52,202 nt of DNA from a phage. Both the position numbers and the translations under genes were made by a program. The DNA is taken from assembly GCA_028524385.1 (NCBI GenBank), contig GCA_028524385.1_3661.2; one strand, written 5' to 3'. How positions within the stretch are numbered: position 1 is the stretch's first letter; the number at the start of each line of letters is the position of its first letter. This document shows positions 1-52,202 of the stretch, piece after piece. The notes beneath the pieces were generated by a model. That model saw only the letters and a program-made list of their open reading frames with translations, did not search any database and was not told the DNA's origin.

Positions 1-1
1 A

Positions 2-1006
2 GCTGACACTATAACTTCTGGGAAACCAGTGGCTAATAATAACGATGTGCATTTTGATGGTCTGGGTAATAACTTTTTTGACTACGTGTACATTCGTGGT
101 AATGCCATGAAGGCAGCAACCGAACCGACATTGCAGGTCGATGGGACCACCAGGGTTAAGAACCTTGAGGTGACAGGTACCGTTACAGGGATAACATACT
201 CTGTCGATGGCACCATGATCTACCCTAGCTATATTGAAAGCACGGGTGATGCACTGATAAATGGCGATTTGGAGGTTGGCGGGTCTGTAGTTATTCGAGG
301 TACAGCCTCTATCCAAAATATATCTCTGAATACTCTAAGAGTCAATGAGCGTGCAACTTTTGAAGGAGAAGGGCTTACAGCCAATAAAGGTACAATTACC
401 GAGCTGACCGCCACCACTTTAACTGCAACAACTGCAAACTCTGAAAACTGCAACATTACCAGAAACTTGCAGGTAAATGGAGATGTCAGTTTAAACGCCT
501 CAGGGACTGGCACCACCTACCTTCACAATCTTGAAATATCCGGCACAGTGACCGGGTGGCTGCCAGACTTCTCTAATGTCAACTTTGTCTGTAATGGCAT
601 TAACTCCAGTGGTAAGATAACCACCTCTCAAGAAATTGAGGCTGGTAAAACCATCACTGCCCCTACTTTCCACGCAGGGAAGGTAGATTTCGATTTAGAG
701 GAGGTTGACGCGTCCAGTGGGACATGGACACCTAACGGGCAGGCCAGTATGTATGTTGTCCACGCTAAAGGGGATTTTACAATAGGGCAGTGGCCTGGAA
801 CATCAGCGGAAGATAAACCTTATCCATTCACTGCAGTTATCTATGTAATTCAGGATGCTGTAGGTCACAACGTGACTCTGCACGATAAGTATGCTATCCT
901 GTCGGCAACACCTGTTATTAACAACAAGGCTAACAGTGTTACCTTGCTGCAATTGACGTATTGTGGTGTTGGTGATATCGTAGACGTAGTAATTGCACAA
1001 CGTTAA
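2..1006 (+). CDS. tail fiber protein, C-terminal part (5' end outside window)
   Basis: Frame open from window edge (track start 29 is only an internal GTG) to TAA 1004-1006; Gly/Thr/Asn/Ser-rich beta-repeat composition typical of phage fibers. Confidence 0.5.
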   Translation, partial: ADTITSGKPVANNNDVHFDGLGNNFFDYVYIRGNAMKAATEPTLQVDGTTRVKNLEVTGTVTGITYSVDGTMIYPSYIESTGDALINGDLEVGGSVVIRGTASIQNISLNTLRVNERATFEGEGLTANKGTITELTATTLTATTANSENCNITRNLQVNGDVSLNASGTGTTYLHNLEISGTVTGWLPDFSNVNFVCNGINSSGKITTSQEIEAGKTITAPTFHAGKVDFDLEEVDASSGTWTPNGQASMYVVHAKGDFTIGQWPGTSAEDKPYPFTAVIYVIQDAVGHNVTLHDKYAILSATPVINNKANSVTLLQLTYCGVGDIVDVVIAQR

Positions 1007-1015
1007 TATATCTAA

Positions 1016-1040
1016 CCGCTCCTGACGGGGCGGTTTTCTT
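1016..1040 (+). terminator. intrinsic terminator between fiber genes
   Basis: Hairpin ccgctcc-tgac-ggggcgg followed by ttttctt; SD ggag and ATG 1055 downstream. Confidence 0.55.
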
Positions 1041-1054
1041 ATCTGGAGAACACA

Positions 1055-4000
1055 ATGCTTCCAATCCCTTTGCTAAAACTTGGTCGTCATTTCCTCGATA
1101 AGAGGGGTGGAATTAAGGAACTTGCTGTTCTGTCATACCCAATAGACAACAGTGACGGTACAAGCACTGCAGTATCCTATGTAAACAGCTTAGCTATACT
1201 TTTTGACGATGGTCAACTTAATATTACGGGCTATAACAAGTTCGGGGAGTGTCGCACTGGGGATCGTAACCCTATAAACTACCCGAGCGAAACAGCATGG
1301 AATGTTGATCATGTGTGGAGAGCAGACCGTGCGTTTGTGATCCGGACTTTTGATAATCAGTTTTTCTACATCGGCTGCACTGCAGGTCTTATCGGATCCA
1401 CTGCGGCGGGTGGTAATGATGTTTGTGTCAGAGAGTGGACACCTTTGCCGGAACAGATCGTAACAGGGTTGCATTTGGACACCCATCCTGAGAGACTTGT
1501 TGAAGTAATGGGTGGCATAAACAATACAGTGTGGGTAATTGCTGCACCAGAGGCTGATGGTATGCTTCACCTGTACGGCTCTGGCAATAATACTTACGGC
1601 TCTCTTCATGTTGACAAAAATCAACACGCTACTCCAGTTAAGATTGGTGAATCATCTGAAAGTCCAGAGACAGGTCCTTGGAAAAATCCAAGAATTAATT
1701 GTGAAGTTCATGACAACTCGGTTATTTTTGGTGGTCCTAACGGATTCTGGATTGCAGGTTACGATTTCTTAAGAAATAACAGCAAAAACACACCAGTTTA
1801 TCCAGCCGAGCATGTGACTCTTGACCAGTTTAAAGGCATCCCAGTGGGCGAGACATGGAAAGGGTTCATGTGTGGACCTAATGGTGCAATTATAGCCACA
1901 GAAAGGATGCACAAACCTGATGACCAACAACTTGTTAATGTGTTTTATGGTCAGGATGTTTGGGGTGACGACACGTGGAGAAGCCTTAACATCACCTATA
2001 CCCATGAAGTAATTATGGCTCGCGGGTACGGGACTAGTGGAATTTTCTTCAATAATGGTACAAAACAGTACCGTGGTTTCTCCAGAAACCTGTGTAACGA
2101 TATTGGTGCTCAATCTGCTAATAATAATCCTAGGGCCAATTTTATTCATTACAGAGCGCTGGCAACAGCTAAGTTTGTTGAACAGACAGAGCCAGTAAGC
2201 TGGACAGAAAGCGTTTATTTTCAAGGGATCCACAGGGAAGGTTTCTTAGGCACATTCTGTGTGGTAAATGGAAAGCTTTGGTGGTCAGGTATCCCAAGGG
2301 GCAGTTTTTCAGGCTCTAATAACCTGTTCGGCGGCAGACTTAACAGCCAAGGGTTCACAGAGATTCCTGAGAATTGGTATAAAAATGTTCCGGTAGATAG
2401 CTGGAGTATCGAAGACATCTTTGATGTCAATGGTGTAAGCAGTGTTAGCAATATATACATTGGCGACACTGTCAAAATGAAGTTGAAACCTCAACCGGAG
2501 GGTGCTACGTTCATTATTGACAAGATTGAGCTCGTGAACGCTGCAGGTACTGTTGTTACAGATGCAAACTATCAGTTCTCTACTAACTGGAACCATGGCG
2601 GTGCTAACGAGATTGTGGTTACCCAGCATAACCGTAACATCAACAGACGCGGTCTGTATTCTGTCAAGATCACCTATCATGATAAACATGGCGCTGGAAG
2701 AACCCACACCACACGAAACTTAAACTGGAACATTATAGTTCCTGCATATCCGTCAGACGGCAAATGGCACACTGTTGGCAGGAAGAAACAGTTCCATGTA
2801 AACGATACTGTATACTTTGGGCTTAACGGCTCTCAGCCTGCTCCAGAAAGCGATACAGCATATATGGTTAGGCTTCACAGGCAAGATGCCGGATCTACCA
2901 CGTATGATGTGACCCAGGAGATCTACGACCAGAGACGCAGTATCTATGACAATCTTGTGAAAACACAAGCCTTGTGGGAGTTCAACCCTAACGGCAAAGG
3001 CGGGAAGATGCTGCAGGTTAACGAGCAGAACGGAACATCGTTAACAGTGCACGAGCATGCTGATCCATGGCCTGATCCTGGTAAGCCTCACCCAGGTGCT
3101 CGCACACTGAAAGTTGTTAGCCACAACGCAGGGTATTTCGGGATACGTTGGGAAGCTACAGTAAAATATGTTGATGGAACAACAAACAATATAGGTATTA
3201 CTCTGGGTGGTACCAGTGAAGATAGTTCTCTGAAAATTGCCTACACCCCTAGAGGCATCTCTATTGACAATATGGATATAGTTCGTAACGGTTACGGTGA
3301 TGTAAACATCAAAGTTACCCTCGGTGAACATCTTGGTGGAGAAAGGATCATCATGTATGCCTTTGACCATGATCCTCGCACCAATGGAACCTATGCAAAT
3401 CAGGCGTGGAGTTACCTGATAAATGCACCTGAGCCAAATACTAAAGAGTTTTATTATGGTATGAAGCGCGATGTGTGCAAGAAAACAGGAACACATGACT
3501 GGATCGCTATCTGCGTTAAAGATGAGCGGACAGCTTGGGACGAGCCTGTTAACAGATGGTTCATAGGAATCCCAACCAGAAGTGATAAATATGTCACAGA
3601 ATATATTGTGTGCATGGGCGGCACCAACCTGAACCTGTGTTGGAACGAAGATGCAAACAAATATTCCGATTATGACTATATGAGAGATATCTCTTGTAAT
3701 CAGTGGTTTAACCAGACTACAGGTTACCCTCCGCGTCAGGCGAGAGTAAACCCTGCAATCTTCACAGATACGCAGGTTTTCTTGACAAAACAGGCCAACG
3801 AGGTTCAGACCTTCAAGAACAAATACGACCCTAACAAGTGGTTTTATAACTGTTATGGCGCATTTTTCTGGGGTCCGGGGGAACTACCTAACGGGGGATC
3901 TTGCTTCGAGGCTGCAACCTATGGCAGCGACTATATTATGGGGCAAGTCAAGAAATACAAAATGATCCCTGGTCCTGAAACCCTGGGTAATGCTGTTGAC

Positions 4001-6691
4001 CCGTATATAGTCTTCTCGTCTGTCCATGCAAATATGAACGGAGAGAAGTATCCGTTCGACGTTCCGGTAGCCAATAGATACAGACGTGTCGTGATGATCA
4101 TTAAGTGCGACCTGATAGGTAAGCAAGTTCCTGCTGAAAACGGAACATCAACACACCCGTTTGAAATTGCTCTGCACTACCAATTTGCAGATTCGCCTTT
4201 TGCAGGGGATAAGAGAATATCTGATACAGATGCACAGCGTTGTAAGAAGGTATTGTTAGGTGCTGGATGGTGGTGGTATGAGTTTGACTTGACAGACAAA
4301 CTCACAGACAACACAAAAACTCTTACAGGTATTCGTCTGGACCTTGGTGAAAACATGCACAAAAGTGTCTGCGATGGCACCTATGGTGATCCTACAGTAC
4401 ACTTGAAATATGTTTCTCTTGAGCATCCGGAGGAAACTGTTATTGGCCCCAAACTGAGACTGTTTGGCAGCTGGATTGCTAAAGACAGAGTAGGAATGGG
4501 TAAAAAGGTAAGAGGATTCCTGATGGATGCGGGGACAGAAGACATGCTGGTTAATGCAGTGTGGCCTACTCTAGAGGGAACCGACTACAACAATGCTGCA
4601 AGATCTGTCAACTGGTTTAACATCCACAGAGCCATGTGGACTACCAACTGCTATTTGTGGAGAGAGCTTAACGATAATGCCTTCGGCTTCAGCAATGGCA
4701 GAAGGATGGCTATCATTTGCTGGACAACACTGCAACGTTGCTATGACCACAACTATGAAATAGGTGGTAGAGCGTGGAAAGACACCAGGGATAGAATTGT
4801 GTACAACTTTGCAGACGACAACGGTGGTGGAGCGTATAACTTCGGCACAAGCAGACTTATCCACTTAAACGGATCCTCGGCCTACAAGAAAGAAGGTTAC
4901 TCTGGATCCATGATTGAGTGGGGTCTGGTAAAAGATGCTCGCGTATTGATGGGCCAACAACTTGCTGCTGCAATAGGTCCTAACGCAGTGCAATCTGTTA
5001 AACCAGCGTGGTTCGATATTCCATTGTGGTCATCCGGCACACCAGGGACTGCTGCAATCAATCCTACCACGGGAGATCTGGAAATCTCTTGGGAAGACTT
5101 GAAGCAGGTTGGGGGCTGGGATAAGACAGGGTATCAGGTGCAGTGGTGGAAATCTGACGGATCGTTAGCAGCTGATGAGTTTGTTAAGGACAATTTCTAC
5201 ACCATGTCTTCTGCAAAAGCACAGCAATTGTTTGGTCAGGCCACTCCGTCAACGATCACCATGTCTATGTGTTGTAAAGACAACAGGACTGGAGCTCTGG
5301 GACCAAGGGTTGCTAAAGTTTTCTCAGGTATCAAATGGAATCTACCTGTTCAAAGTGTTTCATGGAAGCAAATAGGTGATAACAGGCTGCTGGTTACTCC
5401 TGCTTGCCAGTTCAACGCAACTCTTAACGTTGTTCCGGTTGTTGCAGCAAACTCAGCCAAAGCTTCTGACTTCTCTGTGTCTAACACTGCCATGGCAGAT
5501 GTGAGAAAGATTGACACACTGAATGCAAGAATCACCTGTAAAAACACTTATGGCACCTTCCAGGTTATCAACAACTTCACAGATGCCGATTCTAAGGTGG
5601 TGAGAACCGCAAGCCAGACCTTGCGTTTAGGGACTTTGGCTTATGCAGCATTGATCACTGAGCAGTCATCTACCCTTCAGGGTGGTGGCGTAGGCAAGTC
5701 TATTACAACACCTGTTTGGAAGCCTAACGAGTGGGTTGTGTTTGATTTGACTGTTGACTTCTCCAGTGATAATAACTGGACGTGGGTAAGGGATTGCTTG
5801 TCTCAGTTAATGGGTGGTCCAAGCTCTATCAGGGATAGCCACGACTCTACCGATCCTGGCGTGTTCCAAGTGGGTAAAACTCACCCAGAGACCGGGGCTA
5901 CATTGCCTGACAGGAAGTATGCTTTGGTTTGCATCTCCCACGGCAAGGCCGATGTCACATTCTCAGGGACACATACTTATAACGGAACCTACAACTTCTC
6001 AAGAAAATACAGCCTCAAGGCTGGGAATATTGTAGATGAGGTTGGGGTGTTGTATAACCCTGGCAATGGCATAGGTATTGTTGGCGGTAAACTGCAGATG
6101 CAGGAACCCTCTATCACCCCTTCCAACGTAACAGGGATCAGAAAGACTTGGGAAAGTAGTAATACTGGCATAGCAACCGTTGATGCTAACACAGGACTGG
6201 TAACATTTAAAGCGCCCGGTAATGTCAACATAACGTTTGTAGTTACGGATGATGCAGGCCGCAAGACGTCTTCAACATCTTTCACTGTCAAACAGATGAC
6301 ACCACAGTGGAGAATGTGGATAGGCAGAGCAACAAACGGGGCATACCCAAATCCGGCAGGGACTTCAGGAATGAAGACTTTCTCTGCAAGCAGACCGATG
6401 GAGTATGGCAGCGGTCCTAAAGTAGGGCAAATGGTGTACTTCGGCGCATATATTCCTGAAATTATAGGGCTTCCGAGAAATCAGATCCAGTTGCTGTTCG
6501 GATCTGGAGTTGACGAGCTTGCTACTTTCGGGTATAGCGATAACATCGAGGCTGCAAGAAGTTCCGGATGGGTAGGGTTCAGACTGCAGTTGGCAGTAGA
6601 AGGCAGGGTCATGGGGTTTGGCTCCATAGGTGCCATGCTTCCTGGTGATCAGCAGTATGATCTTGAAGCTTATGCAACTTTCTCTCGTTAA
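1055..6691 (+). CDS. large tail fiber / receptor-binding protein (1878 aa) with C-terminal Ig-like domain
   Basis: Longest ORF; SD ggag 7 nt upstream; size and composition of phage fibers; Ig-like (BIG2-type) segment ...VTGIRKTWESSNTGIATVDANTGLVTFKAPGNVNITFVVTDDAG... near C-terminus. Confidence 0.65.
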   Translation: MLPIPLLKLGRHFLDKRGGIKELAVLSYPIDNSDGTSTAVSYVNSLAILFDDGQLNITGYNKFGECRTGDRNPINYPSETAWNVDHVWRADRAFVIRTFDNQFFYIGCTAGLIGSTAAGGNDVCVREWTPLPEQIVTGLHLDTHPERLVEVMGGINNTVWVIAAPEADGMLHLYGSGNNTYGSLHVDKNQHATPVKIGESSESPETGPWKNPRINCEVHDNSVIFGGPNGFWIAGYDFLRNNSKNTPVYPAEHVTLDQFKGIPVGETWKGFMCGPNGAIIATERMHKPDDQQLVNVFYGQDVWGDDTWRSLNITYTHEVIMARGYGTSGIFFNNGTKQYRGFSRNLCNDIGAQSANNNPRANFIHYRALATAKFVEQTEPVSWTESVYFQGIHREGFLGTFCVVNGKLWWSGIPRGSFSGSNNLFGGRLNSQGFTEIPENWYKNVPVDSWSIEDIFDVNGVSSVSNIYIGDTVKMKLKPQPEGATFIIDKIELVNAAGTVVTDANYQFSTNWNHGGANEIVVTQHNRNINRRGLYSVKITYHDKHGAGRTHTTRNLNWNIIVPAYPSDGKWHTVGRKKQFHVNDTVYFGLNGSQPAPESDTAYMVRLHRQDAGSTTYDVTQEIYDQRRSIYDNLVKTQALWEFNPNGKGGKMLQVNEQNGTSLTVHEHADPWPDPGKPHPGARTLKVVSHNAGYFGIRWEATVKYVDGTTNNIGITLGGTSEDSSLKIAYTPRGISIDNMDIVRNGYGDVNIKVTLGEHLGGERIIMYAFDHDPRTNGTYANQAWSYLINAPEPNTKEFYYGMKRDVCKKTGTHDWIAICVKDERTAWDEPVNRWFIGIPTRSDKYVTEYIVCMGGTNLNLCWNEDANKYSDYDYMRDISCNQWFNQTTGYPPRQARVNPAIFTDTQVFLTKQANEVQTFKNKYDPNKWFYNCYGAFFWGPGELPNGGSCFEAATYGSDYIMGQVKKYKMIPGPETLGNAVDPYIVFSSVHANMNGEKYPFDVPVANRYRRVVMIIKCDLIGKQVPAENGTSTHPFEIALHYQFADSPFAGDKRISDTDAQRCKKVLLGAGWWWYEFDLTDKLTDNTKTLTGIRLDLGENMHKSVCDGTYGDPTVHLKYVSLEHPEETVIGPKLRLFGSWIAKDRVGMGKKVRGFLMDAGTEDMLVNAVWPTLEGTDYNNAARSVNWFNIHRAMWTTNCYLWRELNDNAFGFSNGRRMAIICWTTLQRCYDHNYEIGGRAWKDTRDRIVYNFADDNGGGAYNFGTSRLIHLNGSSAYKKEGYSGSMIEWGLVKDARVLMGQQLAAAIGPNAVQSVKPAWFDIPLWSSGTPGTAAINPTTGDLEISWEDLKQVGGWDKTGYQVQWWKSDGSLAADEFVKDNFYTMSSAKAQQLFGQATPSTITMSMCCKDNRTGALGPRVAKVFSGIKWNLPVQSVSWKQIGDNRLLVTPACQFNATLNVVPVVAANSAKASDFSVSNTAMADVRKIDTLNARITCKNTYGTFQVINNFTDADSKVVRTASQTLRLGTLAYAALITEQSSTLQGGGVGKSITTPVWKPNEWVVFDLTVDFSSDNNWTWVRDCLSQLMGGPSSIRDSHDSTDPGVFQVGKTHPETGATLPDRKYALVCISHGKADVTFSGTHTYNGTYNFSRKYSLKAGNIVDEVGVLYNPGNGIGIVGGKLQMQEPSITPSNVTGIRKTWESSNTGIATVDANTGLVTFKAPGNVNITFVVTDDAGRKTSSTSFTVKQMTPQWRMWIGRATNGAYPNPAGTSGMKTFSASRPMEYGSGPKVGQMVYFGAYIPEIIGLPRNQIQLLFGSGVDELATFGYSDNIEAARSSGWVGFRLQLAVEGRVMGFGSIGAMLPGDQQYDLEAYATFSR

Positions 6692-6703
6692 CGGGGGGTA
6701 AAT

Positions 6704-6733
6704 AAAAAGGGGCCAAACGGCCCCTTTCTTTTT
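6704..6733. terminator. bidirectional intrinsic terminator
   Basis: Hairpin ggggcc-aaac-ggcccc flanked by A5 upstream and T-rich run downstream; sits between convergent genes 1055..6691 (+) and 6738..6938 (-). Confidence 0.7.
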
Positions 6734-6737
6734 ATAA

Positions 6738-6938
6738 TTAATAATATTCCCAACACGACCCATCTTCAGACGGCTGGACGCGTTTACCTTTGTGGTCAAC
6801 GTAGATATAGCCGCAACCTTCGCAGATAACAGGTGCTGCATAACCTTCCTTCCACTGATCTTCTGTGATTAGTCCTTCCAGATCTCCGCAATCGTGACCA
6901 AACAACTCTTCAGAACAGTCTTTACAAAAATCAGCCAT
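6738..6938 (-). CDS. small zinc-ribbon-like protein
   Basis: 66-aa ORF with CxxC...CxxC pairs (CKDC, CEGC); stop/start packed against next gene. Confidence 0.4.
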   Translation of the reverse strand: MADFCKDCSEELFGHDCGDLEGLITEDQWKEGYAAPVICEGCGYIYVDHKGKRVQPSEDGSCWEYY

Positions 6939-6941
6939 TTA

Positions 6942-7349
6942 TCAGTCCTCGCATTTAATAAATTTTTCTACAGACCCGCCAAGAACAGCTTGTTGCTTGA
7001 GGGCGCTTTCTTCATCGTAGTGAATAGATTTATGTTCCGTGCCTCCAAACTTACCTGTGTGGAAGGTATGCACCCAAATCTCTTTGGGGAGTGAGTTACC
7101 CTCTTCCTTCACCAACTCCCACATTCCCCACAAATGATCCGTAATATCACGGATAAAATATCCCTCACCGAGGTTTGTATTAACACTGTAGGCAGATTTA
7201 TGATCCCCGCAAGTATAACGGACGGCAGTGTATTCCTTGCCTGCTGTAAAATGGGTATCCATGATTATAGCTGTTATAGAGCTGGGGTCTCGAAAGCCTA
7301 AGAATTTTAGCTTAACAATTTCGACTTTTATATTTGTAAGATTATCCAT
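6942..7349 (-). CDS. hypothetical protein
   Basis: 135-aa ORF; SD gaggag upstream of ATG at 7349; promoter immediately upstream. Confidence 0.45.
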   Translation of the reverse strand: MDNLTNIKVEIVKLKFLGFRDPSSITAIIMDTHFTAGKEYTAVRYTCGDHKSAYSVNTNLGEGYFIRDITDHLWGMWELVKEEGNSLPKEIWVHTFHTGKFGGTEHKSIHYDEESALKQQAVLGGSVEKFIKCED

Positions 7350-7379
7350 GACAGTCTCCTCTGCTTGGTTGGTGGGATA

Positions 7380-7408
7380 ATCATATAAAAATTCTGCGTT
7401 GATGTCAA
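7380..7408 (-). promoter_or_regulatory. sigma70-type promoter (leftward)
   Basis: On minus strand TTGACA-17 nt-TATGAT, about 30 nt upstream of start at 7349. Confidence 0.5.
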
Positions 7409-7512
7409 GCTTAATTTTAAGCGATTTAAGAGGGTGTTTGTTTCAGGAAGGCAATCACATAGGGTGGGGCAATTTATGAAGGCACAGGCCTCGTTTGAGG
7501 CCTTAAATTCTA

Positions 7513-7893
7513 TTATGACACTTTGACATAGCGCTCTGACAAAGCTGGGAAGCCAAAAGTAGTGCCTATACTACCATAGGCTATCCACCATTGAAGTTCA
7601 TCGTGACACCATTTTCCGATCAGGAAGGTGCTGGGATAGCGGGTCAGTATTTTGGCATAAGCTTTAGGATCTGCATCTTCTGGGATAATGATGCTTGGAA
7701 CATCTTTGTTATGACCACAGCAGCAGTTTAGAGTTTTCAATCCTGCCGCCCATAGACTCATGATAGGTTTAGCCATGCACTTATCAAGGCACACACGTTT
7801 TTTGCCGTCACGGAGCTTTTTAGGCACATCAACGATAACATTTGGATGCTTGGCACCTTTCACTTTCCAATTATATGATTTACACTTGCACAT
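7513..7893 (-). CDS. Cys-rich hypothetical protein
   Basis: 126-aa ORF with multiple Cys clusters (CKCK, CLDKC, NCCCGH); possible metal-binding, function unknown. Confidence 0.4.
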   Translation of the reverse strand: MCKCKSYNWKVKGAKHPNVIVDVPKKLRDGKKRVCLDKCMAKPIMSLWAAGLKTLNCCCGHNKDVPSIIIPEDADPKAYAKILTRYPSTFLIGKWCHDELQWWIAYGSIGTTFGFPALSERYVKVS

Positions 7894-7944
7894 TTAGTCA
7901 GTCTCCATCTAGAAAGCCATACTATTACGTTTTTGAGGCATACC

Positions 7945-8115
7945 TTACTTAAAGTCTTTGTCACCTATCACGATTGCACGAATCCACTCATTGTGATGTT
8001 TAATGGCGGTAAGGTGTAACATAATGCAGTGATTGTCATTGCTAAACACGGTGCGGTAAGCTTTAGCAGCACCATGATATAACTTCCACATCAGGTAATG
8101 ATATCTTCGTTTCAT
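7945..8115 (-). CDS. small hypothetical protein (56 aa, not in ORF track)
   Basis: ATG overlaps stop of upstream gene (ATGA); SD ggagaaagag 5 nt upstream; translates MKRRYHYLMWKLYHGAAKAYRTVFSNDNHCIMLHLTAIKHHNEWIRAIVIGDKDFK. Confidence 0.3.
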   Translation of the reverse strand: MKRRYHYLMWKLYHGAAKAYRTVFSNDNHCIMLHLTAIKHHNEWIRAIVIGDKDFK

Positions 8116-8591
8116 GGCTCTTTCTCCGGCTCAGGGTCTGGGTAATCTTCAATAATAAAGGGCCATCCGTTCCGCTTAGCATCAGACTTGTACTCAATCT
8201 CCTTCATTGCAAACTCTAACTGATTTTTAGCCGGAATACATGCCGGAGAATCATCAATCCAGATATCTGGGTAGATATCAAACTGCGCCAGGTAGGCTGC
8301 CTTCTGAACACCGCCAGTATAAAACACCCCAACATCAAGCTCCTTGCGCCAATATTCAATGTCCACGTTGTCTTGAGTGATGAACCGAGAAGTCACAAGG
8401 TAGACTGTCCACCTCTCCTTCTTCAGATCCCTGATCAGGCGGGAGAAGATGAAAGGGCTCGCATTAAACGTTCCATCAAAGTCAATGGCAATGATGTGTG
8501 TGCCGTGGCGAGTCTCATATGGATTGCTCGTGGTAAGATTGCTGTAGTTAAAAGGAACTTCTTCCCCGCAGTAGCTGTAGTCCATATTCAC
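8112..8591 (-). CDS. HAD-superfamily phosphatase (putative 5'-deoxynucleotidase)
   Basis: HAD motif I DFDGT near N-terminus (IAIDFDGTF), later ...IWIDDSP... aspartate motif; 159 aa. Confidence 0.5.
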   Translation of the reverse strand: MNMDYSYCGEEVPFNYSNLTTSNPYETRHGTHIIAIDFDGTFNASPFIFSRLIRDLKKERWTVYLVTSRFITQDNVDIEYWRKELDVGVFYTGGVQKAAYLAQFDIYPDIWIDDSPACIPAKNQLEFAMKEIEYKSDAKRNGWPFIIEDYPDPEPEKEP

Positions 8592-8863
8592 ACCTTCTCG
8601 TTGATAAATTTACGGGCGGTTTGGTGAGTTGTTTCTGCTGTCTTCAGAATGATATTAATCTTATTGTCAAGATCATTCATCTCTGCAGTTAATTCAGGAA
8701 TCTCTCCAGCATGCATAGTGAAATCATACATAGACATGCCCAGAATCTCATTGATGCGGCGGTTGCATTCTGCAGCACGCTGGTTCATTTTCCAAGCTAA
8801 CACCAAAGCCTCCTGCGTAGCCTCTAGTGCAAAATCTAATACGTCGGCCTCTTCTTTCGTCAT
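8588..8863 (-). CDS. hypothetical protein
   Basis: 91-aa ORF, start overlaps stop of upstream gene. Confidence 0.4.
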   Translation of the reverse strand: MTKEEADVLDFALEATQEALVLAWKMNQRAAECNRRINEILGMSMYDFTMHAGEIPELTAEMNDLDNKINIILKTAETTHQTARKFINEKV

Positions 8864-8920
8864 CTCAGTCTCTCCTGTTGTATTGTTGGTAGGTGTATGA
8901 ATACCTTATAACTCACCTTT

Positions 8921-9487
8921 TTATTCAAACTGCAATAGTAAGTCCACCACCGCGCTAGGTCTGTCAACAAATTCCCCAGGTCCACATGCCCACAGAGGGT
9001 ATCCGTCCACATACCTCCAAATCCAACCTGCAGTGTGTAGCTCAAGCAGGGCAGTACCGTCCTTACTGTCAACCACTCTTTCCCACAGTGTTGGGCAGCG
9101 AAGCTTGAGAATCGGATCACCTCCCTTATACCCGTCCATGTAGATACCCATTGCAAAGTTCAGCATCATCTTTTTGTGCACTGATCTCTTACTGAGGGTG
9201 CTCATCACTTCCTCTTTGTGAATGTTTGTAAGCTTCTCTTTGGCTACCCGCAGATCGTTGCAACCATTGTTCAGCAGATCTTCCAGACACTTGATCCGGA
9301 GGTCGTGAATGTCTTTGTCGTGTACCGTTGGCACAGGGTCGTAGCGGTATAGCACTGTTGATACAAGGTTGCTCGGGTGTGGGTCTGACAGCAACCCATA
9401 ACCCCAATACTCTTCTGTATCTGAAAGGACAAGACACCCAATGTCTCTGTCAAGCTTTCCTGTGTTGTAAGCCACATTGACCGCCAT
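8921..9487 (-). CDS. hypothetical protein
   Basis: 188-aa ORF in leftward operon. Confidence 0.4.
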   Translation of the reverse strand: MAVNVAYNTGKLDRDIGCLVLSDTEEYWGYGLLSDPHPSNLVSTVLYRYDPVPTVHDKDIHDLRIKCLEDLLNNGCNDLRVAKEKLTNIHKEEVMSTLSKRSVHKKMMLNFAMGIYMDGYKGGDPILKLRCPTLWERVVDSKDGTALLELHTAGWIWRYVDGYPLWACGPGEFVDRPSAVVDLLLQFE

Positions 9488-9489
9488 GA

Positions 9490-9735
9490 CTATAGCTCCA
9501 CTAGCAAAGTGCTTTCAAAGTGCCGTTCATGCAGACCGTTGTAAGGGACCACTTCCACAACACCATCACGGACATACGGGGCCATCATAGTGGTATAATC
9601 TCCAAACGGGTTGGTATTGTCACTAACCACAACCACCTTCTGCCCTTCCTTGGCAGAGTGCCAAATAGATCTGCACTTCATCAGGTGTTCTAGAGCTCCA
9701 GGTAAAATTTTGTTACGTTCTTTACGGGTCTTCAT
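9490..9735 (-). CDS. hypothetical protein
   Basis: 81-aa ORF tightly packed between neighbours. Confidence 0.4.
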   Translation of the reverse strand: MKTRKERNKILPGALEHLMKCRSIWHSAKEGQKVVVVSDNTNPFGDYTTMMAPYVRDGVVEVVPYNGLHERHFESTLLVEL

Positions 9736-10181
9736 AACAGGTATAGCTCCTTATGAAAGTGGTCTTTTAATTTCTCACTGAGAAACTTCTTGATACCTTC
9801 CTCTAAAGTGTTTTCGATGTAGTCCAGCTTAACTGCTTCGATGGACATATCATAGATCGCCAGCTCTAAGCTGTCAAGTCCCATCATAGCATGAACCATA
9901 AGATTTTCATCTTCAGATACATTCAGTGGACTTCCTATAACATCTGTAGGTAGGATAGTTTCCCAATTATTCTGGGGGGTAGTTCTCCCACCATCCACTT
10001 TACGGCGCAGTTCGAAGGTGTTCTTAGTGTAGAACACTTCATAAGAAACGATACGACTATCGCTTTCATAATAAACGAAGTTCAGGTAGGAGCCTAGCCG
10101 CAGTCGGCAAACTTCTACCCCAAACCATTGTTTCTTATAAGAATTCAGGCTAATGCTGTCGCATTCACGTTTGCTCAACAC
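9732..10181 (-). CDS. hypothetical protein
   Basis: 149-aa ORF; overlaps stop of upstream gene. Confidence 0.4.
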   Translation of the reverse strand: MLSKRECDSISLNSYKKQWFGVEVCRLRLGSYLNFVYYESDSRIVSYEVFYTKNTFELRRKVDGGRTTPQNNWETILPTDVIGSPLNVSEDENLMVHAMMGLDSLELAIYDMSIEAVKLDYIENTLEEGIKKFLSEKLKDHFHKELYLL

Positions 10182-10197
10182 GGCTATCTCCTTTTTG

Positions 10198-10431
10198 TTA
10201 ATCTTCGTAAATCAGGATTTCTGCTTTAGGTTTTCGTGCTTTCAGGTCCAGCTCTATCCAGTGCACCATAGCTGTTTCAAGAAAAACAGCTTGGATGCAT
10301 CCGTCCTCAGCGTGCCCCACCAACATAACGAGATCTTCACCTTCGTCATCTGCATCACGAACATAAAGAATCTCTCCAGATTCAAAGTCTTTCACAACCT
10401 GATTGCTAGATAATTTACGAATTTTTGCCAT
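10198..10431 (-). CDS. small protein, member of tandem paralog family
   Basis: 77 aa; shares N-terminal pattern (MA..., S/G-E/T-V/I-V) with the three following ORFs. Confidence 0.45.
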   Translation of the reverse strand: MAKIRKLSSNQVVKDFESGEILYVRDADDEGEDLVMLVGHAEDGCIQAVFLETAMVHWIELDLKARKPKAEILIYED

Positions 10432-10432
10432 A

Positions 10433-10696
10433 TCAGAAACCCTCTAAAAAGCTCTTGTAGAAAACAATCTCAGTATCCACACCAGTCACAATCTTGTCGT
10501 TCCTGATTTCATCGGTAAGATAGGTGTCAAAACGCAGAACCTGTGTGGTGTTGTCACACATCCACTCAGCTGTGACCATTGCGAAAATCTTAGCATCTTC
10601 ATTATCTGGTGTGAATGTTACCACCTCACCGCACTTAAACTTTTCGATAGGCTGAGTGTTAGCTTTCGGTTCTGCGATAGTGATTTTTGTGGTCAT
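10433..10696 (-). CDS. small protein, tandem paralog
   Basis: 87 aa; motif KCGEVVTF aligns with PCGTVVSC / APGTVVMF of neighbours. Confidence 0.45.
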   Translation of the reverse strand: MTTKITIAEPKANTQPIEKFKCGEVVTFTPDNEDAKIFAMVTAEWMCDNTTQVLRFDTYLTDEIRNDKIVTGVDTEIVFYKSFLEGF

Positions 10697-10959
10697 TATT
10701 CTCCTCCTTCTTTTGAATAGCTTGTCTCTCCAAGGATGGTAATTTTGGTGTCAAGCTCTGTAACTTTCATGTTTGGCGGCAGATCGTACAACTCATTATT
10801 TTCTAAATCGAACCCCCACACACAATGTTCTCCTGTTTTGACAATCATAACTATGTTTTGAATACCGTCTCCGTCGCAACTTACCACGGTCCCACACGGA
10901 AAACTGTCTGCACGCTTTTTGTTCTTCACTTTAGAATTGAATACAATGCTAGTAGCCAT
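10696..10959 (-). CDS. small protein, tandem paralog
   Basis: 87 aa; MAT...KK...GTVV...GFDL...LP...E.D..I.ILGE pattern shared with 10959..11222. Confidence 0.45.
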   Translation of the reverse strand: MATSIVFNSKVKNKKRADSFPCGTVVSCDGDGIQNIVMIVKTGEHCVWGFDLENNELYDLPPNMKVTELDTKITILGETSYSKEGGE

Positions 10960-11222
10960 TATTGTTCCTCCACCATAACTTCGCCAAGAATTTCTATGCA
11001 GGCATCCATTTCTGTAACAACCAAACTGTGAGGTAGTTCTACAAACACCTTTCTGAACAGGTCAAATACCCCAACATATATGTTTGCAGGATGTGATTTT
11101 ACAACAAGTGCTGTATTCACATCCCCAAGTTCATCAACAAACATCACCACAGTGCCTGGAGCTACTGAGGACAGATACTTCTTAGTTTTACGGTTTGATG
11201 CAAATTTTAACTCTGTTGCCAT
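10959..11222 (-). CDS. small protein, tandem paralog
   Basis: 87 aa; same length and conserved residues as 10696..10959; ATGA start/stop overlap. Confidence 0.45.
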   Translation of the reverse strand: MATELKFASNRKTKKYLSSVAPGTVVMFVDELGDVNTALVVKSHPANIYVGVFDLFRKVFVELPHSLVVTEMDACIEILGEVMVEEQ

Positions 11223-11237
11223 AAATAACCTCCTCTC

Positions 11238-12719
11238 TTACTTAGCGTACTCGATTAATTCCACAGTTTTCCCAAAGCTCGGGATATAATTTTTATTATA
11301 CCCTTCGGTTAGAACCCATAAAGTATCGTACTTTTTCCACTTGTTGTCAACAGCCTTTTGTTCAAAGTTATGCTCAAAGTATAGGTCGGTCAGGACGATG
11401 ACATCTTTTGCATTCGGTATGTTGGCATCCAGATACTCGAACACGCAAGCAGCTGTTGTGCCCCATGTTGAGTGGACCTCATAGTTAATCATCTCGTCTA
11501 TGTTGCCGCGAGTGTATACTTTAACCTCTCCAACCTCAGTTGACCAACAGAACATTGTAACCTTAAACTCTTTATACAGATTGCACAATCCGGTGATTTC
11601 ATTGAACATTTTCTTTAAAGTTCTTTGAGAGATCGAGCCAGAAACGTCTAAAGCCACCACAATATCTATAGTGTTTTCCGGATTACGACCAGGAACAATA
11701 ACGTGCTGGTTCTTGTTTATAGCCCCAACTTTTCGCATTGTGCTGGTCAAAGACCCAGATCGGCGACCAGGTTTTCTGTAGGTCAGTTCAGCCTTTCGTT
11801 TAGACAACATGCGTTGCTTAATGATGTCTATATAGTTGATTACAGGCTTACCTCTGTTCTTGACAAACTCACGCACCGCCTCGGGGCAACGGCCTCCGGA
11901 CGCTTGCATTGCTGCCTCCAGCATATCACCAGAGTCCTGCATGGCCTGATCTTTATCAGATTGGCTGATTACAGGTTGTGGCTGATCATACCCCATAGCT
12001 TTTCCAAGATCATCACTGGTGCCACCGTTCCCACTCATGTGATCATCTGTTTGTCGCTTATCACCTTGAGAGTTCTCACCTTTACCGTTCTTACTTTTAC
12101 CGTTATTCTGATCTCTTTGCTTATCAAGAACTGCATAAACGTTCTCAGCAATCCATCCATGAAACTTCATATCGCAGTAGCAGCTGGCTAAGAAGCCAAA
12201 AGGCTTACCTTTCACGAACGTAGTGCTTTTCCCCTTCGGGAAGAAAACACAAGGAGGCTTGCTAAAGTCCACCACAAGTCCTGTGTTGATAACGTGATCA
12301 CAAGCAATATTGAACAGTTCCGGCTCAAAGCTTTTACCACGGACCAGGTGATCACAGATAATATGCCCCACCTCATGCGACAGAAGAAAGGCCACCTCTT
12401 TCACAGATTTGGGGGAATAGAAAACCTCAGCCATCTCAAACTGCTCGTCAGTTAGAGAAGCCTTAAGAATAGCCTTACGTTCATCAGCCAACCCCATAAT
12501 GAACTCAGGACTGTAATAGATGCGTTTATGGTCGGTTGCCATGGTGGAGCACCATGTATGGTTTTCTACGAACTGCAATCCTGACAGCAGTGTGCCATAA
12601 AACGGCAGCTTTTCAAGGAGATACATACGTGCAGCCTGCAACATTCTCAGGGCATCATCTTTTTGTGAGGCAATGATTTCTGAACTTCTGATATCCATTA
12701 AAACTCCAGAAGGGGCCAT
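11238..12719 (-). CDS. vWA-domain protein with HExxH metallopeptidase-like motif
   Basis: HEVGHIICDH (HExxH) in N-terminal half; MIDAS-type DxSxS motif VVALDVSGSIS in C-terminal half; 493 aa. Confidence 0.55.
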   Translation of the reverse strand: MAPSGVLMDIRSSEIIASQKDDALRMLQAARMYLLEKLPFYGTLLSGLQFVENHTWCSTMATDHKRIYYSPEFIMGLADERKAILKASLTDEQFEMAEVFYSPKSVKEVAFLLSHEVGHIICDHLVRGKSFEPELFNIACDHVINTGLVVDFSKPPCVFFPKGKSTTFVKGKPFGFLASCYCDMKFHGWIAENVYAVLDKQRDQNNGKSKNGKGENSQGDKRQTDDHMSGNGGTSDDLGKAMGYDQPQPVISQSDKDQAMQDSGDMLEAAMQASGGRCPEAVREFVKNRGKPVINYIDIIKQRMLSKRKAELTYRKPGRRSGSLTSTMRKVGAINKNQHVIVPGRNPENTIDIVVALDVSGSISQRTLKKMFNEITGLCNLYKEFKVTMFCWSTEVGEVKVYTRGNIDEMINYEVHSTWGTTAACVFEYLDANIPNAKDVIVLTDLYFEHNFEQKAVDNKWKKYDTLWVLTEGYNKNYIPSFGKTVELIEYAK

Positions 12720-12731
12720 TGGCCCCTGTCA

Positions 12732-13775
12732 TTATTTAACGTGTTTGAAAATACCTGCCAACTCGGTCATTGTCATGCGGGTGGTCTTCATAAGATCTGT
12801 CATAGCTTTCTCCATAATTGGAGATACTACCATAAAGTTTCCTTTAGTGAAACCTTTATTCCAGTCGGTCACCAACAGTGGTTTAAGTCCAGCTCCAAGA
12901 CGTTCACCAGTTAAAGCACAGCATTTGCGAATATACGAACTCTTAAATTGGCTGAACGACAGATCAACTTTCATACCTACATCGTAGAACGTTTGACAAT
13001 AGAAAGTGTAAGCTTTGGCAATCTCAACATCATCAGGTAGTGCAGGAACCTCTTCTGTAAGCTCCTCTTCGACCTCCTGAGTCTCTTTTTCCTCTTCATG
13101 CACCTGTTGCGTCATTTCTTCAATCTCTTCTGTGATAGGCTCGTTTACAATGTCGGAAATGTGCTTCTTGGGTGCACGATAAGTAACTTTAGACATCGGT
13201 AGCATATCTTCCTCCTCTTCTTCGTCAAAGAGTGCTAGTTTATCCTCTTCCGTTCCATATTGCAAGATGAAATCTTCAAAAGTATAATCACCTTTCAATT
13301 TCTCCATACGCTCTTCGCTCAGGTGGAGCATCATCTGCTGGACAATTTTTCGATCAGTTTCGTCTTTAATCAAGACTGCAGTCTTTTTATCTACCAGACA
13401 GTCCTTTAGAGAGTTGCATCTCAATCCCACCACACAACAGTTATCAACCGCATAAGGACCTTCATCATCTATCCGCTCCAGAGATGGGTAGAAAGGATTT
13501 CCCAGCCCGTTTTCATCTGTGTGCATGTCAAAAGGTATAAGGGTATAGTCGCATACTCCATCTCCTAAAAGTTTTTTACCAAATAGGAGGTATTCTTCCC
13601 ATGACAGGTCGAACTCTATATCTCGTTTCCGTGCATTATTCTGTTTGCGTCTATATTTTTTGAGCAAGCGCTCTAACTCTTCTGGTGTATAATATTTTTC
13701 AAGATTCATGAGTCGTCTCTCGTGCTCTGTAAGTGAAGAAATCGTATCAATTGTCTCAACAGATGTCAACATCAA
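12732..13775 (-). CDS. HNH-endonuclease-like protein fused to an unrelated C-terminal segment
   Basis: N-terminal ...ARKRDIEFDLSWEEY...CDYT...SLERIDDEGPYAVDNCCVVGLRCNSLK resembles HNH-type homing endonucleases; internal MSKVTYRA at residue 194 is encoded by a 29-bp sequence repeated inverted at 15035. Confidence 0.45.
   Translation of the reverse strand: MMLTSVETIDTISSLTEHERRLMNLEKYYTPEELERLLKKYRRKQNNARKRDIEFDLSWEEYLLFGKKLLGDGVCDYTLIPFDMHTDENGLGNPFYPSLERIDDEGPYAVDNCCVVGLRCNSLKDCLVDKKTAVLIKDETDRKIVQQMMLHLSEERMEKLKGDYTFEDFILQYGTEEDKLALFDEEEEEDMLPMSKVTYRAPKKHISDIVNEPITEEIEEMTQQVHEEEKETQEVEEELTEEVPALPDDVEIAKAYTFYCQTFYDVGMKVDLSFSQFKSSYIRKCCALTGERLGAGLKPLLVTDWNKGFTKGNFMVVSPIMEKAMTDLMKTTRMTMTELAGIFKHVK
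13173..13201. repeat. 29-bp perfect inverted repeat, left copy
   Basis: tgcacgataagtaactttagacatcggta is the exact reverse complement of 15035..15063. Confidence 0.8.
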
Positions 13776-13782
13776 AAACGTG

Positions 13783-13811
13783 TTGACTTTACTCTAACTC
13801 CACAATATAGT
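13783..13811 (+). promoter_or_regulatory. sigma70-type promoter at strand-switch region
   Basis: TTGACT-17 nt-TATAGT, about 40 nt upstream of ATG 13852 (SD aggag). Confidence 0.55.
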
Positions 13812-13851
13812 GCACCCATTCGAAAGAAAACTAACATAGGAGCACTTACTT

Positions 13852-14751
13852 ATGGCAAATCTTAACAGTTTTAGTACGCGGTGGAAACAGGACATAACAA
13901 CCAATCTTTCAGCTGGGGACATCCTTTCTGCAATTTACGAGGCTTTAGATGATAAAGCTACTTCAAAAGCGGTTTGTACCAACCCACTAATTCCTGTAGT
14001 GATGAAGGTTATTGAGCGCAGATTGGTATCTGGGTCTGATAAGTGGACATATTTAGATAATGAAGGACACACCTATTCCAATGGGTACGTCGATATAAAA
14101 GTAGAATACGCGGTATCATACCGCCGGAGCGGTTCTGTAACTTTCAACTTCTCTGGAGGTTTTCGATCTCTGGCTACCTCACCTTTTGTTTCCTCAGAGG
14201 AGAAGTATGAGCTACCATTTCTTTGGATGATGGCTAACGCGACAGGAAAAACCCCCGTTAGCATCCGAGTAAAATACAACTACAACGGATCTAGTAAGAT
14301 CTATGCCGAAAGTGTCTCAGCAAGTTTTTATTTTGTGATGGGGGATGGAATCCTCAAACATATAAAGATGTGCGATATGCATGATGTTATAAATGAAGTG
14401 ACTGATAAGAATGTTCTAGTGAAAGACCTCAACAATTTTTATACACCCGGAGACTATTACGTCAGCCGTCCACTGTGCATCTTTAATGCCGCACACCCTC
14501 TAGGTGAGTATTTGATCGCCAATAGCGATATTGCCAATAACCGCTTCGAGGTAGCAAGAGTTCAGAATGAGGTATTGACATCTTGCAAGAGCGGTGATAA
14601 GTTTACCGAAGAAGAGATGGGTGTTTTAGAAATGATGGGATATAAGTGTAGCCTTTGGGTAGATGAGGTGTTTAATGATTGCATCTATGGACAGGATATT
14701 TACCCATTAAAGAAGTATACTGATACAAGTTTAATTTATGCGAGGGTTTGA
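13852..14751 (+). CDS. hypothetical protein
   Basis: 299-aa ORF, first gene of rightward block, SD aggag. Confidence 0.5.
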   Translation: MANLNSFSTRWKQDITTNLSAGDILSAIYEALDDKATSKAVCTNPLIPVVMKVIERRLVSGSDKWTYLDNEGHTYSNGYVDIKVEYAVSYRRSGSVTFNFSGGFRSLATSPFVSSEEKYELPFLWMMANATGKTPVSIRVKYNYNGSSKIYAESVSASFYFVMGDGILKHIKMCDMHDVINEVTDKNVLVKDLNNFYTPGDYYVSRPLCIFNAAHPLGEYLIANSDIANNRFEVARVQNEVLTSCKSGDKFTEEEMGVLEMMGYKCSLWVDEVFNDCIYGQDIYPLKKYTDTSLIYARV

Positions 14752-14753
14752 CT

Positions 14754-15026
14754 ATGATGAAGGCATGTGGTAATGTATATTACGTCGGTGAACATGTTCA
14801 GGCAGACAGTGTGTGGAAATCTATTAAGTCCACCACTGACGATGCCTTTCTGAGTGGACTATGTTTCCCCAATCCGGGAGACATCCTCCCCCATCCTGGA
14901 GATTTTGTTGTCAACAAGATGGACGGTTATACCGTGTGCCTGATGGTTGAAAAAATCTTTTTAGACACTAGACACAATCACCGTCTTGTGTTAAAATTTC
15001 AAGAATGTAAAATGACAATTGCCTAA
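14754..15026 (+). CDS. hypothetical protein
   Basis: Track ORF 14748..15026; first ATG with SD gaggg at 14754. Confidence 0.4.
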   Translation: MMKACGNVYYVGEHVQADSVWKSIKSTTDDAFLSGLCFPNPGDILPHPGDFVVNKMDGYTVCLMVEKIFLDTRHNHRLVLKFQECKMTIA

Positions 15027-15034
15027 GGAGACCT

Positions 15035-15063
15035 TACCGATGTCTAAAGTTACTTATCGTGCA
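15035..15063. repeat. 29-bp perfect inverted repeat, right copy
   Basis: taccgatgtctaaagttacttatcgtgca; covers start codon and first 8 codons (MSKVTYRA) of gene 15040..15396. Confidence 0.8.
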
Positions 15064-15396
15064 GCTATTTACTGCAATGAACACCCAATCAATAATGATG
15101 GTCACTGCCTTTTTAAAGAAAATCAATTGGGCTGTATTGTCCTCCCTGATGAAGGGGAAGGTTATCTGATTGCATTGACAGGGTTTGAACCTGAGGCTCT
15201 GGAAGCCAATCTGGACTACCTGGTAGAAGAGGGTGCTGCAGACCTGGTTGCCAATGGCCTCTCCATAAGCCTTGACGAAGTAGAGCGCTTCATGGGCAAT
15301 TACCGTGTAGTGCGTGAGTTTACTATCGAGGTGGAAACTCCCGAGTGGAGTAGCACTGAAACTAATGCCGAAGAAAAAGAAGAGGAGGTAGAATAA
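15040..15396 (+). CDS. hypothetical acidic protein
   Basis: ATG 15040 with SD aaggag 9 nt upstream (track ORF starts at upstream TTG 15019); begins MSKVTYRA. Confidence 0.45.
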   Translation: MSKVTYRAAIYCNEHPINNDGHCLFKENQLGCIVLPDEGEGYLIALTGFEPEALEANLDYLVEEGAADLVANGLSISLDEVERFMGNYRVVREFTIEVETPEWSSTETNAEEKEEEVE

Positions 15397-15653
15397 TGAA
15401 AATACAGATCTTGACTAATGCCGAGAAGATGTTTATTGAAGATACACCTTTTGAAGCTGGTGAGCTACAGTTCGTTTATTTTGTTGACTTAGATAAGGTG
15501 TTTCCTGCACTGAATCTAGGTTTGGATGAAGTTCCTCATAAGGTTTTGTGCCAAGTTGTTCGTGCCTTAGCGGCAGAGGGGGAGTTCCACACCCTTCAAG
15601 ATGTCCAGACCTACGGGTATCTTGAACTACAACGAGAAGAAGAGGTGGACTGA
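15396..15653 (+). CDS. hypothetical protein
   Basis: 85-aa ORF, start overlaps upstream stop. Confidence 0.4.
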   Translation: MKIQILTNAEKMFIEDTPFEAGELQFVYFVDLDKVFPALNLGLDEVPHKVLCQVVRALAAEGEFHTLQDVQTYGYLELQREEEVD

Positions 15654-15655
15654 TA

Positions 15656-16036
15656 ATGGCTCAGTGGAAGACAACAGTTGACCTTCATGATCAGTGGTTA
15701 GGACGCATCACTGAAGACGGGAAGCTAGTGGAGTGGGACAATAAGCATGTTAGCGAGTTGGCAAGTATTGTGGCTGGCAAGTTACGCTCCAAGTTCCCTG
15801 AACAACTGGATCCTGATAGTTCAAAGTTCGATCCTGAGTTGGAGGATGTTGTATACTACTTCGATACCGTGGATGACTACGATGCGTGGTTTGCAGCACG
15901 GGAGCTTTACCCACAAGGCTCTGCTATGCGCCAGATGGAAGAAGATTATCCTCCGTGTGAGCAATTCAATAGTGCAATGACTTGCCTCTATGATTGGGCA
16001 GATAAGAACCTTGTCTGGATTCGGACTGCATTTTAG
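15656..16036 (+). CDS. hypothetical protein
   Basis: 126-aa ORF. Confidence 0.4.
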   Translation: MAQWKTTVDLHDQWLGRITEDGKLVEWDNKHVSELASIVAGKLRSKFPEQLDPDSSKFDPELEDVVYYFDTVDDYDAWFAARELYPQGSAMRQMEEDYPPCEQFNSAMTCLYDWADKNLVWIRTAF

Positions 16037-16080
16037 TGGGCAGGAATGGCGGCAAGGATGCTGCTTAAGGAGTAGTAGAG

Positions 16081-16350
16081 ATGTTATACCAGCAATATGA
16101 ACTTCGTGCAGAAAAAGAGTTAAATTTTGACAAAGATATTCACAGATATTATTATGGGAAAGTTAGAGGGCAAGCAAGAAAGTGTACTCCAACACTCTTT
16201 TATGCCAGCAGACGACTAGCGCCAGAAGAGGCAACAGCAGAAAGGGTTGCGTACAACTGGAGAGTCACGTATGATATTGACAGATTCGATGTGATATCTG
16301 TTTTGGAAAACTTTGAAAACACTTACACACAAGTAGAGGACTTTTACTAA
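16081..16350 (+). CDS. hypothetical protein
   Basis: 89-aa ORF; stop overlaps next start (TAATG). Confidence 0.4.
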   Translation: MLYQQYELRAEKELNFDKDIHRYYYGKVRGQARKCTPTLFYASRRLAPEEATAERVAYNWRVTYDIDRFDVISVLENFENTYTQVEDFY

Positions 16351-17534
16351 TGTCAAGAAACGTATTCGAAAGTGGTCAAATCACTGTCCGTGAGTTGCCA
16401 GCTATTATTCAGTTTGCCCAACGTCATAGCCGATCTGTCCTAATTTTGGGACCAATGGGTGTGGGTAAAAGCCAGGTGATGAAGCAGATCGCTGATAATA
16501 TGTTCGGTGAGCGAGATGACAACCTTGTTGACGTGCGACTGTCAGATAAAGATCCTGCCGACTTATCTGGGCTACCTATCCCTGTAGAAGCGGATGGAAC
16601 TACACGTACAGTGTTTGCAATTCCAGAATTTTGGCCTGCGGATCCTGACTGGAGCGGAATTATCTTTCTGGATGAGCTCACTCATGCAGATAACTACCTG
16701 CAAAAGGTTGCAATGCAAATTATGCTTGACCACAAGTGCGGCACCTATGCATTCCCTAAGGGTTCTGTTTTTGTGGCTGCGGGTAACCGTTCTACAGATG
16801 GTGCGGTTCTTTCGGCGCTCGAAGCCCCTCTGGCTAACCGTTTTATCATTGTAGAGGTTACAAGCAATGCAGAGGTGTTTATTGAGGACTACGCATTCCT
16901 CAACGGGGTTCACTCCTCTGTAATTGGGTATCTGAAAAGAGTTCCATCAGCTATTGATAATTATGAGGCTATGGCTGAGATTAATTGTCCATCTTTTGCC
17001 ACACCACGATCTTGGGTTGCTGCATCTGACATCTTGCACGATTTTGACAGCGGTATTATTTCTGACGCTATGGCCCGTGTTCTTCTGCAAGGTGCTATTG
17101 GTCACACTGCAGCGGTAGAGATCTGGACATACCACACCAAGAAACGCAATTTACCGGAAATCGGTCGGATTATGGCAGGTGGCTGCAAAGAATACGTAGG
17201 TCCTAAGCAGCCAGACATTTTGTGGATTCTTGGATCTGAAGGTTGTATCGCTATTCGTAATATGATGGAAAATGCAAGTATCTCAGACGAAGATCTTGTC
17301 AGCTGCGTGGCAAACTTCCTCGATTTCCTTTGGGAAAACTTCAAGGACGAGAACCGAGATTTTGTATTCTCAGTCTTTATGGCGATGATGAAACCTAATG
17401 CCTTAGGAAATGCCTTGCTTATAGGTAAAGGGCGTGACAAGATTGTTGCTCAGCTGATCAAAGCATACCCAAACCTGATGAAGATTGTAAAAGAGTTTGG
17501 TGAAGAGTTTAGCGCCATTTTGGCTAAAGCTTAA
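16350..17534 (+). CDS. AAA+ ATPase, MoxR-like
   Basis: Walker A LILGPMGVGKSQV, Walker B IIFLDELTHA, sensor region VFVAAGNRSTDGAVLSALEAPLANRF typical of MoxR/CbbQ-type AAA+. Confidence 0.6.
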   Translation: MSRNVFESGQITVRELPAIIQFAQRHSRSVLILGPMGVGKSQVMKQIADNMFGERDDNLVDVRLSDKDPADLSGLPIPVEADGTTRTVFAIPEFWPADPDWSGIIFLDELTHADNYLQKVAMQIMLDHKCGTYAFPKGSVFVAAGNRSTDGAVLSALEAPLANRFIIVEVTSNAEVFIEDYAFLNGVHSSVIGYLKRVPSAIDNYEAMAEINCPSFATPRSWVAASDILHDFDSGIISDAMARVLLQGAIGHTAAVEIWTYHTKKRNLPEIGRIMAGGCKEYVGPKQPDILWILGSEGCIAIRNMMENASISDEDLVSCVANFLDFLWENFKDENRDFVFSVFMAMMKPNALGNALLIGKGRDKIVAQLIKAYPNLMKIVKEFGEEFSAILAKA

Positions 17535-17544
17535 GGGGGGTTGT

Positions 17545-17925
17545 ATGGCTAAAGTAGGTAAGCGGGGAAACTACCTGGTGGTATTGACCGAGGAGCCGGA
17601 GAAGGAGTACGAATGCAGCTCCACTTGCGTGATCGATATCCGAGAAAAAGATGTAGATGAAATCTGGTTTAAAATATTGGACGCTTGCGATAGCAGTGAT
17701 TATTTCTTCATTTATGTCAACGATAAGGCTGGATTCTTCCATGACGACGGAGAGTTGCCGTATGAAATCTATGAACTTGTAGAGGCTTGCCATCGTGGAG
17801 ATGCGGAGTTGTTTGGCCTACGGCTGAAAAGCGGTAAATTCTTCTATCAAGATGAGTGCATGAATCTTCATAACTTTGTAGAGGGAACTTGCAACGATGG
17901 AGAGATTTTGGCACACTACGATTAA
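17545..17925 (+). CDS. hypothetical protein
   Basis: ATG 17545 with SD aagggggg (track ORF begins at upstream alternative start 17497). Confidence 0.4.
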   Translation: MAKVGKRGNYLVVLTEEPEKEYECSSTCVIDIREKDVDEIWFKILDACDSSDYFFIYVNDKAGFFHDDGELPYEIYELVEACHRGDAELFGLRLKSGKFFYQDECMNLHNFVEGTCNDGEILAHYD

Positions 17926-17936
17926 TTTCTAAGACC

Positions 17937-17965
17937 TCCCCCGCTTCGGCGGGGATTTTCTATTT
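17937..17965 (+). terminator. intrinsic terminator
   Basis: GC stem with ttcg loop (cccccgc-ttcg-gcggggg) followed by ttttctattt. Confidence 0.6.
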
Positions 17966-17974
17966 GGAGTCATT

Positions 17975-18475
17975 GTGAAAATTAAGATCTTTGCTATTAT
18001 TTTGAGCGCACTTTTATCGCTGCCTGTTGTTGCAGCACCAAAACAAAAAGTATATCATACTTGCAAGCCCTCAGATACTAAGGAAAACATTCTGGCATGC
18101 AATATCTACAGGGAGGCTAGAGGGGATGGCACGATGGGTATGCTGGCATCAGGGTTTGCCACACTAAACAGGAAATCTCACCCCAAATACCCAGACACTA
18201 TAAGAAAGATTGTCTACCAACCTAACCAGTTTTCGTGGACAAACCACGGCAAAACTTTTAAGGTGACAGAAAAAGATTCATGGGATCACGCTAAAAGTCT
18301 TGCAAAGATGCTTCTAAAGGTCTATAATAACAACCATGTTGCATACATGGCTATGGACATAACAGGTGGAGCAACACACTACCATACAACCAAAGTACGA
18401 CCGAAATGGGCAAAAAAGATGCAGAGGACAGCTCAATTCGGGAGTCATATCTACTACAAGGAGCGCAATAAATGA
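17975..18475 (+). CDS. secreted cell-wall hydrolase, SleB/CwlJ-like
   Basis: N-terminal signal peptide MKIKIFAIILSALLSLPVVAAP; ...CNIYREARGDG...NQFSWTNHGK... matches SleB-type hydrolase pattern; GTG start with SD ggag. Confidence 0.5.
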   Translation: MKIKIFAIILSALLSLPVVAAPKQKVYHTCKPSDTKENILACNIYREARGDGTMGMLASGFATLNRKSHPKYPDTIRKIVYQPNQFSWTNHGKTFKVTEKDSWDHAKSLAKMLLKVYNNNHVAYMAMDITGGATHYHTTKVRPKWAKKMQRTAQFGSHIYYKERNK

Positions 18476-20454
18476 TTGTAAACAGTAATGAAACTAAAGC
18501 AGTACTAACCGGAAATATGGAGGTCACCAGGGGCTCAATTTCTCTGAACAAAGAGACTTTTGGGCTAATCATTAAAGGGATTTACGAAGATAAGGTGCTG
18601 GCAAGCTGCCGTGAACCAATCTTCAATGCTGTGGACTCCCATGTTGAGTCTGGACGGGGTGATGTACCGATCATCATTCACTCTCCTACAGACCTTGAAC
18701 CATACTTCTTTGTGCAGGACGTTGGATTGGGCATGTCGGAAGAGATGGTCCGCAACACTTTCATGAACCTCGGGGAGTCAACCAAGCGCAACAGCAACGC
18801 TCTGGTAGGTAATAAAGGTGTAGGTTCAAAGGCCCCGTTCAGCATGGTGGACACTTTCGATGTGATCAGTGTGCACAACGGTGTTGAAAGCACATATCTG
18901 TTGTTCTTGGATCAGGGTATCCCAAACGTTACCAAGATCCGCGAGCGAAAGACTGAAGAGCACAACGGGGTAAAAGTTCAGTTCCATGTTAAGAAAGAGC
19001 ATGTTCTGAAATATCGCACTGCTATTGCGTCATGCCTACGCTATGCAAAGTTTCCGTTTACCGTTACCGACCCTATGACCAGTAAGATGCTGGAAGGTGA
19101 CAAGGTTGAGGCGCAGTATCGCTACGAGAAAGATGGTTGGAAAATGACTATCCTGAAAGGTTATACCAGCTCTGATGAGAGCCGTGTGGTGATGGGACAC
19201 CAACCTTACCGCTCTAAGTTTCTGGAAACATTGACAGACTACCCTGCAATCTGTGTAGAGATCCCTATCGGGGATTGCAATATTAACCCTGGGCGCGAAT
19301 GGACCATAGAGGGGCACGACGATGGTGGATTCCAGGATCGCCTGGAGGCCTTTGTCAAAGAAGGTATACGTCTTCGTGGGGCAGAAGTTGTTGCGGAATT
19401 GGAGACAGCAAAAACATCCTCAGAAGCACGTGAGATGATGAAGAACAGTGGAGTGTTCGGACACATCTTCGGCAAAAACTTTATGTGGAACCGTTGGGAA
19501 GAAACAGGGCTTGGCGACTTAGGCGATTGTGAAATTTTCGCTGGCGGCTTAAATAAAGGCCGCATAGGCTATGCTCGTTACGGAAAGTCGGAGTTCTTAC
19601 GAGGTGTATACCTTGTATTTAACGACGGAGACGGCAAATATAACCGAAATAAGTGTAACTACTTAAGCGAGATCACCGGACGCAACGTTTTCTATTGCCG
19701 TAACACGGATCTGATGGAAGAGTTTAAAGAAGCGGCACACCACCCGTTCTTTGCAGATACGGTCAAATTGTTATCAGAGCTCCCTCGCCGTCCTGTAAAG
19801 AAAGGTGAAACAAAAACTCACTATGAGCCAGGGTATTGGGTTAAAAAACTTGAGAAAGATGGTTACTTCCGTCGTGAGCGTATTACTAAGGCAGAGTTCA
19901 AGAAGATTAAGCACTGCATTCCTTATGAGGGTGATATCCAACGTGGAAGTTGTTGGCTGGGACAGCTAAGTAACATCTACCAGCAAAATTATGACCGTGT
20001 GCGTGCGGCACTCCAGATTCCTGAAGGGGAAGATCTGTACCTGGTATCAGAATCTCGTCTGCTTTGGACTGATCCTGATTGCCAGTATGTTACAGAGAAA
20101 AATGTGGAACATTTGTTGAAAGAGGATGCCTGGAAATTCTTACTGACTCGCGCAGCAAATGAAACTTCATATGACAGCCTGTATAGACAATTAGGGAAAA
20201 TTATCCCCATGCAAGATTTTGGAAATTATCGGCCACATTTCCACAAGTGGGAAGGTAACACCGCGTGGAAGCACAGTGAGCTAAATCATCGTGCCAAAAT
20301 CTTAATCGCCAACCGAGTCAAGTGCGGGAAGGCCTATATTGCAAGATTGGAAAAGAAATATCCACTTTTGAAGCATGTGGGCTTGAAATATTGGGACACT
20401 CCTGCTATGATTGAATACCGTGAACTGATCGACGCAAAGAATAACACCAAATAA
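18472..20454 (+). CDS. GHKL-superfamily ATPase (Hsp90/MORC-like ATP-binding fold), function unknown
   Basis: N-box IFNAVDS, G1 box VQDVGLGMS, G2-like GNKGVGSKAPFSMVD in N-terminal 120 aa; 660 aa. Confidence 0.45.
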   Translation: MIVNSNETKAVLTGNMEVTRGSISLNKETFGLIIKGIYEDKVLASCREPIFNAVDSHVESGRGDVPIIIHSPTDLEPYFFVQDVGLGMSEEMVRNTFMNLGESTKRNSNALVGNKGVGSKAPFSMVDTFDVISVHNGVESTYLLFLDQGIPNVTKIRERKTEEHNGVKVQFHVKKEHVLKYRTAIASCLRYAKFPFTVTDPMTSKMLEGDKVEAQYRYEKDGWKMTILKGYTSSDESRVVMGHQPYRSKFLETLTDYPAICVEIPIGDCNINPGREWTIEGHDDGGFQDRLEAFVKEGIRLRGAEVVAELETAKTSSEAREMMKNSGVFGHIFGKNFMWNRWEETGLGDLGDCEIFAGGLNKGRIGYARYGKSEFLRGVYLVFNDGDGKYNRNKCNYLSEITGRNVFYCRNTDLMEEFKEAAHHPFFADTVKLLSELPRRPVKKGETKTHYEPGYWVKKLEKDGYFRRERITKAEFKKIKHCIPYEGDIQRGSCWLGQLSNIYQQNYDRVRAALQIPEGEDLYLVSESRLLWTDPDCQYVTEKNVEHLLKEDAWKFLLTRAANETSYDSLYRQLGKIIPMQDFGNYRPHFHKWEGNTAWKHSELNHRAKILIANRVKCGKAYIARLEKKYPLLKHVGLKYWDTPAMIEYRELIDAKNNTK

Positions 20455-20464
20455 GGAGACAGCT

Positions 20465-21670
20465 ATGATTTTCATCTACGAACATTTCAAAACTCGTAAA
20501 GAAGCACGCGACCGCCGTGCAGAACTTGAGAAGAAGGGTTTCACATGTGCTATTGAGAAAGGTACTACAACATGGACACTGGCAGTAGGTGCCCCAGAGC
20601 TGTTTGATCCTGACCGAGACAGTGTCTGCTATACCCGTGAGGATTTTGAAACCCGCGAAGAGGCACGTTTATTCCGCTACGGACTGGAAGACAACGGTAA
20701 GTACGCCATGATCTTAGATTCAGGTGAAGGTTCCGTTAAACGTTGGGGCGTGGTATACCCACTGTGTGTTGTTCACGGTGTGGGGTTCACTGGGGTAGCA
20801 ATCAAGTCAGAAGAACCTTTAGTAGAAGTCAAAGATCCGGTGCTGGAAGTGGTGAGCAGTGTGTCTCAGCAACAGTCTCGAAGCATCGAGCCTTTGGTAG
20901 TTATTTGCGGGGAACTCCTCCAGATCACCTGCAACGAAGGCATTTTTGAAATTCGCCGCAGCGAAAGTGAGGAAGTTTACCAGAAAGTCTTCGACCATAT
21001 TTCTGTTCAGGAATATGATGAGGCAATTGGTGAAATCCTTGTCTGGCTGGAACGCAAGAATGAGTTCACCACACTTGCAGACAACCTGATCATGAAAGAT
21101 GGTAAGCTCTACTACTACGGTGTAGAGATGCGATCCACCATTGCAAAGAAAATTGAGGAAGATTATGTAGATGGAACACTGGACGACCGATATGTTAAAT
21201 TCCTTGTCCGTCTGCTACGCAACCCGTCTGCAAAATCTGTGAACATGCTCTACGATTTCATGCAGGCTAATGACATCCAGGTTGCAGAAGATGGTCGAAT
21301 CATTTGCTATAAGGGGGTTCAGTTTAACGGGAGCAGGTGGGTGGATTGGCACAGCGGTAAAGTTCCACAATACCAGGGTGCTTTTGTGTCCATGCCTCGT
21401 AACTTTGTAGAAGATGATCCGGAAGCTGCGTGTTCTTATGGCCTGCACTGCGCCAGCAAAGAGTATGCAGCGGGCTATGGCACTGTAATGATGGTTATGG
21501 TTGACCCTGCGGATGTGGTTAGTGTGCCATACCAACACAACAGTGCTAAGTGCCGTGCATGCCGCTACGAAATCGTAGCAGCACCGGAATCACGCAAAGA
21601 TGGCGATCCGATTGAATACGTAGTTGACCGTGATGGTAACATCATCGACATTATCTACGAGGAGGCGTAA
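20465..21670 (+). CDS. hypothetical protein with N-terminal tandem repeats
   Basis: 401 aa; two about 35-aa repeats (TRKEARDRRAELEKKGF... / TREEARLFRYGLEDNGK...) at N-terminus; SD aaggag. Confidence 0.45.
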   Translation: MIFIYEHFKTRKEARDRRAELEKKGFTCAIEKGTTTWTLAVGAPELFDPDRDSVCYTREDFETREEARLFRYGLEDNGKYAMILDSGEGSVKRWGVVYPLCVVHGVGFTGVAIKSEEPLVEVKDPVLEVVSSVSQQQSRSIEPLVVICGELLQITCNEGIFEIRRSESEEVYQKVFDHISVQEYDEAIGEILVWLERKNEFTTLADNLIMKDGKLYYYGVEMRSTIAKKIEEDYVDGTLDDRYVKFLVRLLRNPSAKSVNMLYDFMQANDIQVAEDGRIICYKGVQFNGSRWVDWHSGKVPQYQGAFVSMPRNFVEDDPEAACSYGLHCASKEYAAGYGTVMMVMVDPADVVSVPYQHNSAKCRACRYEIVAAPESRKDGDPIEYVVDRDGNIIDIIYEEA

Positions 21671-23040
21671 TGGAAAAAGGGCAGTATGACGTAGGCACAG
21701 ATGCTGCCCTCATTGCAATCATGAGCGGTGAGAATGTCTTCGTTTCAGGACCTGCAGGTTGTGGGAAGACGTATCTCATCAACATGATCCAGTCAATGTA
21801 TGGAGACTCTTGCATAACGGTTGCCCCGACAGGGGTAGCCGCTTTAAACGTTAATGGAGCAACAGCACACCGAACATTCGATCTTGCAGCAGGTGTGAGC
21901 ATGGAGTCGGACTGGACTGCAATAAGGGCAAAAACAGCAAAGCCTTTGAAAAGCAAGGCATTTACCATCCTAATTATCGATGAAATCTCTATGATCCGTG
22001 CTGATAAGTTTATAGAGATGGATAGGAAACTCCGCTTCCTTCGAAAAAATGACAAACCTTTCGGAGGCATACAGGTCATATTGTTTGGCGATTTTTACCA
22101 AGCACCTCCTGTTGTCTCTTCTATGGAGAAGGAAGCCTACTTCAACTTCTACCATACGGACCTGTGTTGCTATACCGAATCTTGGAAAGAACTTGACCTC
22201 CACAACATAGCCCTAGTAGATCAGTTCCGACAGGAGTCTATTCGATTTGCCACAATGCTCAACTGTGTTCGTGAGGGTCGTCGCATAAAAGAGGTTGTAG
22301 CAGAACTTAATGCTCGTTGTTACAAAGGCGGTGTACCAACAGACGCTCTCACAATTTGCGCCACCAACAAACAAGCGGAGGAAGTGAACAGAAGGTTCTA
22401 TGATGCCATCAACGCCCCAGAAAAGGTATACACTGGTGAAATGAAGGGTAAGTTTCCCTCCACCCTGCCAGTTGAGCAGGAGATGAAGTTGAAAATTGGC
22501 ATGAAAGTTATGATAACCGCCAACGATGTTGACCCGACGCACAAAGTACCTTATTATGTTAACGGAACACGTGCCACAATTGTTAAATTTAAGAACAAGG
22601 CGGTGGTGGTAGAGCTTGAAGATGGAACACAGGTTGACATAGAACAGAGGTTGTGGGAGAATAACGAGTATAAGCCATCTCAAAGATACAACATTGCAGA
22701 AAGGAAGATGGAGAAGTTTATAGAGAGGGTAGTGATTGGATCATACAAGCAACTTCCTCTGAAATCTGGGTATGCCGTAACATCTCATAAAAGTCAAGGA
22801 CTTACGCTAGATTGTTACAACCTGGACCTTGGAAAGAACGGAGCTTTCTCTCCTGGGATGACGTATGTTGCTTTGAGTCGAGTTAAGACAATACAAGGGA
22901 TAAACTTGTTGCGTCCACTAAGAGAAGTTGATATTATTGTTGACCCGAGAGTCGTAGAGTTTTACAATACAACATTCCCTGACTTAGACAAAATTGTCAG
23001 GAAAGATTTTGAAACCAGAGCAGAAGAGGGGGACGTATGA
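21670..23040 (+). CDS. SF1B DNA helicase (Pif1/RecD/Dda-like)
   Basis: Walker A GPAGCGKT, motif II IIDEISM, motif III ILFGDFYQAPPV, motif V GYAVTSHKSQGLTLD, motif VI YVALSRV. Confidence 0.75.
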   Translation: MEKGQYDVGTDAALIAIMSGENVFVSGPAGCGKTYLINMIQSMYGDSCITVAPTGVAALNVNGATAHRTFDLAAGVSMESDWTAIRAKTAKPLKSKAFTILIIDEISMIRADKFIEMDRKLRFLRKNDKPFGGIQVILFGDFYQAPPVVSSMEKEAYFNFYHTDLCCYTESWKELDLHNIALVDQFRQESIRFATMLNCVREGRRIKEVVAELNARCYKGGVPTDALTICATNKQAEEVNRRFYDAINAPEKVYTGEMKGKFPSTLPVEQEMKLKIGMKVMITANDVDPTHKVPYYVNGTRATIVKFKNKAVVVELEDGTQVDIEQRLWENNEYKPSQRYNIAERKMEKFIERVVIGSYKQLPLKSGYAVTSHKSQGLTLDCYNLDLGKNGAFSPGMTYVALSRVKTIQGINLLRPLREVDIIVDPRVVEFYNTTFPDLDKIVRKDFETRAEEGDV

Positions 23041-23378
23041 GTTTGTGGAGAAATATAGTTAACTACGTGTGTGGCAATCCAACTCCTGAAGAGAAGGATG
23101 TTGTGATTCACGATTTTACTAAAAGATCTCGTGAAAAAGACCTACTGCTAACAAAGGTGACTGATAAAGATCCTGCAGTAGGGGACTGGGCAGGTTTTGC
23201 GTTTACATCGGACAAATACACCTTTAACAAAGGTGACTATCTTGTTGTAGATTTTAACGAAGACATTGATGGTGCTGAACCTTACTATCAGACCCTTATT
23301 ATTGCAGGGTGCGTTGATCTCTCTGCAGGCATGCACAGTTTGATTCTTTTTGAGCTTGACTCTGAAGACCTTCAGTAG
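23037..23378 (+). CDS. hypothetical protein
   Basis: 113-aa ORF, start overlaps helicase stop. Confidence 0.4.
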   Translation: MSLWRNIVNYVCGNPTPEEKDVVIHDFTKRSREKDLLLTKVTDKDPAVGDWAGFAFTSDKYTFNKGDYLVVDFNEDIDGAEPYYQTLIIAGCVDLSAGMHSLILFELDSEDLQ

Positions 23379-23438
23379 TAAGATGTTAGTCTAAAGGGGA
23401 GGCACTCCTCCCCACAAAAACTAAGGAAGCACTAAACG

Positions 23439-23741
23439 ATGAAACGTTATAAACCGTACACTTTTGAAATCGATTTCGAACTTGACGATATGTTTACTGT
23501 GGAAGCTCAAGCAGTTGTCCAGTTGCCAGACTCGGAGTGCCGTGACTCTGATGTTGACTATTACGGATTTAGACAAATTACCGATGTGCGTGTTTACCAC
23601 AACGGTGAAGAGGTGGACTTCCACCAACTGCCAAACGATATGCGCCACTCAATTTACAAACGTGCAGCCCGTGAACTAGAGTCCTATCTGGATGCAGCGA
23701 CGACAGCAGCTGCATTTGCTGAAGAAGTTGGAGGTTTCTGA
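23439..23741 (+). CDS. hypothetical protein
   Basis: 100-aa ORF preceded by GC hairpin, CA-rich leader and SD aaggaag. Confidence 0.45.
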   Translation: MKRYKPYTFEIDFELDDMFTVEAQAVVQLPDSECRDSDVDYYGFRQITDVRVYHNGEEVDFHQLPNDMRHSIYKRAARELESYLDAATTAAAFAEEVGGF

Positions 23742-24136
23742 TGATTACAGGTGTGAAGATTATCCAATACCACTTAACCAAATTAGAAGATGCTGAAAAA
23801 GAGCTTGCAGAAGTTCTGAATAGTGGATATACTTTGCTATCATGCGCCTGCTCAGATACCTACGCTGTGTGGACACTTATCCGGAAGGAAGAGCCTGCAT
23901 GGACCTTGGTGCCAAACCCTAAGATTATTAGTGAGGTGGATGACTACCCTCAGGACGGCCTACCAGAAGACTGGGAAGTATGGGAAGGTGGTGAAAACCC
24001 TGCACCAGGTAAGTGGGTAAAATATAAACTACGTGGTGGTGCACAGTACGCTGACTACTCTGATAACCTAGACTGGAGTCATTCTTCACTAGGATCGTCT
24101 GCAAGTTCATATGATATCGTTGCTTTTCAGGAATAA
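23741..24136 (+). CDS. hypothetical protein
   Basis: 131-aa ORF, overlapping stop/start. Confidence 0.4.
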   Translation: MITGVKIIQYHLTKLEDAEKELAEVLNSGYTLLSCACSDTYAVWTLIRKEEPAWTLVPNPKIISEVDDYPQDGLPEDWEVWEGGENPAPGKWVKYKLRGGAQYADYSDNLDWSHSSLGSSASSYDIVAFQE

Positions 24137-24148
24137 GGAGAAGGTGGT

Positions 24149-24631
24149 ATGTCAGATTTTATGTGGAAAGTTGGTTATTCCTCCCCTGAAATGTGTAAGG
24201 CCTGTTTTGTGAAAATAGGTCGCGAAGATATCGACAAAGTGATCCTTAAGTTTCGTGATGTGGCTGTGATCGGCAACCGAGTGCTTAAGCACTTAAAGAA
24301 TCTGAAGCTCACCAAAAAGAAATTCTTCGGACTTTTCGAAGAGAAAGTTGATGCTTGGACCCATTGCATTCAGGAAGCTAAATCTCACTACAGTGCTATC
24401 GTTACCCCAGAACGGGTAGCCAAGATGGAAGGACTCATCAACAGCACAGAGTTTGAGTGTCTGAAAGCTGCGCTCGATAGTTATCCGAAATGCCTCAAGC
24501 ACTTGGACAAGTATGTAGAAAAGGATGGGGAAATGTATCTCACCCTGGACGCATACTATGAGATGCAAGAAATTTTAAATTTAGATTTGACATTGGTATC
24601 CACCGAGTATACAATAGGTATCCGGGTTTAA
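24149..24631 (+). CDS. hypothetical protein
   Basis: 160-aa ORF with SD aaggag. Confidence 0.4.
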   Translation: MSDFMWKVGYSSPEMCKACFVKIGREDIDKVILKFRDVAVIGNRVLKHLKNLKLTKKKFFGLFEEKVDAWTHCIQEAKSHYSAIVTPERVAKMEGLINSTEFECLKAALDSYPKCLKHLDKYVEKDGEMYLTLDAYYEMQEILNLDLTLVSTEYTIGIRV

Positions 24632-24637
24632 CACTAG

Positions 24638-24665
24638 GCCCTGCCCGAAAGGGTGGGGCTTTTTG
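24638..24665 (+). terminator. intrinsic terminator
   Basis: gccctgccc-gaaa-gggtggggc followed by ttttt; same hairpin sequence reused at 36029. Confidence 0.7.
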
Positions 24666-24682
24666 CATTAGGAGACAGCAAA

Positions 24683-25447
24683 TTGAAATTTATCTACAAA
24701 GAACACTACCACAAAGGTGTTGTGTGGAGTCTATTTGACGGGTCTGGTGGTGCAGTCATTGACTGGGCAAAAGCTGGGTACCTGTGCCTGTGCTTTAATG
24801 CAGAAGGTGCTGATCACGGCAGTTATGCAGAGGTGATAACCGATCATCCCAACATTTACTATGTGGATTATTGGATTGACCCATGGTTCCCTCAGGAAAC
24901 TTTTTGCATGTACCCAGCTCCAGACTTTATTCTTGCATTTCCTCCGTGCACGCATTTAGCGGTATCAGGTGCTGCACATTTTAAGAAAAAGCTGGCTAAG
25001 GACCCTATGATCCAAATTAATGCTGTAAAGGATGCTCGGGTTGCGGAAGAGCTGGGAGAGATTTACGATTGCCCGTGGCATGTAGAGAATCCTGTAGGTG
25101 TTATGTCCACACTGTGGCGCAAACCTGATTACCGTTTTCATCCTTCTGACTATGGCGGGTATTTACCGGAGGATGATGTAAACCCTTGGTTTCCTGAATT
25201 TATAGCTCCACGCGATGCCTATCCAAAAATAACTTGCGGCTGGATAGGTAATGGATTTATAATCCCGGCCACAAAACCTGTCCCGCAAATAGTTGACGCG
25301 GTTAGCGGGTATTCCATGCAACACGCTAAGCTAGGTGGAAAAAGTGCAAGGACGAAGATGATTCGAAGCCTCACACCCCGTGGCTGGGCAAAAGCCGTAT
25401 TCTTAGCAAACGAGCCTGTAGTAAGGAGCAGAATTAATGGGAAGTAA
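24683..25447 (+). CDS. DNA C5-cytosine-methyltransferase-like protein (short, no obvious target-recognition domain)
   Basis: Motif I SLFDGSGG, motif IV FPPC with catalytic Cys, motif VI VENPVG in canonical order; likely TTG start at 24683 with SD aggaga (track start 24653 lies inside the terminator hairpin). Confidence 0.4.
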   Translation: MKFIYKEHYHKGVVWSLFDGSGGAVIDWAKAGYLCLCFNAEGADHGSYAEVITDHPNIYYVDYWIDPWFPQETFCMYPAPDFILAFPPCTHLAVSGAAHFKKKLAKDPMIQINAVKDARVAEELGEIYDCPWHVENPVGVMSTLWRKPDYRFHPSDYGGYLPEDDVNPWFPEFIAPRDAYPKITCGWIGNGFIIPATKPVPQIVDAVSGYSMQHAKLGGKSARTKMIRSLTPRGWAKAVFLANEPVVRSRINGK

Positions 25448-27515
25448 ATTTATGGCATCTGCATATAACCGTTTCGGTGAGCCAAACCCGAAAGCAACTA
25501 AGTATAAAAGTGGGGGAAGTGTGAAACGAGACTATCGTGATGAAAAAGAGGTTGAAACTGTAGAGACTGTTTTAGAAAATACTAAAATCGTCCCTGTCCC
25601 ACAACAAAATATCGGTCTGATGGCTGCACAATATTTTGGTGTGCGATCAGCATTGTCCCAAGAAGACGGTGTGACAGTTACTGCAACATATTTCCCATAT
25701 TACGACCGCTACGGGAATCTGTCCGGTTTCAAAAAGCGTGACTGGACGATCCCCAAAGAGCAACGTGGGCACTTTACGACGGTTGGGATCGTAAAGGCTA
25801 ACTCCCAAATGTTTGGGCAAAAGCTGTGTGCATCTTCTAACAACCGTAAGCAGATTAACGTTTGTGAGGGGGAAGGCGATGTTATTGCAGCATGGCAGGC
25901 TGCATATCAGATACAAGTAAAAGGGATTCTCACCAACGCTAAAGCCCCGGCAAAGGTGAAACAGTGGGCTAAAGAGGTCCAGGACGGGATCGATGCAGTT
26001 ATCAACGGGGGTGATCTGGCAGGAAAACCCTGCCTACCTTTTGTTGGAATTAACTGTGGATGTGCAAACGCAGTAGATACTTTTGCAAACAATGAGAAAT
26101 TTATCCGTAGCTACGGAACAGTGGTCCTTGCAATGGACAACGATGCAGCTAACGAGGTAGAGAAGCAAAAACACGTTATCAAAGGTGTTGAAGCCACACA
26201 TAATATCGCGGCATTTTTGATGGCTGATAACGTTTACCACGTGGAATACCCCAGCGAGGTAAACGACCCTGACGGTGTAAAAGATATCCGTGACATGCTG
26301 AAGGCTAAAAAGCTGGAAGATATTGTCAACATGTTCCGTCACCCAGTCAAATATGTGCCCGATGCTGTATCTGATTTAGAAGACTTCTCCATTGAATCTC
26401 TTCGTAAGAAGACTTCTAATGGCGTAGATATCAGCGCGGAGTTCCCTAAATTGCAGAAGATGCTGAAAGGACTCCACAAAGGCACCTTGATGATGCTGAC
26501 AGGCCCATCTGGCGGTGGTAAAACAACTGTAGCCAAGAAACTAGAGCACTGCATTGCAAAATACTTGATGGATCCGACATGCCCTAAAGCCGATGATTAT
26601 GAAGAGGATGATCGCCTGTGTCTGATTCACCTTGAAGAGGACCCTGAGGAAGCAATTAACTCTCTATACGCCAACCAGTTGGGGTTTGATGTTAAAGAGT
26701 TTGTTGAAGACCCTAGTCAGTTCCTGACTGATCAGGAGCATGCTGAGATTCACCAATCTTGGGCCAAGGCTGGAAAAATCAAAGTGTTCAAGCATTTTGG
26801 GTCTATTCCTGTAGATGAGTTGATCACTAAGCTTAAACAAATGGTGTGTCTGTATCACTGCCGTTATATTGTGCTGGATCACCTGTCCATGGTAATTTCA
26901 GGGCTTAATGTTAAGGATGAGCGCAAAGAACTTGACATGGCTATGACGCAACTAGCCGCGTTCTGTAAGCAGTTTAATGTATTTATCTTGGTGATCGCTC
27001 ACCTGAAACGCACAGAGATTGTGCCTCCAAAGGACAAGGATGGGAATCCGTTACCTTTTTGGTATCCTGTACGAAAAGAGAACCTTCGGGGTAGTGCCGG
27101 ATTGGAGCAACTTAGCTGGGTAGTTGTTGGGGTGGAGGCAGAAGAGATGGTGGATCGTTCCCGTGGACGTGTCCGACTGGTAGGTCTTAAAAACCGCCCA
27201 GCAAAAACGTTAGGCATTGCGGATACCTTAGTTATGGATCCCCACACAGGTAAGTTCCATGATGCCAGCAACTGGTACTGGGACAAAGAAATGCAGATGT
27301 TCACAGACGGCGAAGGTGGGGAGGTTGTTTGGAGACCTCAAGCTATGTTTGAGGATCAAGAGCACGCAGTTGTAGAAACACCTGTAGGTAGGGTTGTGGC
27401 TGATAAGGTTGTAACTCCTACTGTTAACCCTGTTGACACACAAGAAGACCTTCCGTATGATGATCCGTCCTCTGACCCTGTTCCAGGTTTTGAAGACGAT
27501 GAAACACCTTTTTAA
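25437..27515 (+). CDS. primase-helicase (TOPRIM primase + DnaB-like helicase, T7 gp4-like architecture)
   Basis: TOPRIM EGEGD and MDND motifs in N-terminal half; Walker A GPSGGGKTT and RecA-like helicase core in C-terminal half; acidic C-terminal tail ending DDETPF. Confidence 0.65.
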   Translation: MGSKFMASAYNRFGEPNPKATKYKSGGSVKRDYRDEKEVETVETVLENTKIVPVPQQNIGLMAAQYFGVRSALSQEDGVTVTATYFPYYDRYGNLSGFKKRDWTIPKEQRGHFTTVGIVKANSQMFGQKLCASSNNRKQINVCEGEGDVIAAWQAAYQIQVKGILTNAKAPAKVKQWAKEVQDGIDAVINGGDLAGKPCLPFVGINCGCANAVDTFANNEKFIRSYGTVVLAMDNDAANEVEKQKHVIKGVEATHNIAAFLMADNVYHVEYPSEVNDPDGVKDIRDMLKAKKLEDIVNMFRHPVKYVPDAVSDLEDFSIESLRKKTSNGVDISAEFPKLQKMLKGLHKGTLMMLTGPSGGGKTTVAKKLEHCIAKYLMDPTCPKADDYEEDDRLCLIHLEEDPEEAINSLYANQLGFDVKEFVEDPSQFLTDQEHAEIHQSWAKAGKIKVFKHFGSIPVDELITKLKQMVCLYHCRYIVLDHLSMVISGLNVKDERKELDMAMTQLAAFCKQFNVFILVIAHLKRTEIVPPKDKDGNPLPFWYPVRKENLRGSAGLEQLSWVVVGVEAEEMVDRSRGRVRLVGLKNRPAKTLGIADTLVMDPHTGKFHDASNWYWDKEMQMFTDGEGGEVVWRPQAMFEDQEHAVVETPVGRVVADKVVTPTVNPVDTQEDLPYDDPSSDPVPGFEDDETPF

Positions 27516-27573
27516 TGTTTAACCAAGAGTGGGAGGGGTAGTACAACCGCCTCCCCTTTAAGGAGAACTGTAT

Positions 27574-30500
27574 ATGAGCATGTGGTCTTTCGATTTTGAG
27601 TCATCCGGTTTGCTGGAAGACCCAGATCTTTATTATCACTGCGGCCTGTTTAAAGAGCTGAATAAGAACCGTTTTATGCTGTTCCTTCCTCTAAATGACC
27701 GCACACACTACTCTGAAGAGGATATAGAGAAGGCTAAGAACTTTATTCTGGCAAAGAAAACTCTTTATAAAGATTTTGAAGTTCGCATAGCAGATTTTTC
27801 AGAGTTGGAAGGTTGGCTTACAGGAAATTCTGACTGGTCACCCACAGCTTTGAACTGCCACAACTGCTACAGCTACGACTTTATGCTGATGGAGAGATTG
27901 TCCGGTATTCATTTTGATATGTTCCGTGACCCTAAGTGTATGGGGACTATCAACGACCACCAGGTTAATCTGTTTGATACGTTGGCGATGAGCCGAATCT
28001 TGTGGCCTGATCGCCCTTTACCAAAAGGTTGTCCGGACTCTGTATTCAACCCGGTTACTAAGAAAATGCAGCCTGTTGGTCCTCACGGCCTTATGGCATG
28101 GGGCTACGCCCTTGGTAACCAGAAAGTTCAAATTGATGACTGGCGCGATCTTCCGTTGTGGAAGTATGTGGATCGTGTATTCGAGGACGTTATCATCCAG
28201 GAGCTGCTCTGGAAAGAGCTGGTAGCGGAATCAAAAGGTGTATTCTACGGCAAATCTGACATGCAGAACTTTATGTACGATCCAGCCAAAGAGAAGCCGA
28301 AAGGGTTCAAGAAGATCACCTGGAAGAACGCACTACGTCGAGGCATGCTGCAGCACTTCCTGATGGAGCTGCAGGCCCGTCAGGGTGTATACTTCGACAT
28401 AGATGGAGCTATTGCTTTACGTGACCGTTGCGATGCGTGGATGAAAGAAATCGCTGATCGTGTTGAACCACAACTACCTTTAAAAGAGCTGTCAATGTCT
28501 CAGCGGCCCAAGTTCCCTGAAAAGCCGTTTAACCAAGACGGGACAATCTCTAATAATGGTTGGAAATGGTTAAAAGATAAGCTTGGCTATCCTGTAGACA
28601 TGAGCGCTTTAGATTTCAAAGCCCCGCCTAAGCGAGCATTTACCTCTACAGGAGATGTCAGCAAGATGGGGATAAAATGGTGTGAAGAGATGGGCTGCAA
28701 AGACCCCGATAAGATGGCTGATTTCTTGAGAGGCTATATTAAGGGCACTTCCACACCTCACCCTTTGCCTAAAGAGCTGATGGATCAGGCAATAAGTGAT
28801 CTACAGCAGAAGCGAATGCCGGACTGCAAGATACCTATGAAAATCAGCAATCAGGACGACATTAAGCGGTATCTGATCAGTGCTGGCTGGCTACCGACAA
28901 TGTGGAGAACTAAGGATGTAACTAAAGATAGCAAGAAGAAAGCTCTACCTGATGCGGATGTTGATGCACGAGTATATGCATATATGGACGAGCTTTTAGA
29001 GTCAGAGTATTGTGACCTGATTATCAACTTCTGGAACAAAACTGATGCCAAGTTCCAGACAACTGTGCACAAGTTCCGAAGCTTTCCTAACTCTGAAAGG
29101 ATTAAAAAGGAAGTATTCGGGAAAATACGTAGAAAAGCCAGAGCACTTATTACTTCTCCGCAACTGAAAGATACGTTTGGACACCTGTGTCCGAATCTTG
29201 AAAAATTGAACGGAGAGATGGCTAAAGATATCGTCTTGTGGTTATCATTGCGAAACCGCAGATCAGTCCTTGATCCAATCAAGGAGGATAAGGTTGATAC
29301 TGGTCTTCTTAATCACCCACGTTTGAAGATTGACCATAAGCTTCCTGCTAAAAGCTCTGGATTAACAAACACTTCCAGACAGAAACACAGTATTTGTGCA
29401 AACATGCCTAAACCATCCCCTAAAGTGGTTATGGGTAAAGAGATGCGCAGTCTGTGGGGTGTTCCTCCTGGATACTTTCAGATCGGTATTGACGGGTCCA
29501 ACTTAGAGCAGCTTATCGGGGCTTGGGGTGCCTTTGAGTTCGACAACGGCCTGTATTACGATGTTGTAAGTAACGGCGATGCACATTGTTATTCAGGAGA
29601 TACACAAATTCTCACGGAGAAAGGGTGGGTGAGGTTTGAAGATCTTGATCCGGGAACACAAGTGTTCCAGTACGATCACAACACCTCGTCAATGAACCTT
29701 GTTACTCCATTAAATTACGTTAAGCGTAGTTATTATGGAGATATGTATCATTTCCACAACAGTAGTGTGGATTTTATGGTTACAGATCAACACAGGATGC
29801 TGACTGTGGATCACAGAAGCAATAAATTGTTTGAAGATTTGGCAAAAGACCTGAAAGCAGGTAAAGGGTCTAATTCAGGAAGAAGGTTTATCCATGCGGC
29901 AGAGTTTTATGGGAATACAGCCTTATCTCCTGCCCAGGTTAATTTGCTTATTGCTATTCACGATGATGGGCACTTGCATACAAATAAGGACGGCAGCATC
30001 GTGTGCAGGATTCAGGTCGGAAAGGGAAGAAAAGTTGCAACGCTTTTAGATACTTTTTCTGCTCTAAGCCTTAGTTATGTAGAGCAGAGCGGGAAAACCA
30101 CAAAAGGAGGCTTACTGGCGAGAAGGTTCCAATTCCACGTTCCGTCTTGGGTATTTGAGTTTTTGGACAGCAATAAGGATTTCACCTACAACCTGATGAA
30201 CCTTGATAAAGAATCTAAAAACCTGTTTATAGCTTCTTTATCTAACTGGGACGGGTGGGTATCTTCAGAAGGTGGAAAGGTTGCTTACTACTCCCAGGCC
30301 GAGTGTAGGAAGAAATCTGTAGAGGTGGTGTCTGCGCTGGCTACTCAGTGTGGTTTACGGAATAATACGGTGGCGATTCACAAAAAAGGTCGTGCCGTGC
30401 AGCACAGAATCACAATTGGTAGCAAACAGAGAGCAGGGTTGCTGACACTATCTAAAGAGTCTGTCGAGGTGAGCGGTTCTTTGGTTTATTGCGTTACCGT

Positions 30501-30966
30501 CCCTTCTGGAGCAATCATTGTGAGAAGGAATGGTAAAGTGGCAGTGTGCGGTAACTGTAATAACGCCAAAGCTTACTCTTCTGTAGCAGGCAAGGAGATT
30601 TCCCGTAACGATGGTAAGCCTATCACGTATGGGGTTATGTACGGGGCACAAAAAGATAAAGTTGCAGATATGCTGGACATCTCTCCAGAGTTGGGACAAA
30701 GGGTAATCGATGCACTCTGGGATGCCAACCCTGGTCTCAAGGGGCGCAAAGAGGATCTGGAGAAATTCTGGGAAGCAACTGGTAAGAAGTTTATCTACTC
30801 TTTTGATGGTCATGCTATCTGGACCAGATCTAAACACTCTTTACTTAATGCATACCAACAGAATGGTGGTGCATCGCTGTGTGACTTAGTTGGGATACTT
30901 ATGCACCACCAAATGGTGAAGCGTGGGTGGTACGATGAAGGTGTTCGTCGTATTATTTATTACCAT
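27574..30966 (+). CDS. family A DNA polymerase (T7 gp5-like), exon 1, containing an intein
   Basis: Exo I FDFE, HCG and HGLMAWGYALG as in T7 gp5 exonuclease domain; motif A IDGSNLEQL...NGDAH; motif B-like GKPITYGVMYG after intein; track ORF continues 2 codons into the intron to stop at 30972. Confidence 0.75.
29587..30555 (+). mobile_element. intein (323 aa) with LAGLIDADG-type homing endonuclease domain
   Basis: Inserted after extein ...SNGDAH; starts CYSGDTQILTEKGWVRFEDL; two LAGLIDADG-like motifs (LLIAIHDDGH, LFIASLSNWDGW); ends VYCVTV...VAVCGN followed by +1 Cys; flanks align to T7 gp5 NGDIH|TKNQ...RDNAKTFIYGFLYG. Confidence 0.65.
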
Positions 30967-31242
30967 AAATAACATTGTGGCTTCATAGAGTAATCTATGT
31001 CGAATAACCTCTTTAACTGCGGGAAGCCTAAACCTTATGGCAAGGTAATCCGCAACGAAGCGCTCAAAAGAGCGAACGCTCAGAGGCCATTCCGAAAGGA
31101 AGTAGACCAGCAAGTGCGGTCGAAATGGGAGGATTCCTGTGGTTGCTTATCATAGGAATATGAGATGGTCCGATCCTACGTGAAAACGTATGGCTATGCA
31201 CGTAATGGTGCGGGGTAGCTTAACGACCTACCTGAACTATTG
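30967..31242 (+). ncRNA. group I self-splicing intron (ORF-less) in DNA polymerase gene
   Basis: 276 nt between exon U30966 and terminal intron G31242; P/Q/R/S core elements aactgcgggaag, aatccgcaacg, cagaggcca, gagatggtcc; IGS gugg can pair with exon end ccau. Confidence 0.65.
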
Positions 31243-31596
31243 GATGAGTACCAACTTCAGGTCCCTGACACGCCTAAGTATAAGACTGTGTACACCTTCG
31301 ACACAATTGAAGAATTGGAAGCATTTAAGGCAGAGCAGGAGGCCAAACTTCATGTGTTTGACGGTCATAAGTACAAAAAGGCACGCAAGGATGAAAACGG
31401 AAACGAAGTGGTTGACAGAGACGGAAACACGGTGTACGATCCTATCCTGAACGATGACGGAAAGCTTGAACTTATCTGGAGCCCTGTGGGTGAAATGGTG
31501 GTGCATTGCTTCTGGCAAGCTTCTAAAATGATGGGCGTTCCATTCCAGATCACAGGTGAATACTTGTGTGGTCGGAACTGGGGTGATTGTCACTAA
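31243..31596 (+). CDS. family A DNA polymerase, exon 2 (motif C to C-terminus)
   Basis: Begins DEYQLQV, completing YYH|DEYQLQV (Pol A motif C HDE); ends ...GRNWGDCH like T7 gp5 ...GPNWAICH; no SD or promoter of its own. Confidence 0.65.
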   Translation, partial: DEYQLQVPDTPKYKTVYTFDTIEELEAFKAEQEAKLHVFDGHKYKKARKDENGNEVVDRDGNTVYDPILNDDGKLELIWSPVGEMVVHCFWQASKMMGVPFQITGEYLCGRNWGDCH

Positions 31597-31645
31597 TGTA
31601 AACTATCAGCATAGGGAGGTGCTGTTGAGCAAAGAGGGGATTTTT

Positions 31646-31930
31646 ATGGTAGTAGAACCAACAAAAACATTTACATCTATGACTATCCCTGTTATTATGC
31701 AGGTGGAGTGTGTTCAGGTATCTCAAGTGTGGCCTGGCACCAAAATCCCAACAGGGCCTGATTTCTTTCAGGTTGGGAAAGTGTACAATGTCTGGAAGGC
31801 ACCAGATTGTTACCCTTTCATTAAAGATGACCGTGGAATGTTGTGGTATCTTGGAAATGATTTGACACTGCACCTTGGGAATGCTATTATTGCAGTATTC
31901 AGACTTAACAAGAAGGAGACCGATCAATGA
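31646..31930 (+). CDS. small protein, KDD-G-WY paralog family
   Basis: ATG 31646 with SD agagggga; contains ...FIKDDRGMLWYLGNDLTLHLGNAIIAVF... shared with the next two genes. Confidence 0.4.
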   Translation: MVVEPTKTFTSMTIPVIMQVECVQVSQVWPGTKIPTGPDFFQVGKVYNVWKAPDCYPFIKDDRGMLWYLGNDLTLHLGNAIIAVFRLNKKETDQ

Positions 31931-32154
31931 CAACTTTGGTTAAAGCTACTTTTGTAGAAGAAAAGATGACAGACCTGTCCTTCTTTAAAGAAGGAAAGAC
32001 CTACGAGGTTTATTACGATAAAGCTCGTGCAAACAAAATGATTAAAGACGAGGAAGGGGTTGCCTGGTATATCTCTCACCTGGCAAACGGTGAGTATCAT
32101 ATCTACGGAACCACTTTGCTTGCCAAGTTTGTAGTTGTTGAAGAGGACCTATGA
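31927..32154 (+). CDS. small protein, KDD-G-WY paralog family
   Basis: 75 aa; ...MIKDEEGVAWYISHLANGEYHIYG... Confidence 0.4.
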   Translation: MTTLVKATFVEEKMTDLSFFKEGKTYEVYYDKARANKMIKDEEGVAWYISHLANGEYHIYGTTLLAKFVVVEEDL

Positions 32155-32345
32155 AAGTAAAGTATCTTGCTGAAGGTATGAATAGGTATTTTACCCTTGG
32201 TGAAGAATATTGGCCCTTTACAAACAACGGCGATGTCTACGTGAAAGATAATTTCGGCACGCCGTGGTTTCTGCACTCTAATGGGCTGGGATACTCTATT
32301 TACTGCGGTGCAGTGAACAACACAACTCTTGCAGAGTTCGTTTAG
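32151..32345 (+). CDS. small protein, KDD-G-WY paralog family
   Basis: 64 aa; ...YVKDNFGTPWFLHSNGLGYSIYCG... Confidence 0.4.
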   Translation: MKVKYLAEGMNRYFTLGEEYWPFTNNGDVYVKDNFGTPWFLHSNGLGYSIYCGAVNNTTLAEFV

Positions 32346-32355
32346 AGGAGGTAGG

Positions 32356-32727
32356 ATGCTAGTAAAAGGTACCCACACAGTCAAACAACGTATTGAAGTT
32401 GAGATTGATGATTGTGAGCTGAAGCATATTTTACGGTCATGCTCCAACGTTTTGCTCCTTAGTATTCTTCAGGAGCGAGCGGAGAACGAGTTCTTAAATG
32501 CATTGGCAGGCCGTCCAGGTGACTTTTGTGTGCGTAAGCGTGGTGACAACAAGTCATGGTTGTGGGAAATCGATGCCGACTGGGATTACCACAAAAATGA
32601 GGGCATAGATGAGCCTATTCGTGAACTGACGGACAAAGAGATTCAGATGTACAATGAAGTTTGTCATTGGGCAACACGCCAACAAATTTACCTAGACCCT
32701 GTGTGGCTGATTGAAAATAGCCATTGA
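32356..32727 (+). CDS. hypothetical protein
   Basis: ATG 32356 with SD ggagg (track ORF starts earlier at 32329). Confidence 0.4.
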   Translation: MLVKGTHTVKQRIEVEIDDCELKHILRSCSNVLLLSILQERAENEFLNALAGRPGDFCVRKRGDNKSWLWEIDADWDYHKNEGIDEPIRELTDKEIQMYNEVCHWATRQQIYLDPVWLIENSH

Positions 32728-32752
32728 CAAGAAGTAAGATTAGATATAAGAT
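32724..32752 (+). promoter_or_regulatory. sigma70-type promoter
   Basis: TTGACA-17 nt-TAAGAT, upstream of gene 32804. Confidence 0.5.
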
Positions 32753-32803
32753 GCTTCACACAAACAAAGCGTTGATTTTTAAATAACTAAGGAGACTGCC
32801 AAG

Positions 32804-33058
32804 ATGAAAATTACTTTGAAGCCGGAATGCGTTGCAAATGACCGAGCTTTTAAAGATTGCACAGTCGGTGCAATCTATGAAGCAGAGTTTTGTGAGAACC
32901 CTCTGGTAAAAGCCCTTCTGGAAGAAGGGGCCCCTTTATCACAAGAAGAGATTGATGAGCTGGAAAACTCAGCACAGTGCCTTACCTTTAAAGATGATGA
33001 AGGAGACTCTGTCTGGTGCACTGTTAATGAAGTAGTTTTTGTAAAACCTGAACATTAA
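32804..33058 (+). CDS. small protein, paralog of 33122..33394
   Basis: KPECVANDRAFKDCT...LTFKDDEGDSVWCTV aligns with KPDYLEKDSAFRDCT...ATIKDDQGDYVCCTT of next gene. Confidence 0.45.
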   Translation: MKITLKPECVANDRAFKDCTVGAIYEAEFCENPLVKALLEEGAPLSQEEIDELENSAQCLTFKDDEGDSVWCTVNEVVFVKPEH

Positions 33059-33061
33059 TAC

Positions 33062-33090
33062 TTGACAACAGTGATAGGGCCTAATATAAT
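33062..33090 (+). promoter_or_regulatory. sigma70-type promoter with palindrome around the -10 element
   Basis: TTGACA-17 nt-TATAAT; 9-bp arms gatagggcc / ggccctatc (33073-33081, 33091-33099) embrace the -10 hexamer. Confidence 0.55.
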
Positions 33091-33121
33091 GGCCCTATCA
33101 AAACGAAAGGGGACCACAGCA

Positions 33122-33394
33122 ATGACCAAACAATATCAACGAATTAAAGCCAAGGTTAAGCCAGACTATCTGGAGAAAGACTCTGCTTTTCGGGACTGCA
33201 CAGCCGACAAAGTTTACACAGGGGCCGTCCTGTTGAACGATGAACTTGAAGTAGATATTCTGGGTAAAGAGGCCACTATTAAGGACGACCAAGGCGATTA
33301 TGTTTGCTGCACCACACGTGAGCTAGAAATCTTAGAATACTTCGGTGAAATCTTCACCTCTCTTGATGATTACTTAGATGATGAGGAAGCGTGA
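33122..33394 (+). CDS. small protein, paralog of 32804..33058
   Basis: ATG 33122 with SD aagggg downstream of promoter 33062 (track ORF starts at the TTG of the -35 box). Confidence 0.45.
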   Translation: MTKQYQRIKAKVKPDYLEKDSAFRDCTADKVYTGAVLLNDELEVDILGKEATIKDDQGDYVCCTTRELEILEYFGEIFTSLDDYLDDEEA

Positions 33395-33783
33395 TGAAAA
33401 ATATTTGGGATATTGATATCTTTGAAGCCTCTAAGCTTGATGGTGCTGATGGAGTGATTATGGTATCTGATGGCAAGGCAACACTAACTTCCGGAGATAT
33501 CATCTATGCCTTGGACGAGCTGGCGCTTCTGAAATCTACCGGTAACACTCTAGAGGAGCGTCTTCAAGGCTTCGCCTTCAAAGAAGGTACAAATACAGCC
33601 ATGATGTGCACCACACGGACAGTTCAGATGGGTAACGGTGTCTATATGATTATTGCTGTGTGTCCTAAATTCAGCAACGTCAACAAAGATGATGCTGACG
33701 CGGTAAACGATGTGGTTGTTCTCTTCGTGGGTGACGCTATGGCAGATCTGATGAATGCGGGAGAAGCAGCAAATGAAGACTGA
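33391..33783 (+). CDS. hypothetical protein
   Basis: 130-aa ORF, ATGA overlap with upstream stop. Confidence 0.4.
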   Translation: MMKNIWDIDIFEASKLDGADGVIMVSDGKATLTSGDIIYALDELALLKSTGNTLEERLQGFAFKEGTNTAMMCTTRTVQMGNGVYMIIAVCPKFSNVNKDDADAVNDVVVLFVGDAMADLMNAGEAANED

Positions 33784-34075
33784 AAACATCACCCCAGCAG
33801 GGTTCTTAAAAGTATACCGTGAACTGCTGTATACTACAGAGGACAGTGTTCTAGAGTATCCAGAATATCTCTTGCTGTATAAGTATCTGCAGGAGGCTGG
33901 TGAAAATCTGCCAGTTAGTGCAGAAGGCGGTCCGAACTGGGTATACAGCGCATGGAGAAAGGTTGACATTCTCCCAGACCCAGGCAAAGATATGGTAGTT
34001 TGGCAGCTTATCAACAACATCGGGATTCCAATCTTTGATGAAGCTGTTAAAATCTATTTTGAACTTGACGATTAA
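33773..34075 (+). CDS. hypothetical protein
   Basis: Second in-frame ATG (33773) has SD gggagaag; overlaps upstream stop. Confidence 0.4.
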   Translation: MKTENITPAGFLKVYRELLYTTEDSVLEYPEYLLLYKYLQEAGENLPVSAEGGPNWVYSAWRKVDILPDPGKDMVVWQLINNIGIPIFDEAVKIYFELDD

Positions 34076-34092
34076 TATCAGGAGACCTTAAG

Positions 34093-34338
34093 ATGACTGA
34101 AGTAGTTGCTCGCGCAGGACAGAAAGTACGTTGTGTTGAAGTAGGTTTTGGTGGCAAAGGGTGTCAAAACTTGACTCAAGGTAAGGAATACGCTGTTATC
34201 TCTGGTGGTGGCGACGAAAGTATTGTGTTCGAGGGCCACATCCTGGATGCTGAAAACTTTGAAATCTTTGACGACGATGGGGATCCGATCACCTGCCTGC
34301 TGGACGGGAATTGGGGAACTTTCGAAGTGATTGGCTAA
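34093..34338 (+). CDS. small Gly-rich hypothetical protein
   Basis: 81-aa ORF with SD aggag. Confidence 0.45.
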   Translation: MTEVVARAGQKVRCVEVGFGGKGCQNLTQGKEYAVISGGGDESIVFEGHILDAENFEIFDDDGDPITCLLDGNWGTFEVIG

Positions 34339-34421
34339 CAAATACCTATTGTAATTTACAGAAGGGGATGCTAAAATAGTGTCTCCTTCTATGTTGTTCA
34401 AATAAAATCGGAGATTCCATA

Positions 34422-34787
34422 ATGGAACAAATGAACGATCAAGCGTCGGTTGCGATGAACGAGCAAGAACAACCTCAAGAATTTTTCTTAGGGTTAAGTA
34501 AAGATCAAGTGTCTCTTTTGCTAGTGCTTTCTTCTTTCATGGGAAGACTTCAGGAGCTCACACAACAACCGGAGGCTGAACAATTATTTCAGGCCCTGCG
34601 CGAAGAAGAAAAATATCGTCGTTTGGACTATGCCTTAGGTTGGGTAGCTCAACAACGAGATATGTTGATGGCCCTCTCTGGGACCACAAGTTTTGCAATG
34701 GGCCTGTTGGCTCAAGTTCAGGACAAATTAATTCAAGCAGGGTTTGCACACACGGCAAACACTAACGAAGAACAAGGAGACAAATAA
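34422..34787 (+). CDS. hypothetical protein
   Basis: 121-aa ORF, Q/E-rich. Confidence 0.4.
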   Translation: MEQMNDQASVAMNEQEQPQEFFLGLSKDQVSLLLVLSSFMGRLQELTQQPEAEQLFQALREEEKYRRLDYALGWVAQQRDMLMALSGTTSFAMGLLAQVQDKLIQAGFAHTANTNEEQGDK

Positions 34788-36013
34788 TGAGCGTTATTCA
34801 ACAATTCGCTAACCCGATGAATCCGCGTGAAACTGTTTTACTGGCTCACGGTATGATCAAGCGTGTTAGCATCAAACCTATTAAAGGGGCTGATCCTGCA
34901 ACAGGTATTAAAACCACCGTGTGGCAAGGTAAGAAAATTGAATCCAGCCACACCATCTCTTTACTGATTTCTGAACTGGATTCCTCTGATAACCTGCTTC
35001 AAGGTGGCGAAGAAGTCTGGATCAGCATGGGTGATAAGCTGCTTAAACCGGGTCATCAAGACTCTGTCTCTGTTAAGATTGATGACAAGTGGGAAACCGT
35101 AACACCAGGATGGATCGTAAATATCCCTTTGAAGGCAAACGAGCATAACGGTAAGACCTATTACAAAGGCTCACTGGCTAAGATGGTCAAGCTGGGTGCA
35201 GGAGAGGCTCCAGCAGCGACTCAGCAGCAAAAACAGCAACAAGGTGCACAATCACAAGGTCAGAAGCAGAAACCTCAGCAGAATGCCAATCAGGACGTTT
35301 TACGCATCTATGGCGATGTGACTCAGATTGTTGGCAACGTGGTTACTGTTAATGACCACAAGATCGGCGAAGGTGCTATGGTTGTCACGGATGAGCAGCT
35401 TAAAGACCTGGTGGTAGGTGGTCGTGTTGCAGCCATTGTTGACAAAGCCACCGGAAACATTATCAGTGGTTTCAAAGCCTATCCACCTAAGGCAGAGAAC
35501 GGCACCCAAGGTTCTGGTGGCAAGCGTAAATCCTCTTACGACCCTATCGGTGTGGAGACGGGGCATAGCATCAATGCGTTGCAGATCATCCTGGATCGCG
35601 GGTTTAAGGTAGACGACCCACTAGGCGTGGCTAAAACACTGCACGTAGTCACCATTGAGCTTAAGAAAGAGTATGCTCAAGCCACCAACCGAACTGAAGA
35701 TGAAGTAGGTGCCAGTGTCGGTAATGCGGTGTTGAACGCTTGTCGCCGTATTAACAAGAAAACGAAAGTTGATGATTTTGCAGCGGCAATTACTGCAGAA
35801 GCAAAAGATGTCTTGACTAATCTGGCTGAGCCGTTGTACGATTGGATCAAGAACGGTTCTGGGTCCACTGACCATCAAGAACCCCAAGCTGCCAAACAGG
35901 AAGCAGCTCCACAGCAAAACACTGTAGACGCTCCTCCTGTAAATGATGAGGAAGATGACCCAATGGATCAGAATCCAGCACAGTACTCCTTTGATGATGA
36001 CATCCCTTTTTAA
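34787..36013 (+). CDS. single-stranded-DNA-binding-like protein with SSB-type acidic C-terminal tip
   Basis: C-terminus ...SFDDDIPF matches the bacterial SSB C-terminal tip (DDDIPF); internal Q-rich low-complexity linker; placed in replication region. OB fold not verified. Confidence 0.45.
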   Translation: MSVIQQFANPMNPRETVLLAHGMIKRVSIKPIKGADPATGIKTTVWQGKKIESSHTISLLISELDSSDNLLQGGEEVWISMGDKLLKPGHQDSVSVKIDDKWETVTPGWIVNIPLKANEHNGKTYYKGSLAKMVKLGAGEAPAATQQQKQQQGAQSQGQKQKPQQNANQDVLRIYGDVTQIVGNVVTVNDHKIGEGAMVVTDEQLKDLVVGGRVAAIVDKATGNIISGFKAYPPKAENGTQGSGGKRKSSYDPIGVETGHSINALQIILDRGFKVDDPLGVAKTLHVVTIELKKEYAQATNRTEDEVGASVGNAVLNACRRINKKTKVDDFAAAITAEAKDVLTNLAEPLYDWIKNGSGSTDHQEPQAAKQEAAPQQNTVDAPPVNDEEDDPMDQNPAQYSFDDDIPF

Positions 36014-36028
36014 CAATTAGTTAACATA

Positions 36029-36056
36029 GCCCTGCCCGAAAGGGTGGGGCATTTTT
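36029..36056 (+). terminator. intrinsic terminator
   Basis: gccctgccc-gaaa-gggtggggc followed by attttt; hairpin identical to that at 24638. Confidence 0.65.
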
Positions 36057-36074
36057 GTATAAGGAGATCTGAAA

Positions 36075-36491
36075 ATGACATTAGAAGATATCATTGTTAA
36101 ACCTGAGAACTATGACCAATACAACCTGTCAACTCAATCTGTAGACCTTGGATGCGCCACGGTCAGTGCGTGGCTGGTTAACGGAAAAGAGCTAGATAAA
36201 TGCTTAGAAGCTCACATGTCTATTAACAAGTTTCTGGATGAAAATACTCACTGGCTTGAGGGTGCAGGAGTATATGCTTCATGGTTGGAGAGTATGGGAT
36301 TCGACTACCAATCTGAAGAAGGGTGGTGGAGCTATTTAGCTATCTGCCCAGAGACGCTGCAATGCTTCATGAAATATTCTGAAGATTTGGAGTACCGGGC
36401 GGTGGTTGATAGTGCTATTGCCCGTTATAGCCGTAAACCTTTTTCCCACGACATTAAAACTGTGGAAGAGTTTGTTGAAGTTTTCTGTTGA
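36075..36491 (+). CDS. hypothetical protein
   Basis: 138-aa ORF with SD aaggag. Confidence 0.45.
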   Translation: MTLEDIIVKPENYDQYNLSTQSVDLGCATVSAWLVNGKELDKCLEAHMSINKFLDENTHWLEGAGVYASWLESMGFDYQSEEGWWSYLAICPETLQCFMKYSEDLEYRAVVDSAIARYSRKPFSHDIKTVEEFVEVFC

Positions 36492-36587
36492 CACAGGCTG
36501 AAAGGTGTGCAATTATAACTTCATAGAACGGGAGGACGTGATGAACGAAGAAAACTGGGATGTATAACTAACAGGAGGCCACTGCCC

Positions 36588-36785
36588 ATGATTTATCGAA
36601 TCCGTGTAAGAGAAGATGCACCAGGCTGTTACTTTGACTGGCGTGGGTGGTGGTTTCTACACCCAATGGATGGACTCACAGATAGAATGCTGGATGCTGC
36701 CCTTTATACAGATACCGACATAGAATATAATCTCTATCTGAAGGACGGTATAGATAACGGCCTGTTTGAAGCAATTCCTGTGTAA
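36588..36785 (+). CDS. hypothetical protein
   Basis: 65-aa ORF with SD aggagg. Confidence 0.4.
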   Translation: MIYRIRVREDAPGCYFDWRGWWFLHPMDGLTDRMLDAALYTDTDIEYNLYLKDGIDNGLFEAIPV

Positions 36786-36853
36786 GAGACTGTGATAGCT
36801 ATGTTTTATGATCTTCCTGTAGCACCACCACCTGTTGAACCCGGAGAACTAAG

Positions 36854-37279
36854 ATGATCTATGAAATGCCAAAACTGATTCGTGACGATGCCCAAAACGC
36901 CCACACCTTTATCATGGGCAAGCGCATGGATATTATTTGTCATAAAGATTTCTGGGAAGGGAGTTACTTCACGGAATATTTTGGTAAACTGGATAATGGT
37001 CTGCTGATCCAGTTCTACACCGATGCGGAAAACAATATCTGCTGGGAGTTCGAAACTGAAGATATCCATAAACTTTTCACCTTCCTAGGTATTAAGGTTG
37101 AGGCCAAGTTCGAAGAAGGTGAGTGCGACGATTGTGGATTCTACGAGGTAACAGATTTCTATCTCCCAAGTGGTGAGAACCTTTACTATGAAAGCCACTT
37201 CGGCAACTCAAATATGCCACAAGGTTGGGATGAGTTTTTTGAAATTGTGGAAGAGGAGCTGGCATACCGTGATTATTGA
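36854..37279 (+). CDS. hypothetical protein
   Basis: 141-aa ORF with SD ggag. Confidence 0.4.
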   Translation: MIYEMPKLIRDDAQNAHTFIMGKRMDIICHKDFWEGSYFTEYFGKLDNGLLIQFYTDAENNICWEFETEDIHKLFTFLGIKVEAKFEEGECDDCGFYEVTDFYLPSGENLYYESHFGNSNMPQGWDEFFEIVEEELAYRDY

Positions 37280-37727
37280 TACTGTAGAGGGAGATTTAAT
37301 CTCCCTTTTTAAGAGCGGCGCTGGTCACCTGATCCACGGTTGTAACTGCTTCCACACAATGGGCAAGGGGATAGCAAAACAGATTGCCCGTGAGTTCCCT
37401 CAAGCATTGGCAGCTGACAAAGAGACCAGACATGGTTGCCTAAGTAAACTGGGTGCGTTCTCCCGATGGGAGCACTTATCTCCGAGAGGTATTGTCTACG
37501 GAATCAATCTGTATACTCAGTTCTACCCAGGACCTAATGCTGAATATTTCTCAATCCTGAAAGGCTTTGAGCTAGTCAATGAGGTATTCAGTGGATCGAC
37601 TTTACCATTCTACATCCCTAAGATCGGGTGCGGCATAGGCGGTTTGAAGTGGGAGCACGTAGAGGACGTTATTAACCTTGCCACTTTTGATATGGATATT
37701 ATCGTGGTGGAGTACAAAAAGTGTTGA
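37269..37727 (+). CDS. macrodomain protein (ADP-ribose binding / hydrolase fold)
   Basis: ...EGDLISLF...GHLIHGCNCFHTMGKGIAKQIA... aligns with macro motif GDIT...IVNAAN...GGGGVDGAI; C-terminal ...FYIPKIGCGIGGL... aligns with FPAISTGVYGYP; likely GTG start 37269 with SD gaggag (track ORF has long overlapping N-extension). Confidence 0.5.
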   Translation: MIIDTVEGDLISLFKSGAGHLIHGCNCFHTMGKGIAKQIAREFPQALAADKETRHGCLSKLGAFSRWEHLSPRGIVYGINLYTQFYPGPNAEYFSILKGFELVNEVFSGSTLPFYIPKIGCGIGGLKWEHVEDVINLATFDMDIIVVEYKKC

Positions 37728-37752
37728 CAGCTGGTTTTTGAGACGGTATAGT
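37724..37752 (+). promoter_or_regulatory. sigma70-type promoter
   Basis: TTGACA-17 nt-TATAGT overlapping stop of macrodomain gene. Confidence 0.5.
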
Positions 37753-37780
37753 CACCACAACGATTGAGAGAGGGAGCACT

Positions 37781-37951
37781 ATGGAGACTAAAATCTTAAT
37801 TCTGGCTGTGATAGATACAACCGAAGGGGCTGTGTTCGAATCTGCAGGAGGGTATTTCTACCTACCTTACGGAAAAAGAACTGCTGAACCAGGTAAAGAT
37901 TCAATCATCAAAGTGTTCCCGTGTGCTTTCTGGCTGGAGATTTTGGTATAA
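37781..37951 (+). CDS. small hypothetical protein (56 aa, not in ORF track)
   Basis: ATG with SD gagagaggga, downstream of promoter 37724. Confidence 0.3.
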   Translation: METKILILAVIDTTEGAVFESAGGYFYLPYGKRTAEPGKDSIIKVFPCAFWLEILV

Positions 37952-37977
37952 GATTGCAGAGGATTTGGGAGAGAATT

Positions 37978-38172
37978 ATGAGAAACAAGAGAGAGCTTTA
38001 CTCTGGCGAGTGGATCAACGATCAACAAGTCGGAGAGGTAACCTGCTTCCGGTGTTTTACTCGGTACAATCTTAAAACTGCACCAAAAAGTGTTCCAAAG
38101 ACTGATGGTTATTACATAAAAGAACCTCATTGCCCAAAATGTAAATGCCGATTGTGCTGGAGCAATCTATAA
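37978..38172 (+). CDS. small zinc-ribbon protein
   Basis: CFRCF...CPKCKC four-Cys pattern; ATG 37978 with SD gggagag (track ORF starts at upstream GTG 37921). Confidence 0.4.
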   Translation: MRNKRELYSGEWINDQQVGEVTCFRCFTRYNLKTAPKSVPKTDGYYIKEPHCPKCKCRLCWSNL

Positions 38173-38176
38173 GAGG

Positions 38177-38204
38177 TTGACATCTGAAAACTGCAGTGTA
38201 TAGT
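38177..38204 (+). promoter_or_regulatory. sigma70-type promoter
   Basis: TTGACA-16 nt-TATAGT. Confidence 0.45.
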
Positions 38205-38235
38205 ATACGCATAAACTAAAAGAGAGCGATGTATT

Positions 38236-38427
38236 ATGGTAATTTTTAACCGGGATGGTATCATAGTTAGACAGCACCCGTTCCTTGAATACTATCAAAT
38301 TGAGCAATGGTGCTACGGAGATTGCAGTCACTCCTATGGGCAAAGTTGGGGATATCGCACAGTTTTTGAATCAACAGACCTTGACAAAGTAAGACAGAAA
38401 GTTTTAGAACTTATTAACAACAAGTGA
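38236..38427 (+). CDS. hypothetical protein
   Basis: 63-aa ORF. Confidence 0.4.
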   Translation: MVIFNRDGIIVRQHPFLEYYQIEQWCYGDCSHSYGQSWGYRTVFESTDLDKVRQKVLELINNK

Positions 38428-38436
38428 GTATGATAT

Positions 38437-38769
38437 ATGGTAACATTAGAAAGACGTAAAGCTATCGCCGCCACACTGGCAGACATCTTTTGGGATTGCA
38501 ACTTAAAAGATACCAGAAATTGTGGCGCATCTGTAGATGTATTATTCCCACGGCCCACCATTGTTGCAATGGGAAACCTGTTAAACGTAGTGTACGGAGC
38601 ATGGGACAAAGAAGGTGGATTCTATATCTGGCAACCTGACTACGGAGCCTGGAAAGAGGTAAGGGGTACGGTTGACTTTGGGCCTACAAGTGCTAAGATG
38701 GATGGCTGGGAAATTTATGTTGGAAACGACATGAAGCTGAAAGGCGAGATTGTTTACTGGTTGCCTTAA
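38437..38769 (+). CDS. hypothetical protein
   Basis: 110-aa ORF. Confidence 0.4.
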   Translation: MVTLERRKAIAATLADIFWDCNLKDTRNCGASVDVLFPRPTIVAMGNLLNVVYGAWDKEGGFYIWQPDYGAWKEVRGTVDFGPTSAKMDGWEIYVGNDMKLKGEIVYWLP

Positions 38770-38828
38770 GAACGTGCAGGAGATAAAGTATAAACAAAGG
38801 GTGGACATTCGTAGACGGCGTTAAAAAC

Positions 38829-39035
38829 ATGCCTCTTGGAAAGTATATTGTAGCCATGGCAGATGAGAATGGCAAGGTGGATTTCGGAGTTTGCGAGGTT
38901 GTTCTTGCAGGATCTGGCGACTATGTGCACAAAACTGGGATAATTAACGGTCATTTCTACTTTGATTACAACCCTGTTGTGGCGTATATGGCTATGCCAG
39001 AGTTTAAGTTCCCAAAGGATGGTGCTGATGTTTAA
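38829..39035 (+). CDS. hypothetical protein
   Basis: 68-aa ORF; weak SD. Confidence 0.35.
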   Translation: MPLGKYIVAMADENGKVDFGVCEVVLAGSGDYVHKTGIINGHFYFDYNPVVAYMAMPEFKFPKDGADV

Positions 39036-39225
39036 GCTTAAATCCGCATGGAACATTGCTGTAGGTGACGAGATCCGTATTCCAGGTGGAGAAACTATTA
39101 TGAAGATATCTCGTATCGAGTATGAAGGTGACCGTGTATTCCACATCTTTGCAGAAGATGGTCGAGAAATTTATATACAGGCAGGCTCTCACATCTATAT
39201 TTGTAAGAAAGGGGACGACAAATGA
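39028..39225 (+). CDS. hypothetical protein
   Basis: ATG 39028 (SD aaggatgg) overlapping upstream stop; track ORF 38962..39225 has an N-extension overlapping the previous gene. Confidence 0.35.
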   Translation: MFKLKSAWNIAVGDEIRIPGGETIMKISRIEYEGDRVFHIFAEDGREIYIQAGSHIYICKKGDDK

Positions 39226-39554
39226 CAGAGATCATCGTTTCAACTGCAGGGTATGTATTCCTGACAATCATTGCGCTGGCTATTCTGGTGGCGGTGTATG
39301 GATTTGTTATCCTGCCTATTCTTGAGACATTTAGTTTGTGTCGGTGTTGGAGAAAAGCTTACGGACCACAACCGTGGAAAGACTGGTTCCATTTGGTGCG
39401 TATAGCGTTCTCTTATGCCTATGACCACTCTAGCAGTGCATGCGTAACCGGGTACCATGCCTACAACTGGAACTGGGAAGGGTTAGGGAGATGGACTGTT
39501 ACAAAAACTATACCCTTACGGTTGTACAAAGGAAAGAACACACTGGGAGCCTGA
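39222..39554 (+). CDS. predicted membrane protein
   Basis: 110 aa with hydrophobic N-terminal segment (YVFLTIIALAILVAVYGFVILPIL); SD aaagggga. Confidence 0.45.
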   Translation: MTEIIVSTAGYVFLTIIALAILVAVYGFVILPILETFSLCRCWRKAYGPQPWKDWFHLVRIAFSYAYDHSSSACVTGYHAYNWNWEGLGRWTVTKTIPLRLYKGKNTLGA

Positions 39555-39865
39555 TATTTTAAGTTATCAGGTTGCCAGAGATCAGGAGGATTTCTAAAAT
39601 GGATTTCCTCCTTTTGATATTTTACCTGCCATGATATTTTAAAATCCTTAGAAAATCAGAAAATGGATCGAAAACTAAAATGGATTTTTCAGAGTAGGCG
39701 CGACAAGCTGAATCACTCATCCTATCGTTTGCACCATATTCCAGACCACCATTACAGATTTCCCGCACATGCTTACATCTCGCTACTAGAACTTCCTCCA
39801 CTCACCCTTGACCTTTTATAGCAATAATCCAACCACTATCTTGAAGTTGCGGTGCAGCTTTCCAG

Positions 39866-39887
39866 GTACTCGATCTGTTTTTCGTTT
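39866..39887. repeat. 22-bp direct repeat, copy 1
   Basis: gtactcgatctgtttttcgttt repeated exactly at 39931..39952. Confidence 0.75.
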
Positions 39888-39930
39888 CAAATATTGAATT
39901 TTCTGAAAATTTTTCTCGATAAATTTCTCA

Positions 39931-39952
39931 GTACTCGATCTGTTTTTCGTTT
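39931..39952. repeat. 22-bp direct repeat, copy 2
   Basis: Exact copy of 39866..39887; surrounded by recurring aaaatggat and ttttctgRaaat words. Confidence 0.75.
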
Positions 39953-40188
39953 TCTGAATCGGATTTTCTGGAAATCGTTCCGGATCTCGACCTGAAATTT
40001 TTGGGGACGAAATCGATTTTTCGTTTTCAGAAATGGATTTTTAAAATTTGTATATGGAAATATTTTAGGAGGTATTATTTTATATAGAATTGTCACGGTA
40101 GGTAATTAGCATGCTAACTAAATTTATGAAATGCGAAAAGTTCTCATTTAGAACTTTGAATGATAATCATTCTCGTTTGCAGAATAAC

Positions 40189-40230
40189 GGGCAGGCCCGG
40201 TGATTGTCTCCCGGCCCCTGTTGCCCCGGC
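40189..40230. repeat. GC-rich structured element E1
   Basis: gggcaggcccggtgattgtctccc... ; core ccggtgRttgtctccc shared with E2 and E3. Confidence 0.5.
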
Positions 40231-40328
40231 TTGTTATTATAGTATCACGCAGGACAAAGAAGGCAAGGATTTTTTGCATAAATTTTTAAATGATAATGAT
40301 AACCGTTCTCATTTTATGCATCGCCCAT

Positions 40329-40365
40329 CCCCGGTGGTTGTCTCCCCCGTCACCGGTGCCTGCCG
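40329..40365. repeat. GC-rich structured element E2
   Basis: ccccggtggttgtctcccccgtcaccggtgcctgccg; near-identical to reverse complement of E3 (49271..49322). Confidence 0.55.
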
Positions 40366-40443
40366 TCCTTTCGATAGGTATATTGTGCCACCTGGCGGGG
40401 TCGCTGTCAACACCTTTTCGAAAAAAAAAAATTATAACCAGGT

Positions 40444-40492
40444 GCGCCCACCGCCAGGACCTGGCGGCGGGGCCAACCTGGCAGGTCCGCGC
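40444..40492. repeat. GC-rich element E4 with 17-bp palindrome
   Basis: ccgccagg-a-cctggcgg perfect palindrome; CCTGGCGG word recurs at about 40391, 40653 and 49282. Confidence 0.45.
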
Positions 40493-40707
40493 TATAAAGT
40501 GAACAGCTGAAGAAGAGGTACATAAATGAAAGGTAATATTATCCACCTGGGGAAATATAGTAATTAATGGCACGTGAGCTATCCTCCCTGGTTGAGAGGG
40601 CTAAAACTGAAGCGTTGGAACATAAAGAAGAATACGAAAAAATGATGGTTAACCTGGCAGGGGCGGCGGCTGGAGAATTCTACCCAAAAAATAATTTTAC
40701 ATAATGG

Positions 40708-40736
40708 TTGACAGCTCGGATAGTTCTTGTTATTCT
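40708..40736 (+). promoter_or_regulatory. sigma70-type promoter
   Basis: TTGACA-17 nt-TATTCT upstream of gene 40790. Confidence 0.45.
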
Positions 40737-40789
40737 TATTCTCGCAAGGTGAACAACACCACACTAATTAACAGAGAGGATAAGAAATC

Positions 40790-40987
40790 ATGAACGCATA
40801 CGGAATCAAATCACGTCGCAACGCTCGCCAGGTGGTCACCAATCAAGTGATTTGCCGGGTGGATGTAACCATCAACAACGGGCAAGGCCTTTATAAATTT
40901 CGTCGCGGTCATAGCTATACCCTGCAACAGCTTAACCGTTGCGCCCTGACAAAAGGTCAGATCAACCACTGGTTTAATAAAAAATAA
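40790..40987 (+). CDS. small basic hypothetical protein
   Basis: 65-aa ORF with SD agagagga. Confidence 0.45.
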   Translation: MNAYGIKSRRNARQVVTNQVICRVDVTINNGQGLYKFRRGHSYTLQQLNRCALTKGQINHWFNKK

Positions 40988-40990
40988 ATA

Positions 40991-41019
40991 TTGACATGTA
41001 GTCTGACACAAAATATACT
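40991..41019 (+). promoter_or_regulatory. sigma70-type promoter
   Basis: TTGACA-17 nt-TATACT. Confidence 0.55.
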
Positions 41020-41051
41020 GAAATCACAAAAGACACTAAGAGGATAAAATC

Positions 41052-41450
41052 ATGAAAACTACAACCTTTAATTTTGATAATGCTGACTTCTCTTTTTCTG
41101 ATGTTAAGAACTGCCGCCGTGAGCGTGGATTCTACAAGGCTTATAATCTGGTTGGCCTAGACGATGATAATAATTTACACGAAGTAGCCGAGATCCGGTA
41201 TTATGCCGCCTCCAGCGGTAACACTCATTATTGCGTCTTTTGGATGCACGACAGCAAGAACAATAAGTACGGTTATACTGGTGGCAAGGCGAGCGGTCAC
41301 GGTTATGATAAGGCCAATGCAGCGCTTGAAAGCGCGTTAAATGCTATGGGGATCACTGCCAACGGCTGGATCTATGAAGATGAATTTTTGTCAGCACTTG
41401 CTGCCCACCTGGGGTATAAAAAGCACATTGTGACATGCGCCCACGAATAA
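41052..41450 (+). CDS. hypothetical protein
   Basis: 132-aa ORF with SD aagagga. Confidence 0.45.
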   Translation: MKTTTFNFDNADFSFSDVKNCRRERGFYKAYNLVGLDDDNNLHEVAEIRYYAASSGNTHYCVFWMHDSKNNKYGYTGGKASGHGYDKANAALESALNAMGITANGWIYEDEFLSALAAHLGYKKHIVTCAHE

Positions 41451-41461
41451 AAAAAAAATTA

Positions 41462-41489
41462 TTGACACGCTGCAAAATTAAAGTAAACT
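41462..41489 (+). promoter_or_regulatory. sigma70-type promoter preceded by A10 tract
   Basis: A10 (41449-41458) then TTGACA-16 nt-TAAACT; 5'-proximal hairpin ggcgggaa-tgt-ttcccgcc at 41500-41518. Confidence 0.5.
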
Positions 41490-41537
41490 AGGCACAAAAG
41501 GCGGGAATGTTTCCCGCCAACACAAAGGAAAAAGATC

Positions 41538-41933
41538 ATGAATAAGAACGTACGCCGCATCATGAACGAACTGGCAAACGATGAAAAAATTATTGATATG
41601 CATTTGGTCAACATTTGCCGCCGTTGTGTAACATATAACAACCGCGCCGCAAAAGCGCGTGAGATGAACGCAAAAGGCACCTTAAAGCCCTTTCAGGTGG
41701 TTGTAAAATCTATAACTAATGCAGCAGGCCAGGCGCATGACCACAACAACGAGAGCACTAATATTGATCCGTCTTACGTAATGAAACGGATCCGGACTTG
41801 CAAGAATAAAGAGCAGGTGTATAACGTCATAGATTGGCTGGACTCCATGGGCGATGTGGTTTATAATAGGTTTTCTGCAGCTATCGAGATCCAGCTTGAC
41901 AGACTGGACGGGAAAGTACTGAAAACTTACTAA
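41538..41933 (+). CDS. hypothetical protein
   Basis: 131-aa ORF with SD aaaggaaaaag. Confidence 0.45.
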   Translation: MNKNVRRIMNELANDEKIIDMHLVNICRRCVTYNNRAAKAREMNAKGTLKPFQVVVKSITNAAGQAHDHNNESTNIDPSYVMKRIRTCKNKEQVYNVIDWLDSMGDVVYNRFSAAIEIQLDRLDGKVLKTY

Positions 41934-41980
41934 ATTTATTTTTAGATGGCCTTGACTCCAGGGCCATCAATAAAGTAAAC
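41934..41980. repeat. conserved 48-nt intergenic hairpin element, copy 1
   Basis: atttatttttaGATGGCCTTGactcCAGGGCCATCaataaagtaaac directly after stop codon; 10-bp stem, 4-nt loop, embedded TTGACT. Confidence 0.7.
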
Positions 41981-42013
41981 TAATCCTAGTTAAGCTAAAA
42001 AGGAGGCTTGAAG

Positions 42014-42133
42014 ATGAGCACTACACGCCAGCACACAAAGGTGACCATCATCGTTTGCATCATTGGGTACATCCTGGCGCAAATGTTGATGAGTAGCGCT
42101 AACAGTTTTGCAAAATTTTTCTTAAATTTTTAA
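42014..42133 (+). CDS. small hydrophobic peptide (39 aa, not in ORF track)
   Basis: ATG with strong SD aaaggagg; MSTTRQHTKVTIIVCIIGYILAQMLMSSANSFAKFFLNF has one predicted TM segment. Confidence 0.35.
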   Translation: MSTTRQHTKVTIIVCIIGYILAQMLMSSANSFAKFFLNF

Positions 42134-42161
42134 TTGACAAGCTGACTTAGATCGATATACT
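42134..42161 (+). promoter_or_regulatory. sigma70-type promoter
   Basis: TTGACA-16 nt-TATACT; 5'-proximal hairpin gggaa-aac-ttccc at 42174-42186. Confidence 0.55.
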
Positions 42162-42211
42162 AAGCACATCAACGGGAAAACTTCCCAGAACACACAAAAG
42201 GAGAAAACACC

Positions 42212-42553
42212 ATGACTACTATGACCGCCGCAGAAAAAGCCATGCAGATCGCCGCGCTGAAAAAACAGATCGCAGACCTTGAGAATAAGATCGATAACTT
42301 TGAAATCGACGAGGACAAGTACGACGAAAACTATGATGAATGGTTAGACGAGATCTACGGCGAAATTATGATCGGAAACATTTCTTTTCTTCCATCGCGT
42401 ATCCTCAAGGAGCTAGATCCTATCGCTTACCGCTGCGGATTTAGCGACTACATCGACAGCCTGGATATTGAGGACGATGAAGAATACCAGGAATTGCAGA
42501 CAGAGCTTGAGGAAGTGAAAGAAGAGCTTTCAGAACTGGAAGAAAACGAATAA
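42212..42553 (+). CDS. acidic hypothetical protein
   Basis: 113-aa ORF with SD aaaggag; very acidic C-terminal half. Confidence 0.45.
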   Translation: MTTMTAAEKAMQIAALKKQIADLENKIDNFEIDEDKYDENYDEWLDEIYGEIMIGNISFLPSRILKELDPIAYRCGFSDYIDSLDIEDDEEYQELQTELEEVKEELSELEENE

Positions 42554-42600
42554 ATTTATTTTTAGATGGCCTTGACTCCAGGGCCATCAATAAAGTAAAC
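42554..42600. repeat. conserved 48-nt intergenic hairpin element, copy 2
   Basis: Identical to copy 1, again starting right after a stop codon. Confidence 0.7.
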
Positions 42601-42639
42601 TTTACACTGTTAACACTGAACTAATGAGGAGTTAAAACC

Positions 42640-42885
42640 ATGGCAGCACTAATTACCAAATACTATGCGCCCACCAACACCAAAAGCGCCCGGATCATGG
42701 TAAAAGGCTTCGGACGTAAAAAGGTTTACACCTGGGATTATTCCCTAGACATGGAAGACAACTACACCAACGCGATGACCGATTTTATTAACGAGCTGAA
42801 TACGCGGATCTTAACAAATTATAAAATTACCGACATTGCTTATATAGGTGAAGGCGGGATCTGTTTTGTAGGCATTGTGAAATAG
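42640..42885 (+). CDS. hypothetical protein
   Basis: 81-aa ORF with SD gaggag. Confidence 0.45.
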   Translation: MAALITKYYAPTNTKSARIMVKGFGRKKVYTWDYSLDMEDNYTNAMTDFINELNTRILTNYKITDIAYIGEGGICFVGIVK

Positions 42886-42886
42886 T

Positions 42887-42936
42887 TATTTTTTCGGTGG
42901 TCCTGGCTGCAGGGCCATCTATAAAGATAATTTACT
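42887..42936. repeat. variant copy of intergenic hairpin element
   Basis: ttattttttcGGTGGTCCTGgctgCAGGGCCATCtataaag; 5' arm differs from canonical copies but still pairs with the identical 3' arm (G-U wobbles); -35-like TTGACT lost. Confidence 0.55.
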
Positions 42937-42960
42937 AACACCATGAAAGGAGAAAGTAAC

Positions 42961-43314
42961 ATGATCAGCGGGGCTAGTTTTATTATTGGCGCTATTGCTA
43001 CGGCTTTAATTGTAAACAAGATCCAGGATAAAAAGGAAAGAGGAAGTACCACCCTTGCAGAATATCCATTTTGGACATTTAACGATAACGAAGACTATAT
43101 TGTAAAGTATAAAAATAAAGAAGGTGACCAAGTAACACCTCGACCGATCCCAGCTTACAAGATGCAGGAAACACTATACCGCCTGGAGGCGGGAGGCGCA
43201 AAAATTGTAGACTTTTGGGGATACGATCACACAGATCAGGAAGCTATAAAGCGGCGTATCAGGGCTATTCAGGCCAATATTGAAGTTAGCAAGGGGGGAA
43301 TATATGAAGATTAA
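42961..43314 (+). CDS. membrane-anchored hypothetical protein
   Basis: ATG 42961 with SD aaaggag 8 nt upstream (track ORF starts at 42943 without SD); N-terminal TM segment ISGASFIIGAIATALIV. Confidence 0.45.
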   Translation: MISGASFIIGAIATALIVNKIQDKKERGSTTLAEYPFWTFNDNEDYIVKYKNKEGDQVTPRPIPAYKMQETLYRLEAGGAKIVDFWGYDHTDQEAIKRRIRAIQANIEVSKGGIYED

Positions 43315-43501
43315 TTTTGAGAAGATTGTAAAGCGGTCTCATGATTCCGAAGAGCTGCCGGAACGCCGCCAGCGTAACAATAAACTGAATAAGCCAAAAA
43401 GATTTGGGAAGATCTGGCGGAATCATTATGATCGTAAATTGCCGGGCCTCCTTTTGGAACGTGAACGGCAGGCGGAACGATACCGCCACAAAGGCAACTA
43501 A
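43304..43501 (+). CDS. small basic hypothetical protein
   Basis: ATG 43304 with SD aagggggg, overlapping upstream stop; Arg/Lys-rich. Confidence 0.35.
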   Translation: MKINFEKIVKRSHDSEELPERRQRNNKLNKPKRFGKIWRNHYDRKLPGLLLERERQAERYRHKGN

Positions 43502-43508
43502 CAACCAA

Positions 43509-43540
43509 CGCCCCGCCATCGTGCGGGGCTTTTTATTTCT
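43509..43540 (+). terminator. intrinsic terminator
   Basis: ccccgc-catcgt-gcgggg followed by ctttttatttct. Confidence 0.65.
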
Positions 43541-43659
43541 ATCCTACGAATAGCGCCCCTGGTTGGCCCCACAACGCCCTAAAGGCCCCCTACTCATGCA
43601 ATCCCCTTTCTTAACCTGAAAACATCGTCAAAGGCTGTTTTAAAGCGTTAAAAATGTTG

Positions 43660-43688
43660 TTGACATCTAAAAATGCTCTAGATATACT
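43660..43688 (+). promoter_or_regulatory. sigma70-type promoter
   Basis: TTGACA-17 nt-TATACT. Confidence 0.55.
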
Positions 43689-43724
43689 AATCACATCAAA
43701 GCGAGAAGTAAGGGGGTAAACGCC

Positions 43725-43985
43725 ATGCGTAAATTGAAAAATTTTGATAAAGTCGATGTTGTCCTAAATAATTTTTACTACTGCAATAATAAAGCCGTTT
43801 GGTGGCGTGATAGTTCCACCGATAAGGTTAAGGCGCGCTTTCTCCAGGGGCACTGGCAAGGCCGCCCAGTGATTAAAATCCTGGGGCAATTGGTAGCGTT
43901 TAAAAATTGCCGCCGTGTTGATGACGTTGAAGAGATTCTAAACATTTTACGCCACAATAATTTAAAAAATAGTGTTGACAAGTAA
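43725..43985 (+). CDS. hypothetical protein
   Basis: 86-aa ORF with SD aaggggg. Confidence 0.45.
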   Translation: MRKLKNFDKVDVVLNNFYYCNNKAVWWRDSSTDKVKARFLQGHWQGRPVIKILGQLVAFKNCRRVDDVEEILNILRHNNLKNSVDK

Positions 43986-44002
43986 GTCTCAATAAGTATA
44001 CT
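43975..44002 (+). promoter_or_regulatory. sigma70-type promoter
   Basis: TTGACA-16 nt-TATACT overlapping end of upstream gene; 5' hairpin cgggaa..ttcccg downstream. Confidence 0.5.
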
Positions 44003-44058
44003 TAAACACACAGACGGGAAACTTCCCGCCACTAACAAAGAAAATAGGAGAAAATATC

Positions 44059-44682
44059 ATGACCACCGTTAACATTACTACAGGTTACAATTTATCTTTC
44101 GACGTGCTGACCGACGAACAAAAAGAAAAAGCCGTTGAAATGGTCCGCGAAAGAGAAGAACACAGCGGGGATAACTTTTTTGCAGAAAGTGTAATTGAAT
44201 ACTATAAAGAATATGTTTTTCCAGAGTACGGGCTTGAAGATACAGATGTACATTGGTCCGGCTTTTGGTGCCAGGGTGACGGCGCGTCAATCAGTGCTGA
44301 AAACGTGGATTTAGAAAAATTCTTGCGTAAAGTCAAGTCTCTGACTAAATTCCGCTCAATTCGTCACTTGTTCGGCACAATGCACGATGGCGAGCTATCC
44401 GCAAGTGTTGAACGTGACACATACAGCCGATATAGTCACGAAAACACTGTAAACGGATACATCGATACTACATGGCTGGACCTGACCACCAAGCAAGAAA
44501 ACAAAGTGGAAGATCTGGAAGAGCTGATCACCGAGACTGTACGTGAACTATCTCGCAAGGTTTACGTAGACTTGGAAGCGGCCTATTTGGAGCAATTCAC
44601 ATCTGAAAACTTGATCGGCCTTATCGAGGCCAATGATTGGCGGTTTGATGTCGATGAATATGGTGAGATGACTTTTTCATAA
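44059..44682 (+). CDS. acidic hypothetical protein
   Basis: 207-aa ORF with SD aggag. Confidence 0.45.
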   Translation: MTTVNITTGYNLSFDVLTDEQKEKAVEMVREREEHSGDNFFAESVIEYYKEYVFPEYGLEDTDVHWSGFWCQGDGASISAENVDLEKFLRKVKSLTKFRSIRHLFGTMHDGELSASVERDTYSRYSHENTVNGYIDTTWLDLTTKQENKVEDLEELITETVRELSRKVYVDLEAAYLEQFTSENLIGLIEANDWRFDVDEYGEMTFS

Positions 44683-44690
44683 ATAAAGTG

Positions 44691-44718
44691 TTGCAATAAC
44701 CTAAAAACCTGCTATATT
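44691..44718 (+). promoter_or_regulatory. sigma70-type promoter
   Basis: TTGCAA-16 nt-TATATT; 5' hairpin ggggcaa-gacg-tttgcccc at 44728-44746. Confidence 0.45.
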
Positions 44719-44769
44719 AAAACTCAAGGGGCAAGACGTTTGCCCCACACAAAATAAAGAGGAAAAATC

Positions 44770-45150
44770 ATGAAAAACACTACCAAAGCTATTGACACCG
44801 TTATGTTTAACCTGGTTACCTTTCGCGAGGATATGAAAGATCTTCCACGTGAAACAGTGAGTGATCACATTGAAAACTATCGCAAACTAATCAAAGAGTT
44901 GCCTTTAAAACGTGACCAGTATGCGGCTAACGCTATGCTCAACGCCATGATCAAAAAGATGATCCAGTGTGATTTAACTCTGGCCTATGATTATGCAGGT
45001 GGTCGTTTTGCAGTATACAATCAGCCCGTGCCTGGTATGAGCACCACCGAAGAATTGCACGCGTTAAATCTAAAACAAGATGTATGGGATAACATGCCCC
45101 GCGTGGTGGTGTGGGCAGAAAGCGGAAAGATTTACGGCGATAATTTTTAA
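44770..45150 (+). CDS. hypothetical protein
   Basis: 126-aa ORF with SD agagga. Confidence 0.45.
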   Translation: MKNTTKAIDTVMFNLVTFREDMKDLPRETVSDHIENYRKLIKELPLKRDQYAANAMLNAMIKKMIQCDLTLAYDYAGGRFAVYNQPVPGMSTTEELHALNLKQDVWDNMPRVVVWAESGKIYGDNF

Positions 45151-45160
45151 TCAGGTAACA

Positions 45161-45186
45161 GGCGGCATATTTGCCGCCTTATTGTT
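45161..45186 (+). terminator. intrinsic terminator
   Basis: ggcggca-tatt-tgccgcc followed by ttattgtt. Confidence 0.6.
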
Positions 45187-45214
45187 AAACAGAACTGCAA
45201 AAGAGGTACATAGA

Positions 45215-45586
45215 ATGGAATTTATTATTTTGGCCGTATTAGTTGCCTTGTTTAACGCCTGGATCGCTGGCAAGATGGGTAGATCCGCCTTTTTATGGTT
45301 TATTATATCTATTTTCCTGGGGGTGGTTGCAACTATTGTACTTGTTATCCTTGCAATTGTTGACAAAGGCGATAATAGAAAGGGTAAAGTATTTTCCGAC
45401 CTGTATGACGCTCAAACTTTTGTTAACGCCTATTATAGTGATCTTCCGGTCTCCTTGCGCTGCAGCCTGGCGCAACAAGTTTTTGATGAAGCTAAAACCA
45501 GAGATCAAGCCCATGAGATATGTTTAACTGAGGCGGATCGCCTATTTGAGAGGAATAGAAAATATGTGGGCCAACCGTTTAAATAA
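45215..45586 (+). CDS. predicted membrane protein
   Basis: ATG 45215 with SD aagagg (track ORF 45080 start runs through the terminator); two hydrophobic segments (MEFIILAVLVALFNAWIAG..., FLWFIISIFLGVVATIVLVILAIV). Confidence 0.45.
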   Translation: MEFIILAVLVALFNAWIAGKMGRSAFLWFIISIFLGVVATIVLVILAIVDKGDNRKGKVFSDLYDAQTFVNAYYSDLPVSLRCSLAQQVFDEAKTRDQAHEICLTEADRLFERNRKYVGQPFK

Positions 45587-45809
45587 TGCCACGTTAATTA
45601 ATCCCTTTAGTGAAGATTTGAAGCCAGCCGCCTGGCGTGACGGATTCAATAACGAACGCTTTATTTTCAGGCCTGATCTTGAGGAATTTTATAACAATGG
45701 ATCGAACAACGACAGAGATAATTTTTCTTGTGATGTGCGTGGTGATGGTACTCCTGGGGGCCATTGTAAACCACGTCACTACTACCAGAAGGAAAGGGGG
45801 AGACGATGA
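45564..45809 (+). CDS. hypothetical protein
   Basis: ATG 45564 with SD gagagg (track start 45546 is TTG); overlaps upstream gene end. Confidence 0.35.
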   Translation: MWANRLNNATLINPFSEDLKPAAWRDGFNNERFIFRPDLEEFYNNGSNNDRDNFSCDVRGDGTPGGHCKPRHYYQKERGRR

Positions 45810-45925
45810 CAACCAAGGATAAGCCCAGCACCGATAAGGTGCGCCGGGTTATGGTATGGCTGGAGATCATCGCCCTTGAAATATTGTTAGGCGTAGGGAT
45901 GTACTTTATCGCTGTAAGTAACTAA
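45806..45925 (+). CDS. small hydrophobic peptide (39 aa, not in ORF track)
   Basis: ATG overlaps upstream stop (ATGA); SD aagggggag; MTTKDKPSTDKVRRVMVWLEIIALEILLGVGMYFIAVSN. Confidence 0.35.
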   Translation: MTTKDKPSTDKVRRVMVWLEIIALEILLGVGMYFIAVSN

Positions 45926-45930
45926 GAACG

Positions 45931-45958
45931 GCCCCCGATCATGGGGGCTTATCTTTTT
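45931..45958 (+). terminator. intrinsic terminator
   Basis: gccccc-gatcat-gggggc followed by ttatcttttt. Confidence 0.6.
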
Positions 45959-46068
45959 CAAAAAATTTTTCTTCCGGGGTGTTGCAATCTGGTCCGCAAT
46001 ATGGATAATAACAATCAACGGGGAAACATCCCCACCACACAAACAAAAGCCTGAAGAGGAGAAAGAAA

Positions 46069-46269
46069 ATGAGCAAGAATATTCGCGTTATCAATTTTAA
46101 AAAAGATGAAAAACTGGCTGTTCTGGTCGATGGTCAAGAAATCTTCAAGGGCGATTATGAAGATCATCAAACGGCGATTAGTATCACTCGCGTGATTGGT
46201 TACCATAATTTTTACCCCCAAGGCGCTGAGGCAGCGGTTAAACGAATCAAAGAGATTGTAGGCCTGTAA
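46069..46269 (+). CDS. hypothetical protein
   Basis: 66-aa ORF with SD gaggag, preceded by TATGGATAAT promoter-like box and 5' hairpin. Confidence 0.45.
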   Translation: MSKNIRVINFKKDEKLAVLVDGQEIFKGDYEDHQTAISITRVIGYHNFYPQGAEAAVKRIKEIVGL

Positions 46270-46317
46270 AATTTATTTTTAGATGGCCTTGACTCCAGGG
46301 CCATCAATAAAGTAAAT
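46270..46317. repeat. conserved 48-nt intergenic hairpin element, copy 3
   Basis: Identical core to copies at 41934 and 42554, again directly after a stop codon. Confidence 0.7.
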
Positions 46318-46362
46318 TTAAACCCTGTTAAAATACCACGCAGTTAACAAGGAGTGATAGAC

Positions 46363-46662
46363 ATGTTTATCCAGGCTAATAATCTTTATTTCTTTGATGG
46401 TCAGATCGTAGATGGTGTGGAAGTGGAGATCACCGGGTGCCCTGGCGGTCAGGCTATGACTTTTCGGAATAATGCCTTTGATGATTCTCATATCGTTATG
46501 AGAATGGAAGTTACGAAGCTGGACGATAAGAAAACACTCATTGACTATTCCGTGAAAGATCATCCAGACTACCACATGATTTATGGTGATTTGTGCATTG
46601 TTGACCGTGACAAGGTGGGCGGCATTGTGATCGCTATTGTGAACGATGTTTTCTCTGAATAA
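46363..46662 (+). CDS. hypothetical protein
   Basis: ATG 46363 with SD aaggag 8 nt upstream (track starts at GTG 46354). Confidence 0.45.
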   Translation: MFIQANNLYFFDGQIVDGVEVEITGCPGGQAMTFRNNAFDDSHIVMRMEVTKLDDKKTLIDYSVKDHPDYHMIYGDLCIVDRDKVGGIVIAIVNDVFSE

Positions 46663-46723
46663 TTCCGGCAAATGGTGCAAAATAAGGCCCCTAGCAGGGC
46701 CTGCAGCAATATAATCACATAAA

Positions 46724-46755
46724 GGCCATGCGGTTGCATGGCCTTTATTATTTTG
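46724..46755 (+). terminator. intrinsic terminator
   Basis: ggccatgc-ggtt-gcatggcc followed by tttattatttt. Confidence 0.65.
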
Positions 46756-46886
46756 GCGTTACAACGGCATACGGGGCGCTTAAAAAATTTTTAAAGAAGT
46801 ACTTGCATCATTCCCGACAATATGGATAATAAGAGTTGTCGAGGGGGAGGCCCCAATCATTAACCAGATAGATAGGAGTTAAAATC

Positions 46887-47171
46887 ATGGCTATTGTTAC
46901 CGCTGGCGATGTAGTAAAAATGGAAGCGAAGTATTTAAAAGCTGGTATGCATATCATCCGCAATGATCTTGAACTGGTCCTCACTATGGTTGATTATAAC
47001 TCCGGTCAAGATTATCCAAGTGTTGACTACTTTTTTGAGTATGTTGATGACGAATTGAAAGAAGAAGAAGCCTACCAGGGTGAATTCTGCAACTACTTTT
47101 GCCCGGATGAGGTTGTAAAAGTTATTTATCAACCTGGCGTACCTTTCCCGCTGCACGCTATCAATAAATAA
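46887..47171 (+). CDS. hypothetical protein
   Basis: 94-aa ORF with SD taggag. Confidence 0.45.
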   Translation: MAIVTAGDVVKMEAKYLKAGMHIIRNDLELVLTMVDYNSGQDYPSVDYFFEYVDDELKEEEAYQGEFCNYFCPDEVVKVIYQPGVPFPLHAINK

Positions 47172-47229
47172 ATAAACCTGGCGGGGCCGAAAAGGCCCCA
47201 ATTATGAAAATAAAGAGAGGTAAATCATC

Positions 47230-47463
47230 ATGATGGAACAAATTAAACGAGCCGAGGCTATTAATGGCAATGTGATCTATTTTGTTAGCAATAACGAGAA
47301 AGGCGTACCATATGCGGCGGTAATAGTACAGCCTGACGGTGATTATTGGTTTACTGTATACGGATCTTATTCTTTCGGGCGTCCGGTGCATGATAGAATT
47401 TTGAAAGTAGCGAACCCTACCGGGAAGAATATCACGGCAGAAAAATTTTTTGAAAATAGTTGA
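47230..47463 (+). CDS. hypothetical protein
   Basis: 77-aa ORF with SD agagagg, preceded by hairpin ggggcc-gaaaa-ggcccc. Confidence 0.45.
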   Translation: MMEQIKRAEAINGNVIYFVSNNEKGVPYAAVIVQPDGDYWFTVYGSYSFGRPVHDRILKVANPTGKNITAEKFFENS

Positions 47464-47487
47464 CATGACCATATAAGACTGTAATAT
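47460..47487 (+). promoter_or_regulatory. sigma70-type promoter
   Basis: TTGACA-16 nt-TAATAT; 5' hairpin ggggc-aacaa-gcccc at 47499-47513. Confidence 0.5.
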
Positions 47488-47535
47488 ATAAATCAAAGGG
47501 GGCAACAAGCCCCAACCACAAAGAGGATAAAAATC

Positions 47536-47724
47536 ATGGCTATTATTGCAAAGACTGAGATCGTGGGGTTAGATTCTATTCTCCTAGCATATGAGGAAGC
47601 TATAAAGATGTACGTGGTTTCCTATGGTGAATATATCCGTGAATATGAATCTATTGATCTGGCTTTTGAATGTTATATTCGCCAGGTAAATAAAGCATAT
47701 GATGATTATCGTTAAAATAGTTTG
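47536..47724 (+). CDS. small hypothetical protein (62 aa by my reading; absent from ORF track)
   Basis: ATG with SD aagagga downstream of promoter 47460. Not listed in the supplied track although above its apparent length cutoff, so my reading frame may contain an error. Confidence 0.3.
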
Positions 47725-47748
47725 ACAACATTTTCAAATAGTGTAAGA
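47721..47748 (+). promoter_or_regulatory. sigma70-type promoter
   Basis: TTGACA-16 nt-TAAGAT. Confidence 0.5.
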
Positions 47749-47786
47749 TGTATCACGTAGGGCGGCCTGGATTAGAGGATAATATA

Positions 47787-47933
47787 ATGAAAACTTTCAA
47801 CGCAACAGCCTCGACAATTGGTTATATTATTACAGTGCAAGCCGTGGATCTGGTAGCGGCAGCAAACAAGATTAAAAGAATGCTCCCGATAGGTAGTGAA
47901 TTTTCCGTTTGGGAAGTAAAAAATAAATCTTAA
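47787..47933 (+). CDS. small hypothetical protein
   Basis: ATG 47787 with SD gaggat (track starts at 47748). Confidence 0.4.
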   Translation: MKTFNATASTIGYIITVQAVDLVAAANKIKRMLPIGSEFSVWEVKNKS

Positions 47934-48013
47934 CGATAATTTGTTATCTGATAGAATGTATTTCGTAGGGCGGGGCAATAAGGCAACGCCCCCACATCGG
48001 AAAGGAAAAGATT

Positions 48014-48250
48014 ATGAGTATTGCAACAGTATTAACCGCCGTTAAAACCGCTGAATCATCCGGCTTGCATGTTGAGATTATAGATCAACCAGGTGGCGAT
48101 CTCCTTGTCCAGGTTTACCCGCCGAAAGTAGGGGATGATTATTATTGGTGCTATTCTGATACGTTCGAACAAGTAGACACGAAAGCGATCACGGCTTTTA
48201 TTTTAAAAGCTACTGAAGAAAATAACTTTCATTATAACATCAATCAATAA
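48014..48250 (+). CDS. hypothetical protein
   Basis: 78-aa ORF with SD aaaggaaaag, preceded by GC hairpin. Confidence 0.45.
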   Translation: MSIATVLTAVKTAESSGLHVEIIDQPGGDLLVQVYPPKVGDDYYWCYSDTFEQVDTKAITAFILKATEENNFHYNINQ

Positions 48251-48292
48251 ACCATAAGCGGGGCAGTAACGCCCATCAATGAGGGTAGAATC

Positions 48293-48397
48293 ATGTTAGA
48301 GAAAATTTTCACGGTTGTAATAGTGGGCCTGGTGTTATCGGTTGGAGTGGTTGCGACTCTGGCTAACATGATCCTATCTTCCAACGGTATCGGTTAA
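48293..48397 (+). CDS. small hydrophobic peptide (34 aa, not in ORF track)
   Basis: ATG with SD gagggtag; MLEKIFTVVIVGLVLSVGVVATLANMILSSNGIG. Confidence 0.3.
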   Translation: MLEKIFTVVIVGLVLSVGVVATLANMILSSNGIG

Positions 48398-48407
48398 GGT
48401 GTAACAA

Positions 48408-48623
48408 ATGATCACTAACAAAACAGGCAAAACAGAATTTTTACGCGGCTTGCAAATAGGTAAGCCTGAGATCTGGCATTGCACTAAAACACCACGTGAC
48501 GAAATGAAAGACTTCACCGCCACACTGCAACGGGTAAAGATATCCATCACGCAGAAAAAAGCCTTGATAGTGGTGGAAGGTGAGATCCCCCAAACCGTTG
48601 TTATAGTTGAGCGTACAGCATAG
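48408..48623 (+). CDS. hypothetical protein
   Basis: 71-aa ORF with SD aaggtg. Confidence 0.4.
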   Translation: MITNKTGKTEFLRGLQIGKPEIWHCTKTPRDEMKDFTATLQRVKISITQKKALIVVEGEIPQTVVIVERTA

Positions 48624-48714
48624 TTTAATTTATAGCGATACCTGAAAATTAACCAACAAAGCATAAACAGGCGGTTACCGCCGCCTTAAACGTAGCGGAA
48701 AGAGGCTAGACACA

Positions 48715-49005
48715 ATGAAAAAGATGATCGCAGTAGTTGCCCTGGTTGTTGGACTTAACGCACCTGTAATGGCTAAAGAGCTGGCAAAAGAGGTTGATCT
48801 AACGGATATCCATGCCGTCAATCAAATCGGGGTTACTTATCGCTTATGCCTTGCCGCTAAAACTTTTAATGACGGTACAACAGAGTACTACGGATTCGAG
48901 GGTATCCGGTGCGGTGAGCTTGCACGCGACCTTAAGGAAGATCCAGACCTGGAAGATCTGCCGATGACGGTAAACGGTAAAGCTTATGTAAACCGCCAAC
49001 AATAA
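48715..49005 (+). CDS. secreted / periplasmic hypothetical protein
   Basis: N-terminal signal peptide MKKMIAVVALVVGLNAPVMA; SD agaggc. Confidence 0.45.
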   Translation: MKKMIAVVALVVGLNAPVMAKELAKEVDLTDIHAVNQIGVTYRLCLAAKTFNDGTTEYYGFEGIRCGELARDLKEDPDLEDLPMTVNGKAYVNRQQ

Positions 49006-49021
49006 GTAAGGGCGATGTAAA

Positions 49022-49213
49022 ATGAATACTGAACAAGTCAGAAAGGTATTAGCAGTACTGCGTTATCATAATCATAGAAAGGTGATAGACGATCCTGATT
49101 ATGTAGATTCAAGCCTAGAAGAGGATACACTACAAGCCATAAGTAACATGCAAGAATTGCTAAAGCGCATGACAGAGAAAAACCGACCTGACTACATAGG
49201 CGAAAAAATATAA
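49022..49213 (+). CDS. hypothetical protein
   Basis: 63-aa ORF. Confidence 0.4.
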   Translation: MNTEQVRKVLAVLRYHNHRKVIDDPDYVDSSLEEDTLQAISNMQELLKRMTEKNRPDYIGEKI

Positions 49214-49227
49214 GATTTATAAACTAC

Positions 49228-49258
49228 AAAACAGGGCTTGCAATGGTCCTGTTTTTTG
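49228..49258 (+). terminator. intrinsic terminator
   Basis: acagggc-ttgcaatg-gtcctgt followed by tttttt. Confidence 0.65.
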
Positions 49259-49270
49259 TTATACTTGTTT

Positions 49271-49322
49271 CACGGCAGGCACCTGGCGACGGGGGGGGGG
49301 AGACAACCACCGGGCCTGCCTG
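49271..49322. repeat. GC-rich structured element E3 with G10 homopolymer
   Basis: cacggcaggcacctggcgac-G10-agacaaccaccgggcctgcctg; reverse complement matches E1/E2 cores; G10 at 49291-49300. Confidence 0.55.
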
Positions 49323-49345
49323 TCATATAAGAACTATAAAAACCG

Positions 49346-49374
49346 TTGACATCTGCCATGGGGTGGGGTAACAT
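49346..49374 (+). promoter_or_regulatory. sigma70-type promoter
   Basis: TTGACA-17 nt-TAACAT. Confidence 0.45.
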
Positions 49375-49428
49375 TTATCTTGAAGGGGCAAAAGTGCTCA
49401 CACAACAACCAGAAGAGAGGAAAACACC

Positions 49429-49701
49429 ATGTCAAGCTGGATTAATCAAGAAGTCGAATCACGTTTCAATGCTATTTGGGATCTCATCGAAAAAGAAGAC
49501 GGCACATCAAGCCCTTACCTCAATAATCTGGAATTTCATTTCGTGGAAGCAATGAACGCAGAATACAACCACAAAGGCGGTGCTGATGAGTTCGCCAGGG
49601 GATACGGATTCGATAACGCCAACCAAATGATCGAGGCGGTTGTTCTCCAGGCTGAAGAAGATTATCAATTAAAAACACTTGAGTTTTGCCGCCGGAAGTA
49701 A
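49429..49701 (+). CDS. hypothetical protein
   Basis: 90-aa ORF with SD agagagga. Confidence 0.45.
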   Translation: MSSWINQEVESRFNAIWDLIEKEDGTSSPYLNNLEFHFVEAMNAEYNHKGGADEFARGYGFDNANQMIEAVVLQAEEDYQLKTLEFCRRK

Positions 49702-49761
49702 TAAGATAATGACACGGGCCGAAAGGCCCACTAATCAAGACCACAAAGAGAGGAAAACATT

Positions 49762-50025
49762 ATGAAACGCATCGACCAACTTAAAGTAGTTCAACATATG
49801 GCTTACCGTATCCTTGAAGTTCAAAAAGGCAGCAAAAAAGAAGTTTGTGAAAAAGCTTATAAAATTTTCACCCGCAAAAAGGACGACTGGATGTTACGCC
49901 AGACTAAAAAGGACGATATCTTGGGATACCTGGAAGAAGAGATCCGCCTTGCCGAGCAAGAAGAGATCCGCCGTGATGAAGCAGAATATCAGGCAAGTTG
50001 GGAATACTGGATGAATAACAAGTAA
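49762..50025 (+). CDS. hypothetical protein
   Basis: 87-aa ORF with SD agagagga, preceded by GNRA-loop hairpin gggcc-gaaa-ggccc. Confidence 0.45.
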   Translation: MKRIDQLKVVQHMAYRILEVQKGSKKEVCEKAYKIFTRKKDDWMLRQTKKDDILGYLEEEIRLAEQEEIRRDEAEYQASWEYWMNNK

Positions 50026-50088
50026 TACAGCAAGCCATACAACCAGGGGCGAACGCCCCTTGATCCTGCAAAAATAATGCTATCCTTA

Positions 50089-50117
50089 TTGACAAGGATC
50101 GGCAGTTTTGCTATATT
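50089..50117 (+). promoter_or_regulatory. sigma70-type promoter with palindrome around -35
   Basis: TTGACA-17 nt-TATATT; arms atcctt / aaggat flank the -35 hexamer. Confidence 0.5.
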
Positions 50118-50164
50118 CTTTTTCAGAAGGAAGTTGTAAGAAAATTATCTAAGAGGTAAACACC

Positions 50165-50584
50165 ATGAATATTAAATCTAACAATCCCGCATACAGCTTT
50201 GATAACGCTTTTTGTCACGGCCCAGCCGCAAAAGGTTTTGAAATTGATGGTAAACTGGTTATTGTGAATGTTGACGGGGAAGAGGTTGCAGTATATCCGG
50301 TGGCAGACGTTAAAAGCCGTTTACAATGCCGCATTGATGTTACCGCATATCAGCTTGATCCGGTCCGCGTAGTTGCCCTGGTCCTGGAGGAAGAGATCAA
50401 AGCCATGCATCATAGCAACAAGTTTATCGGTGACGCGCAAGATAATATGAAGGTATGCCGCCATAAAGTTAACGAAGTTCTTAAAGAATACGGCTTCAAA
50501 GATCTGATGATCAAGCGTGATGAAAAATTCCGCTATCGTAATGACCTGGCAAATCGAATCTATCAAATATACGAATCATTATAA
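50165..50584 (+). CDS. hypothetical protein
   Basis: 139-aa ORF with SD agaggtaaa. Confidence 0.45.
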   Translation: MNIKSNNPAYSFDNAFCHGPAAKGFEIDGKLVIVNVDGEEVAVYPVADVKSRLQCRIDVTAYQLDPVRVVALVLEEEIKAMHHSNKFIGDAQDNMKVCRHKVNEVLKEYGFKDLMIKRDEKFRYRNDLANRIYQIYESL

Positions 50585-50602
50585 TTTCTTAACTAAACTA
50601 TC

Positions 50603-50630
50603 AGGGGCTTTAAAAGGCCCCTTTCTTTTT
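50603..50630 (+). terminator. intrinsic terminator
   Basis: aggggc-loop-gcccct followed by ttcttttt; last terminator before non-coding terminal region. Confidence 0.65.
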
Positions 50631-51238
50631 GTCTGTATTTCTCCTACCACAAACGGCCCCACCTGGCAAGTGGAATAATTGACTAGCCATCAATCCCACA
50701 CACTGTACAAACATACATATAAAATAGCTATTGCATAATCTTTCATTGTGTGGTAGCAGGGCCATTTTTACACGTTTTTCCTTCCAAAACTACATGTAAT
50801 TCCACTATTGCACAAAATTTAACCTTATGCACAATATCTCTTTCTTGTCAACAACTAAAAATCTTTATAAGTCATACACTTACATAACCACAAAAGCGTG
50901 TTCTACGTGAAAAATCGGGTATAACTATAGCCACTAAATTACAGAATTCACGTAGCGTCACCATTCTATAGTCTGCTAAGTATTTATTCCGACCATAGAA
51001 TAACGGAATAGTCAATACCTGCATAAAATAATTATTCGTGTAAACTGCATAACATAAATCGGCTCAGGTGTCAACATTTTTCGTAAACAGCCTGAAATTG
51101 TCACGGTAAGTTATTATAAGCATATAAATCTTTAGTCGTCTAATGTTTACTGTACATTACTATACTGACTGGAATCATTAGATGACTAAGAGAAAGATAA
51201 GAAATAATTAACAATACAATTATTTTATATGTAACAAT

Positions 51239-51415
51239 AAGGCAACTATGCAAACGAATGGCATGGCGCGACGGAGTCGCGACATAATATAAAAGCAGTA
51301 ACCATCACCCCCGTGATAGTTTGTCTGCAATCTATTATTCAGATCATAGTTGCCTTGTATTTAGTTAATCATGACATAACAAGCAAGGCAACTATAGATC
51401 TTATAATAGTTGCCC
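51239..51415. repeat. iteron cluster: AAGGCAACTAT in alternating orientation (4 copies)
   Basis: Copies at 51239-51249 (+), 51346-51356 (-), 51385-51395 (+), 51406-51415 (-); last two form ggcaactat-N12-atagttgcc inverted pair. Confidence 0.6.
51248..51267. repeat. 20-bp direct repeat, copy 1
   Basis: atgcaaacgaatggcatggc, repeated exactly at 51509..51528. Confidence 0.7.
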
Positions 51416-51508
51416 TGCTTTCATATTATGTCATAGAAACACCCGAAGGGGTGACCAAAGGTCACCTGGCATAGCCAGCGAAAGATTATTAACTTGTTAA
51501 TTATTGTC

Positions 51509-51528
51509 ATGCAAACGAATGGCATGGC
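51509..51528. repeat. 20-bp direct repeat, copy 2
   Basis: Exact copy of 51248..51267. Confidence 0.7.
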
Positions 51529-51569
51529 TTATCATATCTGTATAAATAGTTAGCTATGTAAACAGTCAG

Positions 51570-51626
51570 GCATGTCAATTATGTTCAGTGTGTCACCATT
51601 ATGTCATATTGTGTCAGTTATGTCAG
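51570..51626. repeat. helically phased TGTCA repeats
   Basis: T(A/G)TGTCA occurs 5-6 times at 9-11 bp spacing (about 51573, 51583, 51591, 51602, 51612, 51621). Confidence 0.55.
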
Positions 51627-52202
51627 ACAAGTTTTTCTCCTCTTTGTCAAGTGCTGCATGAAAAATTTACAATCTGGTATGGTAGCATTTTTGCGGCCCC
51701 GTTTACATTCAGTGATGTATGTATAAGCCTTGTTGTGTGGGCGTTTAGACGTCTAGACGGTTGGAAGTCCACAGGTCAATATCTAATCTATCGGCTGCTA
51801 ACTATATCCCACACAAATAGTAAGAAATATAATTGTTATGCGTGTAAACAGTAACTCATGTTATCAATCCCTGTATGTGTCGCCAGTGGTGCGCATAATG
51901 GGTATTATGTTAAATTGCCCGTAATGATAATGGTTCTCACAATGATATGTATTCTCATTCCCCCACACAAAATAGATTGCAAATGTTGTGCCACTATGTG
52001 AACGGCCTCACCTATTAATTTGCCTCACTGCCTCGATATTTGAGAATTGTTATAAGAATGAGAAGTATTCCCATTTCGTCCGCCTGGCAGCACTCCAGTC
52101 GCTACGGCTCATAACAGGGCAGAACCAGTCCTATTCAGATATTTCTGGCTGGCTATTCAGGTCTGTGTGGGAAAAGCCAACCCCTCCGGCGGCGGGGAGG
52201 GG

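Follow-up and report, generated by a model that had tools for sequence, protein, structure and literature searches.

A tandem array of four small paralogous genes in an rV5-like phage joins a near-invariant pair to a swappable cassette

Four small leftward genes lying head to tail in an rV5-like phage are paralogs that profile comparisons unite in one superfamily, and the array they form consists of two parts: a distal pair, C and D, which is near-invariant, and a promoter-proximal slot with a swappable content (genes A and B, or a single gene X). As the best explanation, to which we give a probability of roughly 0.45, we propose that the products are early, non-enzymatic docking proteins that serve as host-takeover factors, with invariant targets for C and D and a variable or dispensable target for the A/B/X slot.

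Results

Position and packing of the four genes

The window, by which we mean the whole stretch of 52,202 nucleotides that was analyzed (contig GCA_028524385.1_3661.2 of GenBank assembly GCA_028524385.1), is affiliated with Vequintavirus and derives from an rV5-like E. coli myophage. The region is 98 to 98.5% identical to many Escherichia Vequintavirus phages with genomes of approximately 137 kb, where all four genes are annotated as “hypothetical protein”. The window carries lateral tail-fibre genes, a leftward operon of approximately 17 small genes, a divergent promoter region, and a rightward operon encoding a fucosyltransferase, a MoxR ATPase, rIIA/rIIB, a helicase, methyltransferases, a primase, and a DNA polymerase. 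The array is found in the leftward operon, directly downstream of the Srd-like “anti-sigma” gene and the DUF2201/VWA gene. The latter (11238-12719, minus strand) encodes a protein of 493 aa with a DUF2201_N putative metallopeptidase and a VWA-like part (Pfam PF13203, E 3e-28; PF09967, E 4e-11), a predicted partner of MoxR. Its gene is a conserved anchor, having a family member directly 3' of it in all Vequintavirus genomes examined as well as in a distant metagenomic phage (L019).

All four genes of the array are encoded on the minus strand. In the order of transcription they are paralog A (10959-11222, 87 aa, pI 5.0), the promoter-proximal copy, which is present in the Murica-type haplotype only; paralog B (10696-10959, 87 aa, pI 4.9); paralog C (10433-10696, 87 aa, pI 4.5), corresponding to rV5 gp015; and paralog D (10198-10431, 77 aa, pI 4.6, net charge -8), corresponding to rV5 gp016. 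Genes A and B together with a short spacer upstream of A make up a swap cassette (10697-11237, minus strand), in the place of which rV5-type genomes carry a single gene of 85 aa, X, which is gp014. An earlier reading from the sequence only had placed four adjacent leftward ORFs of 77-87 aa exactly here and had quoted a shared motif, which is indeed present in A and B. Its description of tight head-to-tail packing was also right, but not the ATGA-type overlaps that it assigned to the junctions. The A/B and B/C junctions both read TAATG, where stop and start codons share one base, and the C/D junction reads TGAtATG with a spacer of one base. A purine-rich Shine-Dalgarno sequence precedes every start codon and lies within the end of the preceding gene; for paralog A it is GGAGG, located 6 nt before the ATG. 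The genes of the array are packed for translational coupling.

Some existing annotations of this region call for comment. In rV5 (L003, NC_011041; 1257-2718) the DUF2201/VWA gene is annotated as split into gp012 and gp013, and since the sequence of the 81-aa gp013 is exactly that found at the C-terminal end of the undivided 493-aa ORF of the window, the split probably reflects a frameshift or a sequencing error. Several RefSeq phage records have misleading product names. The DUF2201_N+VWA protein and the Srd-like protein (12732-13709), with their homologs in L003-L006, each go under “HNH endonuclease”, and the gp017-like protein (9732-10181 and homologs in L003-L006) goes under “tail protein”, apparently on the basis of the PHROG labels phrog_1314 and phrog_6790. 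Furthermore, 16 GenBank records of the MG0656xx series (e.g. MG065644 and MG065674) are labelled “Campylobacter phage” with C. jejuni as host and carry this rV5-like E. coli region with 98-99% protein identity. Their host labels look doubtful.

Evidence that the genes are paralogs

In pairwise comparisons only A and B are clearly related. They are 38% identical with a Smith-Waterman z of 19, and none of 1000 shuffles reached the observed score. Support is marginal for B-C (z 4.3), C-D (z 3.8), and B-D (z 3.0), and the similarity of A to C and to D is not significant. Each protein matches a PHROG HMM over approximately the whole profile, A (8e-43) and B (5e-41) matching phrog_10698, C (9e-62) matching phrog_12861, and D (5e-55) matching phrog_12046.

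The question was settled by profiles, built from orthologs and variants gathered in other genomes and metagenomes. With hhalign the A/B/X profile aligned to C with 93% probability (P 3e-7, 75 collinear columns) and the A/B/X/C profile aligned to D with 92% probability (P 7e-7, 70 collinear columns). The observed scores of 37-40 were reached by none of 200 column-shuffled controls for either comparison (mean approximately 10, sd 2, none above 19). The negative controls, the neighbouring gp018 and the Seunavirus protein gp217, gave non-significant hhalign P values of 0.04-0.56. An HMM built from A, B, and X, with neither C nor D included, was also run against the 360 ORFs of at least 40 aa in the window; C (E 9.9e-7) and D (E 3.7e-4) ranked directly after A and B, with the next match at E 0.019, and no fifth copy was found among these ORFs. 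Collectively, the profile comparisons show A, B, X, C, and D as members of one superfamily. The proposed tandem family of paralogs thereby stood up, all four genes being linked by profiles; the expectation that their similarity would exceed that of shuffled sequences held pairwise for A-B, marginally for B-C, C-D, and B-D, and not for A-C and A-D, where only the profiles make the connection.

To the three groups into which PHROGs splits the family, the profiles used here add a new link that unites them, and in the rV5 genome paper the word “paralog” is never used. Kinship to two other small proteins of such loci was considered and dropped. For the neighbouring gp018 the hhalign P values were 0.035-0.56, and for the 86-aa Seunavirus gene (PVP-SE1 gp217, GAP31_032), which had drawn attention through where it lies, how long it is, and a WGF motif, they were 0.04-0.13. 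Genes of the latter type, 85-86 aa in Seunavirus and the Klebsiella relative, are located between the Srd-like and VWA genes (L004 3168-3428, L005 3178-3435, and L006 3198-3458) and encode a WGFR motif that recalls the WGFDL of B.

Selection within the array and exchange of the cassette

The sequence-only reading had also noted that such families are often under diversifying selection, which is not supported here, orthologs being under purifying selection. Comparisons of orthologs gave dN/dS values of 0.01-0.02 for C at dS 0.35-0.68, with synonymous to non-synonymous changes of 20:1 (against rV5), 24:1, and 44:7 in three comparisons; the values were 0-0.13 for D, 0.14 for B, and 0.28 for A, the last from few changes. 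Between paralogs dN/dS cannot be interpreted because the synonymous sites are saturated. With so many synonymous changes under purifying selection, the ORFs are shown to be genuine genes. The identity of C is 93% or higher in 118 of 118 GenBank records, and that of D ranges from 88 to 100% in the loci that were compared.

No such near-invariance is seen in the promoter-proximal slot. It holds one gene (X) in 74 of the 118 records and two in the remaining 44, the same number in which A is found at 90% identity or more. When the window is compared with rV5, naam, and Pr121LW the nucleotide identity is 95-100% on either side of A+B and drops to 0-50%, or to gaps, between approximately 11200 and 10720. 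X is approximately 40% identical to A and to B alike, with about equal scores, and together with the A''+B'' pair of a diverged relative (see below) there are three discrete haplotypes in the slot: A+B, X, and A''+B''. The variation is not gradual; it is a discrete replacement of a cassette. Measured from the window, the dS of the flanking VWA gene is 0.28 for the A+B phage Aya and 0.14-0.18 for the X-type phages rV5, naam, and Pr121LW. The haplotype thus does not follow the flanking VWA gene, which indicates that the cassette has been exchanged by recombination.

The C-D pair also moves as a unit. In the diverged relative L013 the segment 3258-3900 is approximately 90% identical in DNA to 10060-10696 of the window, while its flanking genes are 60-75% identical. 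This island of recent exchange consists of C-D and the first approximately 100 nt of the gp017 gene.

As for X (L003 2734-2991), it is nearer to A in the middle of the protein (columns 23-45, BLOSUM score 54 against 29 for B) and nearer to B in the C-terminal half (93 against 65 for A). It could be a chimera of A and B generated by unequal crossing-over, or it could simply be closer to the ancestor.

Distribution and copy number

A word-indexed protein search with A alone returned nothing beyond proteins 93-100% identical to it, including one fragment, and failed to detect even B, so the wider searches relied on tblastn against phage genomes, the family alignment, and a full HMMER scan. The HMMER scan with the family profile across 1.84 billion representative proteins gave 12 matches, nine of which, some of them fragments, come from this phage group. 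The other three are giant adhesin-like proteins (P0046-48) and were rejected as spurious, since only a repeated 24-residue strand motif in their DUF11/Cna-B repeats matches. Only two loci were found in IMG/VR, and the 118 GenBank phage records with the family are all rV5-like. So few matches in 1.84 billion proteins mean that the family is narrow.

Copy numbers were compared across related phages as the sequence-only reading had advised, and they amount to 0, 1, 3, or 4. Seunavirus (GAP31, PVP-SE1) and the Klebsiella relative have no copy in their 8.4-kb loci, where the gp017 homolog comes straight after the VWA gene. One copy is present in L019, the distant metagenomic phage of 123 kb, in the order Srd-like, VWA, member, gp017-like. 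The rV5-type genomes have three copies (X = gp014, C = gp015, and D = gp016), and the window type, represented by 44 of the 118 GenBank records, has the four copies A, B, C, and D. Four are also found in the diverged relative (L013-L015), where A'' is 57% identical to A and B'' is 64-70% identical to B. Finally, single C-like and X-like genes are located at separate sites in the lineage of L016 and L022. The simplest reading of this history is a tandem expansion in place from one gene beside the VWA gene.

Two further observations belong here. In L019 an IS605 OrfB/TnpB-type gene (Cas12f1-like_TNB; 119-1258) heads the same operon, directly preceding the Srd-like gene. Among the BASEL Vequintavirus isolates, DrSchubert (Bas50) has the A+B haplotype, and A matched JohannBauhin only once, at approximately 40% identity, which is the X-type pattern.

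Expression timing

According to the rV5 genome paper, genes 11-26 form one transcription unit and the late genes are 27-66. A scan with the sigma70 consensus found divergent promoter matches upstream of the leftward operon, and the candidate early promoter of this operon is a match upstream of the Srd-like gene (13741-13769, minus strand; TTGACA-17-TACGAT with an extended -10 TG), although a consensus match by itself does not demonstrate function and promoter-like sites are not enriched in the window (23 found, compared with 18.4 +/- 4 expected in shuffled sequence). No terminator-like sites were detected on the minus strand between 13741 and 7581. From the promoter matches, the gene layout, and the rV5 paper we infer that the array is transcribed early by host RNA polymerase as part of the gene 11-26 operon. 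A second sigma70-type match (9849-9877, minus strand; TTGACA-17-TATGAT, 11/12) falls within the gp017-like gene, shortly after the end of the array, and it might drive the distal operon genes separately.

The main text of the rV5 paper lists the virion proteins that mass spectrometry detected, and the products of the array are not in this list; a search of the supplements for gp14-16 labels found none either. Being encoded outside the late gene block and missing among these virion proteins, they are presumably non-virion proteins. Literature searches on the expression or function of rV5 gp014-016, or of Vequintavirus early genes, returned nothing specific.

Protein properties and predicted fold

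The proteins are approximately 9-10 kDa each and the family is acidic throughout, with pI values of 4.2-5.7 and net charges of -1 to -9 (pI 4.5-5.0 for the four in the window), which argues against nucleic-acid binding. Invariance among the paralogs is limited to three residues, namely Met1, one Gly (in F..G.VV), and one Ile; beyond these they share a pattern of alternating hydrophobic positions. This pattern describes a fold and not an active site, and a catalytic signature is absent. Searches of Pfam, NCBIfam, and PDB sequences gave no match for the family; borderline Pfam matches to aSelB_III, Kelch_HCF, and BrnT were far below the cut-offs and were ignored.

Structure prediction of one member, a check suggested beforehand, was carried out for B. 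With the family alignment AlphaFold2 gave an all-beta model of six strands with a mean pLDDT of 78.9, which is predicted to fold as a small beta-barrel of the SH3/Tudor-like type carrying one additional strand at the N-terminus. As in SH3-like small beta-barrels generally, which have five or six antiparallel strands, the model closes into a small barrel that can be superposed on known members. A model of D from D orthologs only was likewise all-beta with the strand order of B, but it was weak (pLDDT 66, below 50 at the C-terminus) and recovered A and X in Foldseek only at E values of approximately 0.4. The membership of D in the family rests for this reason on the sequence profiles and not on structure.

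Discussion

Above we described an array with a near-invariant distal pair and an exchangeable promoter-proximal slot. A role of its products in host takeover or anti-defence is plausible, judging from their location, size, charge, and fold, and host-takeover and anti-defence genes usually sit in such early operons. In the reading that we prefer, host RNA polymerase would transcribe the genes early within the operon equivalent to rV5 genes 11-26, and the proteins would be host-takeover factors that have no enzymatic activity and work by docking onto other macromolecules. The targets of C and D would be invariant, most likely host machinery that is itself conserved, and what the A/B/X slot encodes would recognise a variable or dispensable target. 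The near-invariance of C-D fits a conserved phage partner equally well. Cellular barrels of the Tudor/KOW type often bind RNA polymerase or ribosomal sites. These would be the first candidate targets for the predicted barrels, bearing in mind that a fold alone does not establish binding.

The alternative with the largest share of the remaining probability, although we find it unlikely, is that each paralog inhibits or decoys a different immune system and that replacement of the A/B/X slot switches the counter-defence specificity. Small acidic early proteins are what would be expected, and so are a slot whose content changes between genomes that are elsewhere 95-100% identical, the three discrete haplotypes, the lack of step between haplotype and flanking VWA gene (Aya with dS 0.28, the X-type phages with 0.14-0.18), and the scattered single members of the family in another phage lineage. 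The difficulty is with C and D, which are fixed and near-invariant in 118 genomes with dN/dS values down to 0.01, something unusual for arms-race genes. Moreover, selection within each allele class is purifying and not diversifying, and no annotated family in PHROGs, Pfam, or NCBIfam that could point to such an activity is matched.

A conserved phage partner would also explain the invariance of C and D, and the neighbourhood offers one. The proteins could be accessory partners, i.e. adaptors, substrates, or regulators, of the phage MoxR ATPase and DUF2201/VWA pair in a phage-internal process. In Vequintavirus as in the distant L019 a member directly follows the DUF2201/VWA gene, the L016 lineage has a member approximately 2 kb upstream of this gene, and the divergent operon of the window includes the gene for the MoxR ATPase. 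Phage N4 (L025; 3156-6307 and 9461-19401) shares its module order with the rightward operon of the window, namely MoxR-like ATPase gp24, DUF2201/VWA gp25, rIIA, rIIB, helicase, and DNA polymerase, and the structurally similar small beta protein gp21 is encoded three genes upstream of gp24 and gp25. We nevertheless regard this partnership as quite improbable. N4 gp21 is without sequence relationship to the family (hhalign P 0.058), the Srd-like and DUF2201/VWA genes are retained in Seunavirus and in the Klebsiella Vequintavirinae, whose 8.4-kb loci have no member, and proteins of the DUF2201 type are present in 461 phage records as against the approximately nine proteins found by the family profile. 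The linkage may simply come from all these genes being part of one early operon.

Translational coupling and equal dosage would favour yet another possibility, a hetero-oligomer of the paralogs that would act as one unit, for instance as a small scaffold or ring, and in which X replaces A+B. The one-base stop/start overlaps and the one-base spacer, the similar sizes, the long N-terminal strand in the model, which could pair between subunits, and the common travel of C-D as the approximately 90% identical island in a 60-70% identical background in L013 would all suit such an assembly. Single copies stand alone in L019, L016, and L022, and we consider the hetero-oligomer a long shot. That the ORFs arose by chance or are decaying duplicates without function is in line with the lack of any function or database annotation for the family, but this has next to no probability and is effectively refuted by the purifying selection with its many synonymous changes, the intact genes in 118 genomes, the ribosome-binding sites, and a fold predicted with reasonable confidence.

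Returning to the docking proteins that we prefer, a more specific version can be formulated as a two-tier, Tudor-like set. C-D would hold on to some conserved machine of the host, for example the beta lobe of RNA polymerase or a ribosomal site used by cellular Tudor/KOW domains, or would be a specificity adaptor for MoxR-VWA, and A/B/X would retarget the scaffold to a variable host factor. We put this forward as a speculative idea with small odds of being right. If it is true, it would provide a first function for the family and for the MoxR/DUF2201 module of hundreds of phages.

Four “hypothetical proteins” that current resources split into three unrelated families are brought together here as one defined family with a predicted fold and an expansion history (1, 3, and 4 copies), in which an invariant pair is clearly set apart from a swappable slot. 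Because the BASEL isolates cover both haplotypes and grow on E. coli K-12, a focused experiment is feasible. The practical value is modest unless the target is found.

Comparison with known systems

The closest known counterparts are in rV5 itself. Its gp015 and gp016 are 99-100% identical to C and D and have the same position in the operon, whereas gp014 shares its PHROG with A and B and is only approximately 40% identical to each, rV5 having one gene where the window has two. The three PHROGs concerned (phrog_10698, phrog_12861, and phrog_12046) are all labelled “unknown function”. A place among virion structural proteins does not suit the array, which is outside late genes 27-66 and not in the main-text list of virion proteins.

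At the level of the predicted fold the comparison is with SH3-like, Tudor, and KOW barrels, including the SH3-like domain of uL2, the Tudor domains of PHF19 and SMN, the KOW of Spt5, the C-terminal Tudor of UvrD/PcrA, and the RNA-polymerase-interacting domain of CarD. No relationship to these exists at the level of sequence, and the phage proteins differ from them by an additional strand at the N-terminus and by a tail that is acidic. The binding partners of such barrels are not transferable from the fold alone. Membership in the RNA-polymerase-interacting Tudor-like domains of CarD_TRCF/Mfd or in the C-terminal Tudor of UvrD was rejected. For KOW motif proteins (NusG/Spt5, uL24) there is no match to Pfam PF00467, and the likeness would be one of predicted fold only. 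The alignment has no conserved aromatic positions common to the paralogs that could form an aromatic cage of the eukaryotic Tudor type. In the viral structure library BFVD the nearest neighbours from outside the family are uncharacterised phage proteins of 70-90 aa, N4 gp21 among them, with similar size and predicted fold (Foldseek E 1e-3 to 3e-2, TM 0.55-0.75). Given its hhalign P value, N4 gp21 was not accepted as a homolog, its resemblance being at fold level only.

Tandem early paralogs are known from other large lytic phages, for example modA and modB of T4, which are adjacent, duplicated, and diverged, and encode enzymes of known activity. In comparison with these, the proteins of the present array are tiny and without a catalytic signature. 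The dozens of tiny early genes in large lytic phages form the principal store of activities for host takeover and counter-defence, and we see the array as a new, narrowly distributed family of this familiar kind, the small early accessory proteins of large lytic phages.

Follow-up and report, generated by a model that had tools for sequence, protein, structure and literature searches.

MoxR-type ATPases are usually encoded next to a vWA-domain partner, and the locus described here raises the question of whether two such proteins still belong together when their genes are found on opposite strands. The analyzed window, a stretch of 52,202 nucleotides, derives from an rV5-like Vequintavirus (E. 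coli phage) and presents 99% identity to phage LL12. An earlier note on this DNA had reported a vWA open reading frame (11238-12719, minus strand) and a MoxR ATPase open reading frame (16350-17534, plus strand) about 4 kb apart. Both are present in the ORF list of the window on opposite strands, with a start-to-start distance of 3.63 kb, and lie on either side of a 142-bp intergenic region with back-to-back sigma70-like promoters. The note left two alternatives unranked, namely that the two proteins form a chaperone-like pair split over divergent operons, or that the vWA protein has a role of its own.

The open frame of the vWA gene, the homologue of rV5 gp12, reaches position 12719, but the gene probably starts at the ATG at 12698 (11238..12698, minus strand), which has a GGAG ribosome binding site, corresponds to the invariant residue M8, and agrees with the LL12 annotation. 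Its product carries a zincin-like metallopeptidase domain followed by a vWA/MIDAS domain, which confirms the description as a vWA protein with an HExxH motif. PF13203 (DUF2201_N, putative metallopeptidase) matches residues 95-321 with 99.7 bits (E 3e-28, Pfam cut-off 23.2) and PF09967 (DUF2201, VWA-like) matches residues 353-488 with 43.7 bits (E 3.6e-11, Pfam cut-off 26.4), in the N-to-C order that the family requires. The HEVGH motif occupies residues 115-119, and H115, E116, H119, H124, and D141 are identical across 31 homologues, as is the intact MIDAS (D358-x-S360-G-S362, T421, and D445). The DUF2201_N region additionally shows weak profile matches to the minigluzincin MJ1213 and to M48 peptidases. 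The Pfam scan of the 67 window ORFs (from a whole genome of about 136 kb) detected no second vWA protein, as had been stated, and none of the PADLOC anti-phage defence models matched this one. In the rV5 reference record the vWA gene has HGVGH and a frameshift and thus appears to be broken, whereas the accompanying ATPase gene is intact and 100% identical. If this disruption is real, the ATPase can persist without its vWA partner.

The product of 16350..17534 (plus strand), the homologue of rV5 gp4, is a divergent MoxR-class AAA+ ATPase with a NorQ/CbbQ-like fold and a C-terminal helical extension; the earlier identification thus holds by homologues, family profile, and fold neighbours of the AF2 model. 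The protein itself falls under the Pfam gathering cut-off for AAA_5 (16.7 versus 22 bits) and for all other AAA models listed, and NCBIfam has no family for it, so that its sequence-model membership in the MoxR class is a transitive one. Homologues that match the ATPase at E~1e-44 carry PF07726 (AAA_3) and PF07728 (AAA_5), and the family profile finds its best match in the Midasin AAA modules (1e-10). All AAA+ core features (Walker A, Walker B, sensor 1, and arginine finger) are present: the Walker A motif GPMGVGKS (G37, G39, K40, S41), Walker B D108-E109, N146, R147, and R164 are invariant in 30 homologues and in a closer set, and R220 is likewise invariant among homologues. The AF2 model (pLDDT 82.5) predicts both the helix-2 insert and the pre-sensor-1 beta-hairpin of the MoxR clade, the former as a beta-hairpin (75-81/84-90) after helix 2 in a region with a conserved D61-x-R63-L64...D71...G74 motif, the latter as short strands (128-134) before beta-4. 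When this model was compared with the PDB by Foldseek, the best 18 matches were NorQ and CbbQ2 (E 1e-8 to 9e-7), followed by RFC, MCM, and Clp. PADLOC defence models yielded P-loop-level matches only (E>0.002).

Between the two genes, the earlier note had placed an HNH-endonuclease fusion (intervening gene 12732-13775). This was not supported, since no HNH/His-Me finger or other Pfam family was found in the intervening gene at E<=5, and the endonuclease name is only the label of a PHROG family. Nor do the two halves of the gene show significant mutual similarity (E 1.3). The gene more likely extends over 12732..13709 (minus strand) and is instead the Srd-like "anti-sigma factor" gene of the PHROG, LL12, and rV5 annotations, with a match to phrog_3118 at 8e-113 and weaker ones to Srd/sigma70-decoy and endonuclease VII PHROGs. 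Its rV5 homologue, gp11, was called an Srd homologue in the rV5 paper. It opens the leftward operon, and the 33-bp gap between it and the vWA gene contains a palindromic GC-rich hairpin (AGGGGCC-AWT-GGCCCCT, 12711..12727), which came up in the scan for terminator-like structures.

The strand-switch promoter that had been proposed for this locus corresponds to two divergent sigma70-like promoters in a region already annotated in rV5 and reported there to be bidirectional (rV5 paper). The leftward candidate, serving the Srd-like and then the vWA gene, is TTGACA-17-TACGAT with a TG extension (13741..13769, minus strand, 10/12 in the scan); it matches the annotated rV5 promoter P11, and its -35 hexamer is kept in relatives. 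The rightward candidate is TTGACT-17-TATAGT (13783..13811, plus strand, 10/12). Their -35 hexamers are 13 bp apart, back to back, and this TGTCAA...TTGAC arrangement is conserved across genera. The consensus scan gave 19 sigma70-like matches in the region against a shuffled expectation of 15.7, which is not above it, so that the weight of the candidate promoters comes from position and conservation. On the rightward side follow five genes homologous to rV5 gp10-gp6 (13852..16036, plus strand), which belong to PHROGs of unknown function, have no Pfam match, and are mostly unconserved beyond Vequintavirus. Seunavirus 4MG has a clear homologue only of the 15656-16036 gene and a marginal local match to 13852-14751, and in Certrevirus no homologue of any of the five was found. 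An 89-aa ORF comes next (16081..16350, plus strand; phrog_13164, no Pfam match), whose stop overlaps the start of the ATPase gene (TAATG), so that the two are probably translationally coupled; no homologue of this ORF was detected in Seunavirus or Certrevirus. The best sigma70-like match of the region (TTGACA-17-TATTAT, 11/12, 16127..16155, plus strand) lies 223 bp upstream of the ATPase start. This site is kept at -223 in loci L079-L081, while Certrevirus and L085 have comparable matches (10-11/12) at -60/-75, and it is a possible dedicated promoter of the ATPase gene. Downstream of the ATPase gene there is a 126-aa gene (17545..17925, plus strand), the T5.083-like homologue of rV5 gp3 according to the LL12 annotation and rV5 Table S3, which has no Pfam match and no homologue in the Seunavirus/Certrevirus loci examined. 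The cluster ends with an intrinsic-terminator-like hairpin, CCCCGC-TTCG-GCGGGG plus a T-run (17939..17954, plus strand).

The gene-order comparison in related phages that the earlier note had suggested revealed that the divergent layout is characteristic of one clade. All 19 Vequintavirus/Seunavirus-like contigs have the two genes in divergent orientation, separated by 3.5-5.3 kb, at vWA identities of 39-98%; Seunavirus 4MG has the same arrangement, and the ATPase and vWA motifs (Walker, HExxH, and MIDAS) are invariant within this split clade too. Almost everywhere else the two genes are co-oriented. N4-like, jumbo, marine, and Certrevirus phages have the ATPase gene shortly before the vWA gene on one strand, directly adjacent in the record coordinates of jumbo and N4-like phages, 79-573 bp apart in Certrevirus, where nothing but the pair is recognisably homologous to this part of the window, and 1.5-8.5 kb apart in 17 marine loci. 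In total, 49 viral loci have a same-strand pair (32 of them with less than 1 kb in between), and the partner is found within 10 kb in 68 of 69 evaluable viral loci and in 31 of 32 loci of the ATPase-seeded set. The assumption that a MoxR gene normally has an adjacent vWA partner was also correct for bacteria: in all 77 evaluable loci the ATPase gene precedes a co-oriented vWA gene, within 600 bp in 72 of them, and Sulfurivermis and phage-like contigs show this canonical adjacency. Across loci the query clade that matches best is congruent between the two proteins, and of 50,697 phage records searched by tblastn, 639 matched the vWA/zincin protein and 813 the ATPase. One IMG/VR contig has 35 kb or more between the two genes. 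Such wide gaps, together with those of the marine loci, indicate that tight linkage is not required, which fits an action in trans, yet weakens linkage as an argument.

The combination of a MoxR ATPase with a zincin-vWA protein is already known, as rV5 gp4/gp12, as N4 gp24/gp25, and as the MoxR and metallopeptidase-vWA cochaperone pair of group 2.2 jumbo phages (Iyer, Anantharaman, Krishnan, Burroughs & Aravind, Viruses, 2021; PMC7824862). The jumbo-phage pair has a like architecture, with a zincin-like domain fused in front of the vWA domain, and is recognised by tblastn (vWA 27-29% identity, E 1e-33 to 1e-41; ATPase 23-25%, E~1e-26 to 1e-31); however, its genes are adjacent and co-oriented (OU509535: ATPase 188804-190096, vWA 190184-191455), whereas those of the window are divergent and 3.6 kb apart. 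N4 gp24 (AAA+ ATPase)/gp25 are core genes of Schitoviridae (PMC7650795). Matches to the window vWA protein annotated "gp25" or "N4 gp25-like" show 20-23% identity (E 1e-7 to 1e-17), and the ATPase 23-30%. The N4 pair likewise occupies a non-structural part of the genome, with the ATPase upstream of the vWA gene, but is adjacent on one strand, belongs to podoviruses, and consists of shorter proteins of far more divergent sequence. Bacterial DUF2201_N/DUF2201 "predicted metal-dependent peptidases" with an adjacent AAA_5 ATPase (Sulfurivermis fontis, Sedimenticola, Thiohalomonadaceae) share Pfam architecture and partner, while differing in their chromosomal location, 22-25% identity, and a median gap of 245 bp. 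A further comparison is with the MoxR-vWA chaperones of the CGN subfamily, NorQ/NorD and CbbQ/CbbO, whose targets are the metallo-enzymes cNOR and Rubisco; NorD and CbbO have no HExxH domain in their N-terminal regions, and the phage ATPase is extended at its C-terminus by a helical region of about 120 residues. The mechanism of MoxR-vWA pairs is described in PMC7159879 and PMC13036017, the latter for "finger-in-pore" complexes of the NorQD/CbbQO type.

Overall, gene order, co-occurrence, motifs, and promoters favor the first of the two alternatives, and comparative genomics lends good support to a chaperone-like pair that has been split between divergent operons. We consider it probable that the vWA/zincin protein and the ATPase are two subunits of one machine and that their separation is a lineage-specific rearrangement rather than a functional divorce. 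Since the pair is co-oriented elsewhere and divergent in the Vequintavirus/Seunavirus-like contigs, the split would be a derived local rearrangement across the shared promoter region, in which the ancestor of the clade moved the vWA gene to the second position of the leftward operon, after the Srd-like gene, while the ATPase gene remained in the rightward operon with an additional promoter-like site of its own. With one gene on each arm of the bidirectional region, both would be transcribed early in infection by host RNA polymerase, and the proteins would assemble in trans. As the ATPase gene is 2.5 kb and six genes away from that region, it may be expressed in other amounts and at another time than the vWA gene. 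The machine would comprise a MoxR-class AAA+ hexamer and a vWA cofactor bearing the N-terminal zincin-like peptidase domain. By analogy to NorQ/NorD, CbbQ/CbbO, RavA/ViaA, and Midasin, the vWA domain may dock on the ATPase ring and the MIDAS site capture an acidic residue of the target protein, whereupon ATP hydrolysis would remodel cofactor and target, and the zincin domain would then probably cleave or process the latter. Candidate targets are a host protein, a phage replication or transcription factor, or a virion protein.

It might also be that, since its relocation, the vWA/zincin protein functions without the ATPase, for instance as a metalloprotease or a MIDAS adaptor in its own right within the Srd-like operon, with the ATPase using other partners such as the 89-aa or the T5.083-like protein. 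This would agree with the different operons, the TAATG overlap within a terminator-bounded cluster that includes gp3, the intact ATPase beside the disrupted rV5 vWA gene, and the contig with distant genes. We regard it as unlikely, because the two genes co-occur almost perfectly in more than 100 viral and the 77 bacterial loci, stay together over about 60% sequence divergence in the split clade, persist in Seunavirus/Certrevirus where the 89-aa ORF and gp3 were not detected, and keep MIDAS and Walker motifs invariant. Hardly tenable is the idea of a generic AAA+ ATPase that has no relation to MoxR and lies near a vWA gene by coincidence. The sub-threshold Pfam matches and a single-sequence PDB search, which found only Clp/p97 P-loops, would fit it, but it is refuted by the AAA_3/AAA_5 homologues, the Midasin profile match, and the NorQ/CbbQ folds, and also conflicts with the modeled hairpins and the gene-order statistics.

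A further possibility concerns the role of the pair, which could serve late in infection as a chaperone of virion assembly and a processing protease, the divergent layout then being irrelevant to timing. Virion assembly was proposed for the homologous jumbo-phage pair (PMC7824862), and there is a precedent in the Acidianus two-tailed virus, where, as cited in PMC7159879 and PMC7824862, a MoxR (p618)-vWA (p892) pair acts on viral proteins in tail development; going by these descriptions, it is likewise virus-encoded but comes from an archaeal virus and is without a peptidase domain. For the window such a role appears rather improbable, because the genes have rIIA/rIIB, the Srd-like gene, and small genes of early type as neighbours, follow sigma70-like promoters, and lie apart from the structural module, with no T4-late-like TATAAATA motif near either of them, and because the pair is found among nucleotide-metabolism and replication genes in other phages. 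Neither protein is MS-flagged in rV5 Table S3, whereby chaperones need not be in virions. As a tentative alternative, the pair may be expressed early and act as an ATP-driven targeting protease or remodeller aimed at host proteins (takeover or counter-defence) in Vequintavirinae, Schitoviridae, and jumbo phages, the cofactor gene of which would have been rewired into the Srd-like sigma-decoy operon in Vequintavirus/Seunavirus.

The vWA-ATPase pair is widespread, and its split in rV5-like phages is in itself an ordinary evolutionary event that reveals no new mechanism, while indicating that the pair need not be co-translated from one mRNA. An early host-targeting role, if true, would differ from the virion-assembly chaperone proposed earlier, and placement of the vWA gene in an Srd-like sigma-decoy operon would couple the cofactor to the takeover of host transcription. 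With many close isolates, rV5-like phages offer a tractable E. coli system, in which the rV5 reference record may hold a natural knock-out of the cofactor gene.

The 6.3-kb region with the vWA and ATPase genes shows 99.2% identity to Escherichia phage LL12, and all 115 near-full-length matches, each at least 92% identical, belong to rV5-like Vequintavirus genomes. In LL12 the genes are named "putative metallopeptidase", "anti-sigma factor", "putative alpha 1-3 fucosyltransferase", five hypotheticals, and "MoxR ATPase", after which come a cell-wall hydrolase and rIIA. The original rV5 annotation lists gp12 as CHP with DUF2201_N, gp11 as a Srd homologue, and gp4 as MoxR-ATPase. The leftward vWA ORF and the rightward MoxR ORF are both present in the window as the earlier note had described them, and such a pair is of a known kind that is widespread in phages, represented by rV5 gp4/gp12, N4 gp24/gp25, and a jumbo-phage pair (PMC7824862).

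The leftward ORF (11238–12719, minus strand) encodes 493 aa with Pfam matches to PF13203 (putative metallopeptidase, 3e-28) and PF09967 (VWA-like, 3.6e-11). Alignment of 31 homologues, with identities down to 21%, revealed as invariant the residues H115, E116, H119, H124, A139, and D141 of the zincin part, the MIDAS residues D358, S360, G361, S362, G420/T421, and T444/D445, as well as G483, whereby the previously noticed HExxH motif corresponds to HEVGH (H115, E116, H119). A profile matched integrin I-domains through the MIDAS strand; around HExxH it gave weak matches to the minigluzincin MJ1213 and to M48 peptidases. No second vWA domain was detected among 67 scanned window ORFs, in agreement with the view that this is the only vWA protein. 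Translation probably starts at ATG 12698 and not at 12719, since a GGAG ribosome binding site, the invariant M8, and the LL12 annotation all point there. Directly downstream of the gene there are four small ORFs (10198–11222, minus strand), namely three abutting ones of 87 aa (10959–11222, 10696–10959, and 10433–10696) and one of 77 aa (10198–10431). They share 15–38% identity with one another and a common M-x-T...G-x-V-V...I-L pattern, and thus look like diverged tandem paralogues.

The rightward ORF (16350–17534, plus strand) encodes 394 aa, for which every Pfam AAA match stayed under its cut-off. Single-sequence searches against Pfam, NCBIfam, and PDB yielded nothing beyond P-loop-level matches, and the classification had to draw on homologues, on a family profile, and on the results of a fold search. 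Among 5,711 homologues, those at E~1e-44 (~34% identity over 85% of the length) have AAA_3 and AAA_5, and Midasin was the best match of the family profile (1e-10). Walker A, Walker B, N146, R147, R164, and R220 are invariant in the alignment. The AF2 model (pLDDT 82.5) predicts a helix-2 insert hairpin and a pre-sensor-1 hairpin, and the MoxR ATPases NorQ and CbbQ2 fill the top 18 PDB neighbours in the fold search. The possibility that the ATPase is not of the MoxR class was rejected on the basis of the Midasin match, the hairpins of the model, and these fold neighbours. An 89-aa ORF (16081–16350, plus strand) runs into the MoxR start codon (TAATG); its family is labelled "ATPase" in PHROGs, and the protein has no detectable domain. 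Pfam searches at E<=5 gave no match for this ORF, for gp3 (126 aa, 17545–17925, plus strand), or for gp10, the rightward gene past the promoter. PADLOC found no defence-system homology for the vWA/ATPase pair.

Between the two genes, the earlier note had placed an HNH-endonuclease fusion. This was not supported: the gene is Srd-like, without a detectable HNH or other Pfam domain (E<=5). Two names are in use for the ORF at 12732–13775 (minus strand), "HNH endonuclease" in PHROGs and numerous GenBank records, and "anti-sigma factor" (Srd-like) in the rV5 and LL12 annotations. Its start is probably ATG 13709, downstream of its predicted promoter, because the TTG 13775 start of the longer ORF lies upstream of that promoter. 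The Srd-like protein gave no significant result in a test for internal duplication. Most of the 33-bp gap from the Srd-like stop codon to the vWA ribosome binding site is taken up by a perfect 7-bp GC-rich palindrome (12711–12727, AGGGGCC AWT GGCCCCT), which could act between the two genes as an attenuator or by stabilising the RNA.

The suggested strand-switch promoter was recovered as two promoter-like sites in the 142-bp gap 13710–13851, a leftward sigma70-like site at 13769..13741 (TTGACA-17-TACGAT) and a rightward one at 13783..13811 (TTGACT-17-TATAGT), with the -35 hexamers back to back and 13 bp between them. Over the whole region, promoter-like sites are not enriched (19 seen vs 15.7 expected), so the case for a promoter rests on position and conservation: relatives whose vWA protein is just 44–62% identical also have TGTCAA...TTGAY back to back at the switch. 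The strongest sigma70-like site of the region (11/12; 16127–16155, plus strand) is located inside the 89-aa ORF overlapping the ATPase start codon. Close relatives keep it at equal distance from the ATPase, and Certrevirus and an IMG/VR contig (locus L085) have a comparable strong site 60–75 bp upstream of the ATPase gene. A clean terminator-like hairpin (17939–17954, plus strand) follows the ATPase cluster. No T4-late-like TATAAATA motif occurs close to the genes of the pair.

The gene-order comparison proposed earlier was carried out and revealed that the pair is adjacent and on the same strand in most lineages and split in the Vequintavirus/Seunavirus-like clade. An IMG/VR survey seeded with an alignment of closer vWA homologues yielded 71 loci, 19 of them divergent (gap 3.5–5.3 kb, vWA identity 39–98%) and 49 same-strand with the ATPase upstream (32 at <1 kb, 17 at 1.5–8.5 kb); two contigs were incomplete and one had no ATPase within 10 kb. 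In the ATPase-seeded survey, a vWA gene was present within 10 kb in 31 of 32 loci, the lone exception being the same contig that had no ATPase within 10 kb in the vWA-seeded survey. The ATPase is upstream on the same strand in all 77 evaluable gammaproteobacterial loci (80 less three incomplete ones), in 72 of them within 600 bp, and according to GenBank record coordinates the pair is also adjacent in jumbo phages, N4-like podoviruses, and Vibrio phages. In Certrevirus, the closest outgroup (33–37% identity, same subfamily), nothing but the pair is recognisably homologous to this part of the window; the two genes are adjacent and co-oriented there, ~2.2 kb downstream of the outgroup's own strand switch. 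In Seunavirus 4MG the pair is split. Adjacency in the outgroups, including Certrevirus, indicates that the split is a derived state common to the Vequintavirus/Seunavirus-like clade, the simplest explanation being that the vWA gene moved to the other side of the bidirectional promoter. A restriction of the split to this single isolate was rejected, as the 19 divergent loci extend over the clade; it is an ordinary clade-specific rearrangement.

Linkage of the pair is loose in some lineages. Environmental phage contigs with an ATPase ~53% identical to P0119 have a co-oriented pair with 1.5–8.5 kb of inserted genes (loci L035, L039, L045–L050, L052–L055, L062, L064, L065, L067, and L072), from which it follows that adjacency was lost more than once. 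IMG/VR contig 3300045988_163358 (L014 and L085) is the only one found with the pair >10 kb apart: its Srd-like and vWA block adjoins homologues of the window genes 32329–36013 and is separated from the ATPase-rIIA-rIIB block by at least 35 kb. Either the contig underwent a true rearrangement on a large scale or it is a chimera of metagenome assembly.

Two readings had been left by the earlier note, a split chaperone-like pair or an independent role of the vWA/HExxH protein, and the split pair is better supported by family, motifs, co-occurrence, and gene order. Both genes would be read early by the host RNA polymerase, and their products would come together in trans. If the pair works like the MoxR-vWA systems that have been studied (PMC7159879; NorQD cryo-EM, PMC13036017), the vWA domain would dock on the ATPase hexamer and the MIDAS would capture a target, which would then be remodelled by ATP hydrolysis. 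The invariance of the HExxH domain suggests a coupling of remodelling to proteolytic processing. The same combination of MoxR and MPTase-vWA was described in jumbo phages of group 2.2 by Iyer et al. (PMC7824862), who proposed that it acts in virion assembly. Here, the genomic context rather favours an early or middle role: the pair is surrounded by rIIA/B, the Srd-like gene, and small acidic ORFs, its promoters are of sigma70-like type, and in other phages the pair adjoins nucleotide-metabolism and replication genes. The rIIA- and rIIB-like genes (18472–21670, plus strand), just past the ATPase cluster and the cell-wall hydrolase gene (17975–18475), confirm the early, host-interaction character of this arm. 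Literature searches found neither a functional study of phage DUF2201 or N4 gp25-type proteins nor a Vequintavirus transcriptome, and the CRISPRi-ART papers with the rV5-like phage EdH4 give no data for the genes of the pair.

In the rV5 reference record, the counterpart of window positions 11238–12698 (DQ832317, 7756–9217; locus L191) encodes HGVGH where the window has HEVGH, replacing the catalytic Glu by Gly. It also carries a 1-nt insertion that causes a frameshift in the vWA domain after G420-T421, and is annotated in two pieces, ORF12 and ORF13. The rV5 MoxR product is 100% identical to the window ATPase. These lesions may represent a sequencing error or a natural knock-out; if they are not a sequencing error, the vWA cofactor would be dispensable in the laboratory.

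Follow-up and report, generated by a model that had tools for sequence, protein, structure and literature searches.

A 29-nt inverted repeat duplicating a gene start in an rV5-like vequintavirus is probably the scar of a templated multinucleotide mutation

The window analysed here, the whole stretch of 52,202 nucleotides, is from an rV5-like Vequintavirus. ORF8 and ORF11 are transcribed divergently at the locus under study, and the start region of the former and the interior of the latter hold the two arms of a perfect inverted repeat. The features are as follows.

12732..13709, minus strand: ORF11, Srd-like and early, 325 aa from its probable start, the open frame reaching a TTG at 13775
13741..13769, minus strand: sigma-70-type promoter-like site of ORF11 (TTGACA-17-TACGAT with TG), equal to the annotated P11 of rV5
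13783..13811, plus strand: sigma-70-type promoter-like site of the rightward unit (TTGACT-17-TATAGT)
13852..14751, plus strand: ORF10, 299 aa, within the segment between the arms
14754..15026, plus strand: ORF9, 90 aa, within the segment between the arms
15040..15396, plus strand: ORF8, 118 aa, its start region the apparent template and its SD (AAGGAG, 15025-15030) outside the repeat
15035..15063, plus strand: right arm, the donor, made of 5 nt of ORF8 leader followed directly by the ATG and codons 2-8 (MSKVTYRA)
13173..13201, minus strand: left arm, the acceptor and derived copy, within the linker of ORF11

The repeat is as originally predicted: TACCGATGTCTAAAGTTACTTATCGTGCA at 15035-15063 (plus strand) recurs as its exact reverse complement at 13173-13201, perfect over 29 nt, with a spacer of 1833 nt between the arms. 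No exact inverted repeat in the window is longer, the runner-up being ~19-20 nt, and the number of exact 29-nt inverted pairs expected in 52 kb is 6.6 × 10−9. The window and the loci examined contain no further copy of the 29-mer, even with 7 mismatches allowed. Within the left arm, MSKVTYRA is read in frame as part of the leftward ORF11, corresponding to residues 194-201 of the 347-aa frame opened by the TTG, as had been stated, or to residues 172-179 counted from the ATG at 13709. Outside these eight residues the ORF8 and ORF11 proteins show no similarity, in line with the claim that the downstream proteins are otherwise unrelated. Neither arm, folded with its surroundings as a 101-nt piece, had a significant z-score (-0.41 and -1.03), and a shared RNA structure or operator at the arms was rejected on these values.

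Because the TTG at 13775 sits upstream of the promoter-like site at 13769-13741, the equivalent of P11, the likely start of ORF11 is the ATG at 13709, which would give the 325 aa seen in its GenBank relatives. The protein is built of two conserved domains with an acidic, poorly conserved linker between them, and this linker is the least conserved and length-variable part of the family. The N-terminal domain matches PHROGs labelled 'decoy of host sigma70' and 'Srd anti-sigma factor', and gp11 of rV5 has been described as a probable Srd homologue (PMC3606486). Like rV5 gp11, ORF11 is the first gene of the leftward early unit; it differs from T4 Srd and Srd-like proteins by an additional conserved C-terminal domain and the acidic linker. 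The likeness to Srd concerns the gene ORF11 and not the repeat. The label 'HNH endonuclease', akin to the 'HNH-like' of the original prediction, comes from PHROG 3118 and RefSeq only, and weaker PHROG matches point to 'endonuclease VII' and 'Srd' families. ORF11 matched no Pfam family at E ≤ 0.1, nothing relevant in NCBIfam and no PDB sequence at E ≤ 1, leaving the HNH label a matter of PHROG and RefSeq naming without curated support. A BLASTP comparison of the two domains with each other gave no significant match, and an AlphaFold2 model built on a 10-sequence alignment was too poor for use (mean pLDDT 48.7).

We next compared carriers and non-carriers of the ORF11 arm among the 118 GenBank records that matched a 101-nt probe. 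The arm is present in 28 of them and missing in 90, and the distribution over the 101 nt is bimodal: the 28 records are at least 98% identical to the probe and the 90 are at most 78% identical, with no intermediates. It is missing in rV5, FV3, HMD-6, Aya, NHEP1, JeffSchatz and HeinrichReichert, as well as in six IMG/VR loci. Whether or not they carry the ORF11 arm, the Vequintavirus relatives examined all keep the ORF8 arm, its changes being occasional and confined to synonymous or leader positions. At the ORF11 site, the 90 non-carriers and the nearest outgroups (62-68% amino-acid identity) have a longer linker sequence. The non-carrier site reads ...ACCGATG-25 nt-ATCGTGCA... and encodes MQDFKNFMADRA, the consensus being ACC(G/A)ATG-25 nt-A(T/C)CGTG(C/G)A. 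Since the nearest outgroups also have the long form (MTPAQELREFMEKR), comparison of the alleles shows the long form to be ancestral and the carrier allele derived, with the ORF8 start as donor. The reverse polarity, in which ORF11 is the donor or the short allele is ancestral, was rejected on the outgroup linker and on the outgroup ORF8 homologue, which is without MSKVTYRA. Thus, the suggestion that part of a translation-initiation region was copied held up, as a lineage-specific event seen in 28 of 118 records against a conserved ORF8; the SD of ORF8 was left out of the copied piece.

Alignment of the two alleles resolves the left arm into three parts.

13194..13200, minus strand: upstream microhomology anchor ACCGATG, already in non-carrier ORF11 alleles
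13181..13193, minus strand: templated core of 13 nt, TCTAAAGTTACTT on the coding strand
13173..13180, minus strand: downstream microhomology anchor ATCGTGCA, already in rV5-type non-carrier alleles

Microhomologies of 7 and 8 nt with the ORF8 start therefore pre-exist in non-carrier ORF11. The upstream one is ACCGATG in rV5 and NHEP1 and ACCAATG in the others, and the rV5-type downstream anchor is ATCGTGCAGC, that is ATCGTGCA(GC), with 10 nt in common with ORF8. By expectation, 52 kb should hold 0.03 anchor pairs of this kind, and these two places were the only ones at which it was found. Between the anchors, TCTAAAGTTACTT stands in place of the ancestral 25 nt CAGGATTTTAAAAA(T/C)TTCATGGCT(G/A), a net change of -12 nt, or four codons, which preserves the frame. 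Read as reverse complement, the new bases match the unchanged ORF8 donor exactly (13-nt core plus anchors), the probability of a 13-nt match at a fixed site being ~1.5 × 10−8, and ~13-21 nt of the variable linker were overwritten. The carriers also have private flanking substitutions that ORF8 does not template (T>C at -6, GCAGCC>GCACCC and AAC>AAG), for which no second template was found in the window. These need either separate mutations or error-prone synthesis, and FoSTeS/MMBIR-type repair synthesis, if error-prone, could explain them.

Taken together, the repeat is very probably the scar of a single templated multinucleotide mutation that perfected an imperfect inverted repeat. The polarity from donor to acceptor, the anchors and the preserved frame can all be read from the aligned alleles, and from them we infer the molecular pathway, a template switch or an ectopic micro-conversion. 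Specifically, in an ancestor of the carriers, which form one sub-lineage of the rV5-like phages of E. coli, synthesis through the ORF11 linker would have left its template at ACCGATG, copied at least 13 nt from the ORF8 start, 1.8 kb off and on the other strand, and gone back to ORF11 as template where the second microhomology, ATCGTGCA, lies. The route could have been a template switch in replication or short-tract ectopic gene conversion in break repair. The outcome would be the exchange of 25 nt for 13 nt, the conversion of an imperfect 7 + 8-nt inverted repeat to a perfect 29-nt one and, in the protein, the replacement of MQDFKNFMADRA by MSKVTYRA in a linker of variable length and low conservation, which may have tolerated it. 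Given divergent transcription of the two genes, anchors that share a codon phase and a net change of -12 nt, the patch came to stand in sense and in frame.

All carriers have in common a haplotype block around the arm, which is found in different genomic backgrounds.

13000..13390, minus strand: carrier haplotype block (ORF11 linker region)

Within the block, carriers have 0-3 differences per 100 nt, against 28-38 for all non-carriers in the 13100-13187 bin. The block was found in at least three backgrounds; in ECP32 and inoa it lies within FV3/NHEP1-like flanks. Ordinary homologous recombination would then have carried the allele into further vequintavirus backgrounds. The arms, meanwhile, changed separately: Alma has two changes in the ORF8 arm, the arms of ECP32 differ at two positions of the 5-nt leader part (TACCT vs TATCA), and the metagenomic carrier L018 has one change in the ORF11 arm. 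The unmatched one-arm changes in these three carriers indicate that nothing maintains the identity of the arms, and concerted evolution was rejected for the same reason. The sequences compared thus show mosaic spread and independent decay of the arms, and the repeat itself is most likely without function. Neutrality of the linker change is an assumption here; the allele occurs in about a quarter of the sequenced genomes and in more than one background (several in all), a distribution for which selection could equally be the reason.

Other origins of the repeat were weighed against templated copying. That the match arose by chance, by protein-level convergence or as an assembly artefact is favoured by nothing except the short length of the repeat, and we give it practically no weight. 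The expected number of such pairs given above is vanishingly small, and the same allele recurs in metagenomic assemblies and in 26 GenBank genomes that were sequenced independently. Identity extends over synonymous sites and the 5-nt non-coding leader; because all of these positions are identical, convergence at the protein level is ruled out. Hardly more credible is the origin that had been proposed, a recent fusion or homing event in which an HNH endonuclease gene was joined to a second gene with an ORF8-like start. It would account for a copied piece that opens with a start codon in mid-ORF, and PHROG 3118 and RefSeq do name ORF11 an 'HNH endonuclease', but every relative, and outgroups at 58-68% identity too, show a colinear N-terminal domain, linker and C-terminal domain. 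This build recurs in each of the 21 homologue clusters and at every locus, the shorter matches being frameshifts or truncations. The two-domain ORF11 is therefore ancestral and not the product of a gene fusion. Equally, ORF11 stands at the same locus in 118 of 118 records, and its presence in all relatives argues against a homing event, as does the lack of a match to any curated HNH model in Pfam, NCBIfam or the PDB.

Two further readings give the repeat a function. One is an adaptive gain, in which the copied ORF8 initiation context (AUG UCU AAA GUU...) created or strengthened an in-frame internal start in ORF11, so that the C-terminal domain would be made separately, possibly under a translational regulator common with ORF8. 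The original prediction had the in-frame start right and the length of its product off by one, 154 aa rather than 155, and the SD-like gaggagga that it placed upstream is indeed present, as the purine-rich GAGGAGGA at 13210-13217 on the coding strand. The identical 29 nt stand in sense in both mRNAs, no strong RNA structure lies across the site (z = -0.41) and the allele is present in several backgrounds. However, GAGGAGGA stops 13 nt short of the copied ATG, consists of ancestral Glu codons also found in non-carriers and is better placed for an ancestral upstream ATG at 13205-13203. An ATG at the copied position likewise pre-exists in non-carriers (MSPMQ...), and ORF8's own SD was not part of the copied tract. 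Three quarters of the relatives do without the allele, each arm has drifted on its own, with a K>E change among the copied codons, and the homologues yielded no protein made of the C-terminal domain alone. We regard the gain of an internal start as unlikely, if less so than the other alternatives. The second functional reading, also put forward originally, takes the arms as recombination sites that invert the 1.8-kb promoter-bearing segment between them. As the arms match perfectly in inverted orientation and share a codon phase, an inversion would keep both reading frames and both outward transcription units intact, joining the N-terminal domain of ORF11 to the body of ORF8 and placing the C-terminal domain of ORF11 behind the ribosome-binding site of ORF8. 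A length of 29 bp is about the lower limit for homologous recombination. Against this, all 116 full-length relatives are colinear, each as one BLAST piece, and split or multi-piece matches sought in 120 phage records were not found. The parental ORF11-side junction is present in all 28 carrier records and in the metagenomic carriers L017, L018 and L019, the 101-nt probe revealed no non-parental junction, and a junction-specific 26-mer gave no match in IMG/VR and a single one in metagenome contigs, in the parental configuration. Inversion isomers are thus absent from the consensus assemblies. There is no chimeric ORF11::ORF8 protein among the 21 homologue clusters, and no recombinase family was matched in the six neighbouring ORFs scanned. 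Moreover, the repeat is derived and decaying, and its left arm is missing in 90 of 118 records. Inversion as the role of the arms is accordingly very improbable, and we think it just as improbable that, in the carrier sub-lineage, the repeat supports low-frequency homologous inversion of this bidirectional-promoter cassette. If it did, the inverted isomer would stay fully transcribed with both arms in sense and in frame, yielding two new early proteins (a Srd-like N-domain joined to the ORF8 body and a free Srd-like C-domain) and population-level heterogeneity in host-takeover proteins.

Templated copying, our preferred reading, makes this locus a clean natural phage example of a templated multinucleotide mutation, in which donor, acceptor, ancestral state and both switch points are visible. 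It implies that a perfect repeat duplicating a gene start can arise without function, which calls for caution in genome scans, and that templated patches may rewrite protein linkers several residues at once. The local annotation is also mended, ORF11 being Srd-like without curated HNH support and probably starting at the ATG at 13709.

Among known systems, the G segment of Mu (Gin) and the C segment of P1 (Cin) are site-specific invertible phage segments. As in these, the inverted repeats here lie in coding sequence and inversion would swap protein parts in frame; unlike them, the locus has no recombinase among the neighbouring ORFs scanned and was seen in a second orientation in no genome, and the group does not conserve the repeat, whose arms are diverging. 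A closer likeness is to the Ripley model, in which the arms of a quasipalindrome or inverted repeat are homogenised by template switching. Such homogenisation produces multinucleotide changes in coding DNA (PMC8604942, PMC7202029), including the quasipalindrome-associated mutations of E. coli (PMC7202029). The features in common are a cluster of derived changes in one lineage by which an imperfect inverted repeat becomes perfect, new bases that are the reverse complement of an unchanged nearby donor, switch points at pre-existing microhomologies and the replacement of several adjacent amino acids. Short-range template switches on record span tens to hundreds of nucleotides (PMC7954356), and a survey of yeast coding genes covered spacers of ≤70 nt only, with arms of 7-16 nt (PMC8604942). 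In contrast, the spacer here is 1833 nt, beyond the short range of the classical template switch, the final arm is 29 nt, and the event brought a net 12-nt deletion and linked two different genes. The length of the spacer places it between classical quasipalindrome correction and kb-scale MMBIR-type switching. FoSTeS/MMBIR (Hastings et al. 2009, as cited in PMC7954356) and the template switches that occur in gene conversion, with a mutation rate reported to be much higher in homologous recombination than in replication (bioRxiv 10.1101/2023.08.09.552703), resemble the present case in a short templated insertion from a kb-distant, possibly inverted source through microhomologies of a few bases. 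Both models are usually invoked for large rearrangements or copy-number changes, whereas here 13 nt were patched in frame and nothing was rearranged. On balance, kb-scale microhomology-mediated switching or ectopic micro-conversion fits the locus better than the classical short-range mechanism.

The predicted 29-bp perfect inverted repeat, which duplicates a gene start, was confirmed by exact matching and by its coordinates: TACCGATGTCTAAAGTTACTTATCGTGCA at 15035-15063 (+) recurs as an exact reverse complement at 13173-13201, with a spacer of 1833 nt. No other exact inverted repeat of the 52-kb window is as long, and 6.6e-9 exact 29-nt inverted pairs are expected by chance. Judged by its sequence, the phage is a Vequintavirus of the rV5-like type. 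When 12500-15700 served as a 3.2-kb query, 120 phage records in GenBank matched with identities of 88-99.4%, LL12 being the best match. By rV5 numbering, the right-arm gene is gene 8, the leftward ORF is gene 11 (ORF11), and genes 10 and 9 lie between the arms.

15035-15063, + strand: right arm; last 5 nt of the leader, ATG and seven codons of the 118-aa ORF8
15040-15396, + strand: ORF8, 118 aa, rV5 gene 8
13173-13201, - strand: left arm; MSKVTYRA in frame within the leftward ORF ending at 12732
13769-13741, - strand: promoter-like site of ORF11, corresponding to the annotated P11 of rV5

The ORF8 and ORF11 proteins showed no similarity to each other beyond MSKVTYRA. The leftward ORF with MSKVTYRA in frame stands as originally described, but not its TTG start at 13775: because this TTG lies upstream of the P11-like site, ORF11 probably starts at the ATG at 13709 and has 325 aa, as annotated in relatives. 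Promoter-like sites in the intergenic region (13741-13811) point outward in both directions, which agrees with the report of bidirectional promoters in rV5 (PMC3606486).

The original prediction had read ORF11 as HNH-like, a reading that we could not substantiate: ORF11 had no Pfam family at E<=0.1, no PDB sequence match and, in NCBIfam, a sole irrelevant hit far below cut-off. The name stems from PHROG 3118 and RefSeq naming. PHROG hits covering the N-terminal domain are labelled 'decoy of host sigma70', 'Srd anti-sigma factor' and 'endonuclease VII', and rV5 gene 11 is considered a likely homologue of Srd (PMC3606486); an AlphaFold2 model (pLDDT 48.7) was too poor for a fold test. ORF12 (11238-12719, -) is by Pfam a DUF2201_N metallopeptidase and VWA-like protein, yet PHROG 1314 and RefSeq name it 'HNH endonuclease', and several GenBank records have 'anti-sigma factor'. 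The divergent early region carries a candidate partner on its other arm, a MoxR-type AAA ATPase (rV5 ORF4; 16350-17534, +) for which Pfam gave only weak AAA hits. ORF10 (13852-14751, +) is widely annotated 'putative alpha 1-3 fucosyltransferase', for which Pfam and NCBIfam gave no support; its sole match is to a PHROG with no assigned function. At 10433-11222 (-), three ORFs follow one another in tandem, each 264 nt long (87 aa), and stop and start codons overlap at their junctions; in sequence they look like diverged paralogues. Among the database records, sixteen entries titled 'Campylobacter phage' (MG0656xx, e.g. MG065635.1 and MG065655.1), of which 15 give Campylobacter jejuni as host, share 93-99% identity with rV5-like phages of E. 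coli over this region, and their host assignment looks doubtful.

The ORF8 arm was present in every relative examined, with few changes, either synonymous or in the leader. The ORF11 arm was absent from rV5, FV3, HMD-6, Aya, NHEP1, JeffSchatz, HeinrichReichert and 6/6 IMG/VR loci. With the ORF11 arm at its midpoint, a 101-nt probe matched 118 records, 28 of them (26 distinct genomes) at 98-100% and 90 at <=78%, with none intermediate. Non-carriers read …GATATGTCACC(G/A)ATG CAGGATTTTAAAAA(T/C)TTCATGGCT(G/A) ATCGTG(C/G)AGCCAAC… (protein MSPMQDFKNFMADRAAN) and carriers …GATATGCTACCGATG TCTAAAGTTACTT ATCGTGCACCCAAG… (protein MLPMSKVTYRAPK). ACCGATG and ATCGTGCA, both found at the ORF8 start, were thus already part of the ancestral allele; the second of these matches is ATCGTGCAGC in rV5. 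Between the anchors, 25 nt are replaced in carriers by exactly the 13 nt found between the same anchors at ORF8, a net change of -12 nt that therefore keeps the frame. The anchor pair occurs only at the ORF8 start and in the ORF11 linker, and shuffled sequences give 0.03 per 52 kb.

Outgroup contigs (ORF11 62-68% identical) also encode the two-domain protein, its linker being of the long form (…EEYMTPAQELREFMEKRAEKHIKDIV…), and their ORF8 homologue begins MKIVILRN, not MSKVTYRA. The ORF8 start is accordingly the donor, the derived acceptor being the ORF11 allele of the carriers, so that the predicted copying event is borne out as a templated 13-nt tract. The recent fusion of an HNH endonuclease to another gene, also proposed, is rejected, as N-domain, linker and C-domain are colinear throughout the ORF11 family; the linker is its only poorly conserved, length-variable part. 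Nor does a homing event fit, since ORF11 is found in every relative and thus shows no homing-type presence/absence polymorphism. Two non-carrier homologues (P0017 and P0021) are frameshifted inside the acidic linker, and hence indels, or else errors of sequencing and assembly, may arise easily in this GA-rich stretch.

Over a block of ~300-400 nt (about 13000-13390), carriers are near-identical and every non-carrier is strongly different. ECP32 and inoa have the carrier block inside FV3/NHEP1-like flanks, and JeffSchatz and HeinrichReichert an rV5-type block on a Murica-like background. Such mixed flanks indicate that the carrier allele moved between backgrounds by homologous recombination; its patchy distribution is therefore no evidence for recurrent origin.

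We found no sign that the repeat mediates the suggested 1.8-kb inversion. All full-length relatives (116/116) were colinear in a single BLAST piece, and every carrier record had the parental junction. A junction-specific 26-mer had no hit in IMG/VR; among metagenomic contigs it hit one, which was parental, as was the gene order of two further metagenomic/Logan carriers. No ORF11::ORF8 chimera occurred among 21 homologue clusters, partial hits being frameshifts or truncations. In-frame inversion at low frequency within carrier populations, the most novel of the remaining readings, is judged very improbable. Alma has two changes in the ORF8 arm, the arms of ECP32 differ in the leader part, and a metagenomic carrier locus has A>G (K>E) in the ORF11 arm with the ORF8 arm intact; this independent drift argues against a requirement for arm identity. 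RNA folding at each arm gave no significant structure, which counts against a shared RNA element. Translation from the copied ATG, whose product would have 154 rather than the predicted 155 aa, is unlikely and has no specific support. The SD-like GAGGAGGA is indeed present upstream (13210-13217, ending 13 nt before the copied ATG), but it consists of Glu codons also found in genomes lacking the repeat; both the ATG and this purine-rich run are ancestral, and the AAGGAG of ORF8 (15025-15030) falls outside the repeat and was not copied.

Other repeated elements were seen in the window. At the junctions 15377-15398, 15637-15658 and 16331-16352, a motif AAGAAGAGGAGG…TAATG recurs in which acidic C-terminal codons of a small early gene form the Shine-Dalgarno of the next, with stop/start overlap. 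A 65-74-nt unit stands in three tandem copies (74-76% identical) at 39856-40041. A 51-nt intergenic element, TAAATTTATTTTTAGATGGCCTTGACTCCAGGGCCATCAATAAAGTAAACT, has 3-4 copies, two of them 100% identical:

41931-41981: copy of the 51-nt element
42551-42601: copy of the 51-nt element
46268-46318: copy of the 51-nt element
42882-42932: 71% copy

It contains a hairpin (GATGGCC/GGCCATC) whose loop has a -35-like TTGACT; a -10-like TAAAGT follows. The element bears some resemblance to the promoter-early stem-loops known from T4-type phages. Nearly all surrounding ORFs are small (only 2 of >=150 aa in 39-50.6 kb).

Taken at the level of sequence, the event behind the repeat is best read as a templated patch of 13 nt, placed in frame in a linker that tolerates it. 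Because ORF8 and ORF11 are transcribed divergently, sequence copied in inverted orientation is in sense in either gene, and the shared codon phase of the anchors puts it in frame. Such a templated mutation would homogenise an imperfect inverted repeat, leaving a derived cluster that is the reverse complement of unchanged nearby sequence, bounded by pre-existing microhomologies. A few carrier-private substitutions beside the tract (T>C at -6, GCAGCC>GCACCC, AAC>AAG) have no ORF8 template, nor was another found in the window; they could reflect error-prone synthesis during the event or the private divergence that the carrier linker haplotype shows in general. Candidate routes would be template switching across the fork, a switch at microhomology in the course of break repair, or short-tract ectopic gene conversion. 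Events of this pattern have been attributed to template switching in replication or repair synthesis (PMC7202029, PMC8604942, PMC7954356). The kind of mutation is thus already known and this is a new example, whose main oddity is its span: classical short-range template switching covers tens to hundreds of nt, whereas the arms here are 1.8 kb apart.

Follow-up and report, generated by a model that had tools for sequence, protein, structure and literature searches.

Gene layout and junctions

The window analysed here, a stretch of 52,202 nucleotides, belongs to a Vequintavirus (rV5-like) coliphage and is 99.9% identical to phage naswa in the region described. On the plus strand, this region encodes a MoxR-family AAA+ ATPase of 394 aa (16350..17534), a conserved hypothetical protein of 126 aa (17545..17925; phrog_12370), a SleB/CwlJ-family (Hydrolase_2) cell-wall hydrolase of 166 aa (17975..18475), a GHKL protein of 660 aa (18472..20454), rIIB (20465..21670) and a Dda/PIF1-like SF1 helicase (21670..23040; PF05970, E 1.3e-32; phrog_325, E 2.6e-111), at which the DNA-metabolism genes begin. 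The initial annotation had delimited the ATPase, the hydrolase and the GHKL protein exactly, and regarded them as an unusual neighbourhood within the replication module; rIIB, the hairpin at 17939-17954 and the upstream VWA gene described below did not figure in it. The neighbourhood proved to be a common one, as 83 GenBank records span at least 80% of the region, many of them naming rIIA, rIIB, a MoxR ATPase and a SleB hydrolase, and in T4 rIIA adjoins topoisomerase genes. The gene identities are thus already known from many GenBank records.

The MoxR unit is set apart from the hydrolase gene by an intrinsic-terminator-like hairpin, CCCCGC-TTCG-GCGGGG with a stem of six G-C pairs (17939-17954), followed by a T-rich tail (17939..17962, plus strand). 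This is the best such site within 13600-23500, and the records of phages HdK5, EdH4 and Gotham annotate a terminator in the corresponding stretch; a promoter for the hydrolase-rIIA-rIIB unit was looked for and not identified. The hydrolase stop codon (TGA, 18473-18475) overlaps the following start codon (ATG, 18472-18474), which AAGGAG precedes by 8 nt. The ATGA overlap pointed out by the initial annotation is therefore real, but the special meaning given to it is not borne out, since in phage naswa 7 of the 18 junctions between co-directional genes of the corresponding stretch are overlaps. The hydrolase-rIIA overlap is ordinary gene packing.

The proteins encoded here are 96.5-100% identical to those of phage Bas54, the MoxR ATPase (bas54_0063) and the hydrolase (bas54_0065) being 100% identical. 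All Bas54 orthologues of these genes, including bas54_0064 for the 126-aa protein, were found to be non-essential on E. coli K-12 by HIDEN-SEQ (bioRxiv 10.1101/2025.11.20.689424). This indicates that rIIA, the MoxR ATPase and the hydrolase, although placed by the initial annotation within the replication module, are not replication machinery, nor are they the ordinary replisome components that it had considered as an alternative; all three are previously annotated, dispensable and conserved accessory genes of rV5-like coliphages.

rIIA, its Hsp90-like domain and rIIB

The 660-aa protein, the function of which had been given as unknown, matches phrog_612 over its full length (E 2e-124) and T4 rIIA with 28% identity over aa 1-198 (BLAST, E 3e-21), and rIIB is found directly downstream. 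By homology it is identified as a copy of the classic T4 rIIA with rIIB next in order, and the gene pair, its order and its early-region location beside DNA-metabolism genes are common to both phages, whereas the C-terminal half of the window rIIA has no BLAST alignment to T4. Relatives were found in 2643 phage records, and many of the alignments stop at approximately residue 276, at a conserved Arg-Glu pair.

Remote-homology and structure searches divided rIIA into an Hsp90-like GHKL ATPase domain (aa 28-199; 18553-19068, plus strand), a second domain (aa ~200-345; 19069-19506, plus strand) and a lineage-variable C-terminal half (aa ~346-660, plus strand), for which a search of the ~315 aa detected no relatives. 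The GHKL boxes comprise an N box (REPIFNAVD, aa 47-55), G1 (DVGLGM, aa 83-88) and G2 (GNKGVGSK, aa 113-120). They are real and not the chance similarity that the initial annotation had allowed for, as the Pfam HATPase_c_3 match scored 34.9 bits (cut-off 25; E 1.8e-8), and hhalign aligned rIIA with E. coli HtpG at a probability of 96.6% (E 5e-10; 23% identity over the HtpG N-domain). Searched against PDB, the rIIA family profile found Hsp90 N-domains (E 5e-9), all of the best 60 of 139 profile matches were of the Hsp90 family, and so were all of the top 50 Foldseek chains (E 5e-16). Of the Hsp90/MORC-type likeness proposed for the N-terminus, the Hsp90 part is thus the better supported, and the MORC-specific GhxhhpxxRhl motif is absent from rIIA in a regex test.

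The second domain holds the motif DCNINPGRE (19273-19299, plus strand), of which R275 and E276 are invariant in alignments of 25 and of 13 sequences, the latter including T4 (13/13). HMM alignment placed this motif, DxNxNPGRE in the family and DIAPSRE in T4, on DLPLNVSRE, the catalytic loop of HtpG. The relation to the Hsp90 middle domain is not significant by sequence alone: hhalign places the SRE loop at E 0.026 with a probability of 1.9%, and a profile of the rIIA middle domain only found nothing in PDB. Like HtpG, TRAP1 and GRP94, rIIA has a Bergerat-fold N-terminal ATPase with all boxes aligned, its top sequence and fold matches lie in that family, and its Arg-Glu pair aligns to the Hsp90 catalytic loop. 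It differs in that a C-terminal dimerisation domain like that of Hsp90 was not detected, the ~315-aa region standing in its place, and in that identity is just 12-19% in fold alignments.

The partner protein rIIB (20465..21670, plus strand) matches phrog_609 (E 2.4e-60) and, with 36% identity in the core, T4 rIIB (E 2e-38). The conserved core spans aa ~170-375, and homologues carry PF26926. Different from T4 rIIB, the window protein has an additional N-terminal ~130 aa, within which the first ~100 aa form two beta-alpha-beta-beta repeats in the predicted model (pLDDT 73); these ~100 aa gave no BLASTP alignment to T4 rIIB, and the rIIB model no significant match among PDB folds.

The MoxR ATPase, its probable partner and the hydrolase

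The MoxR-family protein (phrog_1297, E 2e-110) has Walker A (GPMGVGKS, 16449-16472), Walker B (IIFLDE, 16659-16676) and AAGNR (16776-16790) motifs, all on the plus strand. Scored directly, it falls short of the Pfam gathering thresholds, and the MoxR label of the initial annotation holds only transitively, through those of its 5710 homologues that match at E 1e-44 and carry PF07726/PF07728/PF20030; the family profile also matches midasin AAA modules (E 4.5e-11). On the minus strand, at 11238..12719, is a metallopeptidase-VWA protein (DUF2201_N + DUF2201; PF13203, E 3e-28; PF09967, E 3.6e-11), the start of which is placed at Met8 (12698) in the annotations of relatives, and which has intact HEVGH (aa 115-119) and MIDAS DVSGS (aa 358-362) motifs. 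In other phage contigs, a DUF2201_N + DUF2201 gene directly follows the MoxR homologue P0079.

Transposon insertions in some of the orthologues were reported to be depleted in a clinical isolate, apparently E. coli CFE311: log2FC was −7.23 for MoxR, −6.32 for the Dda-like helicase and −2.20 (q 0.009) for the VWA-peptidase gene bas54_0055, the latter effect being much weaker than that of MoxR, while rIIA, rIIB and the hydrolase gave no phenotype in this one comparison (10.1101/2025.11.20.689424). In the same study, a MoxR knockout of Bas54 was sensitive to the DS-28 defence system expressed in K-12; the protein needed against DS-28 there, gp0063, is identical to the window MoxR. Based on co-occurrence and co-depletion, the partner of the MoxR ATPase is likely the divergently encoded metallopeptidase-VWA protein rather than the hydrolase or rIIA. 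The two share the AAA+ Walker A/B and AAGNR motifs and the HExxH-MIDAS partner of known MoxR/VWA pairs (Iyer et al. 2021), but the window genes lie 3.6 kb apart on opposite strands where others are adjacent, and the window MoxR has a ~210-aa C-terminal extension past the AAA core. Together they might form an ATP-driven remodelling/proteolytic pair, in which the VWA MIDAS would bind a target, the MoxR ATPase would remodel it and the HExxH peptidase would cut it.

The hydrolase gene has a GTG start with a GGAG 7 nt upstream. Its assignment as a secreted SleB/CwlJ-like enzyme was confirmed by matches to Pfam Hydrolase_2 (PF07486, E 2.1e-19) and to the SleB catalytic domain 4f55 (E 2.4e-6), in which YREARGD aligned to YGESRGE, and by a predicted signal peptide (17975-18037, plus strand; MKIKIFAIILSALLSLPVVAA, followed by PK) of typical Sec type (KD 2.3-2.7), conserved in four orthologues; the putative catalytic residue is Glu47 (18113-18115, plus strand). 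It thus shares the YxExRG glutamate of the catalytic domain with SleB/CwlJ spore-cortex lytic enzymes, and the signal peptide with the SleB-like proteins conserved across the Vequintavirinae (CB7_83, CR3_087). Unlike true SleB it has no N-terminal peptidoglycan-binding domain, and it reaches only 48 bits against the NCBIfam spore_SleB cut-off of 236; it also differs from SleB/CwlJ in being predicted to act in the Gram-negative periplasm, and in being non-essential and distinct from the phage endolysin. The hydrolase is not the essential endolysin, which is the separate gene bas54_0202 in Bas54; it is a Sec-exported, predicted periplasmic peptidoglycan hydrolase that may aid wall remodelling or lysis.

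Alternative readings and the accessory role of the block

The initial annotation had grouped the MoxR ATPase, the hydrolase and the GHKL protein as one unit in the replication module, with the latter two coupled for acting together. The genes are indeed co-oriented upstream of the Dda-like helicase and primase/helicase, the ATGA overlap with its internal AAGGAG is real, and the hydrolase adjoins rIIA also in Klebsiella phage KP12. However, the KP12 genes are separated by a 170-nt gap without overlap, and the hydrolase occurs without adjacent rIIA in Certrevirus, phi92-like, phAPEC8-like and T5-like phages, so that the adjacency is not conserved beyond close relatives. With the terminator-like hairpin splitting MoxR from the hydrolase, MoxR homologues paired elsewhere with DUF2201 VWA-peptidase genes, overlaps commonplace among neighbouring junctions, MoxR but not the hydrolase or rIIA/B depleted in the clinical-isolate comparison noted above, and every gene dispensable for replication on K-12, a single unit is highly improbable. 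A role of rIIA as a DNA clamp, in the manner of the GHKL ATPases of topoisomerase/MutL/MORC type that act on DNA, would suit its position beside DNA metabolism, but is quite unlikely in view of the exclusively Hsp90-family leading profile and fold matches, the conserved second-domain Arg in an SRE-type loop as in Hsp90, the missing MORC motif and the dispensability of the gene.

In another reading the block is a lysis module, with the SleB-like protein serving as an exported (Sec) endolysin or accessory to lysis, timed by rIIA/B as "lysis inhibitors". In its favour, PHROG and several GenBank records name the hydrolase an endolysin, a signal peptide is present, expression of the CB7 homologue is toxic and the CR3 homologue is implicated in lysis, a holin-like 2-TM gene overlaps the hydrolase in Certrevirus (PMC7344957), and rapid lysis gave rII mutants their name. 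This reading nevertheless seems unlikely, as bas54_0202 takes zero insertions where the SleB-like gene is 89% saturated (10.1101/2025.11.20.689424), i-/o-spanin genes are annotated at the terminase operon start, distant from the block, Certrevirus keeps the SleB-like gene with rIIA/B absent (PMC7344957), and the T4 rII phenotype is ascribed to prophage exclusion systems, not endolysin control. Rather unlikely, too, is that MoxR and the VWA-metallopeptidase serve not in anti-defence but as chaperone and co-chaperone for virion (tail/head) assembly and proteolytic maturation, a role proposed for jumbo phages and for this same domain pair (Iyer et al. 2021, PMC7824862), shown for Acidianus two-tailed virus, and in keeping with a pair widespread in phages beside DNA-metabolism genes. 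Insertions in both orthologues are tolerated at ~94% of TA sites on K-12 (10.1101/2025.11.20.689424), so virions assemble without them, and the sensitivity of the MoxR knockout was specific to DS-28 expression.

The block therefore very probably consists of conserved early/accessory genes of rV5-like coliphages that form three independent modules, namely MoxR with its probable VWA partner, the hydrolase and the rII pair, and no single system. New here are the closer likeness of rIIA to Hsp90 than to MORC and the alignment of its invariant Arg-Glu pair to the Hsp90 middle-domain catalytic loop, which are suggestive rather than proven. T4 rIIA/B neutralise the membrane-depolarising RexAB abortive-infection system of lambda, as "protectors from prophage-induced early lysis", and rIIA/B of the Felix-O1-like phage Bas63 counter QatABCD (PhageMaP, PMC11482910). 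In the present phage, rIIA may act as a clamp or in the manner of a chaperone, powered by ATP, and together with rIIB would bind and disable host abortive-infection components.

Layout and conservation of the block

The three ORFs reported in the initial annotation were recovered on the + strand at exactly the same positions, namely a 394-aa MoxR-type AAA+ ATPase (MoxR; 16350-17534), a 166-aa SleB-like hydrolase (17975-18475) and a 660-aa GHKL protein (18472-20454). By megablast, the segment 16000-21700 matched 123 phage records, 83 of them covering at least 80% of the query, with Escherichia phage naswa (Vequintavirus, rV5-like) as the best match at 99.9% identity. An N4-like phage, which had been entertained from the gene content before BLAST, was ruled out by this placement in Vequintavirus. 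Since many of the matched records already annotate the same order, that is, MoxR ATPase, hypothetical protein, cell wall hydrolase (SleB), rIIA, rIIB and helicase, the neighbourhood is conserved and ordinary for the subfamily, and its earlier description as unusual could not be upheld. Such an accessory region is standard in rV5-like phages, where it has also been probed by experiment; everything in the block had been annotated and partly characterised before, and the sole increment, at a suggestive level, is an Hsp90-type Arg-Glu loop kept across rIIA proteins.

The ATGA overlap proposed between the hydrolase and the 660-aa gene was confirmed (ATG 18472-18474, TGA 18473-18475). The hydrolase starts with GTG preceded 7 nt upstream by GGAG, and an AAGGAG lies 8 nt 5′ of the ATG of the 660-aa gene, so that translation of the latter may be coupled to that of the hydrolase or start on its own. 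Overlapping junctions are routine here: over the corresponding 17.7 kb of phage naswa, which is near-identical, genes overlap at 7 of 18 co-directional junctions. Among terminator-like sites of the region, the best is a strong hairpin at 17939-17962 (stem-loop at 17939-17954, six G-C pairs, a TTCG loop and a T-rich tail); it lies 20 nt 5′ of the hydrolase GTG and parts the hydrolase gene from the MoxR unit. No recognisable sigma-70 promoter follows this hairpin, and a promoter scan of the hydrolase-rIIA-rIIB unit gave no convincing promoter and did not rise above shuffled expectation.

Several observations were made on neighbouring genes and database records. An 89-aa gene (16081-16350) overlapping the MoxR start by 1 nt is labelled 'ATPase' in both PHROGs (phrog_13164) and the naswa record, apparently through annotation inheritance. 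At 23378-23439, the window is without the ~1.3-kb N6-adenine methyltransferase gene present at the same junction in naswa and in Bas54 (MaxBurger), a phage with near-identical proteins, and the junction is organised as in phage MaxTheCat. Unannotated GenBank records named 'Campylobacter phage' with C. jejuni as host (MG065635, MG065655, MG065646 and MG065656) are almost the same in sequence as the E. coli phages treated here; 16 records so named appeared in the DNA search and 23 in the hydrolase protein search, and the rIIA of one of these phages, C12, is 100% identical to that of the window. The C. jejuni host label of such records looks doubtful.

rIIA, rIIB and an Hsp90-like ATPase domain

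The 660-aa protein was matched by PHROG 612 ("RIIA", phrog_612) over residues 1-656 of 660 (E = 2.2e-124) and by T4 rIIA in BLASTP over aa 1-198 (28% identity, E = 3e-21), and a family HMM built here scored T4 rIIA at E = 9e-67. A gene assigned to rIIB (20465-21670, +) starts 10 nt past its stop. By homology to T4 rIIA and its profile, together with rIIB directly downstream, the protein is identified as T4-type rIIA, which replaces the earlier view of its function as unknown. A tblastn search gave relatives in 2643 records of phages, among them T4-like, N4-like, Felix-O1-like, Streptomyces and jumbo phages. Because T4 rIIA adjoins the T4 topoisomerase genes, a location close to genes of DNA metabolism is usual for rIIA. 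The GHKL boxes follow in order, with the N box REPIFNAVD at aa 47-55, G1 DVGLGM at 83-88, G2 GNKGVGSK at 113-120 and G3 at G166; all four were unchanged in each of 25 homologues, the most distant of them at 19% identity, and Pfam HATPase_c_3 (PF13589) scored above its cut-off. The boxes in the initial annotation are hence real and chance similarity is excluded. rIIA has the Bergerat fold.

rIIB, the next gene after rIIA, had been passed over in the initial annotation. It was matched by phrog_609 (E = 2.4e-60) and by the T4 rIIB core (36% identity over 204 aa, E = 2e-38), and its homologues carry PF26926; by homology to this core the gene is identified as rIIB. Its model (pLDDT 73) begins with two beta-alpha-beta-beta repeats, followed by a disordered linker and the conserved core, and BLASTP aligned only aa 172-371 with T4 rIIB. 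The repeats (aa 3-42 and 53-103, within aa 1-110, window 20465-20800) each carry an F(K/E)TR(K/E)EAR motif; a SPOR-like nature of these repeats was considered and found unsupported (Pfam E = 0.0033, below cut-off; Foldseek CwlC SPOR at rank 8, E = 0.55). As no sequence match to the PDB and no significant Foldseek match to the model was obtained, the rIIB fold does not so far inform the mechanism.

The initial annotation had likened the ATPase domain of rIIA to the Hsp90/MORC type. With the rIIA family profile, only Hsp90-family N-domains were found among the 60 PDB matches listed (E down to 5.5e-9), and hhalign against E. coli HtpG gave a probability of 96.6%. The AlphaFold model of rIIA (pLDDT 83.6) retrieved Hsp90-family chains in all of the top 50 Foldseek matches (E = 5e-16). 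MORC ATPases have a class-specific GhxhhpxxRhl motif (PMC2292703), and this motif was absent when looked for in rIIA. By profile, hhalign and Foldseek, the N-terminal domain is thus specifically Hsp90-like; the Hsp90 half of the comparison holds, while the MORC half is contradicted by the absent motif and by the top 50 folds. Profiles were needed for this assignment, since a PDB search with the single rIIA sequence gave insignificant matches only.

Beyond the N-domain, the family HMM alignment placed IPIGDCNINPGREW of rIIA and FPMGSLDIAPSREA of T4 rIIA against IDSSDLPLNVSREILQ of HtpG, a segment corresponding to the catalytic-arginine loop in the middle domain of Hsp90. R275 and E276 were invariant in 25 of 25 and 13 of 13 aligned rIIA sequences, T4 and distant metagenomic members included, and many tblastn alignments to distant phages stop at residue 276. 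When the second domain of rIIA was aligned with the HtpG middle domain by hhalign, the SRE loop was picked out in a match that was not significant, and a profile of the middle domain only had no significant match in the PDB. These alignments are suggestive of an Hsp90-type Arg-Glu loop common to rIIA proteins. For the C-terminal half (aa ~346-660), no convincing PDB match and, by structure search, no fold relatives were found; unlike in Hsp90, a counterpart of the C-terminal dimerisation domain was not detected there. Because of this half, and because neither the middle-domain profile nor hhalign reached significance, rIIA is classed as Hsp90-like rather than as an Hsp90. A literature search for rIIA with Hsp90 or HtpG found no paper linking them, and the published description of rIIA is 'GHKL plus variable C-terminus' only (PMC7824862).

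The hydrolase, MoxR and a metallopeptidase-VWA protein

The hydrolase scored 70.4 bits against a cut-off of 27 for Pfam Hydrolase_2 (PF07486; E = 2e-19) and matched SleB catalytic-domain structures (E = 2.4e-6), in agreement with the SleB/CwlJ-like call made initially. Its Glu47 lies opposite the Glu of YGESRGE in 4f55, which is presumably the catalytic residue of SleB structures. It differs from SleB proper (TIGR02869; 48.3 bits against a cut-off of 236.5) in that only the catalytic part could be aligned and the N-terminal peptidoglycan-binding domain is missing. The predicted signal peptide is kept in orthologues from four other phage groups, and 1240 phage records contain a SleB-like gene, those of T5-like and PAK_P1-like phages among them. 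The SleB-like protein has been described as conserved across Vequintavirinae, with a signal peptide, and as toxic on expression (Buttimer et al., PMC7344957). In published data, insertions were recovered at 32 of 36 TA sites of the 100%-identical bas54_0065 and at none in bas54_0202, annotated as the endolysin; since this separate gene takes no insertions, the role of lysis enzyme does not fall to the SleB-like protein.

The adjacency of hydrolase and rIIA was found to be limited to close relatives, being present with a 170-nt gap in Klebsiella phage KP12 and absent in one Certrevirus, one phi92-like and one phAPEC8-like phage; Certrevirus has been reported to be without rIIA/B and to keep the hydrolase, whose gene overlaps with a holin-like one in that genus (Buttimer et al., PMC7344957). 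A functional link through conserved synteny was rejected, as the adjacency is not kept beyond close relatives, and with the hairpin parting MoxR from the hydrolase the proposal that the genes are co-functional is not borne out. Of the initial interpretation, the domain calls (MoxR, SleB-like, GHKL) stand, whereas 'unknown', 'unusual' and 'co-functional' do not. Between the two genes, an unannotated ~51-aa hydrophobic ORF was seen in the KP12 segment at 4950-5105. In the segment of Enterobacter phage F4M1E, a Certrevirus, a 65-aa ORF (4926-5123) overlaps the hydrolase stop, in the place where a 2-TM holin candidate has been reported in CB7 (PMC7344957). In the window, hydrolase and rIIA have no gene of this kind between them.

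The Pfam scores of MoxR itself are under threshold (AAA_5, 16.7 against 22), and a single-sequence PDB search gave P-loop matches to Clp ATPases and p97 only, so that profiles were needed here too. Among 5710 database proteins matched, homologues at E ~1e-44 (34-35% identity over ~85% of the length) carry the MoxR domains PF07726, PF07728 and sometimes PF20030, and the family profile matched midasin AAA modules (E = 4.5e-11). With Walker A (GPMGVGKS), Walker B (IIFLDE) and an AAGNR segment intact, 16350-17534 is assigned from its sequence to the AAA_3/AAA_5 (MoxR/midasin) clade of AAA+ ATPases, which bears out the original call.

A likely partner of MoxR, outside the coordinates first considered, is encoded at 11238-12719 on the - strand by a gene combining a DUF2201_N metallopeptidase (HEVGH intact) with a DUF2201 VWA domain (MIDAS DVSGS intact), here termed the VWA-peptidase. 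Elsewhere, in further phage contigs, a MoxR homologue of 35% identity has a DUF2201_N+DUF2201 gene directly after it. The labels given to 11238-12719, 'HNH endonuclease' in PHROGs and 'putative anti-sigma factor' in the naswa GenBank record, both look like mis-annotations.

Transposon data, defence phenotypes and proposed mechanism

The window proteins and their Bas54 orthologues are 100% identical for MoxR and the hydrolase, 97.9% for rIIA, 96.5% for rIIB, 99.3% for the Dda-like helicase (21670-23040, +) and 98.8% for the VWA-peptidase. In HIDEN-SEQ (bioRxiv 10.1101/2025.11.20.689424), none of the six Bas54 orthologues was classed as essential on E. coli K-12, insertions having been recovered at 89-95% of TA sites, so none of the six proteins is a required part of the replisome. 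In the HIDEN-SEQ comparison of K-12 with one clinical isolate (apparently CFE311, as the sheet is titled CFE303 and its command line names the 311 library), strong depletion was seen for MoxR (log2 fold change −7.23, q about 0) and the helicase (−6.32, q about 0), and the VWA-peptidase was co-depleted with MoxR (−2.20, q = 0.009). The changes for the hydrolase (−0.88), rIIB (−0.34) and rIIA (−0.01) were not significant, and the Bas54 rIIA orthologue had no phenotype on K-12 or in this single comparison. The sheet in question, resampling_K-12_vs_CFE303 (Extended Data Table 8, Data S6/S7), was made from the '311' library according to its command line, and the S6 and S7 values inspected were identical; the supplement was probably mislabelled here.

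By knockout, the MoxR gene was needed against DS-28, a predicted defence system of strain CFE311 (bioRxiv 10.1101/2025.11.20.689424); a literature search on the nature of DS-28 found nothing useful. As the Dda/PIF1-like helicase is dispensable on K-12 and strongly depleted in the clinical isolate, it is conditionally required and possibly defence-related. For the rII genes, published work has found that T4 rIIA/B counter RexAB, that rIIA/B of the Felix-O1-like phage Bas63 counter QatABCD (PMC11482910) and that rIIB triggers bacterial gasdermin systems (PMC10312443).

It is established what the genes are, that they are dispensable and that MoxR has a role against DS-28, and a mechanism can be proposed beyond this. 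MoxR and the VWA-peptidase would form one ATP-driven remodelling and proteolytic device acting on a component of DS-28, and the hydrolase may be an auxiliary periplasmic factor for wall remodelling or lysis. rIIA could be a clamp of Hsp90-like type, driven by ATP, which together with rIIB would put membrane-acting abortive-infection proteins out of action, with the variable C-terminal half of rIIA setting the specificity. A fuller version, which we put forward tentatively and consider rather unlikely, holds that rIIA is a genuine, very divergent Hsp90-family two-domain ATPase (N-domain plus middle domain, with Arg275 as the Hsp90-type catalytic arginine), and that rII is a client clamp with rIIB as adaptor, directed at RexAB, Qat and others, with the C-terminal half setting the client range.

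Read as one anti-defence module, MoxR and the divergent VWA-peptidase offer a concrete way into the question of how the phage overcomes DS-28. Likewise, an Hsp90-like ATPase with an invariant Arg-Glu loop, from T4 to Vequintavirus to distant metagenomic relatives, provides a handle on the long-unsolved rII mechanism, and the point mutants E48A and R275A of rIIA follow directly from the conserved residues. If the fuller version were true, the 70-year-old rII system would be an Hsp90-type ATP-driven client clamp.

What the first reader, a model, noticed from the sequence alone, without database searches (positions are those of the whole stretch)
27470..36013. Two replication proteins end in SSB-like acidic tips (DDETPF and DDDIPF)
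The primase-helicase ends ...GFEDDETPF and the SSB-like protein ends ...YSFDDDIPF. The latter is identical in its last six residues to the bacterial SSB C-terminal tip (DDDIPF), the hub through which SSB recruits many host replication and repair proteins. The phage may mimic this tip to recruit host factors or to organise its own replisome, as T7 does with the acidic, Phe-terminated tails of gp2.5 and gp4.
Basis: partly seen in the sequence, partly recalled or inferred. Interest (0 to 1): 0.5.

Follow-up and report, generated by a model that had tools for sequence, protein, structure and literature searches.

The report
Shared acidic tails on phage replisome proteins
An rV5-like E. coli phage puts almost the same short acidic tail ending in Pro-Phe, the docking tag of bacterial SSB, on both its primase-helicase and its own unusual single-strand-DNA-binding protein; the feature is real and strongly conserved, but it is a variation on what phage T7 and bacterial SSB already do, and the SSB half was reported in a 2026 preprint.

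Summary
The gp4-type primase-helicase (25437..27515) ends ...GFEDDETPF. The 408-aa protein (34787..36013) ends ...YSFDDDIPF, and its last 7 residues equal the E. coli SSB tip. Both tips cap disordered acidic tails and are conserved far beyond chance: 112 of 120 primase-helicase homologs and 113 of the 150 best family representatives end in PF.

It is the ortholog of Bas52_0087, which a 2026 preprint describes as an SSB-like trigger of the DRT10 defence with an FDDDIPF tip. That half is therefore already known. The primase-helicase tip and the pairing of the two are not in that preprint.

The replisome is T7-like: a gp4 homolog, a family-A polymerase, and acidic Phe-ended tails on both helicase and SSB. 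I conclude these are docking peptides. The partner is untested; the candidates are the phage polymerase and host SSB partners such as ExoI.

Side finding: in relatives, both tips, and also canonical phage and plasmid SSBs, can carry a conserved 15-residue cap after the PF.

The parts
25437..27515 (+). gp4-type primase-helicase, 692 aa (TOPRIM primase part plus DnaB-like helicase)
   Evidence: phrog_239, E 6e-159. Pfam AAA_25 and DnaB_C. BLASTP to T7 gp4, E 2e-21. Invariant E144/E146/D234/D236 and Walker motif in alignment A2.
27297..27512 (+). Poorly conserved acidic C-terminal tail of the primase-helicase (residues 621-692; pI 4.05, 18 D+E against 3 K+R)
   Evidence: for composition. In alignment A2 the consensus is undefined (x) across this stretch except at the final D-x-D-x-P-F.
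27495..27512 (+). Primase-helicase tip DDETPF, followed by stop at 27513-27515
   Evidence: PF end in 112 of 120 homologs.
27574..30972 (+). Family-A DNA polymerase, exon 1. The reading frame runs into the intron and stops at 30970-72. This is the candidate acceptor of the tails, by analogy with T7 gp5.
   Evidence: phrog_17 and phrog_8888. BLASTP to T7 gp5, E 5e-19 after intein removal; T7 front-basic-patch segment VKWKRRW aligns with ATGKKF. The motif FW..TGK[KRQ] is conserved in related polymerases.
29587..30555 (+). Intein (323 aa, protein residues 672-994) inside the polymerase
   Evidence: Boundaries ...GDAH|CYSGDTQIL... and ...VAVCGN|CNNAK. The mature length of 809 aa equals the intein-less JLBYU08 ortholog. 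Weak Hint_2 hit and intein-containing PHROGs.
30957..31192 (+). Group I intron splitting the polymerase gene
   Evidence: Rfam RF00028, 64.7 bits (gathering score 50), E 3e-14, full-length model match.
31240..31596 (+). C-terminal exon ORF of the DNA polymerase (118 aa)
   Evidence: phrog_8888 positions 185-295, E 1.6e-58. Annotated 'putative DNA polymerase' in JLBYU08.
34422..34787 (+). 121-aa helical protein (phrog_7310). Its stop overlaps the start of the SSB-like gene, and it is a syntenic partner gene.
   Evidence: Found directly upstream of the long-form SSB-like gene in 13 related loci, down to 23% identity.
34787..36013 (+). SSB-like protein, 408 aa (phrog_4477; ortholog of Bas52_0087)
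   Evidence: phrog_4477, E 5e-173. 97.3% nucleotide identity to bas52_0087 of phage RudolfGeigy, with the same D252 and Y351. No canonical SSB or gp2.5 homolog in the window or in 112 kb of the near-identical phage JLBYU08.
34787..35203 (+). N-terminal OB-like beta-barrel (residues 1-139, pI 9.1)
35204..35290 (+). Gln-rich disordered linker (residues 140-168)
   Evidence: pLDDT below 50. Sequence EAPAATQQQKQQQGAQSQGQKQKPQQNAN.
35291..35494 (+). Small second beta domain (residues 169-236), absent from the short-form relatives
   Evidence: strands, pLDDT 82-88. Alignment A1 shows the deletion in P0053-P0057. The preprint calls it a second OB fold.
35537..35860 (+). Four-helix bundle (residues 251-358). 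It is the most conserved domain and carries the DRT10-escape positions D252 and Y351.
   Evidence: pLDDT about 90. Invariant G255, G259, H260, N263, G312, L316. Escape mutants and 'putative oligomerization interface' from the preprint.
35861..36010 (+). Disordered acidic tail (residues 359-408; pI 4.05, 13 D+E against 1 K+R)
   Evidence: pLDDT 29-32. Composition.
35990..36010 (+). Tip FDDDIPF, identical to the last 7 residues of E. coli SSB; stop at 36011-36013
   Evidence: The family profile's only PDB sequence hit is E. coli SSB, through the tail alone (E 0.013).
36029..36050 (+). Terminator-like hairpin plus T-run closing the two-gene unit (121-aa gene and SSB-like gene)

Best explanation
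The window carries the replication module of an rV5-like (Vequintavirus) myophage built on the T7 plan: a gp4-type primase-helicase, a family-A DNA polymerase, and a phage-specific SSB. The SSB is a non-canonical three-domain protein: a basic OB-like barrel, a small beta domain and a four-helix bundle that probably mediates oligomerisation. Both the helicase and the SSB carry a long, disordered, acidic C-terminal tail ending in an acidic-x-Pro-Phe-COOH tip. These tips are docking peptides. The terminal Phe side chain and its free carboxylate, flanked by Asp/Glu, would insert into a hydrophobic pocket with a basic rim on partner proteins. By analogy with T7, where the gp4 and gp2.5 tails both bind basic patches on gp5, the shared partner is most probably the phage polymerase, so that helicase, SSB and polymerase are held together and handed over at the fork. 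Because the SSB tip is the exact host tip (FDDDIPF), it can in addition engage E. coli SSB-interacting proteins such as ExoI/SbcB. The helicase tip always has a polar residue at -3 and is probably tuned to the phage partner only. Shown: the sequences, their conservation, the disorder and acidity of the tails, the predicted fold, and homology to the T7 parts. Inferred: every binding partner.
For: Tips present and unique in the window. Conservation against a variable tail background. Predicted OB-like barrel, basic (pI 9.1), with mostly ssDNA-binder fold matches. No other SSB detectable in the window or in 112 kb of the near-identical phage JLBYU08. gp4 homology, E 2e-21; polymerase-gp5 homology, E 5e-19; T7 tails end in acidic residues plus Phe. 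T7 tails bind basic patches K587/K589/R590/R591 of gp5, and a DTDF peptide is seen bound in PDB 6P7E (PMC12339929; PMC8472574). The aligned segment of the window polymerase keeps two Lys, and the motif is conserved in relatives. A phage SSB tip (NDYPPF) recruits a phage partner, Sak4 (PMC5928155). The ortholog Bas52_0087 is functionally important in vivo, being the DRT10 trigger and linked to host ExoI dosage. In Klebsiella phage VIK251 both proteins carry the same kind of 15-aa cap after the PF, which argues that the two tips are treated as the same module. In relatives the primase-helicase tail is even closer to SSB-Ct (…DFDNDTPF against …DFDDDIPF).
Confidence: 0.55

Rival explanations
1. 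Pure host mimicry. The tips exist to plug phage proteins into the E. coli SSB interactome (ExoI/SbcB, RecQ, PriA, chi, RNase HI, DnaG and others), either recruiting these enzymes to phage DNA or titrating them away. No phage-internal tail-polymerase contact exists.
For: There is a 7/7 match to the host tip. Relatives match up to 12/12 residues (EPPMDFDDDIPF). Tip variants across the family stay within the general bacterial SSB-tip consensus D-D-[DE]-[IL]-P-F. The preprint links Bas52_0087 to ExoI dosage and DRT10. The SSB-Ct pocket uses the Phe ring and the free carboxylate (PMC5872125).
Against: The helicase tip systematically departs from the host tip at -3 (T/S/C/E). The phage encodes its own polymerase, primase-helicase, ligase, RNase H and exonucleases, so the need for host replication factors is unclear. 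The closest homologous system (T7) uses such tails internally. In HK620 the tip recruits a phage protein.
Confidence: 0.25
2. Autoregulatory tails only. The acidic tails fold back on the proteins' own DNA-binding surfaces (the OB groove of the SSB, the helicase DNA channel or primase site) and compete with ssDNA, as described for E. coli SSB, T7 gp2.5 and T4 gp32. No heterologous partner is involved.
For: The N-terminal barrel is basic and the tail strongly acidic. Tail-OB competition is established for other SSBs; it is cited within PMC5928155 and PMC12339929.
Against: Charge alone would not require an invariant Pro-Phe-COOH. AF2 leaves the tail undocked in both models. In T7 and E. coli the same tails also bind partners.
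Confidence: 0.1
3. The 408-aa protein is not an SSB but another fork or recombination factor, such as a mediator or scaffold, that merely carries an SSB-type tip. The beta-barrel would be a generic OB/S1-like module with a different ligand.
For: There is no Pfam, NCBIfam or PDB sequence match for any folded domain. Foldseek has no hit at E <= 1e-3, and its best weak hits include eIF5A, EF-P and IF1. Two extra domains of unknown role are present, together with a conserved 121-aa partner gene.
Confidence: 0.08
4. Coincidence. The two similar endings have no function.
For: The motifs are short. PF is only two residues, and acidic tails are common.
Against: PF is invariant or nearly so across hundreds of diverged homologs of both proteins, while the neighbouring residues vary. 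Only these two of 390 window ORFs have it.
Confidence: 0.02

Closest known systems
Phage T7 replisome tails (gp4 primase-helicase ...NDTDF and gp2.5 SSB ...EDGDF binding basic patches of gp5 DNA polymerase)
   Same: The primase-helicase is homologous (E 2e-21) and the polymerase is family A (E 5e-19). Both helicase and SSB carry disordered acidic tails ending in a C-terminal Phe.
   Different: The tip here is the bacterial type (Pro-Phe, D-D-x-x-P-F), not D-x-D-F. The SSB is not a gp2.5 homolog and has three domains. No thioredoxin-binding domain was examined, and binding to the polymerase is untested.
E. coli SSB C-terminal tip (SSB-Ct, ...MDFDDDIPF), the hub for more than a dozen genome-maintenance proteins
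   Same: The last 7 residues are identical, and up to 12 in relatives. The tip follows a disordered low-complexity linker after an OB-type domain.
   Different: No PF00436 signature was found. The folded part is unrelated in sequence and has extra domains. Oligomeric state is unknown. A second copy of a tip-like motif sits on the helicase.
Bas52_0087 of phage RudolfGeigy (bioRxiv 10.64898/2026.04.29.721553)
   Same: It is the direct ortholog: 97.3% nucleotide identity, the same length, and the same D252, Y351 and FDDDIPF. It is described there as SSB-like with two OB folds and a C-tip, as the trigger of DRT10, and as possibly interfering with ExoI.
   Different: The preprint does not mention the primase-helicase tail, the T7-type pairing, the family-wide conservation, the four-helix bundle as a separate domain, the 121-aa partner gene, or the 15-aa cap.
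Phage HK620 SSB tip NDYPPF recruiting the phage annealase Sak4 (PMC5928155)
   Same: A phage SSB with an SSB-Ct-like Pro-Phe tip uses its last six residues to bring a phage-encoded partner onto SSB-coated ssDNA.
   Different: HK620 SSB is a distant canonical SSB homolog. Its partner is a recombinase, not a replisome component, and no helicase tail is involved.

Membership tests
Canonical bacterial/phage SSB (Pfam PF00436 type) | Sequence signature of the SSB OB domain (PF00436) | tested here: not met
   No Pfam family at E <= 0.01 for the whole protein and none relevant at E <= 10 for the separate domains. No NCBIfam hit. The profile against PDB sequences hits E. coli SSB only through the tail.
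Canonical bacterial/phage SSB (Pfam PF00436 type) | OB fold in the DNA-binding domain | tested here: inconclusive
Canonical bacterial/phage SSB (Pfam PF00436 type) | Disordered linker followed by the acidic tip D-D-D-I-P-F at the very C-terminus | tested here: met
   Residues 359-408 have pLDDT about 30, pI 4.05, and end FDDDIPF-stop.
Canonical bacterial/phage SSB (Pfam PF00436 type) | Sequence-independent ssDNA binding; homotetramer | not testable with these tools
   This needs purified protein. The preprint only predicts an oligomerisation interface.
T7-type replisome with tail-mediated coupling | gp4-family bifunctional primase-helicase | tested here: met
   BLASTP to T7 gp4: 25% identity over 522 aa, E 2e-21. 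phrog_239. TOPRIM and RecA-type motifs invariant.
T7-type replisome with tail-mediated coupling | Family-A replicative polymerase related to gp5 | tested here: met
   E 5e-19 to gp5 after intein removal. Weak DNA_pol_A Pfam hit and DNA polymerase PHROGs.
T7-type replisome with tail-mediated coupling | Acidic C-terminal tails ending in an aromatic residue (Phe) on both helicase and SSB | tested here: met
   Conserved in homologs.
T7-type replisome with tail-mediated coupling | gp2.5-family SSB (DUF2815/gp2.5 fold) | tested here: not met
   No BLAST similarity to gp2.5. DUF2815 structures appear only as very weak Foldseek hits (4klk probability 0.25; BFVD DUF2815 E 0.013).
T7-type replisome with tail-mediated coupling | Physical binding of the tails to basic patches of the polymerase | not testable with these tools
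   There is only a weak alignment hint: T7 KWKRRW against window TGKKF, conserved as TGK[KRQ] in relatives.
phrog_4477 / Bas52_0087 SSB-like family | Full-length profile match and orthology to Bas52_0087 | tested here: met
   phrog_4477, E 5e-173 over residues 1-408. bas52_0087 lies under the 97.3% nucleotide match. D252 and Y351 are present.
phrog_4477 / Bas52_0087 SSB-like family | C-terminal acidic [ILV]-P-F tip | tested here: met
   93 of the 150 best representatives have the canonical tip and 113 of 150 end in PF. The window protein ends DDDIPF.

The most novel reading that the evidence does not exclude
PF tips may be a portable, switchable docking module shared among mobile-element replication proteins, and the helicase tail may be a true SSB-Ct mimic. 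Under this reading the phage primase-helicase plugs into the same acceptor pockets as SSB, whether phage polymerase or host SSB partners. A conserved 15-residue cap (AP[IV][GT]L[QP][YF]..[KR]..[ILM][HY][ACV][LIF]-COOH) can be appended to any such tip, on the primase-helicase, on the phrog_4477 SSB, and on canonical phage and conjugative-plasmid SSBs. The cap would bury the Phe carboxylate and so retune or silence the tip, for example to avoid ExoI recruitment or tip-sensing defences. The cap is absent from this window, but it is present on both orthologous proteins in relatives such as Klebsiella phage VIK251.
Probability: 0.25. Interest if true: 0.65.

Novelty: new member of a known kind. Interest (0 to 1): 0.4.

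Why it matters
The finding extends T7's 'acidic tail plus terminal Phe' wiring of helicase, SSB and polymerase to a large, unrelated group of myophages (Vequintavirinae and relatives, used in phage therapy and biocontrol). It also shows that this wiring can be built with the bacterial SSB-type Pro-Phe tip.

The SSB-like protein is already known as the trigger of a reverse-transcriptase defence (DRT10). Knowing that a second replisome protein carries a related tip gives concrete experiments: tail deletions, tail swaps and peptide binding. These would separate 'host-factor mimicry' from 'internal replisome glue'.

The cap seen in relatives, if functional, would be an unrecognised way for mobile elements to modulate the SSB interaction hub.

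Tried and rejected
Eleven lines of work led nowhere or were rejected.

1. Sequence families for the 408-aa protein: Pfam (whole protein and per domain, E up to 10), NCBIfam, and a family profile against PDB sequences all gave nothing except the tail match to E. coli SSB.
2. Foldseek against PDB gave no hit at E <= 1e-3. BFVD gave only uncharacterised relatives and weak SSB/DUF2815 hits. The afdb50 library was unavailable.
3. I looked for another SSB in the phage by tblastn of canonical SSBs, a Drexlerviridae SSB and T7 gp2.5 against the window and 112 kb of JLBYU08. Only the tail of the 408-aa gene matched.
4. Intramolecular docking of the tail or cap: AF2 of the window protein and of a capped homolog (P0048) left residues after about 350 disordered.
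5. The idea that the 15-aa cap is read-through into a homing-endonuclease cassette was rejected. The cap occurs without any HEG nearby (VIK251, epsilon34, mEp235, Vibrio phage 1.106.O and the IncN plasmid shown directly; L018, L020 and L024 by an ORF scan only), and HEGs occur without the cap (L010, L016, L021). Codon-position differences of 199:163:360 indicate selection on the peptide.
6. The idea that the cap is a conjugative type IV secretion signal is rejected as a general explanation, because the cap also occurs in strictly lytic phages.
7. A literature search for the cap string (DIPFAP) gave 0 papers. Searches on rV5 SSB and primase found only genome-description papers.
8. A shared origin of the tail DNA with host ssb could not be assessed. 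The coding stretch is too short and codon-constrained, and no test was run.
10. A CC-licensed SSB review (PMC9917605) gave only a reference to the gp2.5 C-terminal Phe paper, with no usable text on the T7 tails. The T7 evidence was taken from PMC8472574 and PMC12339929 instead.
11. The F-plasmid protein-transfer paper (PMC8406263), the plasmid-SSB literature search, the SSB-Ct mimic search and the defence-determinants preprint (10.1101/2022.08.27.505566) held nothing on the tips or the cap. The last of these only confirms that phage SSBs and primase-helicases are common defence escape loci.

Full report
**What the window is.** The region matches Vequintavirus (rV5-like) E. coli myophages at 97-98% nucleotide identity. 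Examples are BP9, LL12, rV5_ev146 and the BASEL phages CarlMeissner and RudolfGeigy. The finding spans the phage's replication module. In order, this module holds:
- a DNA methyltransferase;
- the primase-helicase (25437..27515);
- the DNA polymerase (27574..30972 plus 31240..31596);
- a run of small ORFs;
- a 121-aa gene (34422..34787);
- the 408-aa gene (34787..36013).

**Observation.** Both endings are exactly as reported. The primase-helicase ends ...GFEDDETPF, with DDETPF at 27495..27512. The 408-aa protein ends ...YSFDDDIPF.
- Of 390 stop-to-stop ORFs of at least 50 aa in the window, only these two end in acidic-x-Pro-Phe.
- Both tips close long acidic segments (pI 4.05; 18 and 13 D+E against 3 and 1 K+R).
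- The tail of the 408-aa protein is predicted disordered (pLDDT about 30).

**Conservation.**
- Among 120 listed homologs of the primase-helicase (down to about 43% identity, including Vibrio phages), 112 end in PF. Typical endings are D[TS]PF, DEPF and DCPF. Two more have PF followed by a 15-residue extension.
- In a 26-sequence alignment of the 408-aa family, reaching 29% identity, P407 and F408 are invariant and D403 is at least 90% conserved, while the roughly 40 residues before the tip vary freely.
- A profile search of 1.84 billion cluster representatives found only 242 family clusters. Of the best 150, 113 end in PF (93 with the canonical acidic-[ILVMT]PF), 14 end in related aromatic tips (LPW, LDF), 10 have the tip followed by one residue or by a cap, and most of the rest are fragments.
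- Several relatives reproduce the host tail over 12 residues (EPPMDFDDDIPF).
- One systematic difference separates the two proteins. Position -3 is polar (T/S/C/E) in the primase-helicases and I/V/L in the SSB-like proteins. The two tips are related but not interchangeable in evolution.

**What the 408-aa protein is.**
- It matches phrog_4477 ('unknown function', E 5e-173). It has no Pfam, NCBIfam or PDB sequence relative apart from the tail.
- AlphaFold2 on the family alignment gives mean pLDDT 73.6, with folded parts at 80-94. The predicted parts are a beta-barrel (residues 1-139, pI 9.1), a Gln-rich disordered linker (140-168), a small beta domain (169-236), a four-helix bundle (251-358), and a disordered acidic tail (359-408).
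- The scores are moderate, and Foldseek finds no hit at E <= 1e-3. I therefore rate the OB fold as supported but not proven.
- No canonical SSB or gp2.5 homolog is detectable in the window or in 112 kb of the near-identical phage JLBYU08. This protein is thus the only SSB candidate.
- The 121-aa upstream gene overlaps its start codon and stays directly upstream of the long-form gene in 13 related loci, down to 23% identity. A terminator-like hairpin follows at 36029..36050. The two genes form a conserved unit.

**Prior description.** A bioRxiv preprint of 30 April 2026 (10.64898/2026.04.29.721553) studies Bas52_0087 of phage RudolfGeigy. That gene lies under my 97.3% nucleotide match and has the same D252 and Y351. 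The authors report:
- the motif FDDDIPF resembling the E. coli SSB C-tip;
- escape mutations D252V and Y351C that evade the DRT10 reverse-transcriptase defence;
- a link to host ExoI (SbcB) dosage, with the suggestion that the protein may compete with ExoI.

In my model both escape positions lie in the four-helix bundle. The preprint never mentions the primase or helicase. The SSB half of the finding is therefore already known. The helicase tip and the pairing of the two are not in that preprint.

**How it most likely works.**
- The primase-helicase is a T7 gp4 homolog (E 2e-21).
- With its 323-aa intein removed, the polymerase aligns to T7 gp5 (E 5e-19).
- T7's own gp4 and gp2.5 end ...NDTDF and ...EDGDF.
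- In T7 the six acidic helicase tails and the gp2.5 tail bind basic patches on the polymerase. These include the front patch K587/K589/R590/R591, where a DTDF peptide is seen in PDB 6P7E. Removing the tails lowers processivity or blocks SSB displacement (PMC8472574; PMC12339929).
- The window polymerase aligns TGKKF to T7's KWKRRW, and TGK[KRQ] is conserved in related polymerases. This is a weak hint only.
- A phage SSB with a Pro-Phe tip (HK620, NDYPPF) needs its last six residues to recruit the phage annealase Sak4 (PMC5928155).
- For host partners, the SSB-Ct pocket uses the Phe ring and the free carboxylate (PMC5872125).

I therefore commit to this mechanism. Both tips are docking peptides of a T7-like replisome, and the phage polymerase is the most probable shared acceptor. 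The exact host-type SSB tip can additionally engage E. coli SSB partners such as ExoI. Sequence, conservation, disorder, predicted fold and homology are shown. All partners are inferred.

**Rivals.**
- Host mimicry alone is favoured by the 7- to 12-residue identity and by the ExoI link. It is weakened by the helicase's deviant -3 residue, by the phage's self-sufficient replication gene set, and by the T7 and HK620 precedents.
- Autoregulation alone does not explain the invariant Pro-Phe, and AF2 shows no self-docking.
- 'Not an SSB' is possible given the weak fold statistics, but it is countered and the independent prediction in the preprint.
- Chance is excluded by the conservation.

**A side result from related loci.**
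- In some relatives of both proteins the PF is followed by a conserved 15-residue cap, AP[IV][GT]L[QP][YF][GAP][KR]xx[ILM][HY][ACV][LIF]-stop.
- The same cap follows DDDIPF in canonical OB-fold SSBs of lambdoid phages (epsilon34, mEp235), in Vibrio phages, in a Drexlerviridae SSB, and in conjugative-plasmid SSBs such as IncN pNDM-ECS01.
- A 23-aa query (the tip DFDDDIPF plus the 15-aa cap) is matched over at least 80% of its length in 214 phage records and 95 plasmid records.
- Klebsiella phage VIK251 has the cap on both its primase-helicase and its SSB-like protein, with no homing endonuclease beside either gene.
- Synonymous codon variation at invariant residues, and a 199:163:360 distribution of differences over codon positions, show selection on the peptide.
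- The cap is not tied to the zinc-finger homing endonucleases that often sit just downstream of the SSB-like gene.
- AF2 leaves the cap disordered, and no paper contains the string DIPFAP.
- Its function is unknown. It would bury the Phe carboxylate that host partners use.
- It supports the view that the helicase and SSB tips are the same kind of module.

**Verdict.** The feature is real, conserved and almost certainly functional. It is a new member of a known kind, combining T7-type tail coupling with an SSB-Ct tip. Half of it is already in a preprint. Interest is moderate at 0.4. The cap and the helicase-as-SSB-mimic reading are the parts that could turn out to be new.

Noticed in passing
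window 27574..31596 (intein about 29587..30555; intron 30957..31192): The DNA polymerase gene is interrupted twice. A 323-aa intein (C...GN|C, with a LAGLIDADG-like LIAIHDDG segment) sits inside exon 1. A group I intron (Rfam RF00028, 64.7 bits, E 3e-14) separates exon 1 from the 118-aa C-terminal exon ORF at 31240..31596. The JLBYU08 ortholog lacks the intein (809 aa) but has the same split.
   Followed up: partly
L002 5225-5272; L003 6019-6064; L033 (VIK251) 2392-2439 and 17998-18045; L004/L005 1525-1572; L006 1522-1569; L007 1525-1572; L031 2425-2472; L032 2025-2072: A conserved 15-residue cap (AP[IV][GT]L[QP][YF]..[KR]..[ILM][HY][ACV][LIF]-COOH) follows the PF tip directly. It occurs in relatives of both window proteins and in canonical phage and conjugative-plasmid SSBs. 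A 23-aa query (the tip DFDDDIPF plus the 15-aa cap) is matched over at least 80% of its length in 214 phage records and 95 plasmid records. Codon-position statistics indicate peptide-level selection. No literature hit was found, and the function is unknown. The cap is absent from the window.
   Followed up: partly
L002 5244-5867; L010 11233-11811; L013 11232-11843; L016 11185-11616; L021 11225-11638; L006 1559-1969: The 3' flank of the SSB-like or SSB gene is a hot spot for small zinc-finger (CxxC...FY..H) homing-endonuclease-like genes. HEG-carrying alleles often have altered tip codons (FCDDIPF, FDDSIPF, DDQIPF, YDDVPF), whereas the HEG-less alleles among the rV5-like loci examined (the window, L001 and L009) keep DDDIPF. 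This suggests that the conserved tip-coding DNA may be the homing site. The sample is small and the idea is untested.
   Followed up: partly
window 34422..34787: A 121-aa helical protein (phrog_7310, no Pfam) has a stop codon overlapping the SSB-like start codon (ATGA). It is syntenic with the long-form SSB-like gene in 13 related loci, down to 23% identity, and is absent next to the short-form relatives. It is a likely partner protein. JLBYU08 annotates it, without evidence, as 'putative SSB'.
   Followed up: partly
proteins P0063-P0065, P0104-P0152 (homologs of window 25437..27515): Many primase-helicase homologs are 975-1025 aa instead of about 670-690 aa, which is consistent with intein insertions in the helicase gene of related phages. 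The window copy has no such insertion.
   Followed up: no
proteins P0040-P0043 compared with P0033/P0034 (alignment A1): Domains appear to be shuffled within the SSB-like family. P0040 combines an N-terminal barrel of one lineage (MGLIIETINPMD...) with the linker, middle, helical and tail parts of another. This suggests recombination at the disordered linkers.
   Followed up: no
L023-L026 (phi92-like/Phapecoctavirus loci), L028: In phages whose SSB-like protein is the short form, the distantly related DnaB-type helicase ends in ...GSY, ...GAY or ...SNY, and in ...VEEY in L028. The end is still a C-terminal aromatic residue, but not Pro-Phe.
   Followed up: no
L004 1581-2129; L005 1581-2129; L007 1615-2166: In lambdoid and Vibrio phages the capped canonical SSB gene is followed immediately by an Rv2179c-like 3'-5' exonuclease gene (Pfam PF16473, E 1e-60 to 1e-73). 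This could be a candidate partner of the capped tail.
   Followed up: no
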